Shown here in pieces: positions 1-64,000 of a DNA stretch of 64,000 nucleotides; positions within the stretch are counted from its first letter, which is position 1, and each line of letters begins with the position of its first letter. Both the position numbers and the translations under genes were made by a program. The notes below the pieces were generated by a model that worked only from the letters and a program-made list of their open reading frames with translations, had not been told where the DNA came from and searched no databases. The stretch comes from Nitrospirota bacterium (GTDB lineage: Bacteria > Nitrospirota > Thermodesulfovibrionia > UBA6902), in contig JBFLVX010000001.1 of NCBI GenBank assembly GCA_040758255.1, forward strand, positions 132 through 64,131, read 5' to 3'.

Positions 1-138
1 CATAATATTGACAAGCTTATAACTATAGCACAAGAGTTATGAAAAAAGATGAGCTAAGATTAAGAGAATATATATTTGTGTTAGTAGAATTTGAGACCCC
101 CAAAAAAGTCGGTTGGAGTTTTCTATATCTCCGTTAGG

Positions 139-321
139 TTATAACTCCCCGCAGTCCTTCCGCACTTGTCGGAACGACTCGTCCCGATATGCGGAAACCA
201 CTCCTTGATACCCGCAGATGGCGCAGAATTCATCAAGAATAACAGCTTTCCCCTTGCGACAGGCTCTCTTGTCCCGTAAGTATATGGCCTCAAGATACCC
301 CCTTTTGGATCGTGAATTCAT
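139..321 (-). CDS. small Cys-containing hypothetical protein (60 aa), possible zinc-ribbon/HNH-like fragment
   Basis: ORF with CxxxxG...CAICGY cysteine pairs; no confident family match; sits in an AT-rich edge region. Confidence 0.2.
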   Translation of the reverse strand: MNSRSKRGYLEAIYLRDKRACRKGKAVILDEFCAICGYQGVVSAYRDESFRQVRKDCGEL

Positions 322-476
322 AATGTTCTCCTTTTAACTGCATGTTTTTTCAGTAACATGCATTATGAGTCAACGATATGTTTTACTTCTACTTGCGGTA
401 ACATTTTTTATGAGGTAGTTTAGATGGCAATTCGTTGTACATTGCTTGATAGCTGATATCTCTTTATAATAAAACA

Positions 477-2063
477 ATGAAGAATATCCTCCGCCGCGCT
501 GCCCGCTCAATAACAGCGAAACTTATAGCCGCCGTAGGCTTGTTGATGATTGCGGGAAGCCTTATATTCTGGTACGCCATTCTGTACAAACAGGAAAAGG
601 ATATCATGTCAATAGCTGTAAAGTACGGCGTCTCTTTTATTGATTTTGTAAAAGAGAGCACACGCTACGGCATGCTCACCCGCCACAGATCAGATATTCA
701 GCAGACTCTTGAAGATATAGATCTGGCGGAAGGCGTTGAGAGGGTGCGTATCTTTGACCATACAGGAAAGATATTCTACTCTACCGATAGGCAGGATATA
801 GGCAATTCAGTGACAAAGACTTCCCTACCATGCAATGGGTGCCATTCAGACATTGAAAAATCATCTCAACTCCTCAAGGAGCCAAAGAAATGGGATAATT
901 ACAAAAAACCTGACGGGGTCACCGCCCTGAAACTCGTTGAGCCTATTTACAATGAGCCTGCCTGTTACACTGCCGACTGTCACGCGCACCGGGAAGGGCA
1001 GAAGATATTAGGCTTTGTAGAGGCTGACGCTTCGCTTGCTCTTCTTGACGAAGCCATGCTAAAACAGGAGTTAGCCGCAGCCGCATACGTGATCGTCTTC
1101 CTGCTGATGCTCTCCATAAGCATAGTTGTCATACTTTGGAAAATAGTCGCTAAGCCTGTCGGTGAGCTTTCTTACGGGATAAAGAAGGTATCCTCCGGAG
1201 ACCTTGATCATTCAGTTCCCGTAAAATCAAGAGATGAGATAGGATTGCTGGCGGCTTCGCTCAATTCCATGATAAAAGATCTGAAAGCTGCAAGGGATCA
1301 GAAGAATACATGGAGGCAGACACTTGAGGCAGAGGTCTCAAAAAAGGCTGAAGAGATACAGAAGACACATTGCGGCTTTTTGCAAACAGAAAAACTCGCA
1401 TCCCTCGGCAGGATGGCATCGGGGATAGCAAACGAGCTTAATATTCCCTTAAAGGAACTACTCGATTCCGCGCATTCATTAAAGAAGCGGCTCCCTTCCG
1501 GAAGCCCTGAGGCGGAAGACGTTGATGTAATAATTGAGCAGGCCGCGAGGGCTGAGAAGATAATAAGCAATTTTCATGACTTTACGAACGCAAAACCGTC
1601 CGAAAAAGGCAGTGTAGATATTTGCGCTCTGCTAAACAGGACAATATTCATCATAAAGAACCAGAAGAAGTTCCGTAATATCAGGATCAATGTTCTCACA
1701 GACGAGATACCTCTCTTTCCCTGCGGCGACCCCTCCCAGTTTCAACAGGTTTTTCTGAATATGCTTGTGAACGCTGCCGATGCCATGAATGAGACGGGTG
1801 AGATAACTGTTGAAATACGCAAAATAACGGAAGATGCGAAATCATATGTTGAAATAAATTTTACAGACACGGGTCCGGGGATAAAGGACGAGGATATGCC
1901 GAGATTATTTGAGCCGTTCTTCACAACCAAATCAACAGGGGAAAACACAGGGCTGGGGCTCTCTGTCAGTCACGGCATTGTCAAGCATCTTGGAGGATAT
2001 ATTAAGGTATTAAGCGAGATTGGCAAAGGCGCTACGTTTTCTGTTAGACTTCCGTTAACTTGA
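477..2063 (+). CDS. sensor histidine kinase: two TM helices flanking a periplasmic domain with a heme-c binding motif, then HAMP, HisKA and HATPase_c
   Basis: TM1 LIAAVGLLMIAGSLIFWYAILY and TM2 VIVFLLMLSISIVVILWKIV. Periplasmic segment contains CNGCH (canonical CXXCH) and CYTADCH (CX4CH variant). HAMP-like DEIGLLAASLNSMIKDL. H-box LASLGRMASGIANELNIPL. G-boxes DTGPGI and GLGLSVSHGIV. Confidence 0.85.
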   Translation: MKNILRRAARSITAKLIAAVGLLMIAGSLIFWYAILYKQEKDIMSIAVKYGVSFIDFVKESTRYGMLTRHRSDIQQTLEDIDLAEGVERVRIFDHTGKIFYSTDRQDIGNSVTKTSLPCNGCHSDIEKSSQLLKEPKKWDNYKKPDGVTALKLVEPIYNEPACYTADCHAHREGQKILGFVEADASLALLDEAMLKQELAAAAYVIVFLLMLSISIVVILWKIVAKPVGELSYGIKKVSSGDLDHSVPVKSRDEIGLLAASLNSMIKDLKAARDQKNTWRQTLEAEVSKKAEEIQKTHCGFLQTEKLASLGRMASGIANELNIPLKELLDSAHSLKKRLPSGSPEAEDVDVIIEQAARAEKIISNFHDFTNAKPSEKGSVDICALLNRTIFIIKNQKKFRNIRINVLTDEIPLFPCGDPSQFQQVFLNMLVNAADAMNETGEITVEIRKITEDAKSYVEINFTDTGPGIKDEDMPRLFEPFFTTKSTGENTGLGLSVSHGIVKHLGGYIKVLSEIGKGATFSVRLPLT

Positions 2064-2173
2064 AGTACAATTAACCACTGAGAGCACGGAGGAGATATAT
2101 TGACAGCAAAAGAGGGAAAGTATTATTTCACCACAGTGGGCACAGAGAAAAAGAATTTTAGATTTTTAAAAAG

Positions 2174-2243
2174 CTCTGCGAACTCTGTAGTTGCTTCTTC
2201 TATGTTTTTTAAAATCAAAACTGTCTCTGTGAACTCTGTGGTT
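2174..2243. promoter_or_regulatory. two copies of a 19-bp direct repeat (ctctgYgaactctgtRgtt) about 50 bp apart, immediately upstream of the HK-like ATPase/DRTGG/PHP operon
   Basis: Seen directly: 2174-2192 ctctgcgaactctgtagtt and 2225-2243 ctctgtgaactctgtggtt, 17/19 identical. They lie between the histidine kinase stop and the start at 2265. Confidence 0.3.
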
Positions 2244-2264
2244 TTATTTTAAGGATTAAGGGAT

Positions 2265-2711
2265 ATGGATATAAACCGGACAATTGAAGGGAGTTTTCAG
2301 CTAATTGGAGGGGAGTTTACTAACGCCGGCGAATCATCAATGCAGCTTAAACAAAAGCTTACAGAGATTGAATTAGGCAGAGACATTATAAAGAAGGCTG
2401 CGATTGTGGCCTTTGAGGCAGAGATGAATGTAATAATTCATGCGGCTGCCGGGTGGCTGCGTTACTATATAACCAAAGATGAATTAAGGATCGTTATAGA
2501 GGATATGGGGCCGGGCATTGCAGATATTGAACTCGCGATGAAGGAGGGCTATTCCACCGCGCCCGAATGGGTAAAAAATATGGGGTGGGGAGCCGGTATG
2601 GGCATGGCAAACATGAAGAGGAATTGCGACGTAATGAGAGTTGATTCGGTTGTCGGAGAAGGAACAACTATTGATATTATTATAAATCTCACTAAAGGAG
2701 AAATTATATGA
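2265..2711 (+). CDS. histidine kinase-like ATPase (anti-sigma regulatory factor / GHKL fold), hydrogenase/NuoEFG-cluster associated type
   Basis: HATPase-like motifs EDMGPGI and VVGEGTTIDIII; small size of 148 aa; overlaps downstream DRTGG gene, so operon. Confidence 0.7.
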   Translation: MDINRTIEGSFQLIGGEFTNAGESSMQLKQKLTEIELGRDIIKKAAIVAFEAEMNVIIHAAAGWLRYYITKDELRIVIEDMGPGIADIELAMKEGYSTAPEWVKNMGWGAGMGMANMKRNCDVMRVDSVVGEGTTIDIIINLTKGEII

Positions 2712-3067
2712 AGCTCCAGGATCTGGCGGATAAATTATTTTTACATGCTGTGTCTTACGATAAAGGTCTCAGTAAAGATGTCTCCGGAGGTTACGTAAGC
2801 GACCTGCTCTCTGATGTGCTCGCAAATTGCGCAGAAGGCAGCGTCTGGATTACACTGCAGAAGCATACGAATATAGTGGCTGTTGCAAGCCTGAAGAACC
2901 TCGCAGGGATAATTATTGTCGGGGGAAGAGAGCTTGAAGAAGAGGTATTAAAGCAGGCCGAGGCTAAGGAAGTCACAATTATGACAACCCCTATGTCCGC
3001 CTTTGAAACAACAGGCATGATCTACCAGCTTCTGAATGAAAACAAAGGGTCTGAAGAAAGTTGCTGA
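2708..3067 (+). CDS. DRTGG domain protein
   Basis: IIIVGGRELEEEVLKQAEAKEVTIMTTPMSAFETTGMIYQL matches the DRTGG signature; 4-bp overlap with the upstream gene. Confidence 0.65.
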   Translation: MKLQDLADKLFLHAVSYDKGLSKDVSGGYVSDLLSDVLANCAEGSVWITLQKHTNIVAVASLKNLAGIIIVGGRELEEEVLKQAEAKEVTIMTTPMSAFETTGMIYQLLNENKGSEESC

Positions 3068-3804
3068 AAGAATTCAGGGCAGACCTGCACATTCACACAT
3101 GCCTCTCCCCATGCGCTGATCTTCATATGACCCCTTCAGCGATAGTGAAGAACGCCTCTGAAAACGGGCTTGATATCATAGCCATAACCGATCACAATTC
3201 AGCGGAGAACATTATTGGAACAAAGAAAGCCGCTGAAGGTGCAGGCTTAACAGTGCTTGCCGGTATGGAAGTCACCTCCTCAGAAGAGGTTCATATATTA
3301 GCGCTCTTCGATGACATAAAAGACGCTTTAAAACTGCAGGACATTGTATATAAACACCTCGCGTCAGACAGAGATTATGACGGCGGATTGGGCGAGCAGG
3401 TGGTGGTCAATGAAAAGGACGAGGTGATGGGTTTTAACAAGCATCTGCTTATAGGCGCAACATCTTTGACCACTCTATCTATTGTTAATATTATACATTC
3501 TCTTGGAGGGCTTTCCATCGCCTCTCATATTGACAGAGAAGGTTTCGGGATAATCTCCAAGCTTGGTTTTATACCGAAGGATTTGAACTTCGACGCTCTT
3601 GAAATATCCCCAAATACAGATAAAGAAAAAGCAGAAGGTTTATTCAGAGATTACAAATCCTTTCAATGGATCTCTTCCTCAGATGCGCATTATATTGAAG
3701 ATATAGGGAAAAGGAGAACAAGCTTCTTCATAAAAGAAGCAACATTAGCGGAAATGAGAGGAGCTTTAAGAAATACCGGCGGCAGAAGAGTTGAATGGGA
3801 ATAA
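3061..3804 (+). CDS. PHP-domain (polymerase/histidinol phosphatase-like) metal-dependent phosphoesterase
   Basis: N-terminal ADLHIHTCLSPCADLHMTPSAIVKNASENGLDIIAITDHNS with HxH and DH metal ligands typical of PHP domains. Confidence 0.75.
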   Translation: MLKEFRADLHIHTCLSPCADLHMTPSAIVKNASENGLDIIAITDHNSAENIIGTKKAAEGAGLTVLAGMEVTSSEEVHILALFDDIKDALKLQDIVYKHLASDRDYDGGLGEQVVVNEKDEVMGFNKHLLIGATSLTTLSIVNIIHSLGGLSIASHIDREGFGIISKLGFIPKDLNFDALEISPNTDKEKAEGLFRDYKSFQWISSSDAHYIEDIGKRRTSFFIKEATLAEMRGALRNTGGRRVEWE

Positions 3805-3948
3805 AAGAGACTTTATCAGGGCAGAGACCAAGTGCTTTTCAGCATTACAGAGAAAAATTTGAACTATTTCTTCTAAGTAAACGCCCTAAATGATAGACAT
3901 TGATTGCAATGGACAATCCCCTGATACAATATGCCGGGGAGAGGAAAA

Positions 3949-5556
3949 TTATCCGCCCTTCTTCCAGTAAGGGCTTGAGATATCTTCAAACACAGTAAGC
4001 GCTGCGACCGCTCCCTGCGAAACAGCGGTAACGATCTGCTTGACCCCTCCGGTGATATCCCCCGCTGCATATACAAGGGGCATGGATGTCCTCATGTGCC
4101 CGTCAACTTTCACATAACCTTCTTCGTCAAGTTCCAGCCCGATTTTCTTCGCTAAATCGTTATTGGGTTCATAACCTATTGCTATAAAAACGCCCTGTGC
4201 CGCCATATCCCTCTTATTCCCCGTTATTATGTCTTCAATCGTGACTTTTTCAACAACCGTTTTACCGTGGATTTCCTTCACAACACTGTTAAACAGAACA
4301 GGTATGTTCCTCTGAAACACACTCTGTTGAAGTCTCTCTTCAGCCCTGAAAGTATCTCTGCGGTGCACTAATGTCACATGCGCGCCGAGGCTGTCAAGAT
4401 AAAGGGCATCGGTCAAAGCGCTGTTCCCTCCGCCAACAACAATGACGTTCTTCCCGTCCTTAAAAAGGTATCCGTCACATGTAGCGCAATAGCTGACTCC
4501 CCTGCCCGCAAGGCTGGTCTCACCTGACGCATTGAGCGTCCTGCTGCCAGCGCCGGTTGCTATGATAATCGCCCTGGCATTGTATATTCCCCTTCCCGTA
4601 GCTACTTCAAAACCGTCTTTCTTTTTCTTTATCTCACTTACCCCGACTCCCTGAAGAAGGAGAGAGTATTCCAGTGTCTGTTTTACCATCATATCAACAA
4701 GCGTCCTGCCCGCGATCCTTGCAAAGCCGGGGTAATTTTCAACTACCGGGGTTATTGATATCTGCCCCCCGGCATTCGCGCTTTCAAACACTATGCTCTT
4801 AAGTCCGCTCCTCTCCGCGTACATGGCGGCTGTGAGTCCCGCGGGGCCTCCACCGATCACAACAATATCGTAATCCCTGAGATCCTGCCTTCCGGCGGGC
4901 ATGACATACTCTACGGGTTTTCCTTCAACTATGGACTCTATGAAATAATCCTCAGGGAGGAGCCCCGGCGCAATCAGTGTTTCACCGACAAAAGTTTTAG
5001 GAACGGACATAGCAGCATATTTTTCAGCAAGGTCCAAGTTCTCATAAATCTCAATAATCTCAACCGAAACCATATCTTTCTTCTCTATTACTGCCGATAC
5101 CGCATAGAGCACCTGCTGCGGACAGTAAGGACAGGTAGGGCTGACAAAGACGCGGACCTTCCTTTTTTCTGTAAGCCTCTCAAGCCGCTTTCTTGAATCA
5201 TCCGAAATAAAGTTCCTCCCCGTTGACGCCATTATTAAAGAGAGGACAAATGAACCGGCCTCTTCGCCTGCGGGAGCTCCGGTATAACGAATATTGTACT
5301 TATCAGGCGCTATAAGGATTGTAGGAGACCTTTCAATCCCGCGCTTCCTGGCGTGATCGTCCTTGAGCCTGTAAAAGTTCACCTTGATCTTGTCCGTAAG
5401 CTCGGGCATGACTTTCAGCAGGCTCACCGCAGCTTCATTGAACGGCTCATTCATACCCGCCTGAGTATAGACCTCGATCAGGACAGTATCTTTAAGCTGT
5501 TTAAACGCCTCACGCAGCGACCTCTTAATGTCTTCGTTGATAAGCTCTTTTTCCAT
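3949..5556 (-). CDS. AhpF-like NAD(P)H disulfide oxidoreductase: N-terminal thioredoxin/glutaredoxin-fold domain fused to a thioredoxin-reductase-like FAD/NAD(P) domain
   Basis: N-terminal CPYCP redox motif; FAD GxGxxG (IVVIGGGPAGLTAA); second dinucleotide fold VIVVGGGNSALTDA; redox-active CATCDG disulfide typical of TrxB/AhpF. Confidence 0.8.
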   Translation of the reverse strand: MEKELINEDIKRSLREAFKQLKDTVLIEVYTQAGMNEPFNEAAVSLLKVMPELTDKIKVNFYRLKDDHARKRGIERSPTILIAPDKYNIRYTGAPAGEEAGSFVLSLIMASTGRNFISDDSRKRLERLTEKRKVRVFVSPTCPYCPQQVLYAVSAVIEKKDMVSVEIIEIYENLDLAEKYAAMSVPKTFVGETLIAPGLLPEDYFIESIVEGKPVEYVMPAGRQDLRDYDIVVIGGGPAGLTAAMYAERSGLKSIVFESANAGGQISITPVVENYPGFARIAGRTLVDMMVKQTLEYSLLLQGVGVSEIKKKKDGFEVATGRGIYNARAIIIATGAGSRTLNASGETSLAGRGVSYCATCDGYLFKDGKNVIVVGGGNSALTDALYLDSLGAHVTLVHRRDTFRAEERLQQSVFQRNIPVLFNSVVKEIHGKTVVEKVTIEDIITGNKRDMAAQGVFIAIGYEPNNDLAKKIGLELDEEGYVKVDGHMRTSMPLVYAAGDITGGVKQIVTAVSQGAVAALTVFEDISSPYWKKGG

Positions 5557-5644
5557 AAGTACTATTTTATCAAAAATATCCGTAATCCTGCGTTATTCAC
5601 AGCGCAACTGTTTTTCAATGGCAGGGGAGAGATGATAAGCAAAA

Positions 5645-5674
5645 AAGGGGAATAAACCGTGGTTTATTCCCCTT
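5645..5674 (-). terminator. intrinsic-terminator-like hairpin (about 13-bp GC-containing stem followed by U-rich tract on the minus strand) inside the 5' leader of the AhpF-like gene
   Basis: Seen directly: AAGGGGAATAAACC / GGTTTATTCCCCTT perfect inverted repeat, followed on the minus strand by TTTTGCTTATC. It sits about 90 nt upstream of the ATG at 5556 with no upstream minus-strand gene to terminate. Confidence 0.45.
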
Positions 5675-5909
5675 GCGTAACATACAAGTTGCCTATTAAC
5701 TATTTGTTACGGTATCACCTCAAAGGCGTCAAGGTCTATTAAATTTATTTGAAATTTTGCAGTTAATAAAAAATAGTGTTATAAAAATAGCATAGCTCTA
5801 TATGTATTTTGTCAACAAATATTTACCAAAAAAATTAAAATAAAAGTCAACAGGGTTGCGTCTTGAATCGTGCGTGACTAATTATAAAAATTTGGACTGC
5901 ATTAAATTT

Positions 5910-6461
5910 ATGGAAGACCTGTCCCTTCACATCCTTGACATCGTAGAAAACTCGATAACCGCAGGAGCTGCAAATATACGGATAAAGATCAATGAAGATA
6001 CCGGAGAGAACCTTCTTCTTATAGAGATAAGCGATAATGGCAAAGGCATGGATGAGGAGATGCTTAAAAATGCCCTCGACCCTTTTCATACCACAAGGAC
6101 AACCCGCAACGTAGGGCTCGGCATCCCCTTTCTTGCGGATGCGGCAAGGGATACCGGCGGGGATATTGCCATAAAGTCTGTGAAGGGAGAAGGCACAACC
6201 ATTACCGCAACTTTCCGGCATGATCATATTGACAGAAAGCCTCTTGGAGATATTGGGAAGACCCTGATAGTAATTATCGCCTCCAACCCTGACATTGATA
6301 TTCTCTTTGAGTATAAAAAAAACAATTCTGAATATATGCTGGATACGGCAGAGATAAAGAAGGATCTGGACGGCGTCCCGATAAATACGCCGGGGGTAAT
6401 AAAGGCTATTGAAAATGATTTAAAAGAATGGTTTAATAGTACCAACCTTATGATAAAATAG
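5910..6461 (+). CDS. second histidine kinase-like ATPase (GHKL fold) of the cluster
   Basis: LHILDIVENSITAGA N-box-like, DNGKGMD, GLGIPF, VKGEGTTITATF G-boxes. The supplied ORF starts at a TTG at 5856; the ATG at 5910 is the more likely start. Confidence 0.65.
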   Translation: MEDLSLHILDIVENSITAGAANIRIKINEDTGENLLLIEISDNGKGMDEEMLKNALDPFHTTRTTRNVGLGIPFLADAARDTGGDIAIKSVKGEGTTITATFRHDHIDRKPLGDIGKTLIVIIASNPDIDILFEYKKNNSEYMLDTAEIKKDLDGVPINTPGVIKAIENDLKEWFNSTNLMIK

Positions 6462-6526
6462 TACGACGCGTGATGATAAATTTTTAAGTTGCAGGCGTCG
6501 AAAGGCCTGCCGTAAGAGCAAAGACT

Positions 6527-7294
6527 ATGGAAAAACAGCGCATCTTAGTGCTTGATGACGACCCTGTTGTAACCCTGAGCTGCAAGAGGATTCTCAGCTC
6601 CGAGGGCTTCATCATCTCCACAGTGGAAAAAGGAGAAGACGCCCTCAATAAATTAGCTAAAGAGGATTTTGACCTCTTAATAACCGATGTAAAACTTCCC
6701 GATATAAGCGGGATGGAGGTCCTTAAAGAGGCTCGCATAATAAAGCCAAATACGGATGTGGTGATAATTACCGGCTATCCTAACCTTGAAGACGCAAAGG
6801 AATCAACAGGGCTCGGAGCCGCTGAATACATAGAGAAACCATTTACTCCTGACTTCATGATAAATGTCGCAAAGAAGGTCTTTGACAAGAGGGGATGGAT
6901 ACTCAGGCAGGCGTTTGTTGATGAATTCAGGGACTCTGTCGTATCGTTAAGGGACAGGGAAAATCCGGTCCTCTTTTATAAAGAAGGCACATGGTCAAGG
7001 CCCATTAAGGGCGGATTATGGGAGATGGGATGCGACCTCAGGTATTGGCTTCTGAGCGGGGAGCTTGCGTATGTTGATTTTATAAAAGGCGTTGATGAAC
7101 TGAAAGCCGGAGAACCGTTTGCAAGGATCTACACAAGCGCCGGACAATCCAATGAACTGCTTTCGCCTATGAGCGCAGAGATCAGAGAAGTGAATGTAAA
7201 AGCAAATGATGTCATGACCGCCCTGCTTAAAGAGCATTTGTCGGAAGGGTGGTTATTGTGGCTGGCAAGGGTATTTCCAAAAGGTAACGATTAA
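6527..7294 (+). CDS. response-regulator receiver domain fused to a glycine-cleavage-H-like (GcvH-fold) domain that lacks the lipoyl-lysine
   Basis: REC motifs: LVLDDDPVV, phospho-acceptor D in DLLITDVKLP, KP in IEKPF. The C-terminal 120 aa align by eye to GcvH (Y.KE..W, VDF..G..L.AGEP.A.I.S..........P.S.EI.EVN, GWLLWLA) but have SAGQS where the lipoylated K sits. Confidence 0.7.
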   Translation: MEKQRILVLDDDPVVTLSCKRILSSEGFIISTVEKGEDALNKLAKEDFDLLITDVKLPDISGMEVLKEARIIKPNTDVVIITGYPNLEDAKESTGLGAAEYIEKPFTPDFMINVAKKVFDKRGWILRQAFVDEFRDSVVSLRDRENPVLFYKEGTWSRPIKGGLWEMGCDLRYWLLSGELAYVDFIKGVDELKAGEPFARIYTSAGQSNELLSPMSAEIREVNVKANDVMTALLKEHLSEGWLLWLARVFPKGND

Positions 7295-7531
7295 TCTTGT
7301 CCTTTAGCATTAATTGATACCTTGAATTTAACCCGGATAATGCAGATATTGCTCAATAACTTGTTTAACTCGATGATTTTTTTATTTGATTATTATATTA
7401 TGCATATGGCGTTAATTAAAAATATGCGCTGTTATAAAGATTAAATTCGATTAAGGTATCGAAAAACAAGTTCTTTCCCAACATCTGCATTATCTTAAAT
7501 GCTTTGATTTGGGAATTATACTGGAAGAACT

Positions 7532-8401
7532 ATGGCGGATAACGGGAAGATACTCGTTGTAGATGATGAACCGATAGTATTAAGGAGCTGTGAGAGGATA
7601 CTGAAATCGGAAGGGTACAGTATCGCCCTCGCCGCAGGCGGGCAGGAGGCGATAAATATCCTTCAAAAGGACGATTACGATCTGGTGATCACTGACCTGA
7701 AGATGCCTGAAGTTGACGGCATTGACTTGATAAAATGGCTGAGAAACTCAAAGCCGGCAACCGGGGTAGTTGTCATAACCGGCCATCCCTCGCAGGAGAC
7801 CATTAAAGATGCGCTTAATTTAGGCATAATTGACTACCTGCCGAAACCCTTTACCCCTCCGGTGCTTATAGATGTCACTGCAAAGGCCATGAAGATTACA
7901 ATGGTCAGGGCCTTGCCGGAAAAGACTCCTGAAGAGGATGAAGTTGAATCTAAGACCGCTGATCTTGAGAAGATCATAGCTGCAAACCGTAACAGGCCCG
8001 GAAGCCTTATCCCTGTTTTGCAGAAGGCTCAGGAGTTGATAGGATATCTCCCGCCGTCCGTTCAGAGGCATATAGCAAAAGGCCTGAATATTCCGGTCAG
8101 CGAAGTGCACGGCGTTGTCTCTTTCTATTCATTCTTCACAATGAAACCAAAAGGCAGGCATAGCGTAAAGGTTTGCCTTGGAACAGCCTGCTACGTAAAG
8201 AGGGCTGAAGAGATAATCGAAAAATTAAAAGCTACATTAAATATAAATGTCGGCGAGGTTACAAAAGACAGGAGATTCTCTCTTGAGAGTGTCAGGTGTC
8301 TCGGTGCATGCGGGCTGGCGCCAGTGGTCGTGATTGATCATGATACGCATGCATCTGTTGACCCTGTAAAGACTCCGGAGATACTTAAAGAATATGATTA
8401 A
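7532..8401 (+). CDS. response-regulator receiver domain fused to a NuoE/HoxE-like thioredoxin-fold [2Fe-2S] subunit (HndA-like)
   Basis: REC: VVDDEPIV, DLVITDLKMP, LPKPF. C-terminus: CLGTACYVKRAEEI ... VRCLGACGLAPVV, the four-Cys pattern of the 24-kDa NuoE family. Confidence 0.8.
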   Translation: MADNGKILVVDDEPIVLRSCERILKSEGYSIALAAGGQEAINILQKDDYDLVITDLKMPEVDGIDLIKWLRNSKPATGVVVITGHPSQETIKDALNLGIIDYLPKPFTPPVLIDVTAKAMKITMVRALPEKTPEEDEVESKTADLEKIIAANRNRPGSLIPVLQKAQELIGYLPPSVQRHIAKGLNIPVSEVHGVVSFYSFFTMKPKGRHSVKVCLGTACYVKRAEEIIEKLKATLNINVGEVTKDRRFSLESVRCLGACGLAPVVVIDHDTHASVDPVKTPEILKEYD

Positions 8402-8428
8402 CTTTTTGGCCTCATCAACACCAGGAGT

Positions 8429-8818
8429 TTGACAATGGCAAGATTAAAGATAGAAGATCTGCAAAGAATCAAGGATGAGCATAAGGCAGCTTCCACATTA
8501 AGAGAGGGCGGCTTCAGGGTAAAGATCACAGTGCACATGGGCACATGCGGCCTCGCGGCAGGAGCAAGAAATATAATGAGCGCATTGCTGGATGAGATTG
8601 AAAAGAGCGGCGTCACCGATGTCATTGCAACAACCTCGGGCTGCGCAGGGCTCTGCAGCCGCGAACCGATGGCAACAATAGAGGTAATCAACCAGCCGCC
8701 GGTCAAGTATGGATCTTTAACAGAGGATAAGATACGCAGAATATTTAAAGAGCATATTATCGGCGGGAATATTATTGAGGAATATGCGCTTGTTATAGGG
8801 AGCGAAACAGCGTATTAA
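8429..8818 (+). CDS. small thioredoxin-like [2Fe-2S] ferredoxin (HndB-like)
   Basis: VHMGTCGLAAGA ... TSGCAGLCSREP cysteine arrangement of NuoE-like 2Fe-2S domains; 129 aa; positioned between NuoE-like and NuoF-like genes as in hnd/hyd operons. Confidence 0.7.
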   Translation: MTMARLKIEDLQRIKDEHKAASTLREGGFRVKITVHMGTCGLAAGARNIMSALLDEIEKSGVTDVIATTSGCAGLCSREPMATIEVINQPPVKYGSLTEDKIRRIFKEHIIGGNIIEEYALVIGSETAY

Positions 8819-8890
8819 TAAGTTTTTAGTTGTTAGTTTTTAGTCAAAAAACTGAAAACAGACAACTAACAACTGAGTAAAAGAGGGAAT

Positions 8891-10723
8891 ATGCAGAAAT
8901 ATCGCGCAAATTTAATGATGTGTGCAGGGACAGGTTGTGTTGCCTGCGGCGCTCTTAAGATAAAAGACGCGCTTAAGGCAGAGCTTAAGGCCAAAAACCT
9001 TGAGGATGAAATCCAGATAGTCCTCACAGGCTGTAACGGCTTTTGCTCCAACGGCCCTATTATGGCTGTATTTCCCGACGGCATCTTCTATCAAAAGCTC
9101 AAACCTGAAGATATCCCTCTTCTTGTTGAAGAGCACCTCTTAAAAGGCCGGCCTGTGGAAAAATTTATGTATCAGGAGCCGGAGAAGAAGACCAAGGTGC
9201 CTGCGATGAAGGATATCCCTTTCTTCAACCTCCAGGTTTTAAGAGCGCTTAGAAATAAAGGGATGATAGACCCTGAGAAGATAGAGGACTACATTGCAAG
9301 AGACGGGTATCAGGCAGCGGCAAAGGCGCTCTTGCATATGACATCAGAAGAAATTGTAAAAGAGATAAAGGATTCAGGTATCAGAGGCAGGGGAGGCGCG
9401 GGTTTCCCGACAGGGCTGAAGTGGGAGTTCTGCTCAAAAGTTAAGTCGGACATTAAGTATATCCTCTGCAACGGCGACGAAGGCGACCCCGGAGCATTTA
9501 TGGACAGGAGCGTTATGGAGGCAGACCCTCATGTTGTGTTAGAGGGGATGATCATCGGAGCAAAGGCGATCGGGGCGACTATGGGTTATATATATGTGAG
9601 GGCAGAGTACCCCCTTGCTGTCAAGAGGCTCCAGATCGCGATTGATCAGGCAAAGGAAGCCGGGCTTCTTGGAGAGAACATTCTTGACAGCGGCTTCAGC
9701 CTGAATATAGAGATATATGAAGGAGCAGGAGCATTTGTATGCGGTGAGGAGACCGCGCTCATGCGTTCAATTGAGGGCAAGCGCGGTATGCCGAGACCAA
9801 GGCCGCCCTTCCCTGCTGTTAAAGGCCTGTGGGACAAACCTACAGTGCTTAACAATGTTGAGACATTCGCAAATATACCGCCCATAATCCTTAACGGAGC
9901 GGAGTGGTTCAGGAGTCTCGGCACCGAAAAGAGCACGGGCACAAAGGTCTTTGCGCTCACCGGAGCTGTAAATAATATCGGCCTTATAGAAGTGCCTATG
10001 GGCATACCTTTAAGGACTATCATATATGACATCGGCGGGGGGATTAAGAACAACAGAAAATTCAAGGCTGTTCAGCTTGGAGGGCCATCCGGCGGATGCA
10101 TACCTGAAAGCCTCCTCGACACACCTGTAGATTATGAATCAATCAATGCAACAGGCGCCATTGTAGGCTCCGGCGGCATGGTTGTCATGGACGATTCAAA
10201 CTGCATGGTAGGCATGGCAAAATTCTTCCTTGAGTTTACCGCTGAGGAGTCATGCGGAAAATGTCCGCCGTGCAGAGTGGGAACAAAGGTGATGCTTGAT
10301 ATGCTGACCGAAATTTCAGAAGGCAGGGGGAAAGAAGGGGATATGGAACTGCTTCAGGACCTTTCAGCAGACATTATCAACACCTCTCTTTGCGGCCTTG
10401 GGCAGACCGCTCCAAACCCTGTGCTTACAACGATAAAGTACTTCAGGGATGAGTATGAATCGCACATCAAGGATAAATGGTGCAAAGCCGGAGTATGTAA
10501 AACACTAACGACATTTTATATAGATGAAGCACTGTGCAAAGGATGCGGGCTCTGCTTAAGGGCGTGCCCCAAAGGCGCAATCACAGGGGAGAAGAAGCAG
10601 CCGCATAAGATAGATAACGAGCTATGCATCAAGTGCCGCTCGTGTTATGTGGCCTGCCCCGTGAAATTCGGCGCGGTAAAGATTGGCCCGGGGAATATGA
10701 CGGTTGCGGCGGAGAGTAAATAA
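8891..10723 (+). CDS. NuoF-like NAD(P)H-binding flavoprotein subunit (HndC/HydB/FdhB type) with N-terminal 2Fe-2S domain and C-terminal 2x[4Fe-4S] ferredoxin domain
   Basis: FMN site GRGGAGFPTGLKW, NADH site GEETALM, N3 cluster ESCGKCPPCR, C-terminal CKGCGLCLRACP and CIKCRSCYVACP, N-terminal CAGTGC...C NuoE-like domain. Confidence 0.9.
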   Translation: MQKYRANLMMCAGTGCVACGALKIKDALKAELKAKNLEDEIQIVLTGCNGFCSNGPIMAVFPDGIFYQKLKPEDIPLLVEEHLLKGRPVEKFMYQEPEKKTKVPAMKDIPFFNLQVLRALRNKGMIDPEKIEDYIARDGYQAAAKALLHMTSEEIVKEIKDSGIRGRGGAGFPTGLKWEFCSKVKSDIKYILCNGDEGDPGAFMDRSVMEADPHVVLEGMIIGAKAIGATMGYIYVRAEYPLAVKRLQIAIDQAKEAGLLGENILDSGFSLNIEIYEGAGAFVCGEETALMRSIEGKRGMPRPRPPFPAVKGLWDKPTVLNNVETFANIPPIILNGAEWFRSLGTEKSTGTKVFALTGAVNNIGLIEVPMGIPLRTIIYDIGGGIKNNRKFKAVQLGGPSGGCIPESLLDTPVDYESINATGAIVGSGGMVVMDDSNCMVGMAKFFLEFTAEESCGKCPPCRVGTKVMLDMLTEISEGRGKEGDMELLQDLSADIINTSLCGLGQTAPNPVLTTIKYFRDEYESHIKDKWCKAGVCKTLTTFYIDEALCKGCGLCLRACPKGAITGEKKQPHKIDNELCIKCRSCYVACPVKFGAVKIGPGNMTVAAESK

Positions 10724-10726
10724 TAT

Positions 10727-13177
10727 ATGATAACGCTCACTATAAACGGTAAAAAGGTTGTTGTTACAGAAGGCACCACGATCCTTGAGGCAGCCCTGCA
10801 GAACGGGATCGAGATCCCAAACCTCTGCTATGACAAGCGCCTCTCACCTTACGGCGCGTGCCGCCTCTGTGTTGTTGAGGTCGAGGGGCAGAAGAAGCTG
10901 CTGGCAGCATGTTCAACGCCGGTAACAGAGGGGATGGAGGTTAAGACAGAGACGCCGAAACTCTTCAAGGCGAGACAGACCGTGCTTGAGCTTCTTCTTG
11001 TCCACCACCCTCTTGACTGCCCCGTATGCGATAAGGCAGGGGAATGCAAGCTTCAGGACCTTGCGTTCAAGTACTGTTCCACCAAGAGCCGCTTTAAGGG
11101 AGAGAAGAAGCATGAGCTTGTTGACACTGGCAGCCCGATTGTAGAGAGAAACCCGAACAGGTGCATACTCTGCGGCAAGTGCGTAAGGGTCTGCGGCGAA
11201 TTACAGGGGGTAGGAGCCATAAACCTCCTGGGACGCGGCTTCGCCTCAAAGATAAGCCCTGCATTTGAAGAGACTCTTGACTGCGAATTCTGCGGCCAGT
11301 GTATAGACGCGTGCCCTGTCGGCGCGCTTGGCAGCAAGCCTTATAAATACAGCTCAAGGGCCTGGTTCCTTGAAGCGCATGACAACATCTGCCCCTACTG
11401 CGGTGTCGGATGCACTGTAACATATGACATCAGGGAAGGGAAGATAATCAGGGCAAAGGGAATAGAAGGCAGGGGAATAAACGAGGGCAACTTATGCGTT
11501 AAGGGAAGGTTCGGTTTTGATTACATCTACTCGAAGAACCGCCTGAAGACCCCGCTGATAAAAGAAGGCGACGGTTTTAAGAGCGTATCTTGGGAAGAGG
11601 CGCTGAACCATATCGCCAGGAAACTCAAGGCGATCAAAGATGCGCATGGCGCTGACGCGATCGGAGCGATAGGCTCTCCAAGATGCACGGTTGAAGACAA
11701 CTTCATGCTGAGGAAGTTTATGAAAGATGTAATCGGAAGCGACAATATAGATTCTTCATCAAGGTTCGGATACGCGAAGATACAGCGTGCCGTTGAGATG
11801 GCGTTCGGGCTTGAATCCCTGCCTGTAGATTTTAACTCTCCAATTGGGAAAGAAGCGATTCTGATAATAGAGTCCGACATCACCTCAACCCATCCTGTCT
11901 GGGGATTAAATTTCCTGAAGGCACAACGCAAAGGTTCATTCCTTATTACAGCAGACACCCGCGAGACAAAACTCACGCGGCACAGCAGCCGATGGCTCAG
12001 GCTGAAGCCCGGAACCGGGGCTGCGCTTATTAACGGGATCATAAAGATAGCCCTTGATGAGGGGCTGTATGATAAAGAGAAGGCCTCACATATTCCGGGA
12101 CTCTCTTTTCTCTCTGACAGCGTAAAAGAATACACCTCGAAAAAGGTTTCAGATATCACCGGCATTGCAGAAGATGTTTTCGTCAATACTGCGAAGAGAT
12201 TTCTCACTGCAGGCTCAAGGCTTATTGCGCTTACAATAGGGGCTGCTGAAGATACAAAGGGGCTGAATACAGCTCTTGCCGCAGCCAACCTGCTCCTGCT
12301 TATAGGTGAAGGGCCTGCGAGCATTCAGATGCCCGCTGAATACTGCAATACCTTTGGTATGTGGCACAAAGGATTGAGGCAGGGAAGATCAGGCAGGGAT
12401 ATTATATCCATGCTTTACGGTGAGGATACGGTCAAAGCTTTATATATTATGGGAGAGAACCCCGCTGTCACATTCCCTGACGCAACAACTATTGATAAAA
12501 CCCTTCGCGGCCTCGACTTTCTTGTTGTGCAGGATATAATGCTTACAGAGACCGCCAAGCTGGCAGACGTGGTGCTTCCTGCCGCAAGCTGGGCGGAAAA
12601 AGAGGGGACATTTATCTGCGCTGAGGGCATTGAACAGAAGGTGCAGAAGATAAGCCAGACCGAAGGAGAGCCTGTGCCTGACTGGCAAATTTTGAGAAAC
12701 CTCTCAAGGGCTATGGGTTTTGAGGTCGGGGCAAAGAACATAACAGCTCTTCAGGATGAGATAAATGAGATAAAGACCGAAGAGAGAACCGCTGAGACGA
12801 TCTTCAACCCAGTTGAATATATCCCCGGAGAAGAGCCGGATGCCGATTACCCTCTTGTGATGATAACAGGCAACCTCATGCAGCATTCAGGGGCGTTATC
12901 AGTCATGTCCCGGAGCCTGAGCCATGTGCTTGCAGATGCGTTTCTTCAGATAAGTAACGCTGACGCTGAAAAATACAATGTCCGCGATGAAGGCTTTGTG
13001 AAGGTAACTTCAAGAAGAGGCTCTGTTATGGTAAAGGCAAGGCTCTCCGATGAAGTGCCTGAAGGCAGCGTCTTCCTTCCAATTCATTTCCCGCATGCAA
13101 AGATAAATACGCTTACGCGCTTGTCCTTGAACGGCGAAGCGCCGCTCAGCGCTGTAAAGATTGAAGCGGTGAAGTAA
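10727..13177 (+). CDS. NuoG-like Fe-S / molybdopterin-oxidoreductase-fold subunit; catalytic Cys/Sec-His of formate dehydrogenases not present
   Basis: N-terminal 2Fe-2S (CYDKRLSPYGACRLC), His-ligated cluster HHPLDCPVCDKAGECKLQ, CILCGKCVRVCGE and CEFCGQCIDACPVG, Mo-domain 4Fe-4S CPYCGVGCTV. At the position of FdhF ARVUHGPS it has SRFGYAKI. C-terminal molybdopterin_binding-like domain present. Confidence 0.85.
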   Translation: MITLTINGKKVVVTEGTTILEAALQNGIEIPNLCYDKRLSPYGACRLCVVEVEGQKKLLAACSTPVTEGMEVKTETPKLFKARQTVLELLLVHHPLDCPVCDKAGECKLQDLAFKYCSTKSRFKGEKKHELVDTGSPIVERNPNRCILCGKCVRVCGELQGVGAINLLGRGFASKISPAFEETLDCEFCGQCIDACPVGALGSKPYKYSSRAWFLEAHDNICPYCGVGCTVTYDIREGKIIRAKGIEGRGINEGNLCVKGRFGFDYIYSKNRLKTPLIKEGDGFKSVSWEEALNHIARKLKAIKDAHGADAIGAIGSPRCTVEDNFMLRKFMKDVIGSDNIDSSSRFGYAKIQRAVEMAFGLESLPVDFNSPIGKEAILIIESDITSTHPVWGLNFLKAQRKGSFLITADTRETKLTRHSSRWLRLKPGTGAALINGIIKIALDEGLYDKEKASHIPGLSFLSDSVKEYTSKKVSDITGIAEDVFVNTAKRFLTAGSRLIALTIGAAEDTKGLNTALAAANLLLLIGEGPASIQMPAEYCNTFGMWHKGLRQGRSGRDIISMLYGEDTVKALYIMGENPAVTFPDATTIDKTLRGLDFLVVQDIMLTETAKLADVVLPAASWAEKEGTFICAEGIEQKVQKISQTEGEPVPDWQILRNLSRAMGFEVGAKNITALQDEINEIKTEERTAETIFNPVEYIPGEEPDADYPLVMITGNLMQHSGALSVMSRSLSHVLADAFLQISNADAEKYNVRDEGFVKVTSRRGSVMVKARLSDEVPEGSVFLPIHFPHAKINTLTRLSLNGEAPLSAVKIEAVK

Positions 13178-13413
13178 GGGCGGTATTATATGCCTTTTAC
13201 TAAATGACATTTCTTGGTAGTGAAACATAGAAAACAGATAATTTACAGAAGCTGCACTTAATAAATGGCACGCAGTATCGTCCTTTCTGTCTGAATTGCT
13301 GCGTGAGAGTAGCATAGATTTGAACGTGTGGTCAATAATGCTACCGTGTTGAAAAATGATGATCGCCAAAGATCACTGGACCGGAAATCAGATGCCGACT
13401 AACGCGAACAACG

Positions 13414-13845
13414 TTAATCCGGCTCAGGTGCATCGTCTTTTTTTGCGATAATATTATTGATGGGTTGATTTGCTATATTCAGAATCATAAATGCAAGAGG
13501 TACCACAAATAATATTTGAAATGTAAACATCACCCCTACAGTTAGAAATAAAAAAATGTAATGCAGTGTCTTTTTGAAGTCAGATAGCAATATGCTAATC
13601 ATGCCAACTGACATCAGTGTCAACATAATTAAATCATTCACGTGTTGAATTGGATCTGCTAATTGATCATGGGCATTATGACCGGCCATGCACCAATGTG
13701 ACCATGTACATATAAACATAGGAATTGCCCCAATTAAAAATGATAACATTGAAATCATTTTTAATTGAGATTCCTTGAATCCGAATTTAATATTGTAGGA
13801 GAATATGTTATTTATGACTTTATATTTTTCTAAATTCTTGAACAT
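13414..13845 (-). CDS. hypothetical small multi-TM membrane protein in an AT-rich islet
   Basis: 3-4 hydrophobic helices, no recognisable motif; local GC clearly lower than flanks (13.45-13.98 kb). Confidence 0.35.
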   Translation of the reverse strand: MFKNLEKYKVINNIFSYNIKFGFKESQLKMISMLSFLIGAIPMFICTWSHWCMAGHNAHDQLADPIQHVNDLIMLTLMSVGMISILLSDFKKTLHYIFLFLTVGVMFTFQILFVVPLAFMILNIANQPINNIIAKKDDAPEPD

Positions 13846-13983
13846 GTATATTTATCACCCAGTTATTAGATAGTTAACTGGATAATAACAGAAATTATTA
13901 GTCGTATCAATAAAATCACAATTGTTTATTTGGCAACTATTGATCGCCATATACTAACCATATTGACTAATATCAATTTTGTC

Positions 13984-15873
13984 CTAAATATCTCTGCCTT
14001 CCTTGAAAGTACATCGCCTCTGTCTCTCCACCGCAACCATCAACAATGATATAGCCACCGGTGTGACGCCGGGTATCCTGCCTGCCTGTCCGAGATTCAA
14101 TGGCCTTATCTCTTCGAGCTTGCCCACTATCTCGTTTGATAGTCCGGGGATTCCTTTATATACAAAACCTTCAGGTATCTTTACCATCTCTATCTTCTTC
14201 AGTCTTTCTGCAAGCTCGGCCTGTCGTTTTATATAACCCTTATATTTTATCTGTATCTCCACCTGATTGATAATGTCAGGCAGAAGCTCTTTTTCCGGCG
14301 GCGATAGTTGAATGATGTCAGAGTAGCTCACCTCAGGCCTCTTAAGAAGCTTATAAAGCGAAATGTCCTCTTTTATCTCCGTACTGCCGAGTTTTTTGAG
14401 GAGAGGGTTTGCGGAATCCGGCTTGCACCTTACTGACTTGAGCCTTTTTATCTCTGCGGTGACAGCATCTTTTTTGTAAAGGAGCATCTCAAAGGCGTCT
14501 TTATTTATCAGCCCGATGTTGTAGCCTTTCTCCATAAGACGGAGGTCTGCGTTATCCTGCCTCAGCAAAAGCCTGTATTCTGCCCGTGATGTGAACATCC
14601 TGTATGGCTCCTCAGTACCTTTTGTCACAAGGTCATCTATCAGCACTCCTATGTACGCCTCATCTCTTCCGAGTATCATGGGGGCTTCCCCTTTTATCTT
14701 GAGCGCGGCATTTATCCCTGCCATAAGCCCCTGAGCCGCGGCCTCTTCATAACCTGATGTGCCGTTGATCTGTCCTGCAAGGAAGAGGCCTTCAACAAGC
14801 TTTGTCTCAAGAGAGGGTTTTAACTGCGTGGGATATACAAAGTCGTATTCTATCGCGTAGCCGAACTTATTTATCTTTGCCTTCTCAAGTCCTGCGATGC
14901 TGTTTACAAGGCTTATCTGCGCTTCCTCGGGCAGACTTGTTGAAATGCCGTTTGCGTAGTATTCATCAACGCCTATGCCTTCAGGCTCAAGAAAGACCTG
15001 ATGCCTCTCCTTATCCTTGAACCGCACCACCTTGTCTTCAATGGAAGGGCAGTATCTCGGCCCCACTCCTTTTATAACGCCGCTGTAAAGAGGAGAGTTT
15101 TTCAGATTTTCGTGTATTATTCGATGGGTATCTTCATTCGTAAAGGTCATGTAGCACGGAAGCTGCGGATTGGTTATCTCTTTTGTGAATATTGAAATTG
15201 GTGGAGGAGGGATTTCTCCGTCCTGTATTGTCATTACCGAAAGATCAACATCTTTTGCATTAAGCCTTGGAGGTGTGCCTGTCTTTAGCCTGCCAAGCTT
15301 AAGCCCCATATTTGCAAGACTTTGCGAAACTCCTGTTGAGGGCGGCTCACCGACCCTGCCCGCGGGATAATTCTTAAGCCCTATATGAATTAGGCCGTTA
15401 AGGAATGTTCCTGTGGTAATGATTACGGCTTGTGAAAAGTATTCGCCTTTTGAAGTCCTGATGCCGAGAATCCGTCCATTGCTGAAGAGAACATCATCAA
15501 CCGTATCCTCTATTATCTCAAGTCCTTTCTGAGACGAGACAGCTTCGAAGGCATATCTCCTGTAAAGAGCGCGGTCGCACTGGACCCTCGTTGCCCAGAC
15601 AGCTGGGCCTTTGCTCTTGTTAAGTATCTTGAATTGTATCCCTGCCTTATCGGTTATCTTTGCCATCTCGCCGCCGAGCGCGTCAATCTCTTTCACAAGA
15701 TGGCTCTTTGCTAATCCTCCGATAGCGGGGTTGCATGACATCTGCCCGATTGTCTGAGCGCTCATTGTGATGAGCGCGGCCTTCAGCCCCATCCTCGCTG
15801 AAGCGAGCGAAGCCTCGATGCCTGCATGTCCTCCGCCGATGACGATGATGTCGTAATTGAGGCTCTTCATCAA
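13984..15873 (-). CDS. mnmG: tRNA uridine 5-carboxymethylaminomethyl modification enzyme MnmG (GidA)
   Basis: N-terminal DIIVIGGGHAGIEASLASARMG FAD fold, GQMSCNPAIGG, length 629 aa and overall GidA pattern. Confidence 0.9.
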   Translation of the reverse strand: MMKSLNYDIIVIGGGHAGIEASLASARMGLKAALITMSAQTIGQMSCNPAIGGLAKSHLVKEIDALGGEMAKITDKAGIQFKILNKSKGPAVWATRVQCDRALYRRYAFEAVSSQKGLEIIEDTVDDVLFSNGRILGIRTSKGEYFSQAVIITTGTFLNGLIHIGLKNYPAGRVGEPPSTGVSQSLANMGLKLGRLKTGTPPRLNAKDVDLSVMTIQDGEIPPPPISIFTKEITNPQLPCYMTFTNEDTHRIIHENLKNSPLYSGVIKGVGPRYCPSIEDKVVRFKDKERHQVFLEPEGIGVDEYYANGISTSLPEEAQISLVNSIAGLEKAKINKFGYAIEYDFVYPTQLKPSLETKLVEGLFLAGQINGTSGYEEAAAQGLMAGINAALKIKGEAPMILGRDEAYIGVLIDDLVTKGTEEPYRMFTSRAEYRLLLRQDNADLRLMEKGYNIGLINKDAFEMLLYKKDAVTAEIKRLKSVRCKPDSANPLLKKLGSTEIKEDISLYKLLKRPEVSYSDIIQLSPPEKELLPDIINQVEIQIKYKGYIKRQAELAERLKKIEMVKIPEGFVYKGIPGLSNEIVGKLEEIRPLNLGQAGRIPGVTPVAISLLMVAVERQRRCTFKEGRDI

Positions 15874-17897
15874 AATCCTTCAAACTCGTAAGATGGAACC
15901 CCTTTAAAACCGTAACATCTGAAGATCGTGTAAACCCTCAGGACCTTGCCGTTCTCATAAACAGTGAATGTCTCCCTCTCGTATTTATCAAATGCGCCTA
16001 TAAGCTTCTCCGGAAAAGATGTCTGATCCATTCTGACAAAGAGAGCGTCATATCCTATAAGCTTCTCCATGCCTCCCCAGATATCGTACTGGCCCATCCT
16101 CCTGCCAAGATTAACGCAGTACGTAACCGGCTTCTTTGGCATATAAAAGGCGAGTTCGCTTGATACCTGATATTTGTCCGAAAATATGAATACATTTTTG
16201 CCTTGTGAAGCGGTCATGTCGCTGTATACTTTATCCATCTTTATGCCGAGTTCTTCCCAGCCTCGCAGCCTTGAGGAAGGGTCCATTTTAAACGGGAGAT
16301 TGATGACCGAAGGATAATGGGCAATCGCTGTAACTATTATTGCCAGAGAGAATGCGGCAATTAGAAATGGTCTGCTGATCTTCTTAATATATCCTTTACC
16401 AAGCATATGATCCGACGATGCGATAAATGCCGTAATATACGCGCTCATCGCCCAGTTTGCCTGCACCTTCCCTTGCAGGCTCTTCAGCAGAAAGAAACCG
16501 AGAACAGGCGCCCAGAACCAGAAGAGAAGACGCCTCACCTGCGGCAAACGGCCCGTGAAGTAATTCCTGATCCCGCCGTCAATTACAAGAAAGAAGAGTA
16601 TGGGCGTTATAACGCCGAACTGTGAGCCTAAAAAATTGAAAAACTCCTTTGCGGAGATTACAAATCCCTTTGCAAGATTGGCATGCCCTTCAGTGTGCTT
16701 GAGCGTAACCCAGCCGTGATTCATGTTCCAGATTATAACCGGACTGAATATCAGAAGGCTCACAAGTAGCGCGATATACGGCTCCTTCTTCCTGAACCAT
16801 CTCCTTTCTTCTTTGTGGAATAAAAAGAAGAGGAACCCGCAGATATAGAAGAAGGCCATTGTGTATTTGGTGAGCAGCCCAAGCCCTATGCTGACACCGA
16901 GCAGTATCCAGACCCATCCCTGGCTCTTGCCTTCTGTCTTGCTTACTGCTTTATAGAATAGATAGATTGACAGCGTCCAGAAGAATATAAATGGCGGGTC
17001 AATGGTCATTATCAAGCCTGATGAAGAAAAGAGCGGGGTCGCCTGAGGCATAAGCGCGGCTAATAAAGCCTTCTTTCCAGCATTATTATCTTGAGCAAAA
17101 AGTTCAATGGAAAATTTGTAAATAACAAGTGAAATGAGGGCAAGAAATATTGGCGCAAGAAACCGCACAGCAAAGACAGAGTCACCCATTATCCATGTCG
17201 AGGCTGCGATAAGCCAGGCGATAGCAGGCCCCTTTTCGTAATAGCTCAGATCCAGCCTTTTTGCCCATGTCCAGTAATTTGCTTCGTCCGGGCTCAGATC
17301 AAGAGGCCCCGTCAGTATGTAATAGTAACGGAAAAGAGTTATGGCGATGAGTGCAAGAAAAAGGATGGTGGAATGGGGGCTCTTCCTGAATCTCTCTGCA
17401 GACCATCTATACATCAGGATAACAATCCCCGCTGCCAGAAATCCCCATATAGCTCCTGCAAATACATCGGATGGATAATGAACGCCTATGTATACTCTTG
17501 AGAATGCAACAAGAATTGCAATGACAAACATCGGCAGAGAGGCCCTTCTGAAGAAGTAAGAGAAGGCCGCGGCTGAGGCAAAGGCATTTACCGCGTGATT
17601 CGACGGCATGGAAAAAGAACCTCCGCAGCCTCCAAGGAGCCTCACCTCTTCAAGGGTATGGCAAGGTCTCGGAATTTCAAAGAGATGCTTCAGAAAGTTG
17701 GCGCTTGCGTCTCCAATTCCTAAGGCAATAAAAGATAAGAGAAGAGCAATAAGGCCTTTTTTGCGCTCTTTCAGAAAAAAAGGGGTTACAACCAGAAAAA
17801 AGATGATGTATGACCTGCTGGTTATAAAAGGCATTATCAGGTCAAAGAATGAATTCTGCAAGCCCTGATTTATAAGAAAGAAGAGGGACGTGTCCAT
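15870..17897 (-). CDS. fusion protein: N-terminal PAP2 lipid phosphatase domain plus ArnT/PMT-like (GT39/GT83) glycosyltransferase multi-TM domain
   Basis: PAP2 motifs KHLFEIPRP, PSNH, SRVYIGVHYPSD; then SPDEANYWTWAKRLDLSYYEKGPAIAWL resembling the DE-containing first periplasmic loop of ArnT-family transferases; many TM helices. Confidence 0.7.
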   Translation of the reverse strand: MDTSLFFLINQGLQNSFFDLIMPFITSRSYIIFFLVVTPFFLKERKKGLIALLLSFIALGIGDASANFLKHLFEIPRPCHTLEEVRLLGGCGGSFSMPSNHAVNAFASAAAFSYFFRRASLPMFVIAILVAFSRVYIGVHYPSDVFAGAIWGFLAAGIVILMYRWSAERFRKSPHSTILFLALIAITLFRYYYILTGPLDLSPDEANYWTWAKRLDLSYYEKGPAIAWLIAASTWIMGDSVFAVRFLAPIFLALISLVIYKFSIELFAQDNNAGKKALLAALMPQATPLFSSSGLIMTIDPPFIFFWTLSIYLFYKAVSKTEGKSQGWVWILLGVSIGLGLLTKYTMAFFYICGFLFFLFHKEERRWFRKKEPYIALLVSLLIFSPVIIWNMNHGWVTLKHTEGHANLAKGFVISAKEFFNFLGSQFGVITPILFFLVIDGGIRNYFTGRLPQVRRLLFWFWAPVLGFFLLKSLQGKVQANWAMSAYITAFIASSDHMLGKGYIKKISRPFLIAAFSLAIIVTAIAHYPSVINLPFKMDPSSRLRGWEELGIKMDKVYSDMTASQGKNVFIFSDKYQVSSELAFYMPKKPVTYCVNLGRRMGQYDIWGGMEKLIGYDALFVRMDQTSFPEKLIGAFDKYERETFTVYENGKVLRVYTIFRCYGFKGVPSYEFEGF

Positions 17898-17898
17898 T

Positions 17899-20169
17899 TT
17901 ATCTCTTTGAGAAACTCTTCTTCCGCCTCTTTATTGCCATGAAGACAGCTCCGGCAGGTATGAACGCCATTAAGATATCTACACCATTTGCATCCTCTCC
18001 GGCAGTAATTGAGCAGCCCCCGCCTCCACCCCCTTCGGAACTCTCCCCGCTGGTTGTAGCGCCGGCTTCATTTGAGTAGCTTGAACTGCCCTCGGGATTG
18101 TATGCCTTTATACGATAATAAAAGAGAGTTGACGGATTGAGACCTGTATCATTGTATCCGGTTACATTGGCGCCAACTGCCGTTATTTCAGAGTATGTTC
18201 CTCCGTCTCCTGTCTTCCTCTCTATCCTGAAGCCTGTTTCATTATTTGAATTATCCGTCCATGTCAGATTTATACTGGAGCTTGACGCTGCTGCCGCATT
18301 CAGGCCGGAAGGAGCATTCAGCGGGACTAAATTAAGAACCGCACTATATGCGTTCAGCCTTCCGCCTGTTAAGGTCCGGCCTGACATTGAGGGTTTTAAA
18401 TCTGCAGAATTCAAGATGATCTCCTTTGCCTGCAGACTGCTCAAAGATGGATTGAGCGAAAGGATCAATCCCGCGGCGCCTGATACATGCGGGGCTGCCA
18501 TAGAAGCCCCGCTTTCATCAGCGTAAGAATAATTGCTTACAGTTAACGGCTCCCTTACAAGCCTGACATCATCAATATAGACCCCGTCAAAGTTCGCTGA
18601 GTCATCAGACGACAGGCCGAAGCCAAAATAGAAACTGTCGAGACTCTCGGCAACAGAGGTGAAATCAGCAGAATATGAAAGAAAGTTTCCATTTGTGCTC
18701 CCTGTCCTGAAATCTGTCCAATCCCAGTTGAGGCCGTCCGGCGAATAATTAATATCAAGGTAGTCAATGCCGTGTTCAAGATCAAGAACCCCTCTCCATT
18801 GAAATGACATGGTATAACGGTTATCCTTTTCAGAAACTACCTGTGACGCATACCATACGCGTGAACTCGTATTGTTAAGGTAATTCGCGGAAGGGCTGTC
18901 CTCAAGGCTGTTAGTGCCGCCAACGCCTGTGCCGCCTGTCACAGCCCATGTGCTATTTGTGCCTCCCCTGTCCCACCCCAATAAAGGGAGGCTCCCAGAT
19001 GCCCCTTCAAAATCCTCGCTGTAAACTGTTACCGGGCTTCCGGAGCTTATTATGGGGAAAGTGCTATATATATTAATCCCGGGGGCTGCAATGTCTACTG
19101 AATTTGTCCCAAAATTGGAAAATGTGGCGAGTGTATCATTCTGATCGGAGGCGGTGACAGATATTATGTTTGAACTTGTGTAGCTTGCGGGATAAAAAGG
19201 GATCGCATCATTATTCGTTCCGCTGTTTCCCGCAGCGCAGACAATTAGAGCGTTTGAGGCGTCTATTGCGTCCTTAAGCACCTGGCTGTACCCGCTTCCG
19301 CCCCAGCTGTTGTTTATTACTCTGGCTCCTTTGGCGTTTGCATAGAGAATGGCGGACGCGGCGTCGGCAGTTGTGCCGCTTCCGCTTACACCTAAAATTC
19401 TCAGGGGCATTATTTGCGCGTCCCACATCACACCTGCAATGCCGATGCTGTTATTGCCCTGCGCCGCGATAGTGCCTGATACATGAGTGCCGTGGCCGTC
19501 ATAGTCGGAAGGGTCGTTGTCATTGCCGATGAAATCCCAGCCATTGCAGTCATCTATATAACCGTTGCCTTCATTATCAATGCCGTCCGAACAATTTGTC
19601 TCCCCGGTGTTTCTCCAGATGTTGCCGGAAATATCCGGATGGCTGTTTGCAAGGCCCGTATCAACAACCGCAATAATCACGTCATGCGAGCCTGTTGTTA
19701 TATCCCATGCTTCAGGCGCGTCAATATCAGAATCGGAGGCGCCTCCGCTCTGTCCGGTATTGTTAAGCCCCCAGAGGTTGTTGAAATACTGATCCGAAGG
19801 CTCAGATGCTTTATGGATGATATAATTCGGTTCAGCATACTCGACATTCGGGTCATGCTGATAATGTTCGATCGCTTCTGCAACAGTGATATTTTCGGGA
19901 AGCTTTATCTGATCAACCATGATCTCTCTCATCTCTCTCTTCCTGACCGCATTGATGGAGGAATGAAGCCCTTTCGCTGTAATCCCGGATGTGCCGTCAC
20001 GGAACCTCACAAGAACTTCTCCCGGCACATAGTCAGCCTTATTTTTCGTATCAGCGGTTATGCCGCTCTGCTCTATTCCGGATATGCTGCTGGAAGATCC
20101 GCAGCCAAGCAAAGAAGAGAGTACGATCATTACTGCTGAAACTTTTAAAAATATTGGAATACTCTTCAT
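17899..20169 (-). CDS. secreted subtilisin-like serine protease (S8) with lipoprotein signal, fibronectin-III-like domain and a Gly-rich/Cys + TM + basic C-terminal sorting-signal-like tail
   Basis: Catalytic triad contexts VAVVDTGLAN (D), HGTHVSGTIAA (H), GTSMAAPHVSGAAGL (S); signal LLGCGSS; FN3-like INLTWTDNSNNETGFRIERK; tail GGGGGGCSI...VDILMAFIPAGAVFMAIKRRKKSFSKR. Confidence 0.85.
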   Translation of the reverse strand: MKSIPIFLKVSAVMIVLSSLLGCGSSSSISGIEQSGITADTKNKADYVPGEVLVRFRDGTSGITAKGLHSSINAVRKREMREIMVDQIKLPENITVAEAIEHYQHDPNVEYAEPNYIIHKASEPSDQYFNNLWGLNNTGQSGGASDSDIDAPEAWDITTGSHDVIIAVVDTGLANSHPDISGNIWRNTGETNCSDGIDNEGNGYIDDCNGWDFIGNDNDPSDYDGHGTHVSGTIAAQGNNSIGIAGVMWDAQIMPLRILGVSGSGTTADAASAILYANAKGARVINNSWGGSGYSQVLKDAIDASNALIVCAAGNSGTNNDAIPFYPASYTSSNIISVTASDQNDTLATFSNFGTNSVDIAAPGINIYSTFPIISSGSPVTVYSEDFEGASGSLPLLGWDRGGTNSTWAVTGGTGVGGTNSLEDSPSANYLNNTSSRVWYASQVVSEKDNRYTMSFQWRGVLDLEHGIDYLDINYSPDGLNWDWTDFRTGSTNGNFLSYSADFTSVAESLDSFYFGFGLSSDDSANFDGVYIDDVRLVREPLTVSNYSYADESGASMAAPHVSGAAGLILSLNPSLSSLQAKEIILNSADLKPSMSGRTLTGGRLNAYSAVLNLVPLNAPSGLNAAAASSSSINLTWTDNSNNETGFRIERKTGDGGTYSEITAVGANVTGYNDTGLNPSTLFYYRIKAYNPEGSSSYSNEAGATTSGESSEGGGGGGCSITAGEDANGVDILMAFIPAGAVFMAIKRRKKSFSKR

Positions 20170-20240
20170 AGTCTGCCTTTCTTAATGGATTATAAGGACG
20201 TATACCTGTCTTCTACTATATGAAGTACGGGATACCGGCG

Positions 20241-21026
20241 TCAAGATTTTTCCCTGCCGCTAACAGGAAAATATAGGGCATCTGCAAGTTTTGTAAAATC
20301 TATTATGCTTAACTTCTCCGGCCTGATGCCCGGGTCAATGTCAGCTTTCCGCAAAGCATCTTTGATGCCTTCAAATTTCTTTAAACTGTTTGTTACCGTC
20401 TTTCTCCGCTGAGAAAATGCGGCCTTCACCACGCTGAAAAAAAGCTCCTCATCTTTGACCGGATAAATAGGCGATTGAGAGACCTCAAAACTCACAACTG
20501 CTGAATCCACTTTTGGAGGCGGCAGAAACGCCTTGCGGGATACTGTAAATTCCAACTTTGGCTTTGTGTAAAACTGAGCAGAGATTGAGAGCACACCGTA
20601 CTCCTTGCTCCCGTGAGAAGCAGCGATCCTTCTTGCCACTTCCTTCTGCATCAGCAATGTCATGCTCGGTATCTTATCTTTGAATTCGAGCAGCCTGAAT
20701 AAAAGCGGTGTGGTTATATAGTATGGAATATTGGCAACGACCTTAAAATTGCCTTCAATCGTATCATACGGAAACTTCAGGGCATCGGCCTGTATGATCT
20801 GAACATTATTGTTAGCAGAAAGAATTCCCTCAAGCTTCTCAATCAATCTCTTATCAAGCTCAATTGCTATGACCTTCTTAGCATAGAGCGAGAGAAATCT
20901 TGTTAGCGTCCCCAACCCCGGGCCTATCTCAACAACCGTGTCATCCGGTGTCACACCGCTGCACTTTATAATCTTCTTAAGTATGTTGGGGTCAAAAAGA
21001 AAATGCTGTCCAAAAGGGCGTTTCAT
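20241..21026 (-). CDS. rsmA: 16S rRNA (adenine1518-N6/adenine1519-N6)-dimethyltransferase RsmA/KsgA
   Basis: MKRPFGQHFLFDPNILKKII N-terminus, SAM motif VVEIGPGLGTLT, NIPYYITTP motif. Confidence 0.9.
   Translation of the reverse strand: MKRPFGQHFLFDPNILKKIIKCSGVTPDDTVVEIGPGLGTLTRFLSLYAKKVIAIELDKRLIEKLEGILSANNNVQIIQADALKFPYDTIEGNFKVVANIPYYITTPLLFRLLEFKDKIPSMTLLMQKEVARRIAASHGSKEYGVLSISAQFYTKPKLEFTVSRKAFLPPPKVDSAVVSFEVSQSPIYPVKDEELFFSVVKAAFSQRRKTVTNSLKKFEGIKDALRKADIDPGIRPEKLSIIDFTKLADALYFPVSGREKS
20986..21026. repeat. 41-bp direct repeat copy 1 (covers the rsmA start codon and first 13 codons)
   Basis: ttggggtcaaaaagaaaatgctgtccaaaagggcgtttcat; second copy at 21855-21895 differs at one base. 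Confidence 0.85.
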
Positions 21027-21035
21027 AAAATCGCA

Positions 21036-21374
21036 CTATTTACCGCTAGCTGCCAGCGCATTCAATCTCTTCAATGTGTCGGGGAATTTTCTGACAAGCA
21101 GAATCAAGGCCGCGGCCTGCATATTAGGTTTTGAGCTGCCCTGCTCCCACTTTTCAAGCGTGCGGGGAGATACGCATAACTGATGGGCGAAGACAGACCT
21201 TGAAAGGCGCAGTTTATCACGCACTTCGCGGATTATTTCAGGTGTAACGGCAGGCTTATATTCTTTACCGACCTTGTATTCGCGCAAGGTTATCTTGCCT
21301 TTACGGTGTTGCCTTATTTCTTCAATCCCTGTTTTCAATTCCTGAAATAAATTTCTCTTTTTCATGCGTTCCAC
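21036..21374 (-). CDS. XRE-family helix-turn-helix antitoxin (HigA-like) of a type II TA pair
   Basis: HTH segment LSRSVFAHQLCVSPRTLEKWEQG; 112 aa; overlaps the upstream toxin gene by 13 bp in toxin-first order. Confidence 0.7.
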   Translation of the reverse strand: MERMKKRNLFQELKTGIEEIRQHRKGKITLREYKVGKEYKPAVTPEIIREVRDKLRLSRSVFAHQLCVSPRTLEKWEQGSSKPNMQAAALILLVRKFPDTLKRLNALAASGK

Positions 21375-21679
21375 TCCTCTACTAATTTTCTGAGCGACTT
21401 ACACTCATCAGACGTTAAATCCGCGACTTCATTCTTCCCATACAGTGTCAGCAAATATATCTGATCAGCGGCTGTTTGAAAATAATAGATTATCCTTATT
21501 CCGCCGCGCTTCCCTTTGCCTTTGGATTTCCAACGTATTTTTCTCAACCCGCCGGTCCTCTGCATTATATCCCCGGCCTCAGGATTCTCTGCAATATATA
21601 ACTGAAAATCCTTGTACTCTTCATCGGTCAGATAATCTGACACCAGTCTGGTAAATATCCTTGTTTCGATAAATACCAT
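21362..21679 (-). CDS. RelE/ParE-superfamily toxin (HigB-like, phage-related killer protein type)
   Basis: KGKGKRGGIRIIYYF motif characteristic of this RelE-like family; 105 aa; toxin-antitoxin gene order typical of higBA. Confidence 0.7.
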   Translation of the reverse strand: MVFIETRIFTRLVSDYLTDEEYKDFQLYIAENPEAGDIMQRTGGLRKIRWKSKGKGKRGGIRIIYYFQTAADQIYLLTLYGKNEVADLTSDECKSLRKLVEEWNA

Positions 21680-21854
21680 GATTAATTATACCCAAATAGC
21701 GTATAGTATGGCAACTCGTTCATTTCTCCACACCTTCTTATGTCCATATTCATCAACGATATTGCAAAGGAATCGCCCTGCGTTCCATTTCCTCCCGTGC
21801 ATGTCTGGAGATTTCAAATGTCATTCTATCCCCGTCTCCTCACTCTCCCGCCCC

Positions 21855-21895
21855 TTGGGGTCAAAAAGAAAATGCTGTCCAAAAGGTCGTTTCAT
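21855..21895 (-). pseudogene. orphan duplicate of the rsmA 5' end (encodes MKRPFGQHFLFDP then diverges); 41-bp direct repeat copy 2
   Basis: Reverse complement reads atgaaacgaccttttggacagcattttctttttgacccc, identical to the rsmA N-terminus except one silent-position change; no continuation of the rsmA frame. Confidence 0.7.
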
Positions 21896-22098
21896 TGAAG
21901 TTTCTCAATTAATGAATTTTGCCATTTTTCGGAATGTTTTGTTCCCAACTTACATTGCCATAGCTCAATCACTTTCCATCCTGCCTTTTTTAATTGCTGG
22001 ATATTCTTTTTATCCCGCTCAACATTCCCGTTTATCTTCTTTTCCCAAAACCGTTTCCTCGTCTCCGGCAGTATAGGGTTCTCGTGGCACTTTTGGAT

Positions 22099-22893
22099 TC
22101 ATTCCCTGAAAATATTTTTGTGATGATATTCTAAAAATTCTTTTGAAGGCAAAAATTTATCTGGCAACATGATAGATTTATTTTCATATTTAAGAAACAT
22201 CTCGTTAACTATATTTTCTTTTTTAAAATCATTGAAATATTTCGAAATTTTGATTTCATAATTAGCCGTAACAGTTATAAAACCTTTATCAAATGCCTTA
22301 TCGTGAAGCGAATTTAAACACAAACCATTATGAGGATTTAATCTGTTTTTTTCATCTTTTGACCAGGGAATAATATGACTTGCAACTAATAAATCTGGAA
22401 TTGATAAACCTGTAATGCAACACTTCAAATTATAAGAGGAAAGAATTGTAGAGCGAAAAAAACTTTGATTAACCCTTGCTTTGATTATTGCTTCCCTTTC
22501 CGCTCCTGCTGGAATGTCAGCAATGTTTATTTCTGAAAATGTCTCTAAAGGTCGATTTGCAAATTTTGCAATCAACAATTCGCTTTCATAAGCAAGATTA
22601 TCCCAATCATTATTGAATTCTTTCCAGATAATTTCATCCAGCTTGCTTGTATTTCCTAAACCAACAATTCCTCTCTTCTTTAATTCAGGGTCAAAACTTC
22701 CAAAATTTCCGATTTTCATTTTGACAGAATTTGGTGTCCTGCCTATGATTTTTGCAATACGAATTATATCTGGATGCTTTGAACTAACTCTATTGAAAGG
22801 AATTTTACAATAAAGATTTAACGCAACAATTGTTTGTTCTCTTGTCCATGTATCTTTTGGCATTTTAGTATTTCCTGACCCTTTTTTATCCAA
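22099..22893 (-). CDS. stand-alone HNH endonuclease (HNH_2-type, restriction-endonuclease-like) in a low-GC patch
   Basis: ASHIIPWSKDEKNRLNPHNGLCLNSLHDKAFDKG HNH core; strongly AT-rich codon usage compared with flanking genes. Confidence 0.7.
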   Translation of the reverse strand: MDKKGSGNTKMPKDTWTREQTIVALNLYCKIPFNRVSSKHPDIIRIAKIIGRTPNSVKMKIGNFGSFDPELKKRGIVGLGNTSKLDEIIWKEFNNDWDNLAYESELLIAKFANRPLETFSEINIADIPAGAEREAIIKARVNQSFFRSTILSSYNLKCCITGLSIPDLLVASHIIPWSKDEKNRLNPHNGLCLNSLHDKAFDKGFITVTANYEIKISKYFNDFKKENIVNEMFLKYENKSIMLPDKFLPSKEFLEYHHKNIFRE

Positions 22894-22946
22894 AATAGGA
22901 ATGCTCCATTTTACAACAATAAGGGTAAGGAGAAAAGTGTGCGGTA

Positions 22947-25900
22947 TTATACCGCCCGCACTTCCCCAATATGCGTAAAGACTATGAACGACTTAACCGC
23001 GTTTGTATTGAATATCTTACTCACCGCTTTTTTGTAAATATCAAGCTGGAATGAATGTTCTTTCACAAGTTCTTTCATCTCATCATCCGCAACGGGAAAT
23101 GTCTTGTAATCATAAATATTGTAAGCATCGCCCTCTTTTATTATCCTGTCTATTCTTCCCCTGTAAACAGCGGTCCCTGATTCAAGAACAAAAGGTACTT
23201 CGGCAAATGAATCTTTCACAGGTTGAATGATGCCCTGCCATATACCTTTCTCTTTAAGAAGCGCGACGGTCTTTTTTATCTCGGTAATTCCGTCTTCAGA
23301 CTCGGACTCATTCATTCCTCTGGATATGAAGAGCCTTGCCGCCATTTCCGCTATACCGTCATCTGTTATATCACCTTTGGATATCTTCTCAAATATCTCG
23401 TGCAGTATCTCTCCCGGAACTGCCGTCTTCATGCCCTGACCCTTTATCAAAATACCGCCGGTGACGGTCTTCCATTCTTTCTCTGCTCTCACAGGCGTTG
23501 GTATGAAATCCGCACGAGGAGGTCTTTTCTTTTTTCCGGCAGAAGCTGCAACCGGCGGGGCTATTATTCCGGCTCCGTCAACAATTGAGAGCCCCGGAAT
23601 ATCTTCTTTAACACTGTAACCGTCATCAATCTTCTCAAGCACTACGCCCTCTTTCAGATAGCTGAGAAAGCTCTTTCCCCGCTCTTTCCATGTAGTGATA
23701 AGAAAGAGCGCCTCTTCAGCCCTTGTAACGGCAACATAAAAGAGCCTCTTCTGCTCCTCCTCTTCTTTCATCAGATGGAGCTGGAAGTCCTCATCCCCTC
23801 TCCTCAACGCAGCATCAGTTACAGACTTAAAGAAGAACTTCCCCTCTTTTTCATACACAAGGTTCTCATTATTTCTTAAGGTGAATTGGTCTTCGATCGC
23901 CGGAAGAAAGACAACCGGGAACTCCAGTCCTTTTGCCGTATGTATCGTCAGTATCTTTACCGCATTCATGCCTTCAGCATTCACATTCGCCTTCGCCTCT
24001 TCTTCCCGGCTTATCGTCCTCTCAAGGAACGCCCTGATCTTTATAAGCGGCCTTCCGCCTGACTCTGTCTCTTCCATGATCCTGATGAACTTCTTTATAT
24101 TCGCGCGCTGCTGCGGCTCGTAATAATAACGCCATGCGCCTGTCTCAACGAGAACACGCTCTATCAGCTCGGCAAGCGGTGTCTCTTTGATCACCAAGAA
24201 CCATTTGTCAAGAAGCGATACCGTTCTTTCTACGCTACTTTCTTGCGCACAAATGCCATGCAATTTTGAAAACAAGCTATCGCCTTCTTCCCCCGCAGCC
24301 TTCAGCACAACATCTTCATCAAGCAGAAATAACGGGCTTTTAAGCAGAACATAGAGGCTGTAATCATCCTTTGTATTTGAGAGAAAATATACCAACGCCC
24401 GGAGTACCGCAACCTCAGGCTCCTGATAAAAGCCGATCCCCTTTACCGCGATAAATGGGATGCCATGCCTGATCAGCGCCTCCTCATATTTTTTCAGATG
24501 CGTTCTTTTTCTAAGGAGTATGGCGATGTCAGCATGCATGCATTCTCTCTGAATCCCGGTCTTTCTCTCTGTGATGCGTAGGCTGCCGACAAGCCCCTTT
24601 ATCTTCTTTGCGATTACATCAGCCTCTCTCTCCCTCTGAAGCGATATGCCCTCATCCTCATCTTCAAGCATTATCAGCTCTACAATCCCTCTGCCTGTCA
24701 GGTTCTTTCTATTCGCTTCGAACTCGCCGTATCCGGTCATCCACGCTGGCGCGGCGTCATCAGCGGACATTATCTTTGAGAATACGGCATTTGTAAATTC
24801 TATTATCGCAGGCGCGCTACGGTAGTTCTCCTTCACCTCTTCATAATAAAACTCATCTCCAAGCCACTCCGAGAGCTTCTCCTTTGCCCTGCGGAATATC
24901 TCGACATTCGCGCCCCTGAAGTAATATATGGACTGTTTTCTGTCGCCTACGAGGAATACCGTCGGCCTTATCCCCTCGTCCCTCTTTGCGCCCAAGCCTG
25001 AGCGCCACTCCTCAGTAAGCCTGTCTATCACAGCCCACTGGAAATTATTCGTATCCTGAAATTCATCCACGAGAATATGGTCTGTCTTCTCGTCAAACGC
25101 GTAAAGGATGTTCGCCCACTCAGGCTCTTCAGTGAGCATGCGATACGCAATGTATTCAAGATCGCTGAAGTCAAGAAGCGCTCTGGAGCTCTTTAGAAAC
25201 TCATGCCTCTTAAGGCAGCTTTTGAATATCTCCCTTATCCTCAGCGCCCTGTTTGCGTACTCCTCAAGTTTTTTCTCTCTCCAGAAGTCGTGCATCTTCA
25301 CTGCCCACTCTTTATATTCAGCTATTCCGCTCAGTCCTTTCGGAGTTTTTTTGCGCGGCTCTTTATCCTTTGTAAGAAAGTGATCTTCAAAACCAGCCGT
25401 CTTTTCAGTTTCTCTCTCATTGAAATAATCACGGTAGCCGTCAATCGCTTCTTCCGCGCCCTCCCATGAGAGTAGTTCATCGAGCAATTGCGGCGTGTCA
25501 GTTGACTCATGCACCGGGACAACCGCTTCAAGAGAGAAGGGCCTCTTCTCATAAAGGTAATTGACCGTGTCGCTGAGGCTTGCGAGCCCCCTGAAACCTT
25601 TCTCTCCAATGGTCTGAAGAAATAGCTCATGATTACCGTCTCCTGATCCTGCCTCCATAAGGAGTTCGTATATTATCTCCTCCCACATTATCCTTGAGTC
25701 GATCGCATTCTCAACCCTGTAATTTGCGTCTATCCCTGCCTCAAATGAGAAACGCCTCAAAAGCGTTCCGCAGAAAGAATGAATGGTCGAGACTCGCATT
25801 AGCGGCATCTTCTCAATCAAGGAATCAAAAAGGCGGCTGTCCTCTGCCTTCAGTATCGTCAGGATCCTCTGCTTCATCTCAGCCGCGGCCTTATCAGTGA

Positions 25901-26036
25901 ATGTGACAGCGAGGATCCTCTCAACACCTGCCCCGCTCTTTAATAGCGCGATATATCTTCTTGCGAGCTTCTCGGTCTTGCCCGAGCCTGCCGGCGATGA
26001 GATGATAACGCTCTTGTCAGTATTGAGGTAACTCAT
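22947..26036 (-). CDS. AddA/PcrA-like UvrD-family helicase with C-terminal PD-(D/E)xK nuclease domain
   Basis: Walker A SSPAGSGKTEKL, UvrD motifs ILVDEFQDTN, VGDRKQSIYYFRGA, C-terminal RIDRI...YNIYDYKT nuclease motif. Confidence 0.8.
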   Translation of the reverse strand: MSYLNTDKSVIISSPAGSGKTEKLARRYIALLKSGAGVERILAVTFTDKAAAEMKQRILTILKAEDSRLFDSLIEKMPLMRVSTIHSFCGTLLRRFSFEAGIDANYRVENAIDSRIMWEEIIYELLMEAGSGDGNHELFLQTIGEKGFRGLASLSDTVNYLYEKRPFSLEAVVPVHESTDTPQLLDELLSWEGAEEAIDGYRDYFNERETEKTAGFEDHFLTKDKEPRKKTPKGLSGIAEYKEWAVKMHDFWREKKLEEYANRALRIREIFKSCLKRHEFLKSSRALLDFSDLEYIAYRMLTEEPEWANILYAFDEKTDHILVDEFQDTNNFQWAVIDRLTEEWRSGLGAKRDEGIRPTVFLVGDRKQSIYYFRGANVEIFRRAKEKLSEWLGDEFYYEEVKENYRSAPAIIEFTNAVFSKIMSADDAAPAWMTGYGEFEANRKNLTGRGIVELIMLEDEDEGISLQREREADVIAKKIKGLVGSLRITERKTGIQRECMHADIAILLRKRTHLKKYEEALIRHGIPFIAVKGIGFYQEPEVAVLRALVYFLSNTKDDYSLYVLLKSPLFLLDEDVVLKAAGEEGDSLFSKLHGICAQESSVERTVSLLDKWFLVIKETPLAELIERVLVETGAWRYYYEPQQRANIKKFIRIMEETESGGRPLIKIRAFLERTISREEEAKANVNAEGMNAVKILTIHTAKGLEFPVVFLPAIEDQFTLRNNENLVYEKEGKFFFKSVTDAALRRGDEDFQLHLMKEEEEQKRLFYVAVTRAEEALFLITTWKERGKSFLSYLKEGVVLEKIDDGYSVKEDIPGLSIVDGAGIIAPPVAASAGKKKRPPRADFIPTPVRAEKEWKTVTGGILIKGQGMKTAVPGEILHEIFEKISKGDITDDGIAEMAARLFISRGMNESESEDGITEIKKTVALLKEKGIWQGIIQPVKDSFAEVPFVLESGTAVYRGRIDRIIKEGDAYNIYDYKTFPVADDEMKELVKEHSFQLDIYKKAVSKIFNTNAVKSFIVFTHIGEVRAV

Positions 26037-26039
26037 GGT

Positions 26040-37300: not shown

Positions 37301-39788
37301 CCTGAGAAAAGAAGAGCATGCCCCTTAGAAGATTCTCTGCCAGGAACTCTTCGCCGATCTTTTCAAGTATATCTGCACGCGCAAACTGCGCCCTGTCTTT
37401 CTCTCTTCCGTCAGAGCCATGCATTATGTTTGTCCATAGCTGAAGCGCGTCAACCAACTCGCCATTCTTTTCAGCCGTTTCCGCATTGGTAATAAGTCCG
37501 GCGATATCTGTCTGAGAAAGGATTGAACTCTTGGCCTCAGGTTTTATTGGAGGAGCTATTCCTGCAATCACTGTCTTCTCCATGTAATTTAGAAAACGGG
37601 TCAGAGTCAGGAGGTGATTGGAGAGCTCTATTTCAGATATCGCCTCTTTCTCAAGAAGGGGCAGCGGTAAAATTATCTTCTGGCCTGTGTAAATCCTGTC
37701 TATATCTTTAACTTCAGGATTAAATTCCTTGAAGATGCCAATATACTTCTTCATGATAATATCTTCCGGCAGCCTTAATTCTCTCTTTAGAATATTAATC
37801 AGCACCTCGTCTTTTTTAACAACGTATATATGCTGAGCATATCCTTCGGATCGCAGCGTCTCATGCAAGGATGCGGACGGTCCGTGAAGCAGGGATGCCT
37901 CAGAGACGCTGGCTAAAGATTTGATAAGGAGATTATAAGGATCATTCACCTTCTTTAAGAAGTCCAGGAACTCGGTTTCTGACAATTGATACGGCCTTGA
38001 AGAGCGGTACTGAAGCGCTGCTACGCTGCCGGCAAGAGAATTCGATGACCATAATTTAACCTCCTTGACATCCTGTGGAAGAGGTATCTCGGCGAACGCA
38101 GCCTTTATCAATCGGCCGACAGGCTCTCTTGCGCTGAAGGCTCCGCTCAGGGTTGTATCGGTCAAAGAAAGGACATCTCTCGCTTTAATTATCTTAAGCG
38201 CATTCTCTGCTGTATTTGCCATATACCGGCTTTTCGTGAGGCCTTCCTCTTTTGTGATGAGCATCTTAACAGGCTGCATATCATCAAGCTGTACAATAAT
38301 CTCCTGCCCGTCAATCGTTGTCTCCGCATCAACGATCACCCTGAGAAACGAAGGAGCAAACCGTTGAGGAAGGCTGTATCTTTGAATAAGCGGCTCGCTT
38401 TCAGTCCCTGAAGGAATAGGGATAAAAAGAGAGCGTGAAAGAGTCTTCAGCCCGTCATCAAGGTGCTGCTTTAAAACGAGCGCCTCATCAGGCTGCTGCG
38501 GCTCATTTAGCGCAGGAGTCATAAACCAGCAAAACTCCTGCGGCTCCCTGCTTAATTTATTTGAAGGCATGAGGTCGCGGTAAAATGTATGAGAAAGAAA
38601 TATCTCCTCCGCCTCTTTCTTCACCTCAGGATGATCAGGACGCTCAATGCCTTTCTGATCCATAAGCATGACAGCGGCAATGCCGCCCTCGCGCCTGCTG
38701 TTGTCCCGCCAGAGAAGTGCCGCGCTCTTTTTTGAGAGCGGCTCTTGCGCTCTCGCGGCATCCTGAAGCTCTTCATCGTTTATATCCCATGCAGATTTTC
38801 TAAGCATAGAGGGGGAACCTTCTTCCCTTGCCTCTTTTGCCGATACATCGGGCTCGTTTGCTCCTGCAAAGAGGTAATCAGGCGACTCCTGTTTTAAGAG
38901 CCTGATATACAGCGGTGCAGTTGTCTCCATCTCAAATGTATGCTCGCCCTCCGGTATCTCTATGTAAGCTGTCTCCTCACGACCGACCGCCTCGGGAAAT
39001 CCGTTCACAAAAGTTGTTGCGATCTCAGGCTTTGTCTCAAATTCAAGGGTCTGGAACGGGCGGTCATCAATCTTTAGATAGATATTGTATGACTGCGCCC
39101 TCCTGCTCTCGGGAGAGGGATAAGCGATGCGGCTTTCAATCGCCACCCTCTGAGCCTCTTTTGTGCTGAATGATACAGGCTCATGGGGTTTGATAAGCTT
39201 AAAGTTCTTCTCAACAGATCTTCCGCTGCGGTGAATGCGGGCGAACTTTCCGGGCAGGCTTATCATCCTGCGGTATGGGGCTATCTCATCCTGCGTCTCA
39301 TGGCGCGAGATAAAAAAGGCTATTTTTATGCCCTCGTCTTTATCAGGCTTACGGCTTACGCGCACGAGCGAAGGCTCCCTGTTTAAAGGAGAGAATATTA
39401 TTGATTTTAAGTCCGCAGAGAATTGATAAGGCAGAAATGAATAGGCTCCGGAGCCGTTTGAGACTGCAAGTTCAATGTCGTCAATAGAGAATTCGCATTC
39501 AGGATTATAAATACGCGCTGTCTCGCCGGAAGGAACCCTGAAGGTTACAAACTCTCCGGGCTTAAGCTCAGCCATATGAAGACCAGCATCGTAATTATAA
39601 GAAAGCTTCTTGCCGCTTACCCATTGCGGCGGCCCCTCTATATTATCCCAGCGCAAAGGCAGGTCATACTGCTTAAGAAGCCTTAACTGAAGATCGTCAA
39701 GCTTGGCGATGCTCCCTAAGGGAACCAGTATCAGGCAAAGAATCGTTAAGCAGAAAATCGCGGATTTCAGTTTTCCGTGTCTATTCAA
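34362..39788 (-). CDS. giant (1808 aa) secreted protein with signal peptide, LysM-like segment, TPR-like helical repeats and a beta-strand-rich C-terminal region ending in Tyr (possible outer-membrane export scaffold)
   Basis: Signal MNRHGKLKSAIFCLTILCLILVPLGSIA; LysM-like YVVKKDEVLINILKRELRLPEDIIMKKYIGIFKEFNPEVKDIDRIYTGQKIILPL; alternating-hydrophobic C-terminal 400 aa; 20-nt overlap with the PgsB-like gene downstream. Confidence 0.55.
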   Translation of the reverse strand: MNRHGKLKSAIFCLTILCLILVPLGSIAKLDDLQLRLLKQYDLPLRWDNIEGPPQWVSGKKLSYNYDAGLHMAELKPGEFVTFRVPSGETARIYNPECEFSIDDIELAVSNGSGAYSFLPYQFSADLKSIIFSPLNREPSLVRVSRKPDKDEGIKIAFFISRHETQDEIAPYRRMISLPGKFARIHRSGRSVEKNFKLIKPHEPVSFSTKEAQRVAIESRIAYPSPESRRAQSYNIYLKIDDRPFQTLEFETKPEIATTFVNGFPEAVGREETAYIEIPEGEHTFEMETTAPLYIRLLKQESPDYLFAGANEPDVSAKEAREEGSPSMLRKSAWDINDEELQDAARAQEPLSKKSAALLWRDNSRREGGIAAVMLMDQKGIERPDHPEVKKEAEEIFLSHTFYRDLMPSNKLSREPQEFCWFMTPALNEPQQPDEALVLKQHLDDGLKTLSRSLFIPIPSGTESEPLIQRYSLPQRFAPSFLRVIVDAETTIDGQEIIVQLDDMQPVKMLITKEEGLTKSRYMANTAENALKIIKARDVLSLTDTTLSGAFSAREPVGRLIKAAFAEIPLPQDVKEVKLWSSNSLAGSVAALQYRSSRPYQLSETEFLDFLKKVNDPYNLLIKSLASVSEASLLHGPSASLHETLRSEGYAQHIYVVKKDEVLINILKRELRLPEDIIMKKYIGIFKEFNPEVKDIDRIYTGQKIILPLPLLEKEAISEIELSNHLLTLTRFLNYMEKTVIAGIAPPIKPEAKSSILSQTDIAGLITNAETAEKNGELVDALQLWTNIMHGSDGREKDRAQFARADILEKIGEEFLAENLLRGMLFFSQEEQTREEALIKLTDFYRKRSDSEGLLSLFAAAAIRQPDYKKFVALSELLTENSEYEMALALGLLLPEPEQPLQAMIKSAHKAGWWKVFETLVEKIKETEEGHYWRGLKLEKDGDYTNAIYHLRRAGAKGMERASAIEKAVSIRSDLTGNSSDLTEWERWQAQHPQPFIWEEAPYIVTDYAGAANLYNKERDMYSRAFISQKDRPVKLTLMGPVSIRIEARPLHTDKSAEPLDGWLEIRGQGSLKVLPISNNVPSQNLVISGSEGMTPGIKAVAEYNVGAGLHHIEVSGGDMPLLIQTYIKSPEIRIGVLPPITPDTLAALTNGKIVGESECPVNEADATPALIDNDPANEVLKQMITLLWIAEKRPEQRSHALAKAEELSLKHPYAHGTRPLLNRIFRGTTLMPYRNIQSSAGVRMIEEKGWDPFSPGLRIRKALLSPVSPDEHVLYGYDSEIIYMKNLQSKEIQVTATIEDVGYLPLLPMTGYFQLDSERVDNINLAEGRQKTVLLMKIPAGEHFLRIGIKEPVPNQFLRMHIAEVKKGKEISVWDRPVELQYYIATEEEPVVMEIEGPSVLQIEELSNGKIYEGYRKIEEGWQTVKIPARDGQKETLYRFYRRGVKDEPVTPVRKYIAESEPKPEPLISPASPKVSAYLKLKDDYPLGGQEDGTWTLSGEFVERRNLQEDSNFQDGLEEFIELKATYRSFDDLRRTLFRTDMLGRIREFGGPTLGLKGSLDWRPINSSLDFQFGGSLYLQYPDKFLSGQREWSVLLNAKAAKRIELGTKTFHVPSLAVFQRYLSMESYGSYIPEKVDQDIFTPYKFGHKRGLILTDTLNYRPWLDTNLYLGASVVSNEDMDIFNPDNISLRAGWRQLIGAFQVNAEYRRNHYLSDDDRNNSSDRERVELEVLWEKWSKSERRLELGLDLIHELDTGVNSGMIFLRWHMGNGRGLRDFNYGEIDFLDIRERRVPSERNNTIEDAEERY

Positions 39789-40277
39789 TTAAATTATTCC
39801 TCTAAGATAGAATTGCCTCGCCGACTCTTTTTCTACACTCATCAGCAACCGGTAATGGGTCCAAGAGAGTTCCGGTCTTATGATTGGCAATTCGTCACGC
39901 AGCGCGTGACCTTTTCGCCGGGGCAAAGATTCATCACGCACTGCGTGATGAATTACAGACGAAGATTGTGAACGCAACGAGTTCAGATTTTCAAAAGAAA
40001 AATAGAATAGACGCATATAACGCAGGTTAGTCTGCGTGAAGCCCCTGCCGAATTCTGCCGTTAGCCTTCCAGAAAGCTCAGAGATAAGTTCATCTCCATA
40101 TCCTGCCTTTGCTCTGCCTTGCTGCTCCTCCTCTACAATTACCCTGCCAATATGCCAGTAAGCCTGTACCATTGCAGTATTGATATTCCTGGCAACGGCG
40201 CTTCTCGCCTCATGCAGGAGAGACTTTATATTCTCAAATAACTTTTTGTGCGGCTGATTTTTAACTATCTTGTTCAT
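39789..40277 (-). pseudogene. truncated N-terminal fragment of a DUF1016 (YhcG-like PD-(D/E)xK nuclease) gene
   Basis: YWHIGRVIVEEEQ, GYGDELISELSGRLTAEFGRGFTQTNLRYMRLFY and ELSWTHYRLLMSVEKESARQFY match the conserved N-terminal half of DUF1016. The frame stops where the nuclease core would begin, directly abutting the 1808-aa gene start. Confidence 0.55.
39894..39952. promoter_or_regulatory. pair of related palindromes TCACGC-N3-GCGTGA, 20 bp apart, about 100 bp upstream of the giant-gene start (operator-like)
   Basis: Seen directly: gtcacgc-agc-gcgtgac at 39894-39910, and a perfect 23-bp palindrome ttcatcacgca-c-tgcgtgatgaa at 39930-39952. Confidence 0.35.
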
Positions 40278-40583
40278 TGTCTAAAATCCTTGCCTATGAT
40301 AGTTTTATGGTTTCTTACTCTTCAGTCTTTTATTCACGGCCTTCCTGTCCCCGCTTCCCAGACACATTATACATTGTACATTGATTTATGCAATTTTTGA
40401 CTGAAAAATGCGCTGATATTTGATATGTTTTAAACATGGTTCAGGAGATCCGGAAGTTCATAACCACAAAATGCCAAGCTTTGCTCTTGTTTATTGCATT
40501 AATATGATAATATTCATATCATACATCAAGGAAATGTCCAATGGACATAATAATTGTTATACGAATAAAAAGAGAGATAACTA

Positions 40584-41396
40584 ATGATTCAACACCACTT
40601 CGAGGCAATTGAGAAAGCAATTATACAACTGGCCAAAATTCAAGATATAGCTGGTCATTCTATTCATAAAGGAACACCAAGGGAACTATTCATAAGAAAT
40701 TTTTTAGAAAAGCATTTGGGAAAAACAGTCAGCTTTGGAACGGGTGAAATAATTGATGCTGATTCGAAGCCAAGGAAATCAAGAAATCAGCACGATATCG
40801 TTATTTACAGAAATGAATTTCCGAAACTCGATTTTCAAGGTGGAATATCTGCATTTCTTGCAGAATCTGTTCTGGCGACCATAGAAGTGAAGTCGAATTT
40901 GGATTATAAAGAATTTAAAAAATCATTCAAATCAGCATTGAAGTGTAAAAAATTAAAAAGAAACTATTTTAGCGGTCCAACATTCTGGTATTTCCCCCCG
41001 AAAATATTGAATTATATCGTCACGTATGATGGCCCGGCAAAAATGAAAACAATATATGATTGGATTAAAAAAATAGAAGGGGAATTGCAATTTAGTTACC
41101 CAACGTTGCCTCCAACTCAGGAAGAGCGCAGAAACATTCCATCCCCTGGACTTGATGGTGTGTTCGTTATGGGCAAAGGGTTTATCCATTTTGATAATTT
41201 CATGATAGATGGCATAGATCCAAAAATAAGAAAAGAAAACCAATGGATGAGATGGGCGTTTGTTGATGCAAAAATTGGAAGTCTGCTCATGTTGTTTCTA
41301 AATCTTGCTCAACAAATTTGTATTCCTCAGCAAAAATCTATTCAATTAATTCCATATATGAAAAGAATAAATGGTAAGCTTCAATGGGGAAATTGA
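40584..41396 (+). CDS. hypothetical protein with a PD-(D/E)xK-like nuclease core motif (D ... E-V-K), encoded in a low-GC insertion
   Basis: QHDIVIY (candidate acidic D) followed about 35 aa later by AESVLATIEVKSN (ExK); no other recognisable domain; strongly AT-rich; 6-bp-arm palindrome ATGTCCAATGGACAT at 40534-40548 just upstream. Confidence 0.4.
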   Translation: MIQHHFEAIEKAIIQLAKIQDIAGHSIHKGTPRELFIRNFLEKHLGKTVSFGTGEIIDADSKPRKSRNQHDIVIYRNEFPKLDFQGGISAFLAESVLATIEVKSNLDYKEFKKSFKSALKCKKLKRNYFSGPTFWYFPPKILNYIVTYDGPAKMKTIYDWIKKIEGELQFSYPTLPPTQEERRNIPSPGLDGVFVMGKGFIHFDNFMIDGIDPKIRKENQWMRWAFVDAKIGSLLMLFLNLAQQICIPQQKSIQLIPYMKRINGKLQWGN

Positions 41397-41419
41397 AAAA
41401 ATCGTATAACAAGTCATTG

Positions 41420-41526
41420 CAGTGAACGAGTACCACAGGACACTTTTACAGATGAGCGATGACTTTAGATTTACAAACCATCTTTTTTGCTTTTTAACGT
41501 CATACAGTGGTACTCGTCACTGAATT
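41420..41526. repeat. about 17-bp imperfect inverted repeat (cagtgaacgagtaccac / gtggtactcgtcactg) separated by 69 bp, between convergent genes at the edge of the low-GC insertion
   Basis: Seen directly; the intervening sequence contains a T-run (catcttttttgcttttt). Confidence 0.35.
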
Positions 41527-41544
41527 CTACGTTGCAACCGTTAA

Positions 41545-42435
41545 TTAATTCTCCGCGCCCTCTATACATCCCCGAAAACTTGTCCTGACCTTTTTATCAT
41601 CCTTTAAGATCATCCTCATCGGCTTGCTCAATTCAATATGAATAAAGCCGTAATATCCCATCTTCCGCAAAGCAATGCCTGTTGTATTGGTGCTGCCTCC
41701 AAGTTCCTTTATCTCAATGGGATAAAGGCTTGACATGCCTGAGACATTATTTCCAAGACACTTGTCTATCTGCTCTGCCAGACTGCCCGGAATTTTACTG
41801 CCGGAGCTTACAATTATATCCGTCTCCAAGCCTCTTTTACTTCTGCGCTCCTCCTTTACAAAACCGTGCAGTTGAATTATATTCCCCAACGGATAAGCAT
41901 GCGCAAAGGCGCGGGCATAGGCAGTGAAATAACTCTCCTTCAAATGCGCAAGGTCGGAATTTCCAACCTTGTCGTCATCGTCAGAATTACGCGAAACAGT
42001 ATTCCATGCGGCAGACACAATCTTGCCTTCAAGCAAAAGATCGAGCGTTATCTCTCCTGTGTAAAGGTCATCAACGCTGTGAGGTGACTGGATCGCTAAC
42101 TTTTTATAATTCGAGAGTCTGAATATGTAAAAACCACGTCCTCTCTTCTTCCCCTCTTTCTCCTGAACGAGTATGAACTCCTCTCCTCCGTCTTTAATCC
42201 TGACAACCTTAAAATTGAGCTTATCCCATTCTCTTTGCACATCATCCGTAAGCCTGCCCTTGAAAAGGTATCCAAAGAGTTCCTCGGCTTTTCTAAGCTC
42301 CGTTGCTGAGGGTTGATTATAAGAGCCGCCTCTGCTCTCATTCAGGAAACGCTCTATTGCAGTTTCCGCATGAAGGGCAGAAGCATTCAGAAATATAAAG
42401 AGGAGGACCAGAAGCCTAATAAATAATGGTGTCAT
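41545..42435 (-). CDS. secreted hypothetical protein; tentative resemblance to the gamma-PGA hydrolase (PghP/PF05908-like) zinc-peptidase fold
   Basis: Signal peptide MTPLFIRLLVLLFIFLNASALHA; RGFYIFRLSNYKKLAIQSPHSVDDLYTGEI resembles the PghP N-terminal DYRI...APHGGGIEPGTSE segment; QLHGF resembles ISIHG; from memory only. Confidence 0.45.
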   Translation of the reverse strand: MTPLFIRLLVLLFIFLNASALHAETAIERFLNESRGGSYNQPSATELRKAEELFGYLFKGRLTDDVQREWDKLNFKVVRIKDGGEEFILVQEKEGKKRGRGFYIFRLSNYKKLAIQSPHSVDDLYTGEITLDLLLEGKIVSAAWNTVSRNSDDDDKVGNSDLAHLKESYFTAYARAFAHAYPLGNIIQLHGFVKEERRSKRGLETDIIVSSGSKIPGSLAEQIDKCLGNNVSGMSSLYPIEIKELGGSTNTTGIALRKMGYYGFIHIELSKPMRMILKDDKKVRTSFRGCIEGAEN

Positions 42436-44881
42436 CAGTCAATCCTCTCTCTTTGTAAAATTTTCTCTCTTCAAAAAGCCCCGGCAAGACCCTGCTCATG
42501 GAGAGATAGCCTCCTGTCCCGGACTCAAGGGCAAACCGGATGTGATAATCTCCGGGAGGCAGGTCGCTTCCGAGCCGGACAAAGAACAACTGTCCGCTTT
42601 CAAGGTAATCATTGTATGTATTGAGCACCGCCGACTGTTCCCTGATATCCGGCTTTATGCTGAACCTCTGCCTTGAGAAGGTCCAGCTCTCAAAAGGCTC
42701 AAGCAGTACAGCCCCAGCCGTATCAACGCTTGTCAGGATAGTATTTCTCTCCATATTCTTTGAAGGGCTGTAGAAGCGCACGGACAGGAGTTCATCTGAA
42801 GAGGTCTGCTTCTTATATATAAAGTCCAGCCCTTTCTTATCAAACCTGTTTACGAACCTCTTGAGAAAGACACGCTCGCCTCCCTCGATATTATTAAGAT
42901 AAAATTCCGCCTTCCCCGGGGATTCTACTCTTATATCATGCCTGCCGAATTTTACCGGGGGCAGTTGGATCTCTCCCCTTAAACCGGCTATACGGGTCTC
43001 ATAATACAGTTTGTTATCAAGAAAAAATTTCACGGAGACCGGCTCGGACGACTTTCGTATGTAAATAAGCGTTGGAGATATTTTGGCAAGACCGGCTATA
43101 TGGACAAAGTCCACGGATATATTATGATTGAGAGAGAGGAGCGAATAATAGCCCTCTCTATTTCTTCTGCCGGAATCCGGCGCTGCTTCCGTTGCTGTTA
43201 ATATGTAGCGGGACGGCCTTTTGCCTTCAGGATGAAAATCCTCCCATAGGTACCGGCCTGCCGCAAGGTCTTCGCTATCCTCAGCAGGGCGCGGCTGAGC
43301 GGCTATAAGCAGCGAGCGTCCGCCTGATGCCAGTCCTTTGTAATTTGCAGGACGCACGGCAAACCATCCCGGCTGCTTCTCTTCCTGAGCGGCTGAGGCA
43401 TAGTAGTCTTCAGGCACTCTCACTTCCCTGGTCATGCCATCGGGCCTTGTATAAGCCGCTATCATAATCTCTGAGCCGGATGAAAAGCGTATGGAGTCTA
43501 TGTTGTGAGAGATATAAAAATGGCTGACGGCAGGCTCGGAAATATCCATACCGCCGGGATTACCGGCCATCCAGTCGTAAAGAGAGAGCGTTTCTGGTAA
43601 TGGGATTGAACCTGATCTCACAATGCCGCCGTCTTTATTTATAAGCTGGTAATCCGCATATCTTAAATTCTCCGGTGTCCCGCCTTCCTGCTTTGGAATC
43701 TGATAACGAAATACAGCCCTGAGCGGAGTCGGCCTGTCGCCTGTATGGTGAATCTTGAACTCTACAGGCTGCCCTTCCCTCATTATAAATGACCTCGTAT
43801 AAATGGGAACCGGCGTGATCTCAATCTCTTCATCGCCGTTTATAAGAAAGGCTCTTACCGTTATATTATCTGAAGGGCTGACCTCTATCATCCCGCCTTT
43901 GAAAAGCTCTTCAAAACTCGCATTGCCGTCCTCCCATGAGACCGTATAATCCATACGCATGCCTATGCCCCTGCCGTACCATCTAAGGTTTATATCCTGC
44001 GGGCTCCTGCCTGACATGTTGAGAAATTCAAGCCGTATCTTACCCCCTTCTTCAGGGACCGGGATAATGCCCCGATGCCCTTCCTTTATGTACAATCCTA
44101 CGGGTTGGAGATCGAAGTCTGCCGCTTCGCCCTCAGACTCCTGCAATACATAGAGCTTCCTGCTCTGATAATCTTTGCCGTCAGCGCCTAACGGGCCGAG
44201 GGGTATCCATGTCCTCTGTATGAGGTTCCGTTTCTCCTCGTCAGCCAGTAATTCATGCGGGTAGACATTACCTTTGGTAAGCCTCGTCTTCTGTTTGTCG
44301 CTTAAGCGTCTCCATAGAAAGCCAGGCTGTTCTTTTTCATGTTCAAGGTAAATATAGAGCCTCAGCCCGACATCAGATACAGATTCGTCCTTAGAGAGAA
44401 GGCGGAACCTTATGAATTTCCCCTTCTCCATACCTGAGAAATCAATCCTCATGCTTCGTGAATCAAACGGCTCAAGGTCAGAGTCTATATAAAAAGAGTT
44501 TGTAAAAATATCCCCTTCCTCATCTTTGAAGGTTGTCATTTTGGCGCGGTGATGATAAATACGGTCTGAGAGTATATTCTCATTTCTGTCTAACACCTGA
44601 AACTGATACGCATAATGCCTCTCATCGTCCGGCTTTGCGTCATAAGAAGAGGGCATATTCGCATTTGTGACCACCCTTGCCTGACTCCCTATCAGCGGGA
44701 TCGGAAAGGAGGTCCACTTCTTGTCATCAAGAATGTAGGAGATGCTGACTATGGCGCGGTCCATCCTCTTCTGGTACAGCCTGTCTTTGGTCGTAAGCGC
44801 CTGGAACAGGGGTATGCCGAACTTGAAAACAATAAAGCCTGCAAGCAGGGTTATAATTGTCCCTTTAATTATGTATCTCAA
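42416..44881 (-). CDS. large (821 aa) N-terminally membrane-anchored hypothetical protein, co-transcribed with the PgsC-like fusion
   Basis: Single N-terminal TM (IITLLAGFIVFKFGIPLF), no recognised motif; 17-bp and 20-bp overlaps with neighbouring genes indicate an operon. Confidence 0.5.
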   Translation of the reverse strand: MRYIIKGTIITLLAGFIVFKFGIPLFQALTTKDRLYQKRMDRAIVSISYILDDKKWTSFPIPLIGSQARVVTNANMPSSYDAKPDDERHYAYQFQVLDRNENILSDRIYHHRAKMTTFKDEEGDIFTNSFYIDSDLEPFDSRSMRIDFSGMEKGKFIRFRLLSKDESVSDVGLRLYIYLEHEKEQPGFLWRRLSDKQKTRLTKGNVYPHELLADEEKRNLIQRTWIPLGPLGADGKDYQSRKLYVLQESEGEAADFDLQPVGLYIKEGHRGIIPVPEEGGKIRLEFLNMSGRSPQDINLRWYGRGIGMRMDYTVSWEDGNASFEELFKGGMIEVSPSDNITVRAFLINGDEEIEITPVPIYTRSFIMREGQPVEFKIHHTGDRPTPLRAVFRYQIPKQEGGTPENLRYADYQLINKDGGIVRSGSIPLPETLSLYDWMAGNPGGMDISEPAVSHFYISHNIDSIRFSSGSEIMIAAYTRPDGMTREVRVPEDYYASAAQEEKQPGWFAVRPANYKGLASGGRSLLIAAQPRPAEDSEDLAAGRYLWEDFHPEGKRPSRYILTATEAAPDSGRRNREGYYSLLSLNHNISVDFVHIAGLAKISPTLIYIRKSSEPVSVKFFLDNKLYYETRIAGLRGEIQLPPVKFGRHDIRVESPGKAEFYLNNIEGGERVFLKRFVNRFDKKGLDFIYKKQTSSDELLSVRFYSPSKNMERNTILTSVDTAGAVLLEPFESWTFSRQRFSIKPDIREQSAVLNTYNDYLESGQLFFVRLGSDLPPGDYHIRFALESGTGGYLSMSRVLPGLFEERKFYKERGLTDDTIIY

Positions 44882-47800
44882 AATTACCTCTGAATGTCAT
44901 ATTGCTGGCCCTTGAATCCACAAACCTCACAATATTCTTAAGCGATATATCCCCCTTGTCAAGAACCAGGGACTTGCCGGATTCCCTCGGCAGCAGGTTT
45001 GCAACAAGGACCAGCCTCCCTGATGGAGAATAAACCAGCATAAATGACTGTTTTGAATTAATATCTATCAGCCTCTCGATCCTGTGATCAGGCCAGTAAT
45101 AGAGTATGTTCTTCAGGTTTATAATATCCTGCGTAGCTGTGTACTCCCGCAGTTCCGAGATCATCTTAGGAGAGACAGAAGAGGAATCGCCGAAGATCCC
45201 CTTCTGAACGATATGGTTATACAGGAGGTCTTCCACGGTCTGAATGCCCAAGGCCTTGACCTCTGCCTGCTGCCATTTATTCTCAGTCTGCTGGCGGTAA
45301 GTCTCCCTGGCAAAAGGCGAGAGCCAGAGCATTGCAAGCTCTTTATTAACCGACTGCTCAAGATAGAACAAGGGAGCGGTAAAGCCTGTTTCATATCCTG
45401 ACGTTTCAATAGTCCCATCAACAAAACGCGTGCTCAATTCATCTTCTTCAAGTATTTTAATCAACCCTGCGCCAAGGCTGCTCAGCCTCTTCCTCTCAAC
45501 AGCCCCGTTGTCAAAGGCTAACAAGACATCGGCTGAAGGCATGGGCCTCCCCTCTTTTATGCCGAGAGAGCGGCATTGGACTGTCATGAACGTCTCGTCT
45601 CCAGCCTCACGTAAGATGACCTGATCTGCAAGGTTAAAGAGGTTTGATTTATTCTCCATCTTTATCAGGTCTGAGGCCTGATCAGCATTGGCGTAAGGAT
45701 GGGTACCACCTATCAGAAGCGCCCGCGCCTTCATCCTCTCAAACATTGATACGCCGTACTCAAACACATGAAGCTCGTAAAGCGGCCTCGGTATCTCTAT
45801 GATGTAATTGCCTGATGCGCCGAGCCTTAACACATATGTGCCCCAGTAGCGGCGTTTCCGGAGGCCTTCATCTTCAAGGAGTATGATATAGTCCTGCTCT
45901 GATATCCTGTCCCTGTACATGATGACCTTGTACCCAAGCAGCGCCGCGGCTGAAGTTATTATGCGCAGTTCTTCCGAACCCTGTTCCGACCACTTGCCTT
46001 CCCTGTACTCGCTTTTAGATATTCTTACCAGCGGGGCCAGCACCTCTTCGTCAAAGAGGAGCAGCTCTTCGAGCTTCGGCTCTACATACAGGTCTGACCC
46101 CTTCTCCGCAATTATCCCCTTTGTATTTAAAAGCCAGTCCTGAAGGTACCCGTCTATTCTCTGCTGGTGCAGTTGGACGCTCACATTATCCCCGGAAGGC
46201 AGGGTCTTGAATAATATCCTCCTTAAATCAGCCCTGTTTATAAATATCTCCGCGAATCCGGAAGGTGTTGAGTCACGCTGAATGTTGTTGAAAGGAGTCT
46301 TGCCCCACTCTATCTTAATGTCCCTGATAAGGTCTTTAAATACCGCAAGGTCAAGCCCCGGAGGCAGTTCCGACTTTACCCATAAAGTGGTCTTAGGCTC
46401 AGGCGGCTCTATCTCTTTTCCGCCGGGGCGTTTGCCGCTCAGGATGCGTATCTTATCAATTGTGTAGCCGCGCACCTGAAGCACGTTCCTCCGCGCTGTC
46501 TCTTCATGAAATTTATGAAAGAATGTATAGGGCTTTGTAAGAACATTAAGGGGCTCCTGATCAGGCCCTTTTATGCTCGCGCCTGAAACAGCCAGCGCCC
46601 TGCCCTGCAGCAGGGTGAAGAGCCTTGCGCCTGCCTCAACGGCAGCCCATTCATCAAGCGGCGCCGGAACTTCTACAAGAGGCCCTGCCTTCGCCATTGT
46701 ATCAATAGCGTAAATTCCCCTTCCCCTGGATTCCCCGTCCTCTTTAAGATAGATGTATCTATCATTTATCAGAAAGAGCTTATAGTTTATGCCCTCTAAT
46801 AATATTTGCGCCTGCAGAAGTATATCCTCATCGCGCTTCTCACTGTAATTTAAAAGCATTCTGATCGCCCTGGAGAATGCCTCTGTCTCCTGCGGGACAG
46901 GGATCTGCGCCTCCTGTATGCCGCGGGTCTGGTAAATGGCAACCTTATCTTTTCTTATAATATCTATAAGGTTTACGCCTTCAAGCCGGGCTATCCTTTC
47001 TGCACCCTCTGCCTCAAGAGCGGTCGTTCCTTCAATCCACGGGTTTTTCACATAGGTGAGGGAATACCCGATTACGCTTGCAGCTACAACCGAGACGAGC
47101 GAGACCTGCAATACAGCCCGTGCAACCTTTAAGGTGATGCTCTTTTCATGCATCTTTATTGCTATCAGGGTCGGAAGCAGATAGCCAAAGCCGAAGAAAT
47201 CCGTAATCTTTTGCTGCGGCAGCAGCCAGATAATGATATATGAAAGAATGTACTTATATACAAAGCTTATGCTGAAGAACAAGAGGATCTTCCGCGCTCC
47301 TTCAATCGTCATTCTTTTAAAAAGAGGCAGGCGTAACACCAGTATGCCGAGAGAGAGAACAATAAGCGACTCAATTATTGATGCCGCGATCTTTGTTGGA
47401 TTATACCACTGAAGCGCCAGCAAAGAGGGGATAAGTATGCCGCTGAATTCCCAGCCGTAGAGCAGGTTCATCCGCGAAGCAACAAGGCTTGTGGTGATAA
47501 GTATTATGTATGCCTTGGGGCTTGCCAGCATTGAGGCGGCAATGTCTTCATAGACATATCCAAGGTTGCTTATCGTGAAGTTTGTATATTCCATCAGAAC
47601 AAAACGCACAATAAGATAAGTAATGCCGACAGTCACCGCGAGCGGGAAAAGCCCGCGCAGAAGCCCCGGCTTCCAGAACTGATTGGCGATCAATGCAACG
47701 ATGATAAGGCCGAAGCTGTGGAGGTTGTTGCGGTAGTCGAAGTTTACATAAAACCGGCTGTTGACCATCTCTCCGATATACGGCAGGAGAAAGACATCAA

Positions 47801-48128
47801 ATAATATTCTTACAAACAGACTGAGCAGAAGCAGGGCAAAGAAGCGGTCTCTTCCAAAGAGGTTGTTCCATTTAAAAGTCTTTGAAAGGCTCTCGGAGAA
47901 GAGCCACACGATAAGATATGTGACGATCCCTTCAATGAAGACAGATACCGCCGCCCATGGCTTGGATATAATGAGGGGGACAATGTATCCGGGAACAACC
48001 AGGCCTGATAAGACCCAGCCGAGACGCAGATTGAAGAATGTTGAGACTATTACTCCGACAAAGACGGTGGTGGTAACTGAGCTGGCCAAGCTCCCCTGAG
48101 GAAAGATGTTGAGGAAGCTGCTCTCCAT
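44865..48128 (-). CDS. 1087-aa protein: N-terminal tandem duplication of PgsC/CapC-like membrane domains (about 360 aa) fused to an about 720-aa soluble domain containing degenerate PghP-like repeats
   Basis: Copy 1: LGWVLSGLVVPGYIVPL...TYLIV...FGRDRFFALLLLSLFVRILFDVF...GLIIVALIANQFWKPGL (cf. PgsC GIVPAGLVVPGYLGL...TYVIV...YGRRKFAAMLITGIVLKIAFDFL...GIIVPGLIANTIQKQGL). Copy 2: GWEFSGILIPSLLAL ... GFGYLLPTLIAIKMHEKSITL. Soluble part has RGIYAIDTMAKAGPLVEVPAP and NYIIEIPRPLYELHVFEYG ... LLIGGTHPY repeats. Confidence 0.75.
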   Translation of the reverse strand: MESSFLNIFPQGSLASSVTTTVFVGVIVSTFFNLRLGWVLSGLVVPGYIVPLIISKPWAAVSVFIEGIVTYLIVWLFSESLSKTFKWNNLFGRDRFFALLLLSLFVRILFDVFLLPYIGEMVNSRFYVNFDYRNNLHSFGLIIVALIANQFWKPGLLRGLFPLAVTVGITYLIVRFVLMEYTNFTISNLGYVYEDIAASMLASPKAYIILITTSLVASRMNLLYGWEFSGILIPSLLALQWYNPTKIAASIIESLIVLSLGILVLRLPLFKRMTIEGARKILLFFSISFVYKYILSYIIIWLLPQQKITDFFGFGYLLPTLIAIKMHEKSITLKVARAVLQVSLVSVVAASVIGYSLTYVKNPWIEGTTALEAEGAERIARLEGVNLIDIIRKDKVAIYQTRGIQEAQIPVPQETEAFSRAIRMLLNYSEKRDEDILLQAQILLEGINYKLFLINDRYIYLKEDGESRGRGIYAIDTMAKAGPLVEVPAPLDEWAAVEAGARLFTLLQGRALAVSGASIKGPDQEPLNVLTKPYTFFHKFHEETARRNVLQVRGYTIDKIRILSGKRPGGKEIEPPEPKTTLWVKSELPPGLDLAVFKDLIRDIKIEWGKTPFNNIQRDSTPSGFAEIFINRADLRRILFKTLPSGDNVSVQLHQQRIDGYLQDWLLNTKGIIAEKGSDLYVEPKLEELLLFDEEVLAPLVRISKSEYREGKWSEQGSEELRIITSAAALLGYKVIMYRDRISEQDYIILLEDEGLRKRRYWGTYVLRLGASGNYIIEIPRPLYELHVFEYGVSMFERMKARALLIGGTHPYANADQASDLIKMENKSNLFNLADQVILREAGDETFMTVQCRSLGIKEGRPMPSADVLLAFDNGAVERKRLSSLGAGLIKILEEDELSTRFVDGTIETSGYETGFTAPLFYLEQSVNKELAMLWLSPFARETYRQQTENKWQQAEVKALGIQTVEDLLYNHIVQKGIFGDSSSVSPKMISELREYTATQDIINLKNILYYWPDHRIERLIDINSKQSFMLVYSPSGRLVLVANLLPRESGKSLVLDKGDISLKNIVRFVDSRASNMTFRGNFEIHN

Positions 48129-48137
48129 ATAAAAAGG

Positions 48138-48509
48138 CTAAAGACTCTTCAGCTTTTCACAGAGTGTTGTTAAAGCAACAGGTTTGTACACTATATCTGT
48201 TGCTCCTGCTTTAAATATCTCCTCCCGGACTTTTTCATCATGGACAGAGGTTAAGACCATGACCGGCAGAGCCATCTTTTGCTCCTCCCTTAGCCAGCGG
48301 ATGAAACGCATGCCGTCCATATACGGCATCATCATGTCGCATACTATTATATCAACGCTCTCTTTTTGCAGGATCTCAATCGCCTTGAGGCCGTGATCAG
48401 CAGTGAGGGTCTCATATCCTTCCAACTGCAGCATGGCAGCCAGAAGCTGCTGTATGGCTTTGTCGTCCTCAACAAGCAGAACCCTTTTTTTACGGGCAGT
48501 CTCAGTCAA
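48138..48509 (-). CDS. single-domain CheY-like response regulator
   Basis: VLLVEDDKAI, phospho-acceptor in DIIVCDMMMP, LTSVHDEK, KAGATDIVYKP. Confidence 0.85.
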   Translation of the reverse strand: MTETARKKRVLLVEDDKAIQQLLAAMLQLEGYETLTADHGLKAIEILQKESVDIIVCDMMMPYMDGMRFIRWLREEQKMALPVMVLTSVHDEKVREEIFKAGATDIVYKPVALTTLCEKLKSL

Positions 48510-48615
48510 TACTAATGCTCCTCATATTCATGATTATATCCAATGTTACGGCTCTCAACAATTTAAATAAATGTCGTATTATAGCCTTTAAAATAAAAAA
48601 ATGTATATATAAAAA

Positions 48616-51306
48616 TCAGTCGTTAGCCGCCCTCTTAAGCCGCATGATAAAGCGCATCCCGACACCTATGTCGCTTGACGCTTCAAGCTCTCCGCCCCAC
48701 TGTTTGACCTGTTTTATTACCGCGCGCAATTTCTTCAGTTCGCCTGAACTTATCTCTTCGGTATCCGAGTAGATGTATTTATGGAAAAGCTCAGCGGGCA
48801 TTCCGAGGCCTGTATTGGAGAATGTGCAGATGACCCATTCAGACGTCTCTTCCAATATTATTGTAACTTTGCCGTCTTCAACCGAATCATTCATTATGAT
48901 CTTAAGCAGATCCACGATAACCTCTTTTAATTTAGGGGATGCAAAGACCATACATACGAGATCAGGAACTTTCAGGTCTAACTGTATCTTGCGGAGCCCG
49001 GCCTCTTCAGAGAGCTCTTCAACGCCGGCTATCGCAGGCTTCCTTATATCCACAGGATAAAGCTCCAGTTCGTTGATGAAGATATCTTTTGCAAGATAAT
49101 CCTGTATCTCTTTAAGGAAATCATTGACAGCGTTTACTTTATCATTCAGCATCCCGATAGCGAGTTTCCGCTGAGCGTCAGGCAGGGCTTCGTGGCTCAG
49201 CAGAGAAGCCGCGAGCGCGATAGCCTCAATGTGGTTGCGGAGGCGGTAATCCATGTCTTTAAAGAGGGTCTCTTTAAACAGGTCGAGTGCCTTCAGGTAG
49301 CTGACATCAACCAGATCAAAGAGGGTGCCGAGAACATGAAAAGGATGCGCCCTTGAAGAGGGCATCCCGCTGTCATCATAAATTATGGGTTTGACATAGA
49401 GTATATACGCCTTGTTCGTGTCAGACTCTAACGATGCGGAGAGAGACATCACCTCCTGATCAAGCACCACCTTCTGCAGGAGCAGGCGGACCCTTTCAGG
49501 TTCCACCCCGCTTAATTTGACCGCCAGATCAAGGGCTGTCATATTATAGGGGGCTATTCCCGCTGATTTTAAGAGTTCAAACATCTGTTTGTTGATATAG
49601 ATAACCCTGCCGAAGAGGTCATAAAGTATCGTGCTTGTATTCATATCGTCAAGTATCTTTTCTAACAGAATGAGCCTCTCCTCCAAAAGCGCCATATTCT
49701 CGCTCAGTTCCTTGTAAAAGACCCTGGCGACTTCATGACGCAGTAATTTCCTGAGGCCGGTCAATTCACGTTTCTTTAACTCTCTATGCCGCCTTTGATA
49801 CAGCAGTTCGCTTATCTGTGATGCATAATCTCTTACAACTGATATGAAAGCGCTGAGCTCAGGCGCTGCTGCCGGCTCAATGGTGAAGGCCCAGAAACCA
49901 AGAACATCATTGGCAAAGATGAGCGGAACAACAAACTCTTTCTCCCCTTCCTTGATATCTTTAAAAAATGGCCTCTTCACTTCCACCGGACTGTTCTCTG
50001 TTATGGCTGTGCTGTACGGTTCTCTTTCATAATCCCTTCGTCTCTCATAAATATCCGACAGCAGGCAGTTGAGGGACTTGACCTCTCTGAGACGATGGTC
50101 GTCCTCAACCTTTTCAAGAAAGATCACCTTGTTGAGCTGAAGGGTCTGGCTGACAAAAACAATTAACTGAGCCCAGTACTCTTCGGAGGTGTAAAAGCTT
50201 TCAGGCAGAAACCTTTTTTCCAGCTTGATTGATGTCTCAATCAGCATCCTCTTGGTGCCTTCTTCCTCAAGCACCGCTTTTCTTGTAAAGATGAAGATTG
50301 ATAACCCTATCTGAACAGCTAAAACTTCTACCAAAGGCGTCCACGCAGAAAAATATGAGAGCGCCAGCCATGTGAGGATTAAATAAAACAACAATATAGT
50401 TGCGGAAAAAGCTAAGAGAAAAGAGAGCCGGATATTTAAAAATTTGTACGCCGCCAGATTAATAAGAACAATAACTATAAACAATATGAACTTGAGTCCG
50501 GGACCGGCTGTTTTAATCCAGTTCTTTGACATCAGGGTATCTATGGCGTAACCATGAAATTCGAGCATTGACATGGTCTTATTGTTTGATATGATCGGCG
50601 TGTGCAAACCCGGTATTGTCCCTGATGTCCCAAAACCGATAACTACGGTCTTACCGTTAACCAGTTCTTTAATTATTCCGCCTGTCATCGCCCTCTCAAT
50701 GCTGACATTTGGAAGGCCGCTCAGTTTGCCGTTGAAATTGACAGTGTATTCTTCGGGAAATCCGGACTCTTTTTTAGCGTCTCCGCCGGATGCAATGGCT
50801 TCAAGAGATGGGTATGCCACCCCCTCTATGTTGAATGAACTGTGTGAATACCGGTAAATGCCGTGGGACGCATCAGGCAGGCTGACTACACCAAACCTGA
50901 TACGACTCTCATCCGTAATGGCAGGAAGCAGCTCAAGAAAAAATTTATCCGGGTTGTATATATCGGAAATAATTTCGCGGCCGAATGTAATGTTACCGTA
51001 TCCGGCAGATGCATTGTAAAAATTTTTGGAAACATGTTTCGGCAGAAAGGTGAAGACTACCTGAGAAGGCTTCATTCTCTCCAGTATATTGAGCAGTTCG
51101 AGCCAGAGTTCATCTCCATCGCTCCTGTGATCCAGATCAGCCTCGATCAGGAGGATATTTGACGATGCCTTGGTGACTTCAGGGGTAAGAGTTACAAACT
51201 TGTCATAAAAGAGCCCGTCCGGCATGCGCAGCAGGCCTAACATGCTCACAAGCCATACGGCTATCGCTATTCCTATGCCGAAAGCCAAGTATCTTCTAAG
51301 AGACAT
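48616..51306 (-). CDS. sensor histidine kinase with N-terminal CHASE2-like extracytoplasmic domain, TM helices, PAS-like region, HisKA and HATPase_c
   Basis: N-terminal TM plus about 250-aa extracytoplasmic segment followed by three TMs (FILFIVIVLINLAAYKF, LSFLLAFSATILLFYLILTWLALSYF, LVEVLAVQIGLSIFIF) as in CHASE2; C-terminal G-boxes NTGLGMP and GVGMRF. Confidence 0.7.
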   Translation of the reverse strand: MSLRRYLAFGIGIAIAVWLVSMLGLLRMPDGLFYDKFVTLTPEVTKASSNILLIEADLDHRSDGDELWLELLNILERMKPSQVVFTFLPKHVSKNFYNASAGYGNITFGREIISDIYNPDKFFLELLPAITDESRIRFGVVSLPDASHGIYRYSHSSFNIEGVAYPSLEAIASGGDAKKESGFPEEYTVNFNGKLSGLPNVSIERAMTGGIIKELVNGKTVVIGFGTSGTIPGLHTPIISNNKTMSMLEFHGYAIDTLMSKNWIKTAGPGLKFILFIVIVLINLAAYKFLNIRLSFLLAFSATILLFYLILTWLALSYFSAWTPLVEVLAVQIGLSIFIFTRKAVLEEEGTKRMLIETSIKLEKRFLPESFYTSEEYWAQLIVFVSQTLQLNKVIFLEKVEDDHRLREVKSLNCLLSDIYERRRDYEREPYSTAITENSPVEVKRPFFKDIKEGEKEFVVPLIFANDVLGFWAFTIEPAAAPELSAFISVVRDYASQISELLYQRRHRELKKRELTGLRKLLRHEVARVFYKELSENMALLEERLILLEKILDDMNTSTILYDLFGRVIYINKQMFELLKSAGIAPYNMTALDLAVKLSGVEPERVRLLLQKVVLDQEVMSLSASLESDTNKAYILYVKPIIYDDSGMPSSRAHPFHVLGTLFDLVDVSYLKALDLFKETLFKDMDYRLRNHIEAIALAASLLSHEALPDAQRKLAIGMLNDKVNAVNDFLKEIQDYLAKDIFINELELYPVDIRKPAIAGVEELSEEAGLRKIQLDLKVPDLVCMVFASPKLKEVIVDLLKIIMNDSVEDGKVTIILEETSEWVICTFSNTGLGMPAELFHKYIYSDTEEISSGELKKLRAVIKQVKQWGGELEASSDIGVGMRFIMRLKRAAND

Positions 51307-51442
51307 TCACTTTATTCTCTTTCAATATATTTTCTCGACCCGTTTCAAATCCTTGACACGAATTACCATTTAATGTAATGTTTATTTGTAATAACAATAA
51401 TACAATAATATTCTGATATTTCCTATATAGAGGAGGGTTATT

Positions 51443-52432
51443 ATGAGACGGTTATCAGTATTATTACAAAAAAAAGTTTGCGGACTCTTTTCTTTATTGC
51501 TGGCGCTCTTTTTTTTAACAGGTAATGTCTCAACGGTCCATGCCGCAGGATACCTGCCGCATATCTGGCCCCTCTCAGGAACCACCGCGCCTGACCTTCC
51601 CATGTCATCTGCGTTTGGCCCCCGTTTAAAGGCCTCTGAAAATTTTATCTATGATTTCCACCGCGGCATTGATATCCCTGCTGAAATAGGAATGCCTGTT
51701 CATGCCATAGCGGACGGGGTTGTAAGGCTGGCGGGAAACAATCCAGCTTACTCCGATATGTTAGTTCAGATCAGGCATTATAAAACAGGAAGCGGGCCGA
51801 TGACATGCGCCAACAGGGGATGCTATTACTCAAACTACATGCATCTCAGTTCTGTTGCCGTATCGGCCGGGACCAATGTCAGCAAAGGCGCTATCATAGG
51901 ATACACCGGCGCAAGCGAAAGCGGTTTCGCACATCTGCATCTTGAGATACGCGATAACGGCCTTTATCAGAAAAATTGCATAAACCCATGGAAAGCCATG
52001 CCGTATCAGGATACGCTAAATCTGAGTATAAATTTTGCAAGCAACCCTGACTTCTCCGATCCTCTGTCTCCAGAGGTTGAAGCTGCAGTCTCCTCGCCTT
52101 CAAATGAGCTTGACTTTAACCGGGTCAAAGTTGAAATATTTGACATATCAAACGGCTCTGAAGTAAGCCTCGCGTCTCAGTCTTATGACATTGAATTGTG
52201 GAATTATCTTTACACGCCTGAAAGCAACCCGGATCAATACCTGAACAACCCGGACTTTAACGGCATAGAGGTGCGCCCGGCGGTCTTCAACGCGAGGGAA
52301 GATACATATCTTGTCCAATTCCGTTTTCATGACCTTCATCTGTCTTATGTGCCACAGCAGGCAAGGGTCAGGATAACGGCTTTTGACGTTAAAGAAAACA
52401 GCGTTGAAGCGAGTTATGATATAGGTTTTTAA
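51443..52432 (+). CDS. secreted M23-family metallopeptidase (peptidoglycan endopeptidase-like)
   Basis: Signal peptide; HRGIDIPAEIGMPVHAIADGVV (HxxxD), YMHLS, HLHLEIR (HxH) motifs. Confidence 0.8.
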   Translation: MRRLSVLLQKKVCGLFSLLLALFFLTGNVSTVHAAGYLPHIWPLSGTTAPDLPMSSAFGPRLKASENFIYDFHRGIDIPAEIGMPVHAIADGVVRLAGNNPAYSDMLVQIRHYKTGSGPMTCANRGCYYSNYMHLSSVAVSAGTNVSKGAIIGYTGASESGFAHLHLEIRDNGLYQKNCINPWKAMPYQDTLNLSINFASNPDFSDPLSPEVEAAVSSPSNELDFNRVKVEIFDISNGSEVSLASQSYDIELWNYLYTPESNPDQYLNNPDFNGIEVRPAVFNAREDTYLVQFRFHDLHLSYVPQQARVRITAFDVKENSVEASYDIGF

Positions 52433-52443
52433 CCTCAAATTTA

Positions 52444-53346
52444 ATGAGAGGGAAGAACGCTATACCAAAGAAAAAATTGATCGTCACAGGCGCAAGCGGT
52501 TTTTTGGGCTGGAACCTATGTCAGGAAACAAAGGATAAATGGGATATATACGGAACTGTTTATTCTCATCCGCTAAAGATAGAGCAAGTTAAGATCATCA
52601 GGATCGATCTCACTGATTTCGATAGTCTGAAGAAGGTGTTTCAGGAGATTCAGCCTCACGCGGTTATTCATACGGCGGCGGCGGCCAGCCCGAACTACTG
52701 TCAGGCACACCCGGAAGAATCACGAAAAATAAATCTTGACGCCTCATTATATATCGCCGGACTTTGCGCTGATCACAAAATACCCTGCGTATTCACCTCA
52801 ACAGACATAGTCTTTGACGGATTAAACCCGCCATATAAAGAAGATGCCCCTGTCTCTCCGATCAATATTTACGGCGAGCAAAAAGCGCTTGCCGAAGAAG
52901 GCATGCTTAAGCGATATCCTAAGACCGCTGTATGCCGCATGCCTCTCATGTTCGGTCTTTCAAGCCCTGCGTCAGCGAGCTTTATCCAGCCTATGATAAA
53001 GGCGATGAGAGAGGGGAGAGAGGTAAAGCTCTTTACGGATGAGTACAGAACTCCCGTAAGCGGAAAAACCGCTGTCGGGGGCCTTCTTCTCGCCCTTGAA
53101 AAGGTTAACGGGATAATACATCTTGGCGGTAAGGAACGCATTGCACGGTATGATTTCGGGAAACTGGTACAGCGCCTTTACGGATTGCAAAATGCAGTAC
53201 TGACGCCATGTCTTCAGAAAGATGTTGTTACGCCTGCCTCAAGGCCCACCGATGTTTCACTTGACAGCTCAAAAGCTGTCAGGCTTGGCTATATACAGCC
53301 AACACTCATAGATGACCTGAAGTCCTTATCGGATAACAACCAGTAA
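52444..53346 (+). CDS. NAD(P)-dependent sugar-nucleotide reductase of the RmlD (dTDP-4-dehydrorhamnose reductase) family
   Basis: KLIVTGASGFLGWNL Rossmann motif, catalytic YGEQK (YxxxK), about 300 aa short-chain epimerase/dehydratase architecture. Confidence 0.7.
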   Translation: MRGKNAIPKKKLIVTGASGFLGWNLCQETKDKWDIYGTVYSHPLKIEQVKIIRIDLTDFDSLKKVFQEIQPHAVIHTAAAASPNYCQAHPEESRKINLDASLYIAGLCADHKIPCVFTSTDIVFDGLNPPYKEDAPVSPINIYGEQKALAEEGMLKRYPKTAVCRMPLMFGLSSPASASFIQPMIKAMREGREVKLFTDEYRTPVSGKTAVGGLLLALEKVNGIIHLGGKERIARYDFGKLVQRLYGLQNAVLTPCLQKDVVTPASRPTDVSLDSSKAVRLGYIQPTLIDDLKSLSDNNQ

Positions 53347-53461
53347 AAATGTATGATTTTTCACAAGTTATTTAATATTCTAATAACTTTTTCCCCGTGT
53401 TGACAATCAAAAAAATATTATAGTATTCTTTATTCACTATTTGAGATAACGGAGATTCTCT

Positions 53462-54085
53462 GTGATAAAAAAATTCTTTCCTAAAGAGACCGACTTTTTC
53501 GTAATGTTCGATAAGGCAGCCCGCAACCTTAACAAGGGGGCTGCCCTTCTTGTTGAGATGATGGAAGATCTCAACAACGCTGAAAGAAAATCAAAAGAGA
53601 TATATGAGGTGGAGCAGGAAGGGGACATGCTTACGCATGAGGTCATGCGTAGGCTGAACAAGACCTTTATTACCCCTCTTGACAGGGAAGATATACATGC
53701 CCTGATATCGCGCATTGATGATGTCCTTGACCTTATATGGGCATCCGCAGACAGGGCAACCTTATTTAAGATAAAAGACTCTACGCCTGAAGCTGTTGAG
53801 CTTTCAAAATGCATCCTCTCCACAACAGAGGTCATCACAAAAGCCGTAACAAGCCTTAAAGAGAAGAAGTATTCTTATATACAGGAATACTGCATAGAGA
53901 TAAACCGCCTTGAAAACGCCGCTGACAAGATCTTCAGGGAAGCGCTTGCGAGACTGTTTGAGAATACAAAAGACCCCATCCTTGTCATTAAGTGGAAGAA
54001 TATTTATGAAAACCTCGAAGATGCGACTGACATATGTGAAGATGTTGCCAACATCCTTGAAAGCATAGTCCTGAAACATGCATGA
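53462..54085 (+). CDS. DUF47 (PhoU-like) protein paired with PiT phosphate transporter
   Basis: Typical DUF47 N-terminus FFPKETDFFVMFDKAA..., helical; immediately upstream of and overlapping the PiT gene. Confidence 0.75.
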   Translation: MIKKFFPKETDFFVMFDKAARNLNKGAALLVEMMEDLNNAERKSKEIYEVEQEGDMLTHEVMRRLNKTFITPLDREDIHALISRIDDVLDLIWASADRATLFKIKDSTPEAVELSKCILSTTEVITKAVTSLKEKKYSYIQEYCIEINRLENAADKIFREALARLFENTKDPILVIKWKNIYENLEDATDICEDVANILESIVLKHA

Positions 54086-55070
54086 TACTTATTTTCTCCT
54101 TGTATGTGTAATAGTTCTTGCCACTATTTTTGATTTCATAAACGGCTTTCATGACACGGCAAACGCAATAGCCACATCCGTATCAACGCGCGTGTTATCG
54201 CCAAAGACAGCGGTTACCATGGCTGCTGTATTGAATCTGGCCGGAGCCCTGACAGGCACTGCTGTGGCTAAAACCGTGGGAGCAAGCCTTGTAGAGGCTC
54301 AATATGTCACTCAGGCCACTGTTGTAGCCGCCCTGTTGTCTGCCATTATCTGGGACTTAATCACATGGTATTTCGCCTTGCCGACATCCTCGAGCCACGC
54401 CCTTTTAGCGAGCAGATTAGGCGCTGCCGTTGCCACTGCCGGGACAGAGGTTATCGTTCAGAAAGGCGTATACAAGGTCTTGATAGGACTGGTGGTCTCC
54501 CCTATTGTCGGTTTTGGACTCGGCTTTCTCCTGATGATGCTGATGCTGCGGCTCTTCGGGAGGTCGCCGATCGCTTTTGTGAATACATTCTTCAATAAAC
54601 TCCAGATAGCATCGGCTGCTTATATGGCGTTCAGCCACGGCAACAACGATGCTCAAAAGACAATGGGCATCATAACAATGGCGCTGGTAAGCTACTATAA
54701 GCTCCCGGACTTCAATGTTCCTTTATGGGTAATGATACTCTGTGCGGTAGCTATGGCTTTAGGCACCGCGTTAGGCGGGTGGAGGATTATAAAGACCCTC
54801 GGCGTGAGGCTTGTGCATCTGCAGCCTATTCACGGATTTGCAGCAGAAGCTTCCGCCGGAACAGTGATAGAGATAGCCTCCAGGTTTGGACTCCCCCTTT
54901 CAACAACGCATATCATCTCATCAACTATTCTCGGGGTCGGCGCAACAAAAAGGGCGTCTGCGGTCAGATGGGGAATCGCAGGGAGAATTGTGATGGCATG
55001 GGTTCTCACACTGCCTGCATGCGCAATCCTGGCGTGGGTCATTTATAAACTGCTTGCAATGACCTTATAG
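54078..55070 (+). CDS. inorganic phosphate transporter, PiT family
   Basis: GFHDTANAIATSVSTRVLSP and SHGNNDAQKTMGII signature repeats; about 10 TM helices. Confidence 0.9.
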   Translation: MHDTYFLLVCVIVLATIFDFINGFHDTANAIATSVSTRVLSPKTAVTMAAVLNLAGALTGTAVAKTVGASLVEAQYVTQATVVAALLSAIIWDLITWYFALPTSSSHALLASRLGAAVATAGTEVIVQKGVYKVLIGLVVSPIVGFGLGFLLMMLMLRLFGRSPIAFVNTFFNKLQIASAAYMAFSHGNNDAQKTMGIITMALVSYYKLPDFNVPLWVMILCAVAMALGTALGGWRIIKTLGVRLVHLQPIHGFAAEASAGTVIEIASRFGLPLSTTHIISSTILGVGATKRASAVRWGIAGRIVMAWVLTLPACAILAWVIYKLLAMTL

Positions 55071-55679
55071 ATACTCTTGCAGTTCTATCTTCCCTGCCCT
55101 TAGAATTTTCAGCGGTGTTGCCGTAGCATCAACAATTGTTGAGGGTTTGCCACCCGGTGTCTCCCCTGCATCAATGAGAAGGTCGACGCTCTCCCCAAAA
55201 TAATCTATAACCTCCTGGGCACTCCTTGCCGGAGCGCTTCCTGAAGGGTTGGCGCTTGTGGCAGTTATGGGAAGCCTTACTCTCCTTGATAGATGAAGAG
55301 CCGCGCTCTCACCCGGTATCCTTACAGCTATCCTGCCGGAACCTCCTGTCAATAATTCAGGCAGCCCGATCACGGCTTCAAATATAATGGTCAAAGGGCC
55401 GGGCCAAAACTTTTCTATCAAAGTCTCTGCCTGCAAAGGAACAGATTTAACAACAGCCCTGAGAGTTTCCATATCGCCGACTATAACGGGCAAAGGCTTA
55501 TTTGCGGGCCTATTCTTAATCTGGCAGAGCCTTTTAACCGCTGCCTTTTCTGTTACAAGAACGCCAAGCGCATAGAAGCTCTCAGTTGGATACGCTATGA
55601 CACCGCCGCCATTGAGAACTTCCAATGCCTTCTCAATAACCTCTCTTTTTGTCTCCGGTTTAAAAGATAATATCTGCAT
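55065..55679 (-). CDS. tsaC: L-threonylcarbamoyladenylate synthase (YrdC/TsaC family)
   Basis: VIAYPTESFYALGV, KNRPANKPL, PGPLTII, TSANPSG motifs of the YrdC fold; 204 aa. Confidence 0.8.
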   Translation of the reverse strand: MQILSFKPETKREVIEKALEVLNGGGVIAYPTESFYALGVLVTEKAAVKRLCQIKNRPANKPLPVIVGDMETLRAVVKSVPLQAETLIEKFWPGPLTIIFEAVIGLPELLTGGSGRIAVRIPGESAALHLSRRVRLPITATSANPSGSAPARSAQEVIDYFGESVDLLIDAGETPGGKPSTIVDATATPLKILRAGKIELQEYL

Positions 55680-55785
55680 TTAATGATTGTAGCACATGGC
55701 TCAGGCTTGATATTGTTTCCCTCCAATATCTATTATATTGACAGACAGCACGATAATTATAATCCCTATAGAGGAGTGAAATAAT

Positions 55786-56397
55786 ATGAAAAAATCCATG
55801 CTTTCAAGAGTTGTAATCTTTCTGCTTATCTTCGGACTTGGTTCCTGTGTAACAATAAACATTTATTTCCCTGCGGCTGCGGTTGAGAAAGCGGCTGACA
55901 GGATCGTTGACGAGGTATGGGGCGGCAAAGAGGATAAACCCGCGGCTCCTGAAAAAGGGAGCGGGCCTCAAAGTTTTATGAATCAGATGTTCAGGTTCGC
56001 ACTTACTGCCATCGGCCCGGCTGATGCCCTTGCACAGGAAGCTGATATCAATATCACAACCCCCGCGATAAGGGCTTTAAAAGAGTCCATAAAAGAGAGG
56101 GCTGGCGCGCTTCAGGCATATCTTGATAAAGGGAATGTTGGAATTGCAAATAATGGGCTGCTTGTTGTCCGCTCTGTTGAAGAAGCAGGGCTTAAAGATA
56201 AGGCTCTCCTTAAGAGGCTCGTTGATGCGGAGAATGCGGATAGGAATAATCTCTACACTGAGATAGCAAAGGCGAATAAATTCCCTCCTGAGAAGGTTAA
56301 AGATATAGGCGAGATATTTGCGAAGAGCTGGATAAGCCAGGCAAAAAAAGGATGGTGGATACAAGACGCCTCCGGCAAATGGAGCGTGAAAGAGTAA
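55786..56397 (+). CDS. periplasmic lipoprotein with C-terminal YdbL-like (DUF1318) domain
   Basis: Lipobox LIFGLGSCVT; C-terminal ENADRNNLYTEIAKANKFP resembles the DUF1318 core. Confidence 0.5.
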   Translation: MKKSMLSRVVIFLLIFGLGSCVTINIYFPAAAVEKAADRIVDEVWGGKEDKPAAPEKGSGPQSFMNQMFRFALTAIGPADALAQEADINITTPAIRALKESIKERAGALQAYLDKGNVGIANNGLLVVRSVEEAGLKDKALLKRLVDAENADRNNLYTEIAKANKFPPEKVKDIGEIFAKSWISQAKKGWWIQDASGKWSVKE

Positions 56398-56424
56398 TCA
56401 TAGGTATATTGTCTAATAGGTGAA

Positions 56425-58104
56425 CTATCTTGTCACCTTAAGCATCTGGCCTACAGAGAGCTGCGAGGTCTTCAGGCTGTTAAGCCTTTTAATCGTTTTT
56501 ATGTCCGTATTGAACTTCTTAGCCACCAGATAGAGCGAGTCTCCCCTTTTAACACGGTATTTGCCGCCCTGCAAGAGGTCGTCTTTTAAAGCAAGGCGTC
56601 TTTCGCCGGCGCTCCGTTTAACCGGGATCTTAAGCGTCTGTCCAACGTAGAGAACGTTCTTCTGCTTTAATTTGTTGACGCTTACAATATCCTGCAAGTT
56701 TGACTTATATTTTGAAGCTATAATGGAGAGCGTTTCGCCGTTTCTTACTTTATGGTAAGCATATTCCTTTCTTGTCCTTGGCGCCGGTTCAGGGGCGATC
56801 CAGTTCGTGATGTTCTCCAGTTTCGCAACCAGATCCTCCCCTTTTCCATAGGGGACTTTTAACGGGTAAGGTGTATTCGGCGTGATATTCTGGCGAAGTT
56901 CAGGGTTCAGATCTACGAGAGTGTCGAAAGATACACCCAGACTGCCCGCGACAGCCTCCAGATGAACCTGTTTATCAATGGTAACGGTCTCAAAAGACGC
57001 TGATTCATATGGCTCTTCAAAGTTGAAGCCGTATTTTTCAGGGTCTTTCATAATATGGAGCGTTGCCAGAAACATCGGGACATAACGCGCTGTCTCACGC
57101 GGCAGCCTTTCATAAAGATCCCAGAAGTTATCAAGGTAGTTTATCTGCTGGCTTTGTATAATTCTTAAGACCAGCCCCTCGCCGCAGTTATAACCTGCAA
57201 GTACGGTGGTCCAATCACCGAAGATACTATGGAGTTCTTTTAAATACTCTATGGCCGCGCCAGTGGCCTTTTCAGGGTCCATCCTCTCGTCAACCCATGT
57301 ATCCCTCGTAAGCCCGAATTTATACCCGGTGGAAGGGATGAACTGCCACATCCCTAAGGCGCGGGCCGGGGAGAGCGCCCTTGCCTTAAAGCCGCTCTCA
57401 ATAAGTGGCAGCCAGGAGAGTTCAGCCGGAAGCCCCGCCTCTTTCAGGGATTTTACTATGGCCTCGCGGTACTTACCTGAGCGGCGGTACGACTCCATAA
57501 AGAAATTACGCGCAGGCCCCTGAAATATTCTGATTTCATCCTCAACATATTTATTCATTATCATGGGTATGGCATCATGAGTTCCGTCAACAGCGGTATA
57601 GCGGGAGGCATAAATCTCCGTTATCCTTTTTGAGATAGTGAACCTCAGATCCTCCTTCTGCTGAAACAGTTCAGGATCGTCGTCTGTCTCAGCCTTAAGG
57701 ACAAGGTTGTATGCCTGGTCAAGGGCGTCTATCGCCTCTTCGAGCTCCCCCTGAGACCAATACTCCTGCGAGGCATCGCATAAGTCCAAAGCCCTGTCAA
57801 GGAAGTTCTGAACCTCCTTCTTTTCAACCCTTGTCGCGCCGCCGGATCTGATATCATCTAAAGCAAGGGATTGTGAGGGCTGCTTCTCATCAACAGAAGC
57901 GCTCACTGCTTTCACAGGAGCTCTTTCTTCTAAGGGAAGGGCGGAGTAGTCCTTATCCTTCTTTGTGGAAGTTATTGAAGAAGTCCGGGAAGCAGGCTCA
58001 TCGCCATAAGGGGTTACATAACCGCCGGTTGAAGCGCATCCGGTTATTAGAAAGAGAGACAGATATGACAAACATCTAAAGAGAAAGTTCCTCATAAGTA
58101 ACAA
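56425..58104 (-). CDS. membrane-bound lytic murein transglycosylase D-like (SLT domain plus two LysM domains)
   Basis: SLT catalytic region LPLIESGFKARALSPARALGMWQFIPSTG; two C-terminal LysM repeats (YHKVRNGETLSIIASKY..., YRVKRGDSLYLVAKKF...). Confidence 0.85.
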   Translation of the reverse strand: MLLMRNFLFRCLSYLSLFLITGCASTGGYVTPYGDEPASRTSSITSTKKDKDYSALPLEERAPVKAVSASVDEKQPSQSLALDDIRSGGATRVEKKEVQNFLDRALDLCDASQEYWSQGELEEAIDALDQAYNLVLKAETDDDPELFQQKEDLRFTISKRITEIYASRYTAVDGTHDAIPMIMNKYVEDEIRIFQGPARNFFMESYRRSGKYREAIVKSLKEAGLPAELSWLPLIESGFKARALSPARALGMWQFIPSTGYKFGLTRDTWVDERMDPEKATGAAIEYLKELHSIFGDWTTVLAGYNCGEGLVLRIIQSQQINYLDNFWDLYERLPRETARYVPMFLATLHIMKDPEKYGFNFEEPYESASFETVTIDKQVHLEAVAGSLGVSFDTLVDLNPELRQNITPNTPYPLKVPYGKGEDLVAKLENITNWIAPEPAPRTRKEYAYHKVRNGETLSIIASKYKSNLQDIVSVNKLKQKNVLYVGQTLKIPVKRSAGERRLALKDDLLQGGKYRVKRGDSLYLVAKKFNTDIKTIKRLNSLKTSQLSVGQMLKVTR

Positions 58105-58166
58105 CCATCATAAATTAAAATACCCCCAAATAGCAAACCCTTCAAGAAGCCGTTTTCAGTCACTCT

Positions 58167-58472
58167 GTGGATTTTTTTTGCGCGGATTTCATATACTTTT
58201 ATCATCAGGCTCAAACAATAATTCAAAAAGTTTCCATGGAATCTTCCGAAACTATTAACAGCATAATAGCTTATCTTCAAGGCAACATTTACGTTACTCT
58301 CGGCCTTGTGCTGCTATTCCTCCTGCTGATATTTCGCAAGCCCAAGATCTTCATTACGATATTTGTCATTGCATTCCTTCTGTTTGGCATACTATACATG
58401 CTCTCTGATGTAACCGAAACAGGGGATGTTCACAGAGAGGAGATGGCAGAGAAAAAAATCCTCAAAGATTAG
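58167..58472 (+). CDS. small hypothetical membrane protein
   Basis: Two predicted TM helices, no motif. Confidence 0.3.
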   Translation: MDFFCADFIYFYHQAQTIIQKVSMESSETINSIIAYLQGNIYVTLGLVLLFLLLIFRKPKIFITIFVIAFLLFGILYMLSDVTETGDVHREEMAEKKILKD

Positions 58473-58475
58473 ATA

Positions 58476-59285
58476 CTATATCTCTCGTTTCAATATTGCT
58501 TCATAAGCCTCCGGTACCCTGTCTTTAAAGATATCATTAAGAGGGTTTAACGCCTTACTCCTTGCCGCCTTCGGATCGAGTTCCGCGATAAGAAGTGTTT
58601 CTTCCTCTGCCGGGGCATTTGCCAACACCTCGCCTCTTGGCGAAACAATCAGGCTTTTGCCTATGAATTTCAGCGGTTTACCTCCCGTTCTATCTTCAGT
58701 CCCGATACGGTTTGCGGTTATGCTGAAGACCCTGTTCTCAAGACATCTCACAGGCATTGCATCAGGGCAGTAAGGCAAGACAAGATTTGAAGGATGCGCC
58801 ACTATCTCCGCGCCGTTCAGGGCAAGACACCTCATCGCTTCGGGAAAGAACCAGTCAAAACATATCATGATGCCGATGCGTCCAATCTCCGTATCCCACA
58901 CCTTAAAGCCCGTGTCTCCGGGACTAAAGTAGAGCTTCTCCTCAAAGTATAGATGGGTCTTGCGGTAGACGCCCATTAAACCATCGGGGCCAGTAAGGAC
59001 AGCGGAGTTGTAAAATTTCTCTCCATACCTTTCAGGAAGCCCGGCAACAATATAAATGCCTTTTTCTCTGGACATGTCGCAGAGAAACTCAGTTGTCTGT
59101 CCGCTCTCAACAGTTTCAGAAAGCTCTGACACCTCGTCCTTTGACCTGAACTGATAACCTGTCGCAAAAAATTCCGGCAGGACAAGAAGCTGCAGGTCGG
59201 CATTTACTAATGCAGACTCAACCCTGTTAAGATTTCCCTCTTTTTTCCAGAATGCCGGATCAAACTGGTAACATCCTGCTTTCAT
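58476..59285 (-). CDS. carbon-nitrogen hydrolase family protein (nitrilase/amidase-like)
   Basis: E-K-C triad contexts LVLPEFF (E), YRKTHLY (K), IMICFDWFFPE (C). Confidence 0.8.
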   Translation of the reverse strand: MKAGCYQFDPAFWKKEGNLNRVESALVNADLQLLVLPEFFATGYQFRSKDEVSELSETVESGQTTEFLCDMSREKGIYIVAGLPERYGEKFYNSAVLTGPDGLMGVYRKTHLYFEEKLYFSPGDTGFKVWDTEIGRIGIMICFDWFFPEAMRCLALNGAEIVAHPSNLVLPYCPDAMPVRCLENRVFSITANRIGTEDRTGGKPLKFIGKSLIVSPRGEVLANAPAEEETLLIAELDPKAARSKALNPLNDIFKDRVPEAYEAILKREI

Positions 59286-59504
59286 TTTAATAAGTTATCA
59301 TCAAATGCCGTAAATTGTCTATCTTTATCACGCACTGTCGGCAGGCGCTGACGGGTATCTCCTGAAGAGTGACGCAGACTCTGAGCTTTCTTCAGCCGTC
59401 TAAAGTGTCCGCCGCAGACGGGACCGAATAAGCAGGTTTTTCGGCGATAACGTCGTGGAAAAAGTTATCAATGGTGCCCTCTGCCAGGTATCTGTGATTT
59501 GGTG

Positions 59505-59831
59505 CTAAAAATTATTTACTAATTCAAGATATTCCTCAGGAGGATTCGAAATCTCAATGCTCATGATGTCACGCAGGCTGTCTATCTTTGAGAAGCTGCT
59601 AACCTCGCAGGGGATATTCACAATATCTTTTTTGAAAGGTATGAGCAGATTAATCCACGAATGCAGGGGAAAGCGGTACCTTGTATTAATGCACATGCAG
59701 TGTTTGGAGGCTTCTGTAGATGTTCCCAAAGAGAGCAGATTGCCGAAAAAAAGCCTTGCCTTAATCTCCATCTGCATTTCACGGCAATCTCTTATTTCTG
59801 AAAGACTGCAAATTCTCATCTCCCCCTCCAA
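59505..59831 (-). CDS. hypothetical protein (108 aa), AT-rich
   Basis: ORF only; no motif recognised; overlapping plus-strand ORF of similar length makes the call uncertain. Confidence 0.2.
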   Translation of the reverse strand: MEGEMRICSLSEIRDCREMQMEIKARLFFGNLLSLGTSTEASKHCMCINTRYRFPLHSWINLLIPFKKDIVNIPCEVSSFSKIDSLRDIMSIEISNPPEEYLELVNNF

Positions 59832-60013
59832 ATAGGGGTTCTTGTAAGAGCATTATATATTGCTAAATAAATATCACATAATGCCCTGCCAGTCAATTTA
59901 AATATATTTATAGCCGGATTTATTTTCCATATTATTTTATTTTCGCAATCAGGCAAATATCGCTTCTTCTTTTGCGCTGCGCTTTTTAGGGCGGGAATCT
60001 GTTAAAATTTATC

Positions 60014-60730
60014 ATGGCTGAAATCCTGAATGAGAAAGATAAGGCAGCCGCCTTAAAGAATATCCAGCTCTTTTCGGAACTGTCCGACAGGGAAGTGCAT
60101 CAGATCGGCGATAAGCTCGCTCCGAAGATATTTAAGAAGAATGAGACCATCCTGTATGAAGAGGATACGAGCGAATTCATGTATATTATCTTGTCCGGCA
60201 AGGTTAAGGTCATAAAGACAACAGGAGAAGGCAAGGAGATAATCCTTGCGATGCATAACGCGGGAAGTTTCTTCGGCGAGATGTCTCTGATAGACGGCAA
60301 GACATCCCCTGCCTCGGTCATTGCCACAGAAGATTCGATCATATCCATTATCTCCAAGAATGATTTCTATTCGCTCCTCTTCGCCCACAAGAAGGTGCTT
60401 GAGACGCTGTTAAAGATATTAAGCTCAAGGCTCCGCACTTCATGGGATACTATAAAACTCCTGAACTTCAACAACGCCTCGCAGAGGATAAGGACATTGT
60501 TCTTCATGCTTGCGGAAGAACACGGCAAGAGAACCTCCGAGGGGATAGTATTAAACGCCAACCTCTCGCATAAAGAGATATCAGAGATGACCGGCCTGAC
60601 GCGCGAAACAGTGACAAGGGTGATGGATAAGTGGCAAAAGGCCGGCGAGGTTGCGATTCTAAAGAACAAGAGCGTGCGGCTGAATCCGGCTTTTCATAAG
60701 CGCGATGATTTAAAGGATTTGCAGGACTAA
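60014..60730 (+). CDS. Crp/Fnr-family transcriptional regulator
   Basis: cNMP-binding fold FFGEMSLIDGKTSPASVIA; C-terminal HTH ISEMTGLTRETVTRVM. Confidence 0.85.
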   Translation: MAEILNEKDKAAALKNIQLFSELSDREVHQIGDKLAPKIFKKNETILYEEDTSEFMYIILSGKVKVIKTTGEGKEIILAMHNAGSFFGEMSLIDGKTSPASVIATEDSIISIISKNDFYSLLFAHKKVLETLLKILSSRLRTSWDTIKLLNFNNASQRIRTLFFMLAEEHGKRTSEGIVLNANLSHKEISEMTGLTRETVTRVMDKWQKAGEVAILKNKSVRLNPAFHKRDDLKDLQD

Positions 60731-60765
60731 TCATTTTCATTTTTGTTGAAATTTTTTTATAACCC

Positions 60766-61908
60766 ATGTCCCTCTTCTTCATAAGCTTTATTCTTATATA
60801 CGCCGGGGTGCATCTATACGCATTCCTTAAGGTAAAGGCCGCACTTCACCCCGGCAAAATGGTTCAGCAGCTTATGGCCTTCTTTCTCATCGCAATGATC
60901 TCAGCGCCCTTCTTTGTCCGCCTATATGAAAAGAGCGGCTTTGAAATATTCGCCTATCTAACAGCACACGTGGGATTCATCTGGATGGGCATCCTATTTC
61001 TCTTCTTCATCTATGGAGTGCTGATAGATTTCTGGCGTCTTTTAATCTTCACAGCCGGAAGCGTTTTAAAAAAGAACCTCAGCGCACTGAGACCTTCCAC
61101 GAAGTTAGCCTTCTTCGTTCCTCTTCTCATTTCTATGACGATAGCGTCTTACGGTTATTTTGAGGCGATGGATGTAACGACAGAGCGTATCAATATAAAA
61201 TCGGAAAAGATACAATCTCAAGCTGGCAGGATAAAGATAGTTCAGATATCGGATGTGCATCTCGGACACATTATCCGCGAAGCGAGGCTCAGTGAGATAC
61301 TCGATAAAGTGAGGGCAGAAGCCCCTGACATGCTAATATGCACAGGAGATCTTGTTGACGGCCTGCGGAGCGACCTCAATGACCTCTCAGGCATGTTTCA
61401 GGAGATAAATCCGAAATACGGAAAGTTCGCCATAACAGGCAACCACGAATATTACGCAGGCCTTGAACAGTCTCTTGAGTTCATTAATAGATCAGGCTTT
61501 AGAATCCTGAGAGGTGAGGGGCTGACAATAAACAACATTATTAATATAGCAGGGGTTGATGATCACGCAGGCATCAGCTCCGGCAGTACAAATAGCGCCT
61601 ATGAAAAAGAGATGCTCTCAAAACTGCCTAAAGATAAATTCACACTCTTTCTCAAACACAGGCCTCTTATTGATGAGAATTTAAACGGCCTCTTTGACCT
61701 TCAGTTGTCAGGTCATACGCATAAGGGACAGATATTCCCCTTCAACTTCTTCGTCGCAAGGTTCTTCCCTTTTATAAGCGGTTATCATCAAATAACAGAC
61801 ATCTCTTCAATTTACATTAGCAGGGGGTCAGGAACATGGGGGCCTCCGATACGATTCCTCTCACCGCCTGAAGTGACGGTCATAGAGCTCTCTACTTTAT
61901 CCTTTTGA
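60766..61908 (+). CDS. membrane-anchored calcineurin-like metallophosphoesterase
   Basis: N-terminal 4-5 TMs; IVQISDVHLGH, GDLVDG, GNHEYY, GHTHKG metal-binding motifs. Confidence 0.8.
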   Translation: MSLFFISFILIYAGVHLYAFLKVKAALHPGKMVQQLMAFFLIAMISAPFFVRLYEKSGFEIFAYLTAHVGFIWMGILFLFFIYGVLIDFWRLLIFTAGSVLKKNLSALRPSTKLAFFVPLLISMTIASYGYFEAMDVTTERINIKSEKIQSQAGRIKIVQISDVHLGHIIREARLSEILDKVRAEAPDMLICTGDLVDGLRSDLNDLSGMFQEINPKYGKFAITGNHEYYAGLEQSLEFINRSGFRILRGEGLTINNIINIAGVDDHAGISSGSTNSAYEKEMLSKLPKDKFTLFLKHRPLIDENLNGLFDLQLSGHTHKGQIFPFNFFVARFFPFISGYHQITDISSIYISRGSGTWGPPIRFLSPPEVTVIELSTLSF

Positions 61909-62440
61909 CGATAGCCTTGAATTTAGGGGTTCCGGCTTTTTCAAGGAGTTGGAACAAAACAGTCTCAGTACAGGTTATCACCGCGCCTGCGTCTCGCATC
62001 AGCTCCCTGCCGGTTAGATAGTCATCTTTTTTTCTTGAGCAGACGGCATCGCTCACAAGATGGACGGAATACTTCTTCAGAAGGCTCAGACAAGTCTGAA
62101 GCACGCAAACATGCGTCTCCATGCCGGTAAGGATGATATGCTTTCTCTTTAGAGAGGTTATCTTCCTGAGAAAACCTCCCCCTTTACAACAGTCAAACGT
62201 CACCTTCTCAAGCGGCTTGTAGGCAGGAAGGGCTTTTTTAATCTCATTGATCGTATGGCCAAGCCCTTTCGGATACTGCTCGGTAACTACGATAGGGATA
62301 TTAAGTAGCTTCGCTGCTTCAAGCAGATGGAGGCAGTTGTTGACCGCCGTCTCCTTCTGCTTCATTACAGCCGCAAGCTTCTCCTGAACGTCTACAATAA
62401 CGAGAACCGAGTTGTCCTTAGTGAGGATGAATTTGTCCAA
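61892..62440 (-). CDS. isochorismatase-family cysteine hydrolase
   Basis: VLVIVDVQEKL, catalytic-Cys context GMETHVCVLQT. Confidence 0.75.
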   Translation of the reverse strand: MDKFILTKDNSVLVIVDVQEKLAAVMKQKETAVNNCLHLLEAAKLLNIPIVVTEQYPKGLGHTINEIKKALPAYKPLEKVTFDCCKGGGFLRKITSLKRKHIILTGMETHVCVLQTCLSLLKKYSVHLVSDAVCSRKKDDYLTGRELMRDAGAVITCTETVLFQLLEKAGTPKFKAIVKRIK

Positions 62441-62449
62441 GATAATTTT

Positions 62450-64000
62450 CTACAACCTCTCTCTGACCAGATTATCAACTACCGACGGGTCTGCAAGCGT
62501 TGATGTATCGCCTAAATCCTCAATATCTCCTTTTGCTATTTTGCGGAGAATCCTTCTCATGATTTTTCCGCTTCTGGTCTTCGGCAGCCCGGGCGCGAAC
62601 TGCATTTTGTCGGGCGTAGCTATGGCGCCGATCTCTTTTCTTATGTGGCTAATCAATGTCTTTTTCAGATCATCTGAAGGTTCATTACCGCCTTTAAGAG
62701 TTACATAGACATATATGCCTTCACCCTTTATCACATGGGGAAAGCCGACAACAGCGGCTTCAGCCACTGTAGCATGGCTCACAAGAGCGGACTCGACCTC
62801 TGCGGTTCCGAGCCTGTGTCCTGAGATGTTGATGACATCATCTATCCTTCCCATGAGCCAGTAGTCGCCGTCTTCATCTATCCTCGCGCCATCGCCTGTC
62901 ATATAATGGCCTGGGAACCTGTCGAAATAGACCTCTTTCATGCGTTTATGTTCAGGATCTCCGTAGGTTCCGCGTATCATGCCGGGCCAGGGCTTATCAA
63001 TAAGAAGGTATCCGCCTTCATTGACGCCCGCTGGCGAGCCATCCTCTTTTACGATCTTCGGAACTACTCCGGGGAACGGTTTATTAGCAGAGCCTGGCTT
63101 TAGCGTCATCGCGCCAGGAAGCGGGGTGATGAGTATGCCGCCTGTCTCTGTCTGCCACCATGTGTCAACTATCGGCAGCCTGCCTTTGCCCACATGCGTG
63201 TGATACCACATCCACGCCTCAGGATTAATCGGCTCGCCTACTGAACCGAGGAGCTTCAGCGAGGATAGATCGTATTTCTCCACCCATTTTTCACCTTCTC
63301 TCATGAGCGCCCTTATGACAGTGGGGGCTGTATAAATTGTATTTACCTGATGCTTTTCGCATATGTCCCAGAACCTCCCTGCATCCGGATATGTGGGAAT
63401 GCCTTCAAACATAAGGCTCGTAGCTCCGGCTGAAAGAGGGCCGTAGACGATGTAGCTGTGGCCTGTTACCCATCCTATGTCAGCCGTGCAGAAGAAGATA
63501 TCCTCGTCATGATAATCAAATATCCATCTGAAGGTGGTGTTGGCATATACCATGTATCCGCCTGTCGTATGGAGCACGCCTTTCGGCGTTCCGGTAGAGC
63601 CTGAGGTGTAAAGGATATAAAGCGGGTCTTCGGCATCCATATCTTCAGGCTCGCAATAATTTTTTATATCTCCTGCTGACATCTCCTCATGCCACCAGAG
63701 GTCCCTGCCCTCTTTCATCTCTATATCCCCGACCCTGCGCACAACTATCATCTTCTCAACCGTAGGGCACTCTCTAACAGCCTCGTCAGCATTTGCCTTG
63801 AGCGGGACCTGCTTGCCGCCCCGCAATCCTCTGTCAGAAGTTATGAGCATCTTTGCGCCGCAGTCCTGTATCCTGCTTCTGAGCGCCTGCGCGCTGAAGC
63901 CACCGAATACTATGCTGTGTATCGCGCCGATCCTCGCGCAGGCAAGCATAGCGATGGCAAGCTCAGGTATCATCGGCATGTATATAGAGACCCTGTCGCC
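62450..64000 (-). CDS. acs: acetyl-CoA synthetase (AMP-forming), N-terminally truncated by the window edge
   Basis: [15 protein letters not shown]-binding motif, [22 protein letters not shown]-terminal [11 protein letters not shown]; the reading frame continues past position 64000. Confidence 0.85.

Follow-up and report, generated by a model that had tools for sequence, protein, structure and literature searches.

A Nitrospirota Cache sensor with two haem c motifs joined to a histidine kinase transmitter that lacks the phospho-acceptor histidine

Cache domains with covalently bound (c-type) haem are among the few means that bacteria have of sensing redox state or NO beyond the cytoplasm. GSU0582 and GSU0935 are Geobacter sulfurreducens chemoreceptors with periplasmic haem-c sensor domains of this kind (PDB 3B47 and 3B42, respectively; Pokkuluri 2008), recently grouped with DUF3365/Tll0287 as 'sCache_heme' (bioRxiv 10.64898/2026.02.01.703092) and represented in Pfam by PF21563 (Mcp40H-20_sensor). 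The Geobacter domains are high-spin when oxidised and low-spin when reduced, undergo exchange of Met60 and bind NO and CO (PMC8396549). The haem-c Cache members studied so far carry one haem only. Transducers with two motifs are known by sequence, namely the two-component protein GSU0599, GSU0591, and Adeh_2011 and Adeh_3383 of Anaeromyxobacter (Londer 2006; PMC3831638; PMC8396549); our literature search yielded no biochemistry for any protein with two motifs. Here we describe a two-motif protein of interest for the coupling between redox conditions in the periplasm and the flow of electrons in the cytoplasm of Nitrospirota that metabolise sulfate or sulfur.

The gene lies in the window (the whole stretch of DNA analysed, 64 kb), and an exact-sequence look-up of its 528-residue product returned no record. 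Like GSU0582 and GSU0935, the protein has a periplasmic domain between two transmembrane helices with HAMP after the second; however, the output of the Geobacter proteins is a chemoreceptor signalling domain, whereas the window protein has a HisKA-type transmitter in that role. The gene and its parts are:

477..2063, + strand: whole gene (528 aa, ATG start, from the ORF list), encoding TM1, a Cache sensor with two haem motifs, TM2, HAMP, a degenerate DHp and an intact ATPase domain
522..584, + strand: TM1, an N-in signal anchor, aa ~16-36 (Kyte-Doolittle 19-residue windows above 1.6)
588..1070, + strand: periplasmic single-Cache/PAS-like sensor domain, aa 38-198 (AlphaFold2, Foldseek, PDB profile search)
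672..674, + strand: Met66, candidate distal ligand of the site-2 haem (conserved; aligns with Met60 of the Geobacter sensors)
831..845, + strand: haem motif 1, CNGCH, aa 119-123, in the β2-β3 insertion (conservation in the family)
963..989, + strand: haem motif 2, CYTADCH, aa 163-169 (nt 963-983), which with His171 makes CX4CHxH (conservation, alignment to 3B47)
1074..1142, + strand: TM2, aa ~200-222 (Kyte-Doolittle maximum 2.92)
1140..1286, + strand: HAMP, aa 222-270 (Pfam PF00672, E=1.6e-13)
1404..1586, + strand: DHp (HisKA-like) helix pair whose H-box is degenerate, with Asn319 (codon AAC, nt 1431-1433)
1725..2057, + strand: CA (ATP-binding) domain, apparently intact (HATPase_c, E=2.6e-27)

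The two hydrophobic helices, the positive-inside N-terminus (four K/R and no D/E in the first 14 residues) and the HAMP directly after TM2 together place residues ~38-198 outside the cytoplasm. The first-pass annotation had put CNGCH and CYTADCH between two transmembrane helices, and both are indeed found there; the periplasmic location agrees with hydropathy, N-terminal charge and the HAMP alike. The gene is under purifying selection, with dN/dS of 0.10 overall against the ortholog L004 (0.10 in the sensor, 0.07 in DHp and 0.20 in the ATPase domain). At a dS of 0.51, this value rules out pseudogene decay.

An AlphaFold2 model of the sensor built with a 51-sequence alignment reached a pLDDT of 88.1 and a pTM of 0.84 (an earlier model from 8 sequences, pLDDT 60, was discarded in its favour); the loop after motif 1 was modelled poorly, pLDDT falling under 50 over domain residues 91-96. 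The top Foldseek matches of the model were the WalK extracellular Cache, GSU0935 (3B42), CitA, KinD and DctB (E=3.5e-6 to 1e-4), and the best PDB matches of the 51-sequence family profile were GSU0935 (3B42; E=8.9e-7) and GSU0582 (3B47; E=3.5e-6). Single-sequence Pfam and NCBIfam scans of the whole protein gave no match to the sensor domain at E<=0.01, and the domain scanned alone scored 20.9 bits against PF21563, for which the cutoff is 27. Met66 aligns with chain residue 26 of both 3B42 and 3B47, which is Met60 by the numbering offset from His144/His143, and the CX4CH motif aligns collinearly with the Geobacter CQSCH haem site ('...NEVRCQS--CH' of 3B47). The modelled sensor has a single-Cache (PAS-like) fold and is probably homologous to GSU0935 and GSU0582, and like them it would have a haem site after strand 4 and a distal Met on the N-terminal helix. 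In contrast to these one-haem proteins, the CXXCH after strand 4 that defines the Geobacter type is absent: the window protein has CX4CHxH there, a variant with a two-residue insertion between the cysteines, and an extra CXXCH in the β2-β3 insertion that has no counterpart in the Geobacter sensors. A multihaem cytochrome c (a c3/c7-type carrier) was considered and rejected, given the Cache fold and the fusion to HAMP-DHp-CA; the protein resembles cytochromes only over a short NrfA-like stretch at motif 1.

The transmitter half departs from its relatives at the H-box, which reads GIANELNIPL in the window protein and GIANELSSPL in L004 versus 'GVAHEINNPLTG' in the other 65 aligned copies. The phospho-acceptor histidine is kept in these 65 of 67 copies, and Asn takes its place only in the window protein (Asn319) and L004. 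The HisKA match (aa 310-370) scores 20.5 bits, under the Pfam cutoff of 26.9, and conservation between the two orthologs is lowest at residues 320-337. The HATPase_c match (aa 417-527) scores 95.9 bits and covers positions 1-109 of the 111 in the model, and the N, G1, F and G2 boxes can be read as NAADA, DTGPGI, FEPFFTTK and GLGLS. Judged from the H-box, the window protein would not be able to autophosphorylate in the textbook manner, and the proposal of the first-pass annotation that it is a working histidine kinase phosphorylating two receiver fusions encoded downstream (described below) is not supported, given Asn319. The substitution, together with the missing response-regulator genes next to the kinase gene, makes plain phosphotransfer unlikely, and we infer a role as a pseudokinase, as a phosphatase or as the partner of a paralog. 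The window protein keeps E-x-x-N after the lost histidine (N319-E-L-N322), while L004 has E-x-x-S there rather than E-x-x-N/T. Loss of the receiver-docking surface fits this, and the variable stretch after Asn319, better than a dedicated phosphatase does.

The window protein and L004 nest, on a long branch, among the nuo-linked paralogs L005-L007; L005, from the same MAG as L004, contains the histidine. The presence of such a paralog in the MAG of the nearest ortholog, the intact receiver domains and an ATPase domain that is both intact and conserved (dN/dS 0.20, as above) would all suit a kinase that still works, either by using another histidine (His298, which lies in the linker helix, or His332, 13 residues past Asn319) or by trans-phosphorylating the histidine of the paralog in a heterodimer, with the phosphate passing to the receiver fusions. 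L004 shares both of these histidines; however, they are also found in members that keep the canonical histidine and are therefore not compensatory. His298 lies ~21 residues before the H-box position and His332 13 after it, away from the part that the ATP lid reaches in HisKA kinases. The degenerated H-box flank and the sub-threshold HisKA score argue against a working kinase as well, and we consider it unlikely.

Downstream of the kinase gene the window carries a cluster of redox and signalling genes:

2265..3804, + strand: genes for a SpoIIAB-like HATPase (2265-2711), a DRTGG protein (2708-3067) and a PHP protein (3061-3804) (Pfam, NCBIfam)
5856..6461, + strand: orphan HATPase_c-only protein, 201 aa (Pfam HATPase_c, E=5.6e-16)
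6527..7294, + strand: REC-GcvH-like protein, a receiver domain joined to a GcvH-like domain, candidate partner of the sensor (Response_reg E=1.5e-25, GCV_H E=2e-3)
7532..8401, + strand: REC-NuoE (thioredoxin-like 2Fe-2S), candidate partner of the sensor (Response_reg E=4.4e-32, 2Fe-2S_thioredx E=9.3e-50)
8429..13177, + strand: NADH module of a small 2Fe-2S protein and NuoF/HydB-like and NuoG-like subunits (Pfam, NCBIfam)

The NuoF family match is strong (E=1.2e-153, NCBIfam), and the large 816-aa subunit scores 474.5 bits against the NuoG equivalog, above the cutoff of 470.05. We also considered this molybdopterin-type subunit as a formate dehydrogenase alpha chain, and rejected the assignment at 447 bits against a cutoff of 666. 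With the NuoG cutoff passed and that of the dehydrogenase failed, the cluster is identified as a second NuoEFG-like NADH module.

An orthologous kinase gene followed by REC-GcvH-like, REC-NuoE, small 2Fe-2S and NuoF-like genes occurs in 25 species-level Nitrospirota genomes, with a NuoG-like gene next in order wherever the fetched locus reaches far enough; the REC-GcvH-like gene alone lies downstream of the orthologous kinase in 25-27 Nitrospirota loci. The HATPase/DRTGG/PHP trio is in or beside the cluster in L004, L012, L032, L039, L043 and L047, and the orphan HATPase_c protein has the same place in L004, L039 and L043. Both receiver fusions, which are encoded 4.4-5.5 kb downstream of the kinase gene, retain the receiver residues DD, D, T and K, and the receiver domain of the REC-GcvH-like protein (residues 1-120) is 100% identical between the window and L004. 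These associations in Nitrospirota suggest that phosphorylation may act directly on an NADH-oxidising module. In most Nitrospirota relatives the gene after the kinase encodes a lone receiver protein, in many cases an activator of the NtrC type; unlike them, the window has no stand-alone or DNA-binding response regulator beside the kinase gene and no NtrC-type gene near the cluster. Since the relatives carry an NtrC-type regulator, sigma-54 promoters (TGGCAC-N5-TTGCW, up to 2 mismatches) were sought; 18 matches were found versus 29 expected, none of them in the relevant intergenic regions. In a scan of nt 1-8000, promoter-like sites occurred at chance level and no convincing + strand terminator was seen between the kinase gene and the next gene.

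The neighbourhood could be incidental, with the sensor controlling other targets and the HATPase/DRTGG/PHP and REC-NuoE genes regulated independently. The spacer after the kinase gene is 201 bp long and contains an insertion that is absent from L004, an AhpF/TrxR-like gene in the opposite orientation interrupts the window cluster, and more distant family members are paired with an NtrC-type regulator and lie near cytochrome genes, all of which would fit such independence. In L004, however, the next gene begins only ~10 bp past the kinase stop codon, and the gene order of the 25 genomes persists although sensor identity in the syntenic loci falls to about 31-39% (L043, L039). An incidental arrangement is thus improbable, and the link to the downstream redox genes, drawn earlier from their adjacency in this one stretch, holds up: synteny supports a functional connection of the sensor with the NADH module, with physical interaction putative.

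The sensor segment contains four cysteines, all of them inside CNGCH and CYTADCH, and, of the 37 window ORFs that are 150 aa or longer, only 477-2063 has a CXXCH or CX4CH. We followed both motifs in 146 near-full-length sensor domains taken from representatives of clusters at 50% identity. Motif 1 is nearly invariant (C119 in 146/146, C122 and H123 each in 145/146), as is motif 2 (C163 in 145/146, C168 in 142/146, H169 in 143/146); Met66 is present in 144 and His171 in 141 of the 146, and M66, H123, H169 and H171 occur all together in 135. Conservation of 97-100% across these domains means that the motif pair is not a chance occurrence, and the reading of the motifs as c-type haem sites, already made in the first-pass annotation, gains from it as it does from the profile matches to 3B42 and 3B47 with their aligned Met and CX4CH site. 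Rare family members have CX2CH, CX3CH, CX5CH or CX6CH at site 2; variable spacing with Cys...CysHis kept is the pattern expected for haem attachment. The three CX2CH members (P0116, P0120 and P0154) are without the +2 histidine and retain motif 1, and a role of His171 as a ligand of haem 1 is therefore no more than possible. On these sequence grounds both motifs almost certainly mark c-type haem sites, and the sensor domain very probably bears two covalently bound haems.

The fixed signature of this branch, Met, then CXXCH, then CX4CHxH, is caught only partly by current Pfam models: PF21563 was found in 34 of 79 full-length members. The branch is large, with at least 1,730 clusters (50% identity) at E<=1e-3, of which the stricter limits of 1e-10 and 1e-30 leave 883 and 195, respectively, and its members are mostly fused to histidine kinases (HAMP in 76/79, HisKA in 69/79 and HATPase_c in 66/79). 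GSU0599, GSU0591, Adeh_2011 and Adeh_3383, published as homologous sensors that have a CX2-4CH signature and 'an additional haem-binding motif', probably belong to the same subfamily, a likeness drawn from these descriptions; when the 51-sequence profile was run in a word-indexed search, short fragments made up most of the matches and none was a named Geobacter protein.

A sensor with one haem, in which CX4CH alone bears it and CXXCH forms a structural disulfide or a metal site, would accord with the poor modelling of the region past motif 1 and with a structurally proven counterpart that exists for site 2 only. Yet motif 1, which sits in helix 80-86 of the AlphaFold model (domain numbering), is the more canonical of the two, and its histidine is conserved like its cysteines, for which a disulfide would have no need. 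The motif 1 segment also matches haem-binding parts of NrfA, weakly and locally (E=4e-4 to 2e-3), and the literature counts the additional motif of the relatives as haem-binding (PMC3831638, PMC8396549). We hold the one-haem sensor to be distinctly unlikely. Apart from four ORFs of at least 150 aa at 60014-63979, the family scans covered the 64-kb window and gave neither genes for cytochrome c maturation nor further cytochromes, so that it is from the relatives that the organism is taken to be competent for haem c. This is the point in favour of motifs that bind zinc or an iron-sulfur cluster in place of haem, but such a site, like a decaying gene, is highly improbable in the face of the match to solved haem-c domains at exactly these residues, a conserved histidine right after each second cysteine, and the dN/dS of 0.10 over a dS of 0.51.

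Taken as a whole, the protein is probably an inner-membrane transducer with a di-haem-c Cache sensor and a non-autophosphorylating transmitter. Haem 2 would be held by Cys163 and Cys168, with His169 as proximal ligand, at the position of the single Geobacter haem, and Met66 of the N-terminal helix would be its exchangeable distal ligand. Haem 1 would be attached to Cys119 and Cys122, with His123, in the insertion between strands 2 and 3; the sixth ligand of this haem may be His171. If the domain behaves like those of Geobacter, periplasmic redox carriers may reduce or oxidise the haems, or NO or CO may bind, shifting spin and ligation at the Met-ligated haem, and this shift could move the helices that run on to TM2 and HAMP. 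In most Nitrospirota relatives, which have a normal HisKA transmitter, the signal would control the second NuoEFG-like NADH module. The window lineage would be a duplicate that retained the haem sensor, HAMP and ATP-binding domain, exchanged the phospho-acceptor histidine for asparagine and lost the adjacent regulator genes. Its product would most likely be a signal-dependent pseudokinase or phosphatase, with the receiver domains of the REC-GcvH-like protein and REC-NuoE as possible targets, or with pairing to a His-containing paralog as the alternative. The locus thereby offers a natural experiment, in which one paralog is without the phospho-acceptor histidine and still under selection.

A more specific version, which we put forward as doubtful, would have the di-haem sensor read periplasmic redox state and, through the kinase-dead transmitter, signal directly to the receivers on NuoE and on the non-lipoylated GcvH-like protein, a post-translational control of a soluble NuoEFG-like NADH module that bypasses transcription, with a His-containing paralog beside the complex I operon as the matching kinase. 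If true, this would be a kinase/anti-kinase pair sharing one type of haem sensor.

Parts of this arrangement have precedents. Anaerobes do attach haem covalently through CX4CH, as in the tetrahaem cytochrome c3 of Desulfovibrio; unlike the window protein, cytochrome c3 is a soluble electron carrier, with another fold and function, and no sequence relationship between the two was found. NtrB (NRII) with the H139N substitution, and similar His-substituted kinases, retain regulated phosphatase activity. The window protein resembles this mutant in its His-to-Asn exchange at the H-box and in the E-x-x-N that it keeps; however, E-x-x-S in L004 and a flank less conserved than any other part of the protein argue against a conserved phosphatase site of the NtrB type. 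Histidine pseudokinases include PsmA (PMC12963549), RocA (PMC7380576) and DivL of Caulobacter crescentus, whose kinase module is reported to read the state of a receiver instead of phosphorylating it (PMC4211667). As in DivL, the phospho-acceptor histidine of the window protein is replaced and the gene is retained as functional. DivL, however, has Tyr at this position and is cytoplasmic with PAS domains, whereas the window protein has Asn and an unrelated membrane sensor, and its binding of receivers is putative.

The first-pass annotation placed two haem-type motifs, CNGCH and CYTADCH, between the two transmembrane helices of a histidine kinase. Translation of the ORF and hydropathy analysis showed this to be correct as stated:

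477-2063, plus strand: kinase-like ORF of 528 aa (from the ORF list)
aa about 16-36 and aa about 200-222: transmembrane helices TM1 and TM2 (from hydropathy)
nt 831-845: CNGCH, aa 119-123
nt 963-983: CYTADCH, aa 163-169

The kinase has a positively charged N-terminus and, immediately after TM2, a HAMP domain, so that aa ~38-198 are periplasmic; hydropathy, charge and HAMP position thus all put the CXXCH segment outside the cytoplasm. The sensor segment has four cysteines, precisely those of the two motifs, and neither CXXCH nor CX4CH was found in other window ORFs of at least 150 aa. The window contained no cytochrome maturation genes or other cytochromes (four ORFs of at least 150 aa at 60014-63979 lay outside the Pfam scan). 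Just 5' of the kinase there is a short minus-strand ORF of about 60 aa (135-322), read by eye only.

An initial search gave ten relatives, all from Nitrospirota-type metagenome bins, and neither motif varied among them, even at 30% identity. We then searched a sensor-domain profile against 1.84 billion cluster representatives, which matched 1,730 proteins at E≤1e-3, 883 at E≤1e-10 and 195 at E≤1e-30. In 146 near-full-length domains aligned from the top matches, both site 1 (Cys119, 146/146; Cys122 and His123, 145/146 each) and site 2 (Cys163, 145/146; Cys168, 142/146; His169, 143/146) were almost invariant. Two residues besides the motifs were equally conserved, Met66 (144/146) and His171 (141/146), and 135 of the 146 domains had Met66, His123, His169 and His171 together. 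Nearly all had exactly four cysteines. The spacing at site 2 is CX4CH in the great majority, with CX2CH, CX3CH, CX5CH and CX6CH rare; variable spacing with a constant Cys...Cys-His is the pattern tolerated by a haem-attachment site, and the family signature is Met, then CXXCH, then CX4CHxH. The only members with a canonical CXXCH at site 2 (P0116, P0120 and P0154) lack the His at +2 and have a shorter loop after the motif, so that CX4CH and the +2 His act as one unit. A word-indexed profile search returned mainly fragments, and exact-sequence look-up of the window protein gave no record.

Whole-protein Pfam and NCBIfam scans gave no match for the sensor domain. However weakly, an 8-sequence profile matched, collinearly, two Geobacter sulfurreducens chemoreceptor sensor domains among PDB sequences, and with a 51-sequence profile the best PDB matches were 3B42 (E=8.9e-7) and 3B47 (E=3.5e-6). 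The two structures are of periplasmic PAS-like domains that carry c-type haem, from GSU0935 and GSU0582 respectively (3B47 is confirmed as GSU0582, for which the segment EVRCQSCHEQGAR is quoted). Geobacter '...NEVRCQS--CH' aligned opposite family '...NEaaCytseCH', so that the proven Geobacter haem site corresponds to the CX4CH position here, where an insertion sets the cysteines two residues further apart. The invariant Met66 aligned with a Met at chain residue 26 of the Geobacter structures; with a numbering offset of 34, taken from the haem ligands His144 and His143, this is Met60, the distal haem ligand, which attaches upon reduction and gives way to CO or NO (PMC8396549). PF21563, the Pfam model of the Geobacter domains, matched 34 of 79 full-length family members, and scored 20.9 bits on the window domain, below its cutoff of 27. 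The sequence around motif 1 weakly resembled NrfA segments that bind haem (E=4e-4 to 2e-3).

An AlphaFold2 model built from 51 sequences reached a pLDDT of 88.1 (one from 8 sequences was poor). It comprises a long N-terminal helix ending at Met66, a second helix and two strands; an insertion with a short CXXCH-bearing helix, followed by two strands; and a short helix and loop with CX4CHxH, a fifth strand and a helix running into TM2. Foldseek matched the model to the WalK extracellular Cache domain, 3B42, CitA, KinD and DctB, identifying the fold as a single Cache/PDC domain.

Across the 79 full-length members, HAMP was found in 76, HisKA in 69 and HATPase_c in 66, with extra PAS or GGDEF domains in a few. 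The window protein scored 95.9 bits for HATPase_c and 20.5 bits for HisKA (cutoff 26.9). The sub-cutoff score is explained by an altered H-box, GIANELNIPL, in which Asn319 (codon AAC, nt 1431-1433) takes the place of His; relatives have GVAHEINNPLTG. We compared 67 aligned copies of the H-box, from the window and 70 fetched loci: the phospho-acceptor His was present in 65, and Asn only in the window and in L004, its closest ortholog, from a MAG of groundwater Nitrospirae (contig JACRPZ010000076; 91% sensor identity). At a dS of 0.51, dN/dS between the two was 0.10 overall, 0.10 in the sensor, 0.07 in DHp and 0.20 in the ATPase domain, which marks a protein under selection and rules out both sequencing error and gene decay. 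The region just behind Asn319 (aa 320-337), which in HisKA kinases serves receiver docking and phosphatase activity, is the least conserved of the whole protein between the window and L004, and is nearly invariant among His-containing relatives. His298 and His332 are not replacement phospho-acceptors, because both also occur in relatives keeping the canonical His. Phosphotransfer to the downstream receiver fusions, which the first-pass annotation had put forward for testing, is therefore unlikely for this copy, its phospho-acceptor being replaced.

We mapped the window proteins onto 67 loci, one genome per species. One gene order, all on the strand of the kinase, recurred in 25 Nitrospirota/Thermodesulfovibrionia loci and in two more that are truncated or frame-shifted: behind the kinase stands one receiver gene, frequently joined by an NtrC-type sigma-54 activator, and after these lie the REC-GcvH-like and REC-NuoE receiver fusions, a small 2Fe-2S protein and a NuoF/HydB-like subunit. 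Wherever the fetched locus reaches far enough, a NuoG-like subunit comes next. The proposed link of the sensor to the redox cluster is thus well supported by synteny. SpoIIAB-like ATPase, DRTGG and PHP genes are present in some of these loci. In most of them, and in L001, L005, L006 and L007, a complex I (nuo) operon lies upstream, divergent from the kinase; it is absent from the first 476 bases of the window.

The window and L004 lack the single receiver and NtrC-type genes and have ATPase/DRTGG/PHP/ATPase genes directly behind the kinase. Locus L043 shares this gene order, but retains the His as well as the regulators. In a neighbour-joining tree, the window and L004 form a long branch within the clade holding L005-L007, whose kinases keep the His, face a nuo operon and have only a single receiver behind them; L004 and L005 belong to one MAG. 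This is most simply read as a duplication: one copy was kept with nuo and the receiver, and the other with the NuoEFG-like cluster, losing the His and the regulators. Both receiver fusions of the window keep, as read from sequence, the acidic pair, phospho-acceptor Asp, Thr and Lys, and the first 120 residues of REC-GcvH-like, its receiver domain, are 100% identical to those of L004; presumably, these receivers are still phosphorylated by something. Between the kinase and the next gene (2064-2264), about 180 bp are absent from L004, where the genes are almost contiguous. The 19-bp sequence CTCTGYGAACTCTGTRGTT is directly repeated in this insert (2174-2192 and 2225-2243); chance predicts no such repeat, and the rest of the window has no other copy. 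The insert could be a small inserted element, or a site where a regulator binds. We found no sigma-54 promoter in the relevant intergenic regions of the window and, within nt 1-8000, no convincing plus-strand terminator behind the kinase and promoter-like sites only at chance level.

The 816-aa large subunit (10727-13177, plus strand) passed the NCBIfam NuoG equivalog cutoff (474.5 versus 470.05), and failed that of Fdh-alpha (447 versus 666), which rejects a formate dehydrogenase and makes the cluster a second NuoEFG-like NADH module, apparently of the soluble type. Within 7532-10723, NuoE has an N-terminal receiver domain and NuoF has HydB-like extra 2Fe-2S and 2x[4Fe-4S] parts. In REC-GcvH-like (6527-7294, plus strand), YTSAGQS lies opposite the E. 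coli GcvH motif ESVKAAS in a by-eye alignment; the lipoyl-lysine is apparently Gly, and the domain is thus probably not lipoylated. An AhpF/thioredoxin-reductase-like gene (3949-5556, minus strand; N-terminal thioredoxin-fold domains plus a TrxB domain) sits mid-cluster on the opposite strand and is not at that position in L004. Elsewhere, 22099-44881 (both strands) holds an HNH endonuclease, UvrD/AddA-like and AddB-like nuclease-helicase genes, a REC-PilZ protein, two very large ORFs (one of 1,397 aa, matched only by HEAT repeats, and one of 1,808 aa, unmatched in Pfam), DUF1016, DUF6602 and two more ORFs without matches. The stretch is possibly a defence or mobile island, and has no relation to the haem sensor.

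In other phyla (Acidobacteriota, Thermoanaerobaculia and others; L048-L069, L003), an NtrC-type sigma-54 regulator stands behind the kinases of distant members (about 30% identity), with tri-haem (3 CXXCH, about 157 aa) or penta-haem (5 CXXCH, about 230 aa) ORFs within 10 kb. Locus L036 has a 2,841-aa ORF with 21 CXXCH motifs. In L003 (16297-17967), downstream of a distant member, GcvH-like genes flank a cytochrome c7 gene beside NrfD and 4Fe-4S genes; the GcvH-like module thus recurs with this family.

The Geobacter homology and motif conservation bear out the first-pass reading of the domain as a haem sensor, a meaningful feature, with haem attachment predicted from them. The periplasmic domain would bind two c-type haems. 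Haem 2 (CX4CH, His169) would correspond by homology to the Geobacter haem, and Met66 would be its distal ligand, open to exchange. Haem 1 (CXXCH, His123) would be an extra site, at the position that takes small ligands in ordinary Cache domains. His171 may be the sixth ligand of haem 1; against this, motif 1 is retained in the three members that have CX2CH at site 2, all of which lack His171. Haem 1 is perhaps an electron entry point, through which the domain would equilibrate with periplasmic cytochromes. A redox change, or binding of NO or CO, at the Met-ligated haem would displace the helices at both ends of the domain and through them TM2 and HAMP, a mechanism already suggested for the Geobacter domains (PMC8396549). 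In ordinary members this signal would govern how active the kinase is on the cluster's receivers; the window copy cannot use it to control autophosphorylation. We favour a pseudokinase with signal-dependent binding to a partner, either a His-containing paralog or a receiver fusion. A regulated phosphatase ranks second: the window protein retains E-x-x-N, L004 does not. A non-canonical phosphorylation route ranks last.

Haem-c sensor domains of Geobacter were described in 2006-2008. A February 2026 preprint (bioRxiv 10.64898/2026.02.01.703092) unites GSU0582, GSU0935 and DUF3365/Tll0287 in a class of Cache domains that contain haem, have a single canonical CXXCH and resemble NO sensors in their properties, and makes no mention of two-haem members; we found no biochemical work on any two-motif member in the literature. 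The idea of a haem sensor is already known, and the two-motif branch has been noticed before, yet is uncharacterised and under-described. The present analysis shows the size of this branch and its fixed signature, whose first motif, CXXCH, has no counterpart in GSU0935 or GSU0582.

Follow-up and report, generated by a model that had tools for sequence, protein, structure and literature searches.

The window, a stretch of 64,000 nucleotides analysed at its full length, carries an operon that is conserved in Nitrospirota and that is an NADH-and-ferredoxin electron-transfer module with fused signal-receiver domains (Table 1). Judged from their sequences, the products of 7532-13177 would assemble into a soluble BfuABC-type (HydABC, "Hnd-like") flavo-iron-sulfur complex, and we put at roughly one half the probability that this Bfu-type module is under two-component control with complex I as its most likely partner. 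The Bfu-type module itself is already known; its receiver fusions appear to be undescribed. A preliminary description of this DNA had correctly placed the module at 6527-13177 and had left out the regulatory genes at 477-6461; the system reaches upstream to 477 and includes genes for a kinase and for HATPase_c_2, DRTGG, PHP and HATPase_c proteins.

Table 1. Genes and sequence motifs of the module and its upstream region (window coordinates)
Feature	Position	Strand	Basis
Sensor histidine-kinase-like membrane protein, 528 aa	477..2063	+	Pfam HAMP, HisKA (weak), HATPase_c
Small RsbW-like ATPase (HATPase_c_2), 148 aa	2265..2711	+	Pfam
DRTGG-domain protein, 119 aa	2708..3067	+	Pfam, synteny
PHP-family phosphoesterase, 247 aa	3061..3804	+	Pfam, synteny
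Stand-alone GHKL ATPase, ~183 aa from ATG 5910	5910..6461	+	Pfam
RECX (REC + weak GcvH-like domain), 255 aa	6527..7294	+	Pfam
Receiver-NuoE fusion (BfuC/HydC-type; HoxE-type 2Fe-2S domain), 289 aa	7532..8401	+	Pfam, PDB matches
HndB-like thioredoxin-fold protein, 129 aa	8429..8818	+	Weak Pfam and NCBIfam matches
Long NuoF (BfuB/HydB-type), 610 aa	8891..10723	+	Pfam, PDB match, NJ tree
NuoG/FdsA-like subunit (BfuA), 816 aa	10727..13177	+	Pfam, NCBIfam, PDB alignment, AF2, Foldseek
SRFGYAKI, Gly348-Tyr349 at FDH Sec/Cys-His position	11759..11782	+	Alignment, translation
QMPAEYCNTFG, Ala537 at FDH catalytic Arg position	12326..12358	+	Alignment

According to Pfam, the long NuoF has a [2Fe-2S] domain at its N terminus and a ferredoxin-like 2x[4Fe-4S] domain at its C terminus, together with the FMN/NADH site and an N3-type [4Fe-4S] cluster. 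A PDB search aligned it end to end with solved bifurcating B subunits (E~1e-258 to 1e-212), the best full-length matches being NiFe-HydB (7t2r_B, E about 1e-257) and HydB (7q4v_B), whereas canonical NuoF aligns with it only over residues ~128-530; the extra N- and C-terminal clusters are the defining mark of a bifurcating BfuB subunit. The best PDB matches of NuoE are HydC of bifurcating hydrogenases (E~1e-41), and these too extend over the full length. In the NuoE fusion, the receiver (residues 5-118) is followed by a variable acidic linker and a thioredoxin-like [2Fe-2S] domain, of which Cys215 and Cys220 are invariant in 121 sequences, while Cys256 and Cys260 are present in 120. Homologue alignments show all Fe-S ligands of the core subunits to be invariant. 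The HndB-like protein, which is paralogous to the domain at the N terminus of NuoF, had been labelled a small 2Fe-2S ferredoxin, a label we abandon because only three Cys (40, 72, 76), plus His36, are invariant in its 36 homologues. Phylogeny nests the window NuoF in a clade with NuoF of "Nuo-Bfu" complex-I operons (neighbour-joining tree, no bootstrap).

The 816-aa G subunit contains 2Fe-2S, NuoG 4Fe-4S, Fer4_Nqo3, Molybdop_Fe4S4, Molybdopterin and Molydop_binding domains (Pfam) and the ligands, invariant across homologues, of a 2Fe-2S cluster, a His-ligated 4Fe-4S cluster (H94-C98-C101-C107), two 4Fe-4S clusters and an N7/FS0-type 4Fe-4S cluster. It had been predicted to be non-catalytic unless alignment revealed an intact Cys/Sec-His site; alignment revealed Gly348-Tyr349 instead, and none of the three FDH residues (Cys/Sec, His, Arg) is present. 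Using phmmer against R. capsulatus-type FdsA, "dsssRfGYak" lies opposite "dtcaRvCHsp", pairing GY with CH, and the Cys of FdsA is therefore replaced by Gly348 and its His by Tyr349; the FDH arginine motif "PLRGQNNVQG" becomes "QMPAEYCNTFG", with Ala537 for Arg. Selenocysteine-FDH relatives have an in-frame TGA at the alignment column of Gly348. The replaced motifs are themselves highly conserved (R-F-G-Y-A-K and Q-x-P-A-E-[FY]-x-N-T-x-G), Gly348 being invariant in 121 homologues, and the R-x-G-[FY]-A motif of the window protein recurs in the canonical NuoG of complex I from this phylum. The window protein keeps a fraction of 0.56 of the FDH-invariant columns, compared with 0.58 for canonical NuoG and 0.97 for FDHs; the NCBIfam NuoG model is passed (474.5 bits, cutoff 470) and the FDH-alpha model failed (447 bits, cutoff 666). 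All nearest sister clusters are non-catalytic (neighbour-joining tree, no bootstrap), the pterin-fold domains of the AF2 model have pLDDT >90, and Foldseek gives matches to FdsA and NuoG. Given the invariance of Gly348, the motif of canonical NuoG and the non-catalytic sister clusters, the inactivity of the pterin site is, on sequence evidence, old and usual for the NuoG lineage, not a peculiarity of the window operon. The subunit would be a NuoG-type wire of five Fe-S clusters with the molybdopterin-fold domain as a non-catalytic scaffold, for which the inactive FdhF-like domain of StnC offers a precedent (PMC10482914).

Both receiver domains retain all phospho-acceptor residues: the invariant D10/D11, D54, T82 and K104 in RECX, and D11, D12, D55, Y102 and K105 in NuoE, these last invariant in 121 sequences, with T83 present in 117. 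The preliminary description spoke of fused receiver domains; NuoE has one, but the receiver of RECX (Pfam Response_reg, 1.5e-25) is joined to no electron-transfer domain and is followed by a GcvH-like domain (GCV_H, 0.002; all 35 family members match, the best at 2e-7). Over 120 clusters, identity of RECX runs from 77 to 96%, and Gly206 is invariant at what we take to be the lipoyl-lysine position, from a manual register against the E. coli GcvH sequence. The kinase is arranged as TM1, extracytoplasmic domain, TM2, HAMP, HisKA-like region and HATPase_c, and its extracytoplasmic motifs CNGCH (residues 119-123) and CYTADCH (163-169) correspond to CxxCH and Cx4CH motifs kept in 20 of 20 aligned homologues. 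The H-box His is present in 18 of these 20 homologues; in the window kinase (GIANELNIPL) Asn319 replaces the phospho-acceptor His, as confirmed by the codon AAC, and among three further relatives one has Asn like the window (L083, in our numbering of related loci) and two have His (L084, L085). Direct phosphorylation control, as suggested earlier, is plausible for the family, whose receiver residues are kept, but the H-box Asn makes the window kinase a doubtful phosphodonor. In the family, a dedicated phosphorelay would control the activity or docking of the module, the membrane kinase, with its probable di-haem-c extracytoplasmic sensor domain, phosphorylating the NuoE-fused receiver and RECX. 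Most related loci keep the HATPase_c_2 gene together with the module. The GHKL ATPase (mechanical ORF start TTG 5856) consists of HATPase_c without HisKA, and its homologues, of 179-191 aa, are immediate 5' neighbours of RECX or NuoE, both in related loci and within Nuo-Bfu operons; the HATPase_c_2, DRTGG, PHP and HATPase_c proteins may be an inheritance from ancestral Bfu operons.

For the redox chemistry we infer a bifurcating module, in which the long NuoF would bind FMN and NAD(H) and NuoE would supply the BfuC [2Fe-2S] cluster; given these roles and that of G, the complex would couple NADH and ferredoxin to a third partner in redox chemistry that is not encoded by the operon. Respiratory complex I, through its quinone/membrane part, would most likely be this partner, and the module would serve as a separate input arm of the "Nuo-Bfu" kind in place of canonical NuoEFG, carrying electrons from NADH and reduced ferredoxin to menaquinone, or the reverse. 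The earlier statement that the window contains neither an H-cluster motif nor a catalytic partner was confirmed: six-frame regex searches of the window found no H-cluster motif, no Sec/Cys-His FDH motif and only two NiFe-like RxCGxC matches, both in stop-interrupted frames, tblastn and Pfam searches of the rest of the 64 kb turned up no gene for Nuo subunits, GltD, FDH or hydrogenase, no FdhD occurs in the window, and the 476 bp preceding the kinase gene contain no nuoA start. The partner had been thought to be elsewhere or absent; it is not in the window, and comparative synteny and the NuoF tree now indicate a likely one.

Linkage to nuo takes three different gene arrangements among related loci. 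Four loci (L068, L063, L065, L071) have the order nuoABCD-[DRTGG, HATP2, DRTGG, PHP, HATPase_c]-NuoE-HndB-long NuoF-NuoG-nuoH onwards, to nuoN where the locus is long enough (verified by Pfam on L068), and their NuoF is 71-72% identical to that of the window and nested in the module clade; in L067 the HndB-NuoF-NuoG-nuoHIJ part is seen. A full canonical nuoA-N operon is divergent from the module kinase gene in L006, L016/L053, L019, L020, L023, L043, L058, L074/L061 and L085, and the same arrangement is viewed from the nuo side in L055-57, L059, L060, L062 and L064. In L014, 71 bp separate the end of the module from nuoA, which follows in the same orientation. In known enzymes the N5/A3-type His-ligated cluster, invariant in the window family, passes electrons to NuoI or HydS, and the occurrence of "Nuo-Bfu" in Nitrospirae has been predicted (Schut et al., PMC9304861). 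About half of the long-flank related loci have no neighbouring nuo operon (for example L001, L002, L007, L012, L030, L033, L083 and L084), and since adjacent nuo operons already encode a NuoEFG, the module would have to displace this or compete with it; adjacency could alternatively reflect shared regulation or common descent. The window G, as the subunit that would touch the Q-module, is only 38-39% identical to in-operon Nuo-Bfu G, which also lacks the C-terminal domain; homology thus argues strongly for complex I where E, HndB and F are concerned, and weakly in the case of G.

Another partner is possible, if rather unlikely: a GltD/NfnB-like NADPH unit, making a split Stn/NfnABC-type NADH/ferredoxin:NADP transhydrogenase, or a separate catalytic FDH or other oxidoreductase, feeding the dead G subunit as in Type-3 Bfu. 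A GltD-like gene (Fer4_20 + Pyr_redox_2) does lie between RECX and REC-NuoE in L024, L028 and L029, and L024 also has a GltD-like domain fused to the NuoF C-terminus; the 816-aa protein matches PDB entries 8oh5_C and 9bov_A, and in StnC a GltD part is joined to an FdhF-like NuoG domain that has no catalytic activity (PMC10482914). For the FDH, L042 has a true enzyme (CH + RGQNNVQG) adjoining NuoE-HndB-NuoF (72% identical) and a dead G, and Type-3 Fdh-Bfu enzymes whose pterin sits in an additional subunit have been described (Schut et al., PMC9304861). However, the window has none of these genes, GltD-bearing variants make up 3 of ~45 module loci, and nuo linkage is far commoner. It is also improbable that the module works alone, as a non-bifurcating NADH:ferredoxin oxidoreductase or as a redox sensor reading the NADH/ferredoxin state and signalling it via the receivers and the HATPase/DRTGG/PHP proteins without any third substrate. 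Such a role would suit the lack of a partner in cis in the window and many relatives, an operon unusually dense in signalling proteins and a RECX more conserved than the redox subunits, but a five-cluster G with an invariant His-ligated exit cluster under strong selection makes little sense unless electrons are passed on, the transfer from NADH to ferredoxin is endergonic by itself (PMC9304861), and receivers normally take in signals rather than send them.

Highly improbable, finally, is a working Mo/W enzyme, an FDH or one for a new substrate, with an unconventional active site that has no Cys/Sec ligand; the operon would then encode a Type-1 Bfu enzyme in full. In the DMSO-reductase family, Mo has no protein ligand in some members, arsenite oxidase among them, the pterin fold including Molydop_binding is fully retained and models confidently, the replacement motifs are very conserved, and one subclade (L002, L004, L005, L007, L018) has FdhD ~1.7 kb downstream of the G gene. 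The window, by contrast, has no FdhD, and the loss of Cys/Sec, His and Arg together, the loss of FDH-invariant positions to the extent seen in cofactor-less NuoG, the sharing of the motif with canonical complex-I NuoG and the outcome of the two NCBIfam models all argue against catalysis.

Compared with known systems, the gene order of the window module is similar to that of hndABC and hydBC with a D-type subunit added, a resemblance pointed out earlier and borne out by ORFs and domains. The module is built on the plan of the input arm of respiratory complex I, and the Nuo-Bfu of sister lineages has the same NuoE/HndB/NuoF core placed inside nuo operons.

As the preliminary description had proposed, an Hnd-like NuoE-NuoF-NuoG module with a receiver fusion is encoded by five closely packed ORFs on the forward strand (Table), the domains of which were assigned using Pfam and NCBIfam. 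Of the receiver-domain fusions announced with it, that of REC-NuoE is a fusion to an electron-transfer subunit; the receiver of the other protein, for which we coined the name RECX, is joined to a weak GcvH-like domain instead. The system extends beyond 6527-13177, upstream to a sensor kinase, and the upstream regulatory genes accompany the module in most related loci.

Table. Position of the module, of its upstream genes and of other regions in the window
Feature	Position	Strand	Assigned with
HAMP sensor kinase	477-2063	+	
HATPase_c_2	2265-2711	+	
DRTGG	2708-3067	+	
PHP	3061-3804	+	
Thioredoxin-reductase/AhpF-like gene with N-terminal thioredoxin-fold domain, between PHP and HATPase_c	3949-5556	-	
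Stand-alone HATPase_c	about 5910-6461	+	
RECX: receiver and weak GcvH-like domain	6527-7294	+	Pfam, NCBIfam
REC-NuoE: receiver fused to NuoE/HoxE-type thioredoxin-like [2Fe-2S] domain	7532-8401	+	Pfam, NCBIfam
Small HndB-like protein	8429-8818	+	Pfam, NCBIfam
NuoF, 610 aa, extra N-terminal 2Fe-2S domain and C-terminal 2x[4Fe-4S] domain	8891-10723	+	Pfam, NCBIfam
G subunit, 816 aa, full NuoG/FdsA domain series	10727-13177	+	Pfam, NCBIfam
RelE-like toxin and HTH/MqsA-like antitoxin	21036-21679	-	
HNH_2 endonuclease gene, adjoining the toxin-antitoxin pair	22099-22893	-	
AddAB-type helicase-nuclease genes, after the HNH_2 gene	22947-28676		
Two very large overlapping ORFs, 1397 aa (weak HEAT_2 match only) and 1808 aa (no Pfam match)	30188-39788	-	
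821-aa protein without Pfam match, then 1087-aa protein with two CapC-like regions, stand-alone receiver (123 aa) and 896-aa HATPase_c-containing protein	42416-51306	-	

Bfu-type enzymes are central in anaerobic energy conservation. In this family, BfuB combines the NuoF FMN domain, SLBB, the NuoF 4Fe-4S domain and a 4Fe-4S ferredoxin-type domain, BfuC is a NuoE-type [2Fe-2S] protein and BfuA has at least one 2Fe-2S and one 4Fe-4S ferredoxin-type domain (Schut et al. 2022); all these domains were found in the window NuoF, REC-NuoE and G subunit, respectively. In NuoF, Complex1_51K and NADH_4Fe-4S score above the Pfam cutoffs, together with 2Fe-2S_thioredx at the N-terminus and two Fer4 at the C-terminus, and the SLBB match lies under its cutoff (22.7 bits versus 27). 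The full-length best match of NuoF is NiFe-HydB 7t2r (E=1e-257), followed by HydB, StnB and NfnB, all from solved bifurcating enzymes; canonical complex-I NuoF aligns to its core only. REC-NuoE matches HydC best and has four conserved Cys in its [2Fe-2S] domain. By sequence, NuoF and NuoE correspond to a BfuBC core in the terms of Schut et al. 2022 (PMC9304861). The HndB-like protein has three invariant Cys (40, 72 and 76), an invariant His36 and an invariant Gly at the position expected for a fourth Cys, and cluster binding is only putative.

The last subunit had been predicted to be non-catalytic, and formal alignment with solved NAD-dependent formate dehydrogenases around the SeCys site bears this out. 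Formate dehydrogenases have a catalytic Sec/Cys ligand followed by His, plus a conserved Arg (U140, H141 and R333 in FdhF); in the G subunit Gly348-Tyr349 stand opposite the Cys-His pair (window 11759-11782 translates as SRFGYAKI), the arginine motif PLRGQNNVQG reads QMPAEYCNTFG and Ala537 occupies the Arg position. The in-frame TGA of relatives that are selenocysteine formate dehydrogenases falls at the alignment position of Gly348, which confirms the register. According to NCBIfam, the protein passes the NuoG model TIGR01973 (474.5 bits, cutoff 470.05) and fails the formate dehydrogenase alpha model TIGR01591 (447 bits, cutoff 666). Its Fe-S ligands are invariant, including those of the His-ligated N5/A3-type cluster, and in the AF2 model the pterin fold is confident, with matches to FdsA and NuoG, and the Fe-S N-terminus poorly modelled.

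Homologues of the G subunit (58-93% identity) come nearly all from Nitrospirota/Thermodesulfovibrionia MAGs and collapse into about two clusters at 50% identity. All 121 sequences have Gly348, and the replaced motifs around it are strongly conserved; the R-x-G-[FY]-A motif recurs in canonical NuoG encoded by complete nuo operons within the phylum, and the nearest neighbours of the family in a Neighbor-Joining (NJ) tree are all non-catalytic. On these grounds the dead site represents the ancestral NuoG-type state, and the reading as a recently inactivated formate dehydrogenase is rejected. These homologues are annotated variously as "NuoG", "formate dehydrogenase alpha" or "molybdopterin oxidoreductase", and metabolic reconstructions that count the G subunit as a formate dehydrogenase are wrong.

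The 1405-aa top representative, P0121, considered as a possible Rosetta-stone fusion, consists of two tandem NuoG-like genes called as a single protein and contains no fusion to a catalytic partner; tandem NuoG-like pairs exist in some relatives, and at locus L010 (13-378) a C-terminal NuoG-like fragment lies upstream of NuoF, which together suggest local duplication of the G subunit. FdhD usually serves in formate dehydrogenase cofactor insertion; in one subclade (L002, L004, L005, L007 and L018), a FdhD-family gene is located about 1.7 kb downstream of the dead NuoG-like gene, with a PAS/GAF protein between the two in L002. As to a bis-pyranopterin (Mo/W-bisPGD) cofactor, which the G subunit might bind, the fold is retained and FdhD is close by in this one subclade, and formate dehydrogenase-invariant positions are kept (56%) much as in canonical NuoG, which is cofactor-less.

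A catalytic partner had been thought to be elsewhere or absent, which stands for the 64 kb analysed with Pfam, tblastn and motif searches. As already noted from the sequence, the H-cluster motifs TSCCP, MPCxxK and ExMACxxGCxxGG do not occur in any frame of the whole 64 kb, nor does a Sec/Cys-His motif, and NiFe-like matches are confined to frames broken by stops. No nuo, GltD, formate dehydrogenase or hydrogenase gene was detected by Pfam and tblastn among the other window ORFs; the window thus offers neither NuoA-D and NuoH-N nor the GltD/NfnB-like FAD-NADPH unit of Stn/NfnABC, and no nuoA start was found in the 476 bp upstream of the kinase (window 1-476). The other ORFs are unrelated (AddAB, MnmG, protease, KsgA, a toxin-antitoxin pair, cell-wall, phosphate transport and others). 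The 1397- and 1808-aa ORFs are followed by a fragment of DUF1016_N, by a DUF6602 gene and, at 40-42 kb, by a patch of low GC (0.385), and this whole region may be a defence or mobile island.

In species-representative genomes, a scan gave 80 loci (L-numbers below), annotated by BLAST against the module and a Pfam-verified nuo operon. Four Nitrospirota loci (L063, L065, L068 and L071) have the order nuoABCD-[DRTGG, HATP2, DRTGG, PHP, HATPase_c]-NuoE-HndB-long NuoF-NuoG-nuoH onwards, and L067, also from Nitrospirota, has the HndB-NuoF-NuoG-nuoHIJ stretch. This gene content is that of the Nuo-Bfu complex I that Schut et al. predicted, here together with the accessory genes of the module. Their NuoF proteins are 71-72% identical to that of the window and fall within the module clade (NJ tree). 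In other genomes, a complete canonical nuoA-N operon is divergent from the module kinase (L006, L016/L053, L019, L020, L023, L043, L058, L074/L061 and L085, and, found from the nuo side, L055-57, L059, L060, L062 and L064); these operons carry their own short NuoE/F and a NuoG of about 855 aa. In L014, nuoA lies on the strand of the module, 71 bp downstream of its end. No nuo neighbour is present in about half of the loci with long flanks. The three arrangements, in lineages with a G subunit 52-72% identical to that of the window, argue for a functional link between module and complex I; shared ancestry or shared regulation is the alternative explanation of the adjacency.

The same core is also found in other company. 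A GltD/NfnB-like gene lies inside the module in L024, L028 and L029, with another one fused to NuoF in L024, which by analogy would give these variants a Stn/NfnABC-like logic. In L042 (327-9195), a true formate dehydrogenase alpha (897 aa, with CH and RGQNNVQG) is encoded directly upstream of NuoE-HndB-NuoF (72% identity to that of the window) and a dead 892-aa NuoG-like protein; this locus represents a Type-3 Fdh-Bfu with the core of the module. The NuoE/HndB/NuoF core thus seems to behave as a plug-in module, and the partner of the window copy is not readable from the window. In four Desulfobacterota or Bacteroidales MAG loci (L041, L045, L066 and L077), a G of formate dehydrogenase type, in which the Sec position is an in-frame TGA and His and RGQNNVQG are intact, occupies the E/F/G position of a nuo operon, preceded in L041, L066 and L077 by a GltD-like protein of about 650 aa, in the order nuoABCD-(GltD-like)-FdhA(Sec)-nuoH-N; the arrangement suggests an operon of complex-I type, the input arm of which is an apparently catalytic formate dehydrogenase.

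The extracytoplasmic domain of the window kinase contains CNGCH and CYTADCH, and the conservation of CxxCH and Cx4CH in 20/20 aligned homologues suggests a putative di-haem-c redox sensor. Direct phosphorylation control, as first supposed, is plausible for the family: the acidic pocket, phospho-acceptor Asp, Thr/Ser and Lys are present in both receiver domains (RECX: D10, D11, D54, T82 and K104, invariant; REC-NuoE, over 121 sequences: D11, D12, D55, Y102 and K105, invariant, and T83, kept in 117). In the window, however, the H-box of the adjacent kinase (GIANELNIPL) has Asn319 (codon AAC) instead of the phospho-acceptor His. The His is found in 18 of the 20 aligned homologues and in L084 and L085, and Asn in the window, L030 and L083. 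The phosphodonor in the window organism is uncertain on account of this substitution; the second signalling set at 42416-51306 could in principle be a source of phosphoryl groups. The three loci with an Asn kinase have neither an adjoining nuo operon nor a stand-alone receiver gene after the kinase.

RECX is 77-96% identical over 120 clusters, a conservation above that of the redox subunits, and its C-terminal domain matches GCV_H in 35/35 members. Its invariant Gly206 is presumably at the lipoyl-Lys position, according to a manual register against the E. coli GcvH sequence. The AF2 model is poor (pLDDT 52, shallow alignment), and a profile search of the PDB matched the receiver domain only. 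Both receivers have a Cys in helix alpha-1, within the motif S-C-[KE]-R-I-L (Cys19 in RECX, kept in 35/35 homologues; Cys20 in REC-NuoE, kept in 120/121), which could be redox-sensitive. Matches to a sigma-54 promoter near the operon do not exceed chance frequency. The AhpF/TrxR-like gene at 3949-5556 was set aside as probably unrelated; no such insertion was seen at the PHP-HATPase_c position of the related loci examined, and the "AhpF" matches inside other modules are in fact GltD-like proteins.

We favour, with a probability of about one half, a two-component-controlled Bfu-type NuoE/HndB/NuoF/NuoG-like complex that links NADH and ferredoxin with a partner from outside, for which the Q-module of complex I is the likeliest candidate. 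Thermodesulfovibrio genomes encode 11-subunit Nuo complexes without NuoEFG (PMC5165239), which would provide a docking place for an orphan input arm. The partner might instead be another, unlinked third-substrate subunit, as the GltD/NfnB-like genes of L024, L028 and L029 and the separate intact formate dehydrogenase of L042 illustrate; we consider this possible, at clearly lower odds than complex I. A stand-alone oxidoreductase or sensor is rather unlikely. An unconventional active molybdoenzyme seems very improbable: Sec/Cys, His and Arg are all replaced and, over 96 pterin-part columns at least 90% conserved among 27 true formate dehydrogenases, the G family of the module retains 56%, canonical NuoG 58% and the G of Nuo-Bfu operons 55%.

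A further-reaching reading, which we regard as doubtful, is that the favoured complex serves Thermodesulfovibrionia as an exchangeable input arm for complex I under the control of phosphorylation. The sensor kinase, with its di-haem-c domain, would respond to the redox state of the periplasm and pass phosphoryl groups to the NuoE receiver and the receiver-GcvH-like adaptor; phosphorylation would dock or release the bifurcating NADH and ferredoxin module on the Q-module in place of canonical NuoEFG; and complex I would change from one mode to the other, NADH:menaquinone or (NADH + reduced ferredoxin):menaquinone, or alternatively run in reverse, so that CO2 fixation is supplied with reduced ferredoxin. 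Should the module dock on complex I, it would be the first swappable complex-I input arm under two-component control, and would explain the NADH/ferredoxin/menaquinone balance in sulfate-reducing or sulfur-disproportionating Nitrospirota; if it does not, it is still a tractable case of post-translational control of an electron-bifurcating enzyme. In the literature searched, we found no description of a receiver fused directly to an electron-transfer subunit, and nothing specific on DRTGG/PHP with hydrogenases or on Thermodesulfovibrionia energy metabolism.

Among known systems, the Nuo-Bfu, a predicted complex I in which BfuABC replaces NuoEFG (BfuB clades 38/39, including Nitrospirae; PMC9304861), resembles the module in having a NuoF of the long BfuB type, a NuoE of the BfuC type and an A subunit of NuoG type that is non-catalytic. 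In the five in-operon loci, E, HndB and F are 54-72% identical to those of the window, and the operons also include the DRTGG, HATPase_c_2, PHP and HATPase_c genes known from the window. By contrast, the module lies outside any nuo operon, in relatives beside one having its own NuoEFG, its G (816 aa, 38% identity, Molydop_binding domain present) comes from another NuoG-like lineage, its NuoE bears a receiver and it includes the extra receiver-GcvH-like protein. To our knowledge, no Nuo-Bfu has been characterised biochemically. The family of the module presents one BfuBC core in two settings, within nuo operons and as a cassette that is detached from a complete nuo operon but next to it, and adds the receiver-NuoE fusion and a receiver-GcvH-like protein more conserved than the enzyme subunits.

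HydABC/HndABCD and NiFe-HydABCSL (PDB 7q4v, 8a6t, 7p5h and 7t2r) have the same order of NuoE-like, HndB-like, NuoF-like and A/D subunits, as the preliminary description had recognised for hndABCD/hydABC, with B and C subunits showing very strong, near full-length similarity to those of the module. HydA residues 1-205 match the N-terminal Fe-S part of the G subunit and the similarity stops at about 205. The module has neither H-cluster domain or motifs nor NiFe subunits, the pterin-fold domain at the end of its A subunit is dead, and it carries receiver fusions. StnABC/NfnABC (PDB 8oh5, 9bov and 9n5u; PMC10482914, PMC11829005) also join a BfuBC core to a NuoG-like subunit, and the FdhF-like domain of StnC, catalytically inactive and structural, is a precedent in a Bfu complex (PMC10482914); however, Stn fuses a GltD unit to the NuoG-like protein, whereas nothing GltD-like, gene or domain, occurs in the window. 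FdsA of FdsABG/Type-1 Fdh-Bfu is the best sequence and fold match of the G subunit (E~1e-127, 9wxb_B/6tg9_A; Foldseek TM~0.73), with like domain order and Fe-S clusters, but the G subunit lacks the catalytic Cys/Sec, His and Arg and scores below the Fdh-alpha cutoff. With canonical NuoEFG, finally, the module has in common the TIGR01973 assignment of G, the R-x-G-[FY]-A motif and all cluster ligands, and it differs by the extra Bfu-type N- and C-terminal cluster domains of NuoF, by the extra HndB-like protein and by an identity of 33-47% to E, F and G of the same phylum.

Follow-up and report, generated by a model that had tools for sequence, protein, structure and literature searches.

The H-proteins of the glycine cleavage system (GcvH) are about 125 to 130 amino acids long and are completed by a C-terminal helix. 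Their barrel-sandwich fold (PF01597/COG0509; e.g., 3A7A from E. coli and 1DXM from pea) bears the lipoyl lysine within an ESVKA motif. Lysine-less barrel-sandwich domains of the same hybrid-motif superfold are found at the N termini of RnfC (RnfC_N; PF13375) and NqrA, which place this type of domain within NADH-dependent redox complexes. On the signaling side, CheY and RssB are receiver proteins with a non-DNA output, in which the receiver governs a protein-protein interaction; RssB is an adaptor that combines its receiver with an inactive PP2C-like domain, i.e., an enzyme fold devoid of catalytic activity. The H-protein fold itself has been deployed for signaling in GcvH-L of Streptococcus and Staphylococcus (PDB 5A35), an H-like protein involved in stress signaling rather than in glycine cleavage, which works with a sirtuin/macrodomain pair (PMC12440151, PMC11490716). 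Among redox enzymes, the closest described systems for the present locus are HydABC and BfuABC (PMC9304861); according to a figure legend of that paper, Bfu gene clusters carry genes for processing or regulatory proteins, while word searches of the paper return no mention of a receiver or a kinase.

In the window (the whole 64,000-nucleotide stretch of DNA analyzed here), we find a gene whose product, hereafter the REC-GcvH-like protein, joins these threads in a distinct way. It shares with GcvH the barrel-sandwich fold and a detectable homology but differs in being fused to a receiver, in having glycine in place of the lipoyl lysine, a hairpin one residue longer and no C-terminal helix, in lacking gcvT or gcvP neighbors, and in scoring below the Pfam gathering threshold. 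GcvH-L, in contrast, retains the lysine and is lipoylated, and has neither a receiver nor a link to a NuoEFG-type enzyme. Compared to CheY and RssB, the REC-GcvH-like protein differs in its output fold and presumed target, with the role of adaptor being putative. In their domain composition, the adjacent NuoE-, NuoF- and NuoG-like genes match the HydC/HydB type of HydABC/BfuABC, including the extra clusters of NuoF, but the large subunit lacks the catalytic residues of both hydrogenases and formate dehydrogenases. In the literature that we searched, no paper describes the fusion of a receiver to GcvH or to NuoE, or the accessory GHKL, DRTGG and PHP genes found alongside them. The features of the locus are collected in Table 1.

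Table 1. Genes and sequence features of the REC-GcvH-like locus (positions are those of the window)
Feature	Position	Strand	Basis
HAMP histidine kinase	477..2063	+	Pfam, translation
SpoIIAB-like small GHKL ATPase	2265-2711	+	Pfam; NCBIfam spIIAB 53.9 bits
DRTGG protein	2708-3067	+	Pfam, NCBIfam
PHP phosphoesterase	3061-3804	+	Pfam, NCBIfam
AhpF/TrxR-like flavoprotein	3949-5556	-	
Stand-alone GHKL ATPase	5911..6461	+	Pfam HATPase_c, E 5.6e-16
REC-GcvH-like response regulator gene	6527..7294 (stop codon included)	+	ORF list, translation; 255 aa
Receiver (REC), residues 1-120	6527..6886	+	Pfam PF00072, E 1.5e-25
Phospho-acceptor Asp54 codon	6686-6688	+	
Long helix, residues 108-137 (REC helix alpha-5 prolonged through the linker between the domains)	6848..6937	+	AlphaFold2
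GcvH-fold domain, residues 138-251, without lipoyl lysine or C-terminal helix	6938..7279	+	
Hairpin tip S204-A205-G206-Q207-S208	7136..7150	+	Alignments to GcvH
Gly206 codon, at the lipoyl-lysine position	7142-7144	+	
REC-NuoE/HoxE/HydC-type [2Fe-2S] subunit	7532..8401	+	Response_reg E 4e-32, 2Fe-2S_thioredx E 9e-50
Small thioredoxin-like [2Fe-2S] ferredoxin, read as HydD-like	8429..8818	+	Weak Pfam/NCBIfam matches
NuoF-like flavoprotein, HydB/BfuB architecture	8891..10723	+	Pfam; NCBIfam nuoF_fam 511 bits
NuoG-like/FdsA-like subunit, 816 aa, molybdopterin-type domain	10727..13177	+	Pfam; NCBIfam NuoG 474.5 bits

The Pfam Response_reg profile covers residues 6 to 113 of the REC-GcvH-like protein, and the window protein possesses the full set of residues Asp10, Asp11, Asp54, Thr82 and Lys104. 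In an alignment of 88 sequences, comprising 79 species-level genome loci, the window protein and 8 divergent representatives, each of these five positions is kept in 84 to 86 members. On the evidence of these residues, the protein is a bona fide two-component response regulator with a canonical, phosphorylatable receiver. Degenerate receivers are confined to three divergent members of the family, all of which retain the H-fold domain. In the full-length AlphaFold2 model (pLDDT 88.2), the receiver is connected to the C-terminal domain by the long helix of residues 108 to 137, with an interdomain geometry that is uncertain at a pTM of 0.61. Searches with Pfam and NCBIfam detected no HTH, Fis or sigma-54 AAA+ domain in the protein. 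The opposite strand contains two short ORFs (6484-6738, 7016-7237) that fall within this well-conserved gene.

The assignment of the C-terminal region to the GcvH fold is built on several concurring lines of evidence. For the single sequence, the evidence is weak, because the match to the Pfam GCV_H profile (PF01597; residues 176 to 245, 18.4 bits, E 0.0021) lies below the gathering score of 22.2; a phmmer search with residues 120 to 255 against all PDB sequences recovers 12 matches, every one of them an H-protein, with a best E-value of 0.0014. Relatives give much stronger signals: the same Pfam profile is matched at E<=0.01 by 21 of 24 family members (best E 1.2e-25), and a profile of the most divergent members finds ordinary GcvH proteins, such as those from Psychrobacillus and Myxococcota, with E-values of 1e-22 to 1e-11. 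The profile alignment that the first-pass annotation had proposed as a check, run with hhalign between a profile of 8 diverse members and E. coli GcvH, confirms the fold with a probability of 97.2% and an E-value of 4.5e-11 over 98 columns (E. coli GcvH residues 6 to 104). An AlphaFold2 model of residues 136 to 255 (pLDDT 88.7, pTM 0.83) was further compared to the PDB with Foldseek: the top 22 matches are all H-proteins (E 8e-6 to 1e-3, TM 0.60 to 0.69), and the next match follows only after a jump to an E-value of 0.1. Neither a match to PF13375 nor a closest structural likeness to the N-terminal domains of RnfC or NqrA was found for this domain. The GcvH-like domain recognized in the first reading is thus borne out by homology searches and models alike, with some refinement of its extent: rather than the entire last 120 residues, it occupies about residues 138 to 251, is joined to the receiver by the long helix, and ends without the C-terminal helix. 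The alignments stop at residue 104 of the 129 of E. coli GcvH, and the full-length model ends in a strand (residues 242 to 251), with the protein itself stopping at residue 255. Hence, as judged from sequence comparisons and models, the C-terminal region of about 115 amino acids is a true but divergent and truncated version of the GcvH fold.

In every alignment to GcvH, the lipoyl lysine (K64 in E. coli) lies opposite Gly206, in agreement with the initial observation that the modifiable lysine is replaced within an SAGQS tip. This position is occupied by glycine in 85, arginine in 2 and serine in 1 of the 88 members, and never by lysine. The hairpin as a whole conforms to the motif A-[RK]-[IVL]-[YLF]-[ST]-[SG]-[SGT]-G-[QKEH], with Ser or Thr at position 203 in 84 of the 88. 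Lysine is altogether absent from hairpin positions 203 to 208 in 72 of the 88 sequences, among them the window protein, and its only recurrent occurrence within the hairpin is at position 207 (15/88). A conserved lipoylation site is therefore excluded for the family. That the protein does not serve as a lipoyl carrier, as already suggested in the first-pass annotation, finds good support in the family-wide glycine at the acceptor position and in the lack of any other conserved lysine in the hairpin.

Homologs of the REC-GcvH-like protein number 608, of which the best 120 are all at least 77% identical to it and come from Nitrospirota MAGs; metagenomes contribute hundreds of close relatives. 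Clustering at 50% leaves just 26 clusters with a match to the C-terminal domain (E<=1e-3), among them a few true GcvH proteins and one membrane-anchored lineage. Scanning a single genome from each GTDB species yields 170 genomes with a relative, a count that covers members fitting two subfamily-specific peptide patterns. Of these 170, the best 80 mostly carry the label of Nitrospirota or Thermodesulfovibrionia MAGs, with Candidatus Sulfobium among them, and two groundwater Nitrospirae MAGs (L001 and L002) carry a gene 99% identical to that of the window. The exceptions among the best 80 are several records that are unclassified ("Bacterium BMS3..." and "uncultured bacterium") or probably mislabeled ("Deferribacteres bacterium" and "Nitrospira japonica"). 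The family occurs mainly in Thermodesulfovibrionia MAGs. Public naming of the protein is inconsistent or wrong: a 96% identical protein (P0001) is named "Fis family transcriptional regulator" at NCBI, while the JGI name is [quoted passage not shown] which shows that automated annotation does recognize the two-domain architecture. In another lysine-poor GcvH-like lineage, the gene neighbors a membrane redox module of the Fe-S/NrfD type as well as a two-component system, a setting that counts in favor of the proposal made below.

Within the family, 31 unsaturated pairs (Nei-Gojobori) give the receiver a median dN/dS of 0.044 and the H-fold domain one of 0.075, values that are rough given a dS of about 1.6, near saturation. 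As estimated from these ratios, both domains are constrained, with the C-terminal domain being under strong purifying selection; it also displays many near-invariant surface residues, with E166, D170, R172, W174, N223, N227 and E240 among the conserved surface positions. A dN/dS of about 0.075 argues that the H-fold output domain is not vestigial.

A tblastn survey of 80 loci with the proteins of the window cluster reveals a strongly conserved setting. Wherever 3.6 kb or more of sequence is available downstream of the REC-GcvH-like gene, as it is in 58 species-level loci, this gene is followed by the gene for the REC-NuoE subunit, either within 400 bp (50/58) or beyond a 2.5-kb insertion of NfnA/NfnB-like genes (8/58), with no locus lacking REC-NuoE. 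The downstream order across these 58 loci is REC-NuoE, HydD-like ferredoxin, NuoF and NuoG-like, the ferredoxin gene being syntenic in all of them. The stand-alone GHKL ATPase is the immediate upstream neighbor in 44 of 77 loci; in the window, its ORF is listed from position 5856, and a comparison to the homolog in L003 points to the ATG at 5911 as the likely start. The genes for the small ATPase, the DRTGG protein and the PHP phosphoesterase are conserved in the cluster, lying either upstream or, as in the Sulfobium-type loci, downstream of the enzyme genes. The association extends to divergent members, which are 41 to 54% (P0130, P0125) or ~29% (P0131, P0143) identical to the REC-GcvH-like protein; the full-length identity of such members that retain the neighbors is about 40 to 54%. 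In one such locus (L082), the REC-GcvH-like gene is followed by the genes for the small ATPase, the DRTGG protein, REC-NuoE and NuoF; in others, for which short contigs limit the context visible (L081 and L083 to L085), REC-NuoE lies 3' of the REC-GcvH-like gene (L085), the kinase lies upstream of it (L083), or the small ATPase directly follows it (L084). The co-occurrence analysis envisaged in the first-pass annotation thus places NuoEFG-like genes beside the REC-GcvH-like gene in 58 of 58 loci and in divergent members as well, and a functional link between the protein and the NuoEFG-like module, as read from gene order, is strongly supported.

In the window, the REC-GcvH-like gene and that of REC-NuoE are separated by a gap of 237 bp that holds a sigma-70-like match, so that co-transcription of the two is uncertain. 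A scan for sigma-70 promoters and terminators between positions 5500 and 8000 gave nothing above chance, a search for sigma-54 promoters gave no match near the operon and fewer matches overall than expected by chance, and an Rfam scan of the whole window gave no match. Among the cluster genes and the other window ORFs scanned, we found no gcvT, gcvP, lpd, lipoate ligase or biotin ligase genes. The AhpF/TrxR-like flavoprotein encoded on the opposite strand, the sole flavoprotein disulfide reductase in the vicinity, was considered as an L-protein-like partner and ruled out, as it is missing from L002 despite the 99% identical REC-GcvH-like gene of that locus; in the other 79 loci, a search for it returned a single weak match of 27%, situated elsewhere in the cluster of L055.

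The adjacent enzyme genes are predicted to encode a soluble flavo-iron-sulfur module of the HydABC/Bfu-like, NuoE-HydD-NuoF-NuoG type. The REC-GcvH-like gene stands first in this conserved putative operon, and the receiver fused to NuoE is closely related to its own. At its N terminus, the NuoF-like subunit bears an extra [2Fe-2S] domain, and at its C terminus a 2x[4Fe-4S] domain. The large subunit is closest to FdsA, the subunit of NAD-dependent formate dehydrogenases (E 1e-123 to 1e-127). The identity of a formate dehydrogenase was nevertheless rejected: the ARVCHSP motif of R. capsulatus FdsA aligns with SRFGYAK, so that the molybdenum-ligand Cys and the catalytic His are replaced by Gly-Tyr, and among the NCBIfam models the Fdh-alpha cutoff is missed (447 versus 666), whereas that of NuoG is passed (474.5 versus 470). 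With a HydB/BfuB-type NuoF, a HydC-type NuoE and a NuoG-like large subunit, the label of a NuoEFG-like module that had been applied to this set is a fair one.

The cluster also offers a candidate for the input to the receivers. In the kinase encoded upstream, a periplasmic domain with the motifs CNGCH and CYTADCH lies between two transmembrane segments and is followed by HAMP, HisKA and HATPase domains. At least 36 related loci encode this kinase within the cluster; in the full-length orthologs, the periplasmic CxxCH motif is kept in 35 of 36 and the Cx4CH motif in 36 of 36. The CxxCH motifs suggest a heme-c redox sensor kinase, and its place in the cluster makes it the likely cognate sensor kinase of the REC-GcvH-like protein. 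In Sulfobium-type loci, the gene order is kinase, CheY-like receiver, NtrC-type sigma-54 regulator, REC-GcvH-like gene and REC-NuoE. All the receivers of the cluster have in common an alpha-1 signature (PVV..SC.RIL..EG[FY]) and a KPFTP motif, neither of which is present in an unrelated control receiver of the window (48138-48509); between the two cluster receivers of the window, identity reaches 44%, but it is only 24% to this control. The common alpha-1 signature is plausibly the pattern expected if one kinase feeds several receivers. Because Sulfobium-type clusters possess a separate NtrC-type regulator, a non-transcriptional role is left for the two unusual receivers, namely those of the REC-GcvH-like protein and REC-NuoE.

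Taking these observations together, we propose that the REC-GcvH-like protein might be a phosphorylation-switched protein-binding module acting on the NuoEFG-like redox complex, a reading to which we assign a probability of roughly 45%. Under this proposal, the membrane kinase of the cluster would sense the periplasmic redox state through its heme-c-type CxxCH domain and would phosphorylate both receivers, that of the REC-GcvH-like protein and that of REC-NuoE. Phosphorylation would then alter the binding of the H-fold domain to a protein partner, most likely the NuoEFG-like complex, perhaps helped by pairing between the two receivers, so that the activity or the assembly of the enzyme could be switched post-translationally and not via transcription. 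In this chain, we infer that the kinase passes its phosphate on, that the protein binds the complex, and that activity changes accordingly. Synteny suggests, rather than proves, a direct regulation of the iron-sulfur complex, and the adaptor function put forward in the first-pass annotation is a plausible, if unproven, interpretation that is consistent with the data. The partner may also be another product of the cluster, for instance the neighboring stand-alone GHKL ATPase or the kinase itself. A more specific version of the proposal draws on the RnfC analogy: as the catalytic core of RnfC is NuoF-like, an H-fold sitting on a NuoF-type subunit would have a possible parallel there. The periplasmic heme-type kinase might then directly and post-translationally control the cytoplasmic, NADH-dependent HydABC/Bfu-like enzyme via REC-NuoE together with the pseudo-H-protein, which upon phosphorylation would dock on NuoF in the manner of RnfC_N; we regard this scenario as unlikely. 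If true, such docking would gate the access of NADH or ferredoxin, or the attachment of the module to a membrane complex.

Several alternatives to this proposal need to be weighed against the same evidence. The accessory genes raise the prospect of partner switching, wherein the H-fold domain would be acted on or bound by the serine-kinase-like GHKL ATPases in conjunction with the DRTGG and PHP proteins, the receiver would add a two-component input, and the redox complex would be regulated only indirectly. The frequent position of the stand-alone ATPase immediately upstream (44/77 loci), the conservation in the cluster of the SpoIIAB-like ATPase (53.9 bits to spIIAB), DRTGG and PHP genes, and the placement of the small ATPase directly after the REC-GcvH-like gene in L082 and L084 are all compatible with this, as is the hairpin rich in conserved Ser/Thr, with position 203 being one of these in 84 of 88 members. 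Adjacency to the ATPases is, however, not universal, the set being downstream in Sulfobium-type loci, whereas adjacency to REC-NuoE is; moreover, Ser/Thr203 corresponds to the structural Ser of the ESVK motif of GcvH and is perhaps merely inherited. We know of no kinase activity for these GHKL ATPases, and on balance we consider partner switching improbable. One kinase encoded along with two to four receivers of the same alpha-1 signature could also indicate that the REC-GcvH-like protein is a phosphate sink or competitor, which would tune the flow from the kinase to REC-NuoE or the NtrC-type regulator, with the C-terminal domain being only structural. Branched two-component pathways with sink receivers are well known, but the low dN/dS of the C-terminal domain (~0.075) and its many near-invariant surface residues speak against a passive role. 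Further, since the three members with degenerate receivers retain the H-fold, this domain is likely to have a function of its own, leaving a sink in our estimation quite improbable.

Two further readings take the protein away from protein binding altogether, and both are contradicted by the sequence evidence. As the fold is that of a swinging-arm carrier and a lysine is found beside the tip, at position 207, in 15 of the 88 members, a prosthetic group or other modification might be covalently attached at a non-canonical residue to serve the neighboring oxidoreductases. Yet the tip itself is glycine, 72 of the 88 sequences, the window protein included, have no lysine at all between positions 203 and 208, neither lipoate or biotin ligase nor gcvT/gcvP genes were found among the ORFs scanned, and the adjoining AhpF/TrxR-like flavoprotein is not conserved, all of which makes such a carrier very improbable. 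A transcription factor, as the public name of P0001 would have it, finds some resonance in the likeness of the receiver to those of the NtrC/FixJ type. This annotation was rejected, as no DNA-binding domain was found with Pfam: HTH, Fis and AAA+ domains are absent, the GcvH fold accounts for the entire C-terminal half, and related clusters encode a separate NtrC-type regulator; we hence deem a role in DNA binding exceedingly improbable.

The REC-GcvH-like protein is a response regulator with an unusual pseudo-carrier output that belongs to the GcvH superfamily by both homology and fold. Whereas the majority of response regulators exert their effect on transcription, the two receivers of this cluster appear to be wired into a redox enzyme, one fused to NuoE and the other to a cofactor-less H-protein fold. 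The family is known from uncultured lineages. If the link to the NuoEFG-like module is functional, an enzyme of energy metabolism would clearly be under two-component control at the level of the protein, in the widespread Nitrospirota that cycle sulfur and sulfate in the subsurface, and a swinging-arm carrier fold would have been converted, in bacteria, to a module that serves interaction only.

The NuoE/HoxE/HydC-type [2Fe-2S] subunit encoded downstream of the REC-GcvH-like gene (a receiver joined to a lysine-less GcvH-fold domain) possesses its own N-terminal receiver, with matches to both Response_reg (E 4e-32) and 2Fe-2S_thioredx (E 9e-50). The fusion of a two-component receiver directly to a redox-enzyme subunit seems unusual, and no description of a receiver-NuoE fusion was found in the literature searched. 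The NuoG/FdsA-like large subunit of the same enzyme displays Gly-Tyr (SRFGYAK) in place of the formate dehydrogenase Cys-His pair, whereas Rhodobacter capsulatus FdsA has ARVCHSP at that site. The layout of the enzyme genes varies among related loci: in eight of them (L003, L035, L043, L047, L054, L055, L071, and L073), about 2.5 kb separates the REC-GcvH-like gene from REC-NuoE; in L003, the one locus whose spacer was examined, this segment codes for two proteins resembling NfnA and NfnB, 277 and 482 aa long. A second NuoF copy follows the NuoG-like gene in L003, L043, and L054.

Locations of the features discussed (window coordinates unless a related locus, L plus number, is named)
Feature	Location	Strand	Remark
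HAMP histidine kinase	477-2063	+	CNGCH and CYTADCH occur in the periplasmic domain
SpoIIAB-like GHKL ATPase, DRTGG protein, PHP phosphoesterase, second GHKL ATPase	2265-3804 and 5911-6461	+	
AhpF/thioredoxin-reductase-like gene	3949-5556	-	thioredoxin-like domains and Pyr_redox_2
Hairpin	5645-5674		strong; intergenic
REC-NuoE	7532-8401	+	domain matches
NuoG/FdsA-like subunit	10727-13177	+	molybdopterin-type domains retained
Receiver-PilZ fusion	29472-30176	+	PilZ binds c-di-GMP
Large ORFs, first pair	30188-39788	-	1397 and 1808 aa
Large ORFs, second pair	42416-48128	-	821 and 1087 aa
Spacer	L003 10468-12751		NfnA/NfnB-like pair
CheY-like receiver and NtrC-type sigma-54 regulator	L080 7520-9369		between kinase and REC-GcvH-like gene
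Separate GcvH-like lineage	L086 6001-13464		

The genes for the two GHKL ATPases, the DRTGG protein, and the PHP phosphoesterase stay together and accompany the enzyme genes, preceding them in some loci and following them in others; this set might constitute a partner-switching or phosphorylation module. Between the PHP gene and the GHKL ATPase gene of the window, the AhpF-like gene forms an opposite-strand insertion, and the hairpin stands upstream of its start in the neighbouring intergenic stretch; locus L002, whose REC-GcvH-like gene is 99% identical, is without it at the corresponding position.

The public homologue of the REC-GcvH-like protein, P0001 (96% identical), bears the name “Fis family transcriptional regulator”; this looks like a misannotation, since the protein has neither a Fis nor an HTH domain. 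A separate GcvH-like lineage, found in L086, has Gly or Asp at the canonical lysine position, with a Lys one residue later. One of its members (529 aa) combines a large N-terminal region, which we read as putatively binding-protein-like, with a putative transmembrane segment and then the GcvH-like domain; the other (231 aa) is membrane anchored. Their genes flank those for Fer4_11 and NrfD proteins, and genes for a HAMP kinase and for a sigma-54 regulator come next.

Elsewhere in the window, the receiver-PilZ fusion represents another unusual response regulator. There are also two pairs of very large adjoining ORFs; in a Pfam scan covering one of each pair, the 1397-aa ORF gave only a weak HEAT-repeat match and the 821-aa ORF gave none. 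The neighbourhood includes DUF1016, DUF6602, HNH, and AddAB-like genes, so the ORFs may belong to a region concerned with defence or mobility.

Among orthologues of the kinase, the periplasmic CxxCH motif is kept in 35 of 36 and Cx4CH in all 36, a conservation which suggests that the domain is a redox sensor with covalently bound heme. The CheY-like receiver and NtrC-type regulator are a feature of Sulfobium-type clusters; with these additions, one kinase is accompanied by up to four receivers sharing the same alpha-1 signature, the motif common to the receivers of the cluster.

Follow-up and report, generated by a model that had tools for sequence, protein, structure and literature searches.

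Enzymes of the Bfu/HydABC type set the balance of NADH, ferredoxin and H2 (or another substrate) in anaerobes, and their mechanism is debated. By the published definition of the BfuABC family, BfuB has the NuoF FMN domain together with SLBB, NuoF 4Fe-4S and ferredoxin-type 4Fe-4S domains, BfuC has a NuoE-like domain, and BfuA has at least 2Fe-2S and 4Fe-4S ferredoxin-type domains (PMC9304861). In the same paper, a mobile, cluster-bearing domain of the C subunit is called "the gate or switch" that stands between the mid-potential branch and the low-potential one, and kinases and receivers are not mentioned (PMC9304861). The solved C chains are those of NiFe-HydABCSL (7T2R), of Thermoanaerobacter kivui/Acetobacterium woodii HydC (8A6T/7Q4V) and of Thermotoga maritima (7P5H); they are 156-189 aa long and carry no receiver. 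NuoE of complex I (Nqo2, NDUFV2) and cyanobacterial HoxE belong to the same Pfam family, and the canonical forms of both are without an N-terminal receiver (REC) domain. An E-, F- and G-like trio is also present in the formate dehydrogenase FdsG/FdsB/FdsA (Rhodobacter capsulatus, 6TG9; Cupriavidus necator, 6VW7).

Is there any of these enzymes that is controlled after translation? None was found for the Bfu/HydABC type in the literature searched. Response regulators with enzymatic output are established elsewhere, such as CheB (REC-methylesterase), PleD and WspR (REC-GGDEF) and RpfG (REC-HD-GYP), which share an N-terminal receiver, a full phosphorylation site, a flexible linker and an output that does not bind DNA. 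The window (the whole stretch of DNA that was analysed, 64,000 nucleotides from a Nitrospirota bacterium) has a gene that joins a receiver to a NuoE-type domain, and it stands before a set of flavoprotein and iron-sulfur genes (Table 1). We consider it fairly probable that the product is a C subunit of a Bfu enzyme which has acquired a phosphorylation-competent receiver, and that phosphorylation of Asp55 would alter the activity of the enzyme post-translationally. The protein would then count as a response regulator, with a subunit of an enzyme as its output domain. It resembles the four regulators above in the features listed. Unlike in those four, the output is no self-contained enzyme but one electron-transferring subunit within a multi-subunit Fe-S flavoenzyme, so that control would act on electron flow or on complex assembly. 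Such a two-component receiver, built into an enzyme of the Bfu/NuoEFG type, is apparently new. Database labels for such proteins are automatic, for example "NAD(P)H-dependent oxidoreductase subunit E" or "NuoE/CheY-like", and no description of a REC-NuoE/HydC/HoxE fusion was found in the openly searchable full-text literature, a scope that leaves aside subscription journals (e.g. older response-regulator censuses).

Table 1. Features of the fused gene and its surroundings, numbered from the first nucleotide of the window
Feature	Position	Strand	Basis or remark
Membrane sensor kinase homolog, HAMP + HATPase_c	477..2063	+	Pfam
Anti-sigma-like HATPase_c_2 protein	2265..2711	+	Pfam
DRTGG protein	2708..3067	+	Pfam
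PHP phosphoesterase	3061..3804	+	Pfam
HATPase_c-only protein, without DHp domain	5856..6461	+	PF02518, E 5.6e-16
Second response regulator, REC + GcvH-like domain, 255 aa	6527..7294	+	PF00072, E 1.5e-25; weak GCV_H
REC-NuoE (REC-BfuC) gene	7532..8401	+	ATG start, 289 aa, two Pfam domains
Receiver (REC) domain, aa 7-114	7550..7873	+	PF00072, E 4.4e-32
Acidic linker, aa 115-145 between Pfam borders	7874..7966	+	Poorly conserved
NuoE/HydC-type thioredoxin-like [2Fe-2S] domain, aa 146-288	7967..8395	+	PF01257, E 9.3e-50
Small thioredoxin-like [2Fe-2S] ferredoxin	8429..8818	+	Weak PF01257 and NF041612
HydB/BfuB-type flavoprotein, 610 aa	8891..10723	+	Pfam; solved B subunits
NuoG-like A subunit, 816 aa, molybdopterin-type domain	10727..13177	+	TIGR01973; Pfam

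Receiver and NuoE domain in one protein

Both domains of the fused protein lie far above the Pfam cut-offs and nearly fill their profiles. The receiver scores 111 bits against a cut-off of 30.2 for Response_reg and covers profile positions 1-108 of 111; the second domain scores 168.7 bits against 24.8 for 2Fe-2S_thioredx and covers positions 2-144 of 145. The quintet needed for phosphorylation (acidic pair, Asp, Thr/Ser and Lys) is complete with D11, D12, D55, T83 and K105, and Y102 and P106, which follows K105, are present as well. The phospho-acceptor Asp55 is encoded by GAC at 7694..7696. The NuoE domain has the four cysteines C215, C220, C256 and C260 in the pattern C-x4-C-x35-C-x3-C, with codons at 8174, 8189, 8297 and 8309. 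A first, sequence-only reading of the window had described a CheY-like receiver with intact Asp pocket and KP motif, fused to a complete NuoE/HoxE four-Cys domain, and both parts of that description held.

The same reading had proposed a search for the REC+NuoE architecture. In a search of 5.8 billion proteins, the best 120 homologs (62-98% identity) all have both Pfam domains, and their length is 282-315 aa save for one fragment of 220 aa. They come from independent sources (NCBI, JGI, ENA and Logan assemblies), and the named carriers among them belong to Nitrospirota/Thermodesulfovibrionia. Since all 120 are two-domain proteins of similar length, the fusion is genuine and under selection. 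In the alignment of these homologs D11, D12, D55, Y102, K105, P106 and the four cysteines are invariant, and T83 is retained in 116 of the 120. Judged by these residues, the receiver of this clade is competent for phosphorylation, and its phosphorylation chemistry is under purifying selection.

An assembly error or frameshift that joined two separate genes was rejected, and its probability is negligible. The two-domain architecture of the best 120 homologs rules it out, the architecture is shared by more than 110 clusters of another clade and by at least 13 clusters at 50% identity, and the reading frame stays open across the linker. In its favour can be said that unfused NuoE genes are known elsewhere, for example in Nitrospirae GWC2_56_14 (locus L009), and nothing else. 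In that locus the matches to HATPase_c and to the unfused NuoE begin at 5449 and 6029, respectively, which leaves scant room for a separate receiver gene; this is a spacing argument only, the tblastn of L009 having excluded the REC-bearing proteins of the window.

How are the two domains held together? The Pfam borders are 31 aa apart, and the part that belongs to neither domain is about 25 aa (121-145), with seven acidic and four basic residues. It is the least conserved stretch in the family alignment. The AlphaFold2 model of the single chain has a mean pLDDT of 78.8 and a pTM of 0.56. It gives a beta-alpha receiver fold over aa 6-127, with pLDDT of about 90 over the first 80 residues, low confidence (pLDDT below 50) at aa 127-135 only, and NuoE helices that begin at about residue 133. 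No confident contact between receiver and NuoE domain was seen in this single-chain model. The linker had earlier been taken as acidic and about 40 aa long; it is acidic, but the length comes down to roughly 10-30 aa.

The fused architecture is not confined to the closest relatives. When 1.84 billion cluster representatives were scanned without profiles, full-length REC+NuoE matches were found for at least 13 clusters at 50% identity; Pfam confirmed 10 of these. The fusion is found in two clades with more than 100 clusters each, from several phyla. Contigs were also scanned by NuoE motifs, which gives examples of the fusion among the matches listed and is no census. In a Desulfobacterota MAG (L007), for example, the fused gene has a GAF kinase and an NtrC regulator as neighbours, and the A subunit there has the Cys-His pair. 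Outside Nitrospirota the fusion also occurs in Zixibacteria (MAG L008) as well as in KSB1 and related MAGs (L090, L091), with a short HoxU-like A subunit and HdrA/FlpD/HdrB-like genes as partners. The latter type makes up the second fused clade (P0186-type, more than 110 clusters at 90% identity), in which the acid pocket is degenerate: position 11 is Glu in 78 of 114 sequences and position 12 is Asp in 18 of 114, D55 is retained in 97 of 114, and Pro rarely follows K105. Many of its members are probably pseudo-receivers. The receivers of P0129 and P0233 are likewise degenerate. No variation was seen at the four cysteines, either in the two fused clades or in the 13 distant clusters. Thus the fusion, which had been thought unusual, is so in a relative sense and is apparently uncharacterised, but it is not rare.

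Did the fusion arise once? The NuoE domain of the window protein shares 52-61% identity with unfused NuoE proteins; with the 13 other fused clusters it shares 38-49% in ten cases and 57-63% in three. The fusion probably arose more than once. As the NuoE domain is nearer to unfused proteins than to most fused clusters, recurrent fusion and hence a selective value are suggested. All carriers of the fusion seen are uncultured.

A Bfu-type set of genes downstream

The fused gene is the sole NuoE-type gene within the 64-kb window, and it is therefore taken as the structural E/C subunit of the adjoining NuoF- and NuoG-like genes. The best solved relatives of its NuoE domain are the C chains 7T2R_C (E 1.5e-41) and 8A6T_C and 7Q4V_C (both 2e-39); over the four solved HydC/BfuC chains the shared NuoE fold extends over aa 145-288 with E from 1e-41 to 3e-30. 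The four cysteines, an adjoining gene for a HydB-type flavoprotein and a small extra ferredoxin are shared with these systems too, while the window protein is 289 aa long with its receiver. The cluster-binding motif is the same as in complex I NuoE and HoxE. The best NCBIfam match is the HoxE model NF005747, followed by FdsG and NuoE models, and all equivalog cut-offs are missed (NF005747, 169.2 against 224; NuoE NF005722, 135 against 141; TIGR01958, 126.5 against 142.4).

The small ferredoxin next to the fused gene has a likely start at ATG 8435, which gives 127 aa as in its homologs (129 aa if read from 8429). A homolog of 127 aa succeeds the fused gene in relatives, and it is joined to NuoF in L003. 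The NuoF/HydB-like gene lies 490 nt 3' of the fused gene and has the equivalent place in all relatives examined. Its product has a 2Fe-2S domain at the N-terminus and a 2x[4Fe-4S] part at the C-terminus, besides the FMN/NADH site and the NuoF 4Fe-4S domain; PF01512, PF10589 and PF00037/Fer4 are above their cut-offs, and SLBB is weak (22.7 bits against 27). Residues 3-596 align over the full length of 7T2R_B (E 1e-257), and further full-length matches are 7Q4V_B, 8A6T_B, 8OH5_B (StnB), 9N5U_B (NfnB) and 7P5H_B. In contrast to the partner of canonical NuoE/HoxE, this flavoprotein is extended at both ends by the Fe-S domains of bifurcating enzymes.

The 816-aa subunit passes the NuoG model TIGR01973 (474.5 against 470), stays below that of the formate dehydrogenase alpha subunit, TIGR01591 (447 against 666), and has the Pfam domains Fer2_4, NADH-G_4Fe-4S_3 and Fer4_Nqo3. 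Its best solved matches are alpha subunits of the FdsA type, 9WXB_B (E 2e-127) and 6TG9_A (E 2e-123). The catalytic Cys/Sec-His pair, which in FdsA supplies the Cys that binds Mo and the catalytic His, is missing from the window subunit: Gly348-Tyr349 stands in its place (11768..11773), and "RFGYA" aligns opposite "RVCHS" of 6TG9_A. In the six Nitrospirota sequences compared, the residues are Gly-Tyr in five and Gly-Phe in the sixth (L085), and none has Cys-His; the homolog in L007 retains "RLCHA". A true formate dehydrogenase as the catalytic partner was rejected for this clade on account of the lost pair. The A subunit of bifurcating hydrogenases carries or wires to the hydrogenase site; the window has instead this NuoG-like A subunit without Cys-His, and no hydrogenase genes were found adjacent to its cluster.

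Because the HydB-like protein matches solved bifurcating B subunits and the NuoE domain matches their C subunits, the cluster fits the sequence definition of BfuABC, with the domains of BfuB, BfuC and BfuA all found. Very probably, the fused protein serves as C subunit in a soluble flavin/iron-sulfur oxidoreductase of the HydABC-like Bfu kind. Its partners would be the small ferredoxin, the HydB-type subunit for NADH, FMN and ferredoxin, and the NuoG-like protein as a wiring subunit devoid of a molybdenum active site. Reversible electron bifurcation by this enzyme, among NAD(H), ferredoxin and a third substrate, is assumed from homology. A NuoEFG-like module had been read from the sequence at first, and E-, F- and G-like genes are indeed there. 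However, the module is no plain NuoEFG, the F-like protein being of the HydB/BfuB type and the G-like one being without Cys-His.

The order of fused gene, ferredoxin, HydB-like and NuoG-like gene is fixed in eight loci of Thermodesulfovibrionia (L001, L003, L005, L006, L085, L086, L087 and L089). The upstream genes differ among loci and include REC-GcvH-like proteins, single REC proteins, an NtrC-type sigma-54 regulator and a homolog of the membrane kinase of about 530 aa; in L087 all four are found in one string. The position directly 5' of the fused gene is taken in L003, L005 and L006 by a homolog of the REC-GcvH-like protein (65-72% identical); in L085, L086, L087 and L089 a REC gene of 253-256 aa is found there. 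In the REC-GcvH-like protein of the window the lipoyl lysine is absent; in an alignment read by eye, the lipoyl-Lys column of GcvH 2KA7 faces Ala/Gly.

An upstream kinase with two heme motifs

Where might the phosphoryl group come from? The kinase homolog at the left of the window has CxxCH (aa 119-123) and Cx4CH (aa 163-169) in a predicted periplasmic loop, and the Cys and His of both motifs are invariant in the 121 aligned kinase sequences, that of the window included. This is consistent with covalently bound heme c. Synteny of this kinase with the cluster extends to seven relatives (L001, L003, L005, L006, L086, L087 and L089). In the window, the H-box reads GIANELN and not GVAHELN as in relatives, with His replaced by Asn319 (codon AAC, 1431..1433). 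It is not a sequencing slip, since the residue is other than His (Asn, Lys, Gln or Glu) in 13 of the 121 kinases, among which are the window's and its five closest relatives. An upstream heme-containing histidine kinase had been suggested in the sequence-only reading as the partner of the receiver; the heme part stands at the level of motifs, and the kinase is syntenic in relatives, but the phospho-accepting His is replaced here.

With the H-box His missing, phosphotransfer from this kinase to the receiver is doubtful for this organism, and the donor here, if any, would have to be another kinase or a small-molecule phosphodonor. The window has a separate kinase-like/REC pair at 48138..51306 (kinase-like gene 48616..51306). 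Kinases with an intact H-box His co-cluster with the fused gene in most relatives, and REC-NuoE proteins from genomes with the His-less kinase, for example L089, retain the full phosphorylation site. For most relatives, the syntenic periplasmic kinase with the two heme motifs would probably be the phosphoryl donor. A kinase of this kind would tie the extracytoplasmic redox state to the cytoplasmic NADH/ferredoxin balance. The nuoA gene that lies upstream of the kinase in relatives was not seen in a six-frame translation of the left edge of the window (1..480).

Possible roles of the receiver

Phospho-gating of the Bfu enzyme through its C subunit is plausible, because BfuC bears the mobile gate cluster in published models. 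A receiver on a short linker to the C subunit would be well placed to hold back the movement of the gate. We suggest, with low confidence, that phosphorylated Asp55 may restrain or free the mobile cluster-bearing domain, which gates the NADH/mid-potential against the ferredoxin/low-potential branch; alternatively, REC-REC dimerisation might shift the oligomeric state. For phospho-regulation of the enzyme in whatever form, we would put the chances at even or a little better. In relatives the fused gene shares its cluster with the kinase, with extra REC proteins and with an NtrC-type regulator. Counted against a phospho-switch were the missing inter-domain contact in the AlphaFold2 model, the loss of the kinase His in the window and its five closest relatives, and the degenerate acid pocket of the second clade.

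If not phosphorylated, what could the receiver be for? It may be a structural or pseudo-receiver module that serves assembly, dimerisation or partner docking, which we regard as unlikely for the window clade. Pseudo-receivers are common in bacteria (PMC12632262), the 114 sequences of the P0186-type clade as well as P0129 and P0233 are degenerate, and the local kinase of this organism has no H-box His; the second clade, with its degenerate pocket, indicates that the REC fold can serve without phosphorylation. On the other hand, the site is kept across the window clade even in homologs of 62% identity (six residues invariant, T83 nearly so), with variation in the linker and at many surface positions, as expected where phosphotransfer chemistry is retained, and kinases with the intact His are neighbours in most relatives. 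It is improbable that the fused protein is no enzyme subunit at all and acts as a free signalling protein, its [2Fe-2S] cluster being a redox sensor and its receiver a phosphate sink or relay in a multi-REC pathway. The other receiver proteins of the cluster (REC-GcvH-like, single REC, NtrC-type) would agree with a branched pathway, and so would the failure of the NuoE and HoxE equivalog models to reach their cut-offs. But neither the window nor the clusters of its relatives contain another NuoE-type gene that could take the place of the C subunit, the HydB-type partner is always one to two genes 3', and every solved homolog listed has a B subunit deposited with the C subunit. In complex I, the N-terminal helices of NuoE are the part that packs on the F subunit. 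The NuoE domain of the fused protein spans the whole profile, these helices included.

The trio might also form a regulated, alternative NADH/ferredoxin head for the membrane arm of complex I, with the phosphorylated receiver controlling its docking. In Nitrospirae and Planctomycetes there is a proposed "Nuo-Bfu" class (PMC9304861), the cluster is divergent beside a nuoABCD operon in L001, L003 and L086, a second NuoE/NuoF-type pair lies upstream on the opposite strand in L005 and L006, and the A subunit, with no catalytic site of its own, passes the NuoG equivalog. Against this, the adjoining nuo operons in L003 and L086 have their own NuoE, NuoF and NuoG, and no nuo genes stand beside the cluster in the window, L085, L087 and L089, the flanks in the last three being other genes or sat-aprBA. 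Such a head is thus a very improbable reading, and control of a soluble Bfu enzyme through Asp55 is the one we prefer. If it is true, energy-coupling redox enzymes can be wired straight into two-component signalling, and a periplasmic heme sensor or other kinase could re-route electrons of NADH and ferredoxin in seconds without new gene expression. A phospho-switch on the gate subunit would also offer a handle for trapping conformations of the bifurcation cycle, by BeF3- or by D55 mutants; such work would need heterologous expression, as the carriers are uncultured.

There is a further point concerning the small genes between the kinase and the second response regulator. In more than 30 loci, spread over many phyla, the trio of HATPase_c_2, DRTGG and PHP proteins is found with NuoE-NuoF clusters, be these fused or unfused. 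Homologs of the HATPase_c-only protein (172-191 aa), whose likely start in the window is the internal ATG at 5913, adjoin fused or unfused NuoE genes in 40 fetched loci. Each gene of this quartet occurs in 35-40 of the 89 fetched loci, and all four occur together in around 30 by our own count from the table of loci. Most of the quartet loci have unfused NuoE-ferredoxin-NuoF genes and belong to Syntrophales, Clostridia, Bacteroidales, Atribacterota, Bipolaricaulota and others. Such a conserved set of kinase-like and phosphatase-like genes suggests a general, apparently undescribed regulatory layer around HydABC-type enzymes; no account of the DRTGG/PHP/kinase set with hydrogenases was found in openly searchable full text. 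As a tentative proposal, and one rather less likely than not, phosphorylation may gate Bfu enzymes through a receiver on the gate subunit that was recruited independently in several anaerobic phyla, as part of this HATPase_c_2/DRTGG/PHP/HATPase_c layer.

Transcription of the fused gene was considered as well. A sigma-54 promoter would be expected if an NtrC-type regulator acted on it; no match was found in the intergenic region 7295..7531, and matches over the whole window are below the number expected by chance. A weak sigma-70-like site at 7314..7341 is the only promoter candidate upstream of the fused gene.

A sensor-kinase homolog without the H-box histidine

At the phospho-accepting His position, the sensor-kinase homolog of the window carries an Asn, its H-box reading GIANELN vs GVAHELN. 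Such a replacement, by N, K, Q or E, was found in 13 of the 121 aligned sequences of the kinase family (the window's included), and the five closest relatives of the window kinase are among these 13. Despite the loss of the His, the two heme-c-type motifs are invariant in the family alignment. Judging from the aligned sequences, this looks like a recurrent lineage of His-less 'kinases'.

Are there other receiver and kinase-like genes in the window? A single-domain receiver, 32% identical to the REC domain of REC-NuoE (the receiver-NuoE fusion), and a membrane protein with a C-terminal HATPase_c form a separate pair that might serve this genome as another phosphodonor system.

Coordinates of the features discussed
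Feature	Position	Strand	Length	Remark
Sensor-kinase homolog	477..2063			H-box codon at 1431..1433
Accessory quartet	2265..3804 and 5856..6461			Anti-sigma-like HATPase_c_2, DRTGG, PHP, HATPase_c-only
Disulfide-oxidoreductase-like/flavoprotein fusion	3949..5556	-	535 aa	
REC-GcvH-like response regulator	6527..7294			Directly upstream of REC-NuoE
NuoG-like subunit	10727..13177			Gly348-Tyr349 at 11768..11773
Single-domain receiver	48138..48509	-	123 aa	
Membrane protein with C-terminal HATPase_c	48616..51306	-	896 aa	
Accessory module of locus L090 (candidate division KSB1)	5093..8828			

Further receiver fusions and the NuoG-like subunit

The GcvH-like domain of the second response regulator lacks the lipoyl-lysine. 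Upstream of REC-NuoE, seven relatives have at the corresponding position either a closely related protein (65-72% identical) or a same-sized REC gene. Two longer proteins from the representative search, P0121 (578 aa) and P0123 (501 aa), combine NuoE-type sequence with two receiver domains. Either the REC-NuoE architecture may occur there in a tandem or further-fused form, or gene calling may have fused the two adjacent REC genes. In the NuoG-like subunit, the molybdopterin-type domains and a 4Fe-4S motif are retained and the Cys-His pair of formate dehydrogenase is replaced, by Gly-Tyr in five of the six Nitrospirota sequences and by Gly-Phe in the relative's locus L085.

Accessory quartet and cluster flanks

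The quartet accompanies NuoE-ferredoxin-NuoF (HydABC-type) clusters of many phyla, beside NuoE with or without the REC domain (fetched loci L009, L011, L012, L016, L020, L022, L034, L040, L056 and others); no description of this association was found in the literature searched. In the accessory module of L090, the HATPase_c_2 and DRTGG genes are separated by a gene for a 421-aa protein whose domains are of the [FeFe]-hydrogenase large-subunit and Fe-S types and which may be a sensory hydrogenase. Downstream of this gene lie Hdr-like genes and a REC-NuoE (292 aa) belonging to the clade in which the acid pocket is mostly degenerate.

In relatives, the neighbours of the kinase end of the cluster, in divergent orientation, are nuo genes (a complex I operon, nuoABCD...) in L001, L003, L005, L006 and L086, and adk-sat-aprBA (sulfate activation, sat-aprBA) in L088 and L089. 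The kinase/HATPase_c_2/DRTGG/PHP block of L088 is without REC-NuoE genes over the 10 kb of downstream sequence that was fetched. In the window, a gene on the opposite strand, with the kinase block on one side and the REC-NuoE block on the other, joins a protein-disulfide-oxidoreductase-like N-terminus to a thioredoxin-reductase/AhpF-like flavoprotein, and it is not at the equivalent position in the relatives examined.

Large open reading frames

Very large ORFs with sparse or absent Pfam signal (E <= 1e-6) lie at 30188..39788 (-) and 42416..44881 (-). At this threshold the 1808-aa and 821-aa products match no Pfam family, and the sole match of the 1397-aa product is HEAT-repeat.

Follow-up and report, generated by a model that had tools for sequence, protein, structure and literature searches.

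Core defence hotspots between conserved genes are known, for example, from Pseudomonas aeruginosa (cDHS; PMC10250203), and toxin-antitoxin (TA) islets have been found to integrate via flanking core genes without mobile elements (PMC13617665). For the orphan arrays in the T6SS effector-immunity, Rhs and CDI loci a model of homology-facilitated illegitimate recombination and displacement has been put forward (PMC5361080).

The DNA analysed here, hereafter the window, is a stretch of 64,000 nt from the genome of a groundwater member of the Thermodesulfovibrionia (Nitrospirota). The start of its rsmA gene occurs twice, on both sides of a predicted TA pair, and on balance this 41-nt repeat is probably a recombination scar, left by the entry of horizontally acquired DNA, within a defence hotspot at the addA-rsmA junction of a Thermodesulfovibrionia lineage, and not the footprint of a self-mobile element. 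The addA-rsmA hotspot in uncultivated groundwater Nitrospirota was previously undescribed.

Organisation of the rsmA region

All genes in the region of rsmA, the TA pair and the repeat are located on the minus strand. The features of the window are listed below by their coordinates; loci used for comparison are designated L001-L055 and L134.

20241..21026, minus strand: rsmA, 16S rRNA dimethyltransferase of 261 aa (Pfam RrnaAD, E 8e-64, residues 2-248), the right-hand conserved flank of the hotspot
20986..21026, minus strand: proximal repeat copy, nt 1-41 of the full-length rsmA (codons 1-13 plus 2 nt)
21027..21037, minus strand: 11 nt, AGTGCGATTTT, directly 5' of the ATG of functional rsmA; common to L041, with 10/11 positions kept in L052 and 8/11 in L001
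21036..21365, minus strand: predicted antitoxin, HTH_3, 109 aa from the ATG (Pfam HTH_3, 31 bits, cut-off 23)
21037..21739, minus strand: TA module as delimited by homology (blastn to the closest copies elsewhere, L042-L044, 85% nucleotide identity)
21362..21679, minus strand: predicted toxin of the RelE/ParE superfamily (PF06296), 105 aa (Pfam 33.5 bits, cut-off 27)
21685..21714, minus strand: sigma-70-like promoter match TTGCCA-18-TATAAT (11/12), the best of the region, 6 nt 5' of the toxin ATG
21753..21824, minus strand: 23-codon ORF, MTFEISRHAREEMERRAIPLQYR and a stop codon; sole Pfam match DUF4258, E 0.038, below cut-off
21837..21854, minus strand: 18 nt, GGGGCGGGAGAGTGAGGA, directly after the stub; 18/18 in L041, 17/18 in L052, decayed in L001
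21855..21895, minus strand: distal repeat copy, an orphan rsmA stub (nt 1-41) with one synonymous difference (nt 9) from the functional copy
21892..22098, minus strand: C-terminal fragment of a Vsr mismatch endonuclease, its TGA overlapping the stub ATG
22099..22863, minus strand: HNH_2 nuclease, restriction-enzyme-like (Pfam HNH_2, 6.5e-13; PADLOC HNH, 3.4e-98)
22941..22955, minus strand: terminator-like hairpin with T-tract, spanning the addA stop
22947..26036, minus strand: addA-like UvrD/PD-(D/E)XK helicase-nuclease (Pfam), the left-hand conserved flank of the hotspot

The two repeat copies are identical at 40 of 41 positions and start 869 nt apart, in agreement with the earlier note, which had described a 41-bp repeat of the rsmA start with one mismatch and an orphan fragment. 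A third copy with three or fewer mismatches was not found within the 64,000-nt window, and none of 100 dinucleotide-preserving shuffles contained any match; the repeat is confirmed as real and non-random. It extends exactly from the ATG to nt 41, the sequences beyond both ends being unrelated, and the reading frame of the orphan stub is MKRPFGQHFLFDPKGRESEETGIE followed by a stop codon. From the distal to the proximal copy there are 175 nt, the toxin gene, the antitoxin gene and 9 nt, so the measured distances also match the claim that the copies bracket the TA pair plus about 175 bp. No inverted repeats or attC-like structure flanking the cassette were detected by repeat search, and no structured RNA was found in 20000-23200 (no Rfam match at E up to 1).

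The 11 nt in front of rsmA form the right edge of a 'frame' shared between loci, although the TA cargo differs between the window and L041 on one side and L052 and L001 on the other. The 18 nt behind the stub contain a 15-nt core, GCGGGAGAGTGAGGA, which is also present at the left edge of the unrelated L013 cassette. As a candidate displaced 3' end of addA the post-stub motif was rejected: an nhmmer profile of addA ends matched only the true addA end, and local alignments were no better than those of shuffles (p 0.16-0.29). Stub and TA module are separated by 115 nt, in which tblastn detected no hsdM remnant; in L042 just the last ~20 nt of the hsdM ORF overlap the TA-module homology, and these may simply be module sequence.

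The toxin and antitoxin genes show the features of type II TA, being small, adjacent, co-oriented and overlapping, with both family models matched above cut-off, and they are predicted to encode a RelE-family toxin and an HTH antitoxin. The toxin gene comes first and its stop codon overlaps the antitoxin ATG (ATGA), which is the higBA-like order. The pair had been called HigB/HigA-like; this holds for the gene order and the HTH antitoxin, but not for the toxin, which matches PF06296 and has no Pfam match to the HigB family PF05015. A total of 1309 homologues of the toxin were found, typically of 103-105 aa, while searches for exact-protein matches to the RsmA and the toxin of the window returned none. 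The antitoxin gene is called at 109 aa in L041 and L042 as well; its NCBIfam matches to the MqsA family (C-terminal-like) and to NadS are both below cut-off.

The homologous TA modules of L042-L048 have flanks other than those of the window, the copies in L042-L044 being placed between hsdM and hsdS, and the RelE/HTH module may be regarded as a passenger of a kind found in other defence contexts. Upstream of it, residues 5-20 of MTFEISRHAREEMERRAIPLQYR align weakly to positions 1-16 of the 71-position DUF4258 profile. Probably the RelE module displaced an earlier DUF4258 gene, of which this ORF would be the N-terminal remnant; tblastn revealed no second copy of the 23-aa scrap in the fetched loci.

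The functional rsmA gene starts 9 nt behind the antitoxin stop, and its native upstream sequence has been lost, as expected from the proposal that rsmA was displaced from its original promoter. The promoter match in front of the toxin gene is probably the TA promoter, and no terminator-like site was found between it and rsmA in a consensus scan. Judging by these consensus scans, the TA promoter probably also drives rsmA by co-transcription, consistent with the suggested dependence of rsmA on TA read-through. In this case transcription of rsmA would start at the TA promoter and its translation would be coupled to that of the antitoxin, so that an rRNA methyltransferase would probably have been placed under the autoregulated promoter of a TA pair.

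On the other side of the stub, the Vsr fragment shares 74% identity with the C-terminal end of the complete Vsr protein encoded in L008 (Pfam Vsr, 4.5e-30). The same fragment is present in L134, where it is followed by full-length rsmA. The segment carrying the HNH_2 gene is low in GC (26-35%). The truncated Vsr, a 3' HNH scrap in L134 and the N-terminal scrap of DUF4258 form layered remnants.

The addA-rsmA junction in related genomes

The gene order addA, a spacer of 0 to more than 8 kb, rsmA and a gene for an S8 peptidase holds across L001-L055 and L134. In L001-L055 the RsmA orthologues are 62-92% identical and the same S8 peptidase gene follows rsmA, while addA orthologues are found upstream of rsmA in most relatives. 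The site is empty in L049, L004, L005, L011, L027 and others, where the addA stop directly adjoins the rsmA ATG or overlaps with it; the comparison with relatives lacking the insertion that the earlier note had called for yielded many empty sites, including that of L049, whose RsmA is 92% identical. Because both close and distant relatives show the empty site, the arrangement of stub and TA pair is a derived state.

The cargo of filled junctions comprises type III R-M, GmrSD/HEC-06, DUF559, Vsr, HNH, Bro-N/DinD, OLD/Ppl-like with AlbA_2, DUF2326/PDC-M68B, short pAgo and CARF/kinase genes as well as PIN and RelE TA pairs. There are more than 10 cargo types, including one three-gene cassette without known domains. 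With its conserved flanks, its empty and variably filled states and its defence-enriched cargo, the addA-rsmA junction is a defence-gene hotspot. Pfam and PADLOC searches of the window and the island-bearing relatives, covering all but a few small ORFs of the addA-rsmA interval, revealed no integrase or transposase at the junction in about 45 related loci. A tyrosine recombinase gene, of the XerC/D type, was seen only in L020, a distant locus with different synteny and no island.

Orphan rsmA stubs and their alleles

The succession of an orphan 5' stub of rsmA, a TA cassette and full-length rsmA recurs with three unrelated TA types. A RelE/HTH pair follows the stub in the window and in L041, and a PIN_3 TA pair in L052 and L001, which have the identical junction CCCCAA|GGGGCGGGAGAGT. 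In L051 a type III res gene is joined to a stub of ~110 nt, and a DUF433/PIN_10 TA pair follows, so that stubs of 41 nt and ~110 nt precede TA cassettes. The stub junction of the window was found in four independent assemblies, those of the window, L041, L052 and L001.

Stubs were also found outside this setting. In L025, a genuine Brocadiaceae contig (KdpD 82-90% identical to that of Brocadia/Kuenenia), a 3.9-kb island with Ppl-like and AlbA_2 genes is 83.6% identical to that of the Nitrospirota locus L024 and ends at rsmA nt 41-42. L023 carries a res gene and codons 1-77 of rsmA at an unrelated locus, the fragment ending at about nt 245. The break positions are thus nt 41 in the window, L041, L052 and L001, nt 41-42 in L025, ~110 in L051 and ~245 in L023. 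As the Brocadiaceae island and the L023 fragment show, stubs travel with island DNA.

Two further observations concern the carriers. They do not form a phylogenetic group: within the close clade, rsmA identities of 85-91% give a star-like pattern in which stub carriers are no closer to each other than to non-carriers. A 2-nt deletion at rsmA nt 39-41 in L040 was considered as an excision footprint and discounted because the same contig contains several frameshifts in addA.

Of the differences between stubs and functional copies, 23 of 24 fall at third codon positions (P 1.7e-10 overall), namely 1/1 in the window, 4/4 in L041, 5/5 in L052 and 13/14 in L051, for which alone the bias has P 6e-6. 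The copies must therefore have diverged as functional genes in separate lineages. In two strains that are ~99% identical locally, the 41-nt stubs show 3 synonymous differences (P 0.007), and the mismatches between these strains are clustered, which points to mosaic homologous recombination. The stub and the functional rsmA are thus two functional alleles joined by recombination, and not the products of an in-situ duplication.

Origin of the repeat

One-sided homologous plus illegitimate recombination at the hotspot is the best reading of these data. The conserved flanks would anchor the homologous recombination by which DNA enters and leaves the junction, and occasionally one end of an incoming fragment would be joined illegitimately (homology-facilitated illegitimate recombination or 'sequential displacement'). 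One fragment end would have fallen 41 nt inside rsmA, leaving the 5' stub of one allele attached to the upstream restriction-type island (HNH_2 and the Vsr remnant), beside a block composed of cassette remnants, the TA module and the complete rsmA of another allele. The incoming DNA may have been either the island with its stub or the TA module with rsmA. The stub junction would predate the window strain, and the cargo to the left and right of the stub would have been exchanged since.

Recombinants that delete the addictive TA pair would be expected to die, so that clean flank-to-flank replacement would be disfavoured wherever a TA pair adjoins rsmA. Rare illegitimate joins upstream of the pair would survive, which would explain the stubs seen before TA cassettes. 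This link between addiction and stubs draws on three cassette types, two of which share one junction. The proposal that the remnant is retained because of the TA pair is plausible. The recurring break at nt 41/42 and the 15-nt left-edge motif would be unexpected if illegitimate joins were random, and they hint either at a preferred site or at one and the same island end ('leader plus stub') that travels.

The same two regularities could be expected from site-specific insertion, in which small non-autonomous cassettes (CIME- or integron-like) enter at rsmA nt 41/42 through a recombinase or nuclease encoded elsewhere, with the 41-nt repeat as attL/attR and the 15-18-nt motif as cassette end or core site. 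This explanation, which we consider unlikely, would account for an insert bounded exactly by direct repeats, for a break position common to the window clade (nt 41) and the Brocadiaceae island (nt 41-42) despite different partners on the right, for GCGGGAGAGTGAGGA at the left edge of three unrelated cargos (the window, L052 and L013; chance expectation in the fetched loci 0.002 matches), and for the 57/60 identity of stub plus motif between the window and L052, compared with 88% for rsmA itself. Yet none of the island-bearing loci has a recombinase at the junction or close to it, the stub of L051 runs to about nt 110 and the fragment of L023 to about nt 245, apart from the 11 nt of the window clade the cassettes have no motif in common at their right ends, the TA module has other flanks elsewhere, and the cassette is devoid of flanking inverted repeats or an attC-like structure. 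The start of rsmA is also absent from 2.9 million viral contigs (IMG/VR), where a degenerate 38-nt pattern used for a phage or provirus attP carrying it gave 0 matches; the 78 matches of the 15-nt motif are, by rough estimate, about what chance would yield for a sequence of this length in so large a collection. That rsmA nt 41/42 together with GCGGGAGAGTGAGGA is a true slot, at which a trans-acting recombinase or a defined nuclease cut swaps TA and defence cassettes, is unlikely. One of the restriction enzymes of the hotspot would be an example of such a nuclease. If true, the slot would be an integron analogue without a recombinase in cis, using the 5' end of a housekeeping gene as attachment site and regenerating the start of an essential gene at each cassette loading.

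Integration of the Campbell type, by a single RecA-dependent crossover between the chromosome and a circularised molecule with the TA pair and ~41 nt of rsmA, would duplicate the short homology. Its topology fits the direct repeats around the insert and the regenerated gene start, it makes a dedicated recombinase unnecessary and it is compatible with the allelic differences between the copies, but 41 nt is near the minimum substrate for RecA-mediated exchange. Moreover, the insert holds remnants of other genes (the DUF4258 scrap) and is no clean unit, the different cargo at the same left junction in L052 suggests that the junction predates the TA module, and the stubs at the foreign loci L023 and L025 are left unexplained, so that we regard this route as quite unlikely. 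Replication slippage or target-site duplication of the rsmA start in situ, followed by neutral decay of the orphan, agrees with the 40/41 identity of the window copies; it is made highly improbable by the third-position bias of the differences (23/24, P 1.7e-10), by the 3 synonymous differences between stubs of near-identical strains and by repeat lengths of 41 and ~110 nt, which far exceed known target-site duplications. An artefact of the metagenome-assembled genome might be suspected from a repeat length within the k-mer range of assemblers, yet the junction occurs, with sequence differences, in the four independent assemblies named above, which are from different samples, and the chance of an artefact is therefore practically negligible.

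The earlier note had offered two origins. The first, an element that integrated while supplying a replacement gene start, is not borne out: about 45 related loci lack an integrase or transposase, the same junction carries a different TA pair in L052 and L001 and a third TA pair follows the ~110-nt stub of L051, which speaks against a discrete element with its own ends, and the third-position differences identify the two repeat copies as different alleles. The closest copies of the cassette at other loci (85% nucleotide identity) do not have the identical ends that the note had proposed to look for but the different flanks between hsdM and hsdS, and the duplicated arrangement is common to related genomes without any mobile-element signature, an outcome that the note itself had named as a refutation. 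The second origin, a cassette captured by recombination, fits best.

Comparison with known systems

The TA pair resembles type II pairs of higBA order in the RelE/ParE superfamily in having the toxin gene first, an ATGA overlap, a RelE-fold toxin and an Xre-type HTH antitoxin. It differs from them in a toxin that matches PF06296 and not the HigB family PF05015, and in an antitoxin that is NadS-like or similar to the C-terminal HTH of MqsA, below curated cut-offs.

As in integrase-mediated islands and CIMEs, the insert is bounded by direct repeats of a gene end (attL/attR-like, 40/41) and an intact gene remains. However, an integrase is absent from the locus and from the corresponding site of relatives, stubs vary in length (41 and ~110 nt), the cargo and its ends differ, and the TA module is flanked by other sequences in its closest copies elsewhere. 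Chromosomal integrons likewise hold small promoter-bearing TA cassettes in a slot for cargo exchange, and TA pairs are thought to stabilise integron cassette arrays. Unlike integrons, the locus has no IntI, no attI/attC palindromes and no GTTRRRY cores, and its repeat is coding sequence of the neighbouring gene.

In the orphan arrays of T6SS, Rhs and CDI loci (PMC5361080), as here, resident DNA is displaced by a module with a single conserved segment as its anchor, orphan fragments and layered remnants stay behind, and the repeated pieces of the conserved gene are allelic and not duplicates. The orphans of those arrays are 3' toxin tips and immunity genes, which may still be useful, whereas the orphan in the window comes from the 5' end of a housekeeping gene (41 nt) and a TA pair has been retained as the module. 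The locus suggests that an addictive TA pair beside a flank gene may block clean replacement, forcing rare illegitimate joins that leave stubs.

The likeness to core defence hotspots such as the cDHS of P. aeruginosa (PMC10250203) and to TA islets (PMC13617665) lies in variable, defence-rich cargo at one fixed junction of housekeeping genes without integrase or transposase genes, with exchange ascribed to homologous recombination within the flanking DNA. The Thermodesulfovibrionia hotspot differs in being flanked by addA and rsmA and in that part of the right flank gene is left as a stub inside it. With its layered remnants and allelic stubs of a flank gene, the locus provides an unusually legible record of turnover in integrase-free hotspots, one that includes an island that carried its rsmA stub across phyla into an anammox bacterium.

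The duplicated rsmA start and its surroundings

The 41-bp duplication of the rsmA start and the gene order around it, described in the earlier note, were found again as stated. The 41-mer occurs exactly twice in the window, at 20986-21026 and 21855-21895, with 40/41 identity and a spacing of 869 nt; a match was seen in 0/100 shuffles. All of the relevant features are on the minus strand.

Features of the locus, in gene direction
22947-26036, minus, addA-like helicase-nuclease gene
22941-22955, minus, terminator-like hairpin spanning the addA stop
22099-22863, minus, restriction-like HNH_2 nuclease gene in a low-GC segment (26-35% GC)
21892-22098, minus, C-terminal third of a Vsr gene, its TGA overlapping the orphan rsmA ATG
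21895-21855, minus, orphan rsmA start (stub), then 175 nt up to the toxin gene
21679-21362, minus, RelE-family toxin gene (PF06296)
21365-21036, minus, HTH antitoxin gene, then 9 nt up to rsmA
21026-20241, minus, complete rsmA
after rsmA, minus, S8 peptidase gene

The stub remains an open frame of 24 codons (21855-21926; MKRPFGQHFLFDPKGRESEETGIE*), the TGA of which overlaps the ATG of a 23-codon ORF. This ORF lies within the 115 nt that separate the stub from the toxin-antitoxin (TA) module. Its only Pfam match is to DUF4258, at profile positions 1-16 (E 0.038), which weakly hints at an earlier cassette displaced by the RelE module.

On sequence criteria, the TA pair is a predicted type II system of the RelE superfamily/HTH kind with the higBA gene order, although it does not qualify as a member of the HigB family itself. 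The closest copies of the module outside the lineage (85% nt identity to window 21739-21037) are flanked by hsdM and hsdS in a type I system, and more distant copies (73%) in other defence or metabolic contexts. The window's flanks were found around none of these copies. The RelE/HTH module thus appears as a passenger.

The addA-rsmA junction in related genomes

RsmA relatives, from groundwater Nitrospirota/Thermodesulfovibrionia, place the window in this group. The gene order addA, rsmA, S8 peptidase is kept across 50-odd related loci (L-numbers); two tandem diverged copies of the S8/fervidolysin-like peptidase gene follow rsmA in L005, L009 and L012. The addA stop abuts or overlaps the rsmA ATG in L004, L005, L007, L011, L019, L021, L027, L029, L030 and L037 among others. 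The comparison with relatives lacking the insertion, proposed previously, yielded such an empty site even inside the close clade (L049, RsmA 92% identical). Because addA meets rsmA directly in many relatives, the arrangement in the window is derived.

In other relatives the junction holds from 0.6 to >8 kb of diverse cargo, listed below.

Cargo of the addA-rsmA junction in relatives
type III restriction-modification
GmrSD/HEC-06
DUF559
complete Vsr
Bro-N/DinD
Ppl/OLD-like ATPase with AlbA_2 protein
DUF2326/PDC-M68B
short pAgo
CARF/kinase pair
unannotated three-gene cassette

Among the ORFs scanned in the junction inserts of the relatives, no integrase or transposase was found; the one tyrosine recombinase seen is of the XerC/D type and belongs to the distant L020, whose synteny differs and which lacks an island. 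Given this varied defence cargo and the lack of such enzymes in the inserts, the junction is an integrase-free defence-gene hotspot. The short prokaryotic Argonaute (507 aa; PADLOC pAgo_I, E 7e-194) lies in the hotspot of L009 (300-1823). The three co-oriented genes of L013 (670-2340; 256, 120 and 178 aa) occupy the slot directly upstream of rsmA and have no Pfam or PADLOC match; being located in a defence hotspot, they represent a candidate unknown defence system.

Recurrence of the stub with different cargo

L041, a strain that matches the window at 97.5% identity across 8.4 kb, has the same layout. In L052 (RsmA 90%) and L001 (91%), a decayed relative of L052, the junction is identical, rsmA nt 1-41 being followed by GGGGCGGGAGAGT(G/T)AGGA, and the 11 nt before the functional ATG (AGTGCGATTWT) are common to both and to window/L041. 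Between these shared edges lies a wholly different TA pair, a 62-aa antitoxin with a PIN_3 toxin. A third type, DUF433 with PIN_10/DUF5615, is present in L051 (RsmA 91%), where the ~110-nt stub upstream of the pair is joined directly to a type III res stop codon. All three TA pairs are co-oriented with rsmA and end 9, 56 and 0 nt ahead of the rsmA start codon.

Each stub was compared with the functional rsmA start of its own genome. The differences fall at third codon positions in 1/1 cases in the window, 4/4 in L041, 5/5 in L052 and 13/14 in L051 (P 6e-6 for L051 alone), that is, 23/24 in total (P 1.7e-10). Duplication in situ followed by decay of the orphan would not produce this pattern and is very improbable. 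Since 23 of the 24 differences are at third positions, the two copies are alleles rather than a duplication; judged from the sequences, they diverged as working genes in separate lineages and were later united by recombination.

The window and L041 stubs have three synonymous differences within 16 nt, amid DNA that is ~99% identical (P 0.007). The 211 differences between window 19200-27700 and L041 are strongly clustered along the whole 8.4 kb, for instance with eight falling in rsmA nt 39-72 and dense groups in addB/addA. Such clustering indicates patchy (mosaic) homologous recombination in the population and, together with the three differing sites, suggests that the stub itself has served as a crossover substrate.

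Travel and stacking of islands

The L025 contig, with KdpD 82-90% identical to Brocadia/Kuenenia proteins, is on this ground assigned to a genuine anammox planctomycete (Brocadiaceae). Its 3.9-kb Ppl/OLD-like and AlbA_2 island (4143-8042) shares 83.6% nt identity with its Nitrospirota counterpart in L024 (597-4518); L024, binned as Bacteroidia, is probably mis-binned, because its addA/rsmA flanks are of the Nitrospirota type. The homology begins 40 nt upstream of the first gene and stops at rsmA nt 41-42, beyond which L025 is unrelated up to the contig end. The presence of this island with an rsmA stub in a planctomycete points to cross-phylum transfer.

At an unrelated locus, L023 carries a type III res gene with rsmA codons 1-77. 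In L134 (280-540), the Vsr fragment known from the window and ~30 nt left over from the HNH 3' end are found behind a DinD-like gene and before a complete rsmA, and no TA pair is present; in the window, the N-terminally truncated Vsr gene abuts the HNH_2 stop. From L025, L023 and L134 it follows that hotspot islands are excised with rsmA pieces attached, and that successive arrivals leave right-end remnants piled up against rsmA.

In L003, L012, L014, L023, L028 and L051 the type III res gene runs right up to the rsmA ATG, with the end ...CCGATTTCATCGGTTTCNGAATTGAC(T/C)TAA. This end, ~30 nt before the ATG, is near-identical among genomes with RsmA only 72-83% identical, which suggests that one R-M island has spread recently through the hotspot.

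Mechanism and expression of rsmA

Homology-facilitated illegitimate recombination at the hotspot, which has been put forward to explain orphan arrays at T6SS/Rhs loci (PMC5361080), is the best supported mechanism and a reasonably probable one. The usual exchange would proceed by homologous recombination within addA and rsmA, with one fragment end occasionally joined illegitimately. Here, an end 41 nt into rsmA would have been joined beside a block of cassette and complete rsmA, with either the island and stub or the TA pair and rsmA incoming. Clean replacements that delete the addictive TA pair would be lost, which may explain why stubs are seen before TA pairs.

A trans-acting recombinase that inserts DNA at a specific site is an unlikely alternative, kept alive by two regularities. 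The 15-nt core GCGGGAGAGTGAGGA is found at the left end of each of three mutually unrelated cargos (window, L052, L013), with flanks differing on both sides and only 0.002 chance matches expected in the loci retrieved; its derivation from the addA 3' end was ruled out by comparison with addA 3' ends. The stubs of the window clade break off at nt 41 and that of the Brocadiaceae island at nt 41-42, reflecting either a single widely travelled 'leader plus stub' island end or a preferred position. Integration of a circular fragment through a RecA-mediated Campbell event is slightly less plausible again, and an assembly artefact is barely credible.

Following the recombination at the hotspot, rsmA would now be expressed from the TA promoter, since a promoter-like site (TTGCCA-18-TATAAT, 21714-21685, minus strand) is followed by no terminator-like site before rsmA, the gap to the antitoxin gene is 9 nt, and the Shine-Dalgarno (GGGAGG) of empty-site relatives is missing from the window rsmA.

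A conserved 'leader' (...ATGAAACTTCAC...CAGAAATAYCAGACTTAR), 42 nt long with its first 7 nt the same as in rsmA, occurs ~42 nt upstream of rsmA in L002, L024, L025, L033, L036, L053 and L134, and before the stub in L052. Confined to island-bearing genomes and absent at empty sites, it could derive from an earlier stub that has since decayed, or be a transplanted promoter/leader; the similarity is not statistically detectable.

Comparison with known systems

The locus fails the tests that define integrase-borne islands and integrons. The former failure, with the integrase- and transposase-free inserts, speaks against the earlier proposal of an element integrated into the rsmA 5' end. In its behaviour the locus resembles core defence hotspots and TA islets known from the literature (PMC10250203, PMC13617665), and its scar is similar to the orphan arrays of polymorphic-toxin loci (PMC5361080). 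The repeat at rsmA is genuine, and known processes account for it well; it is a further case of a known kind, not a kind of its own.
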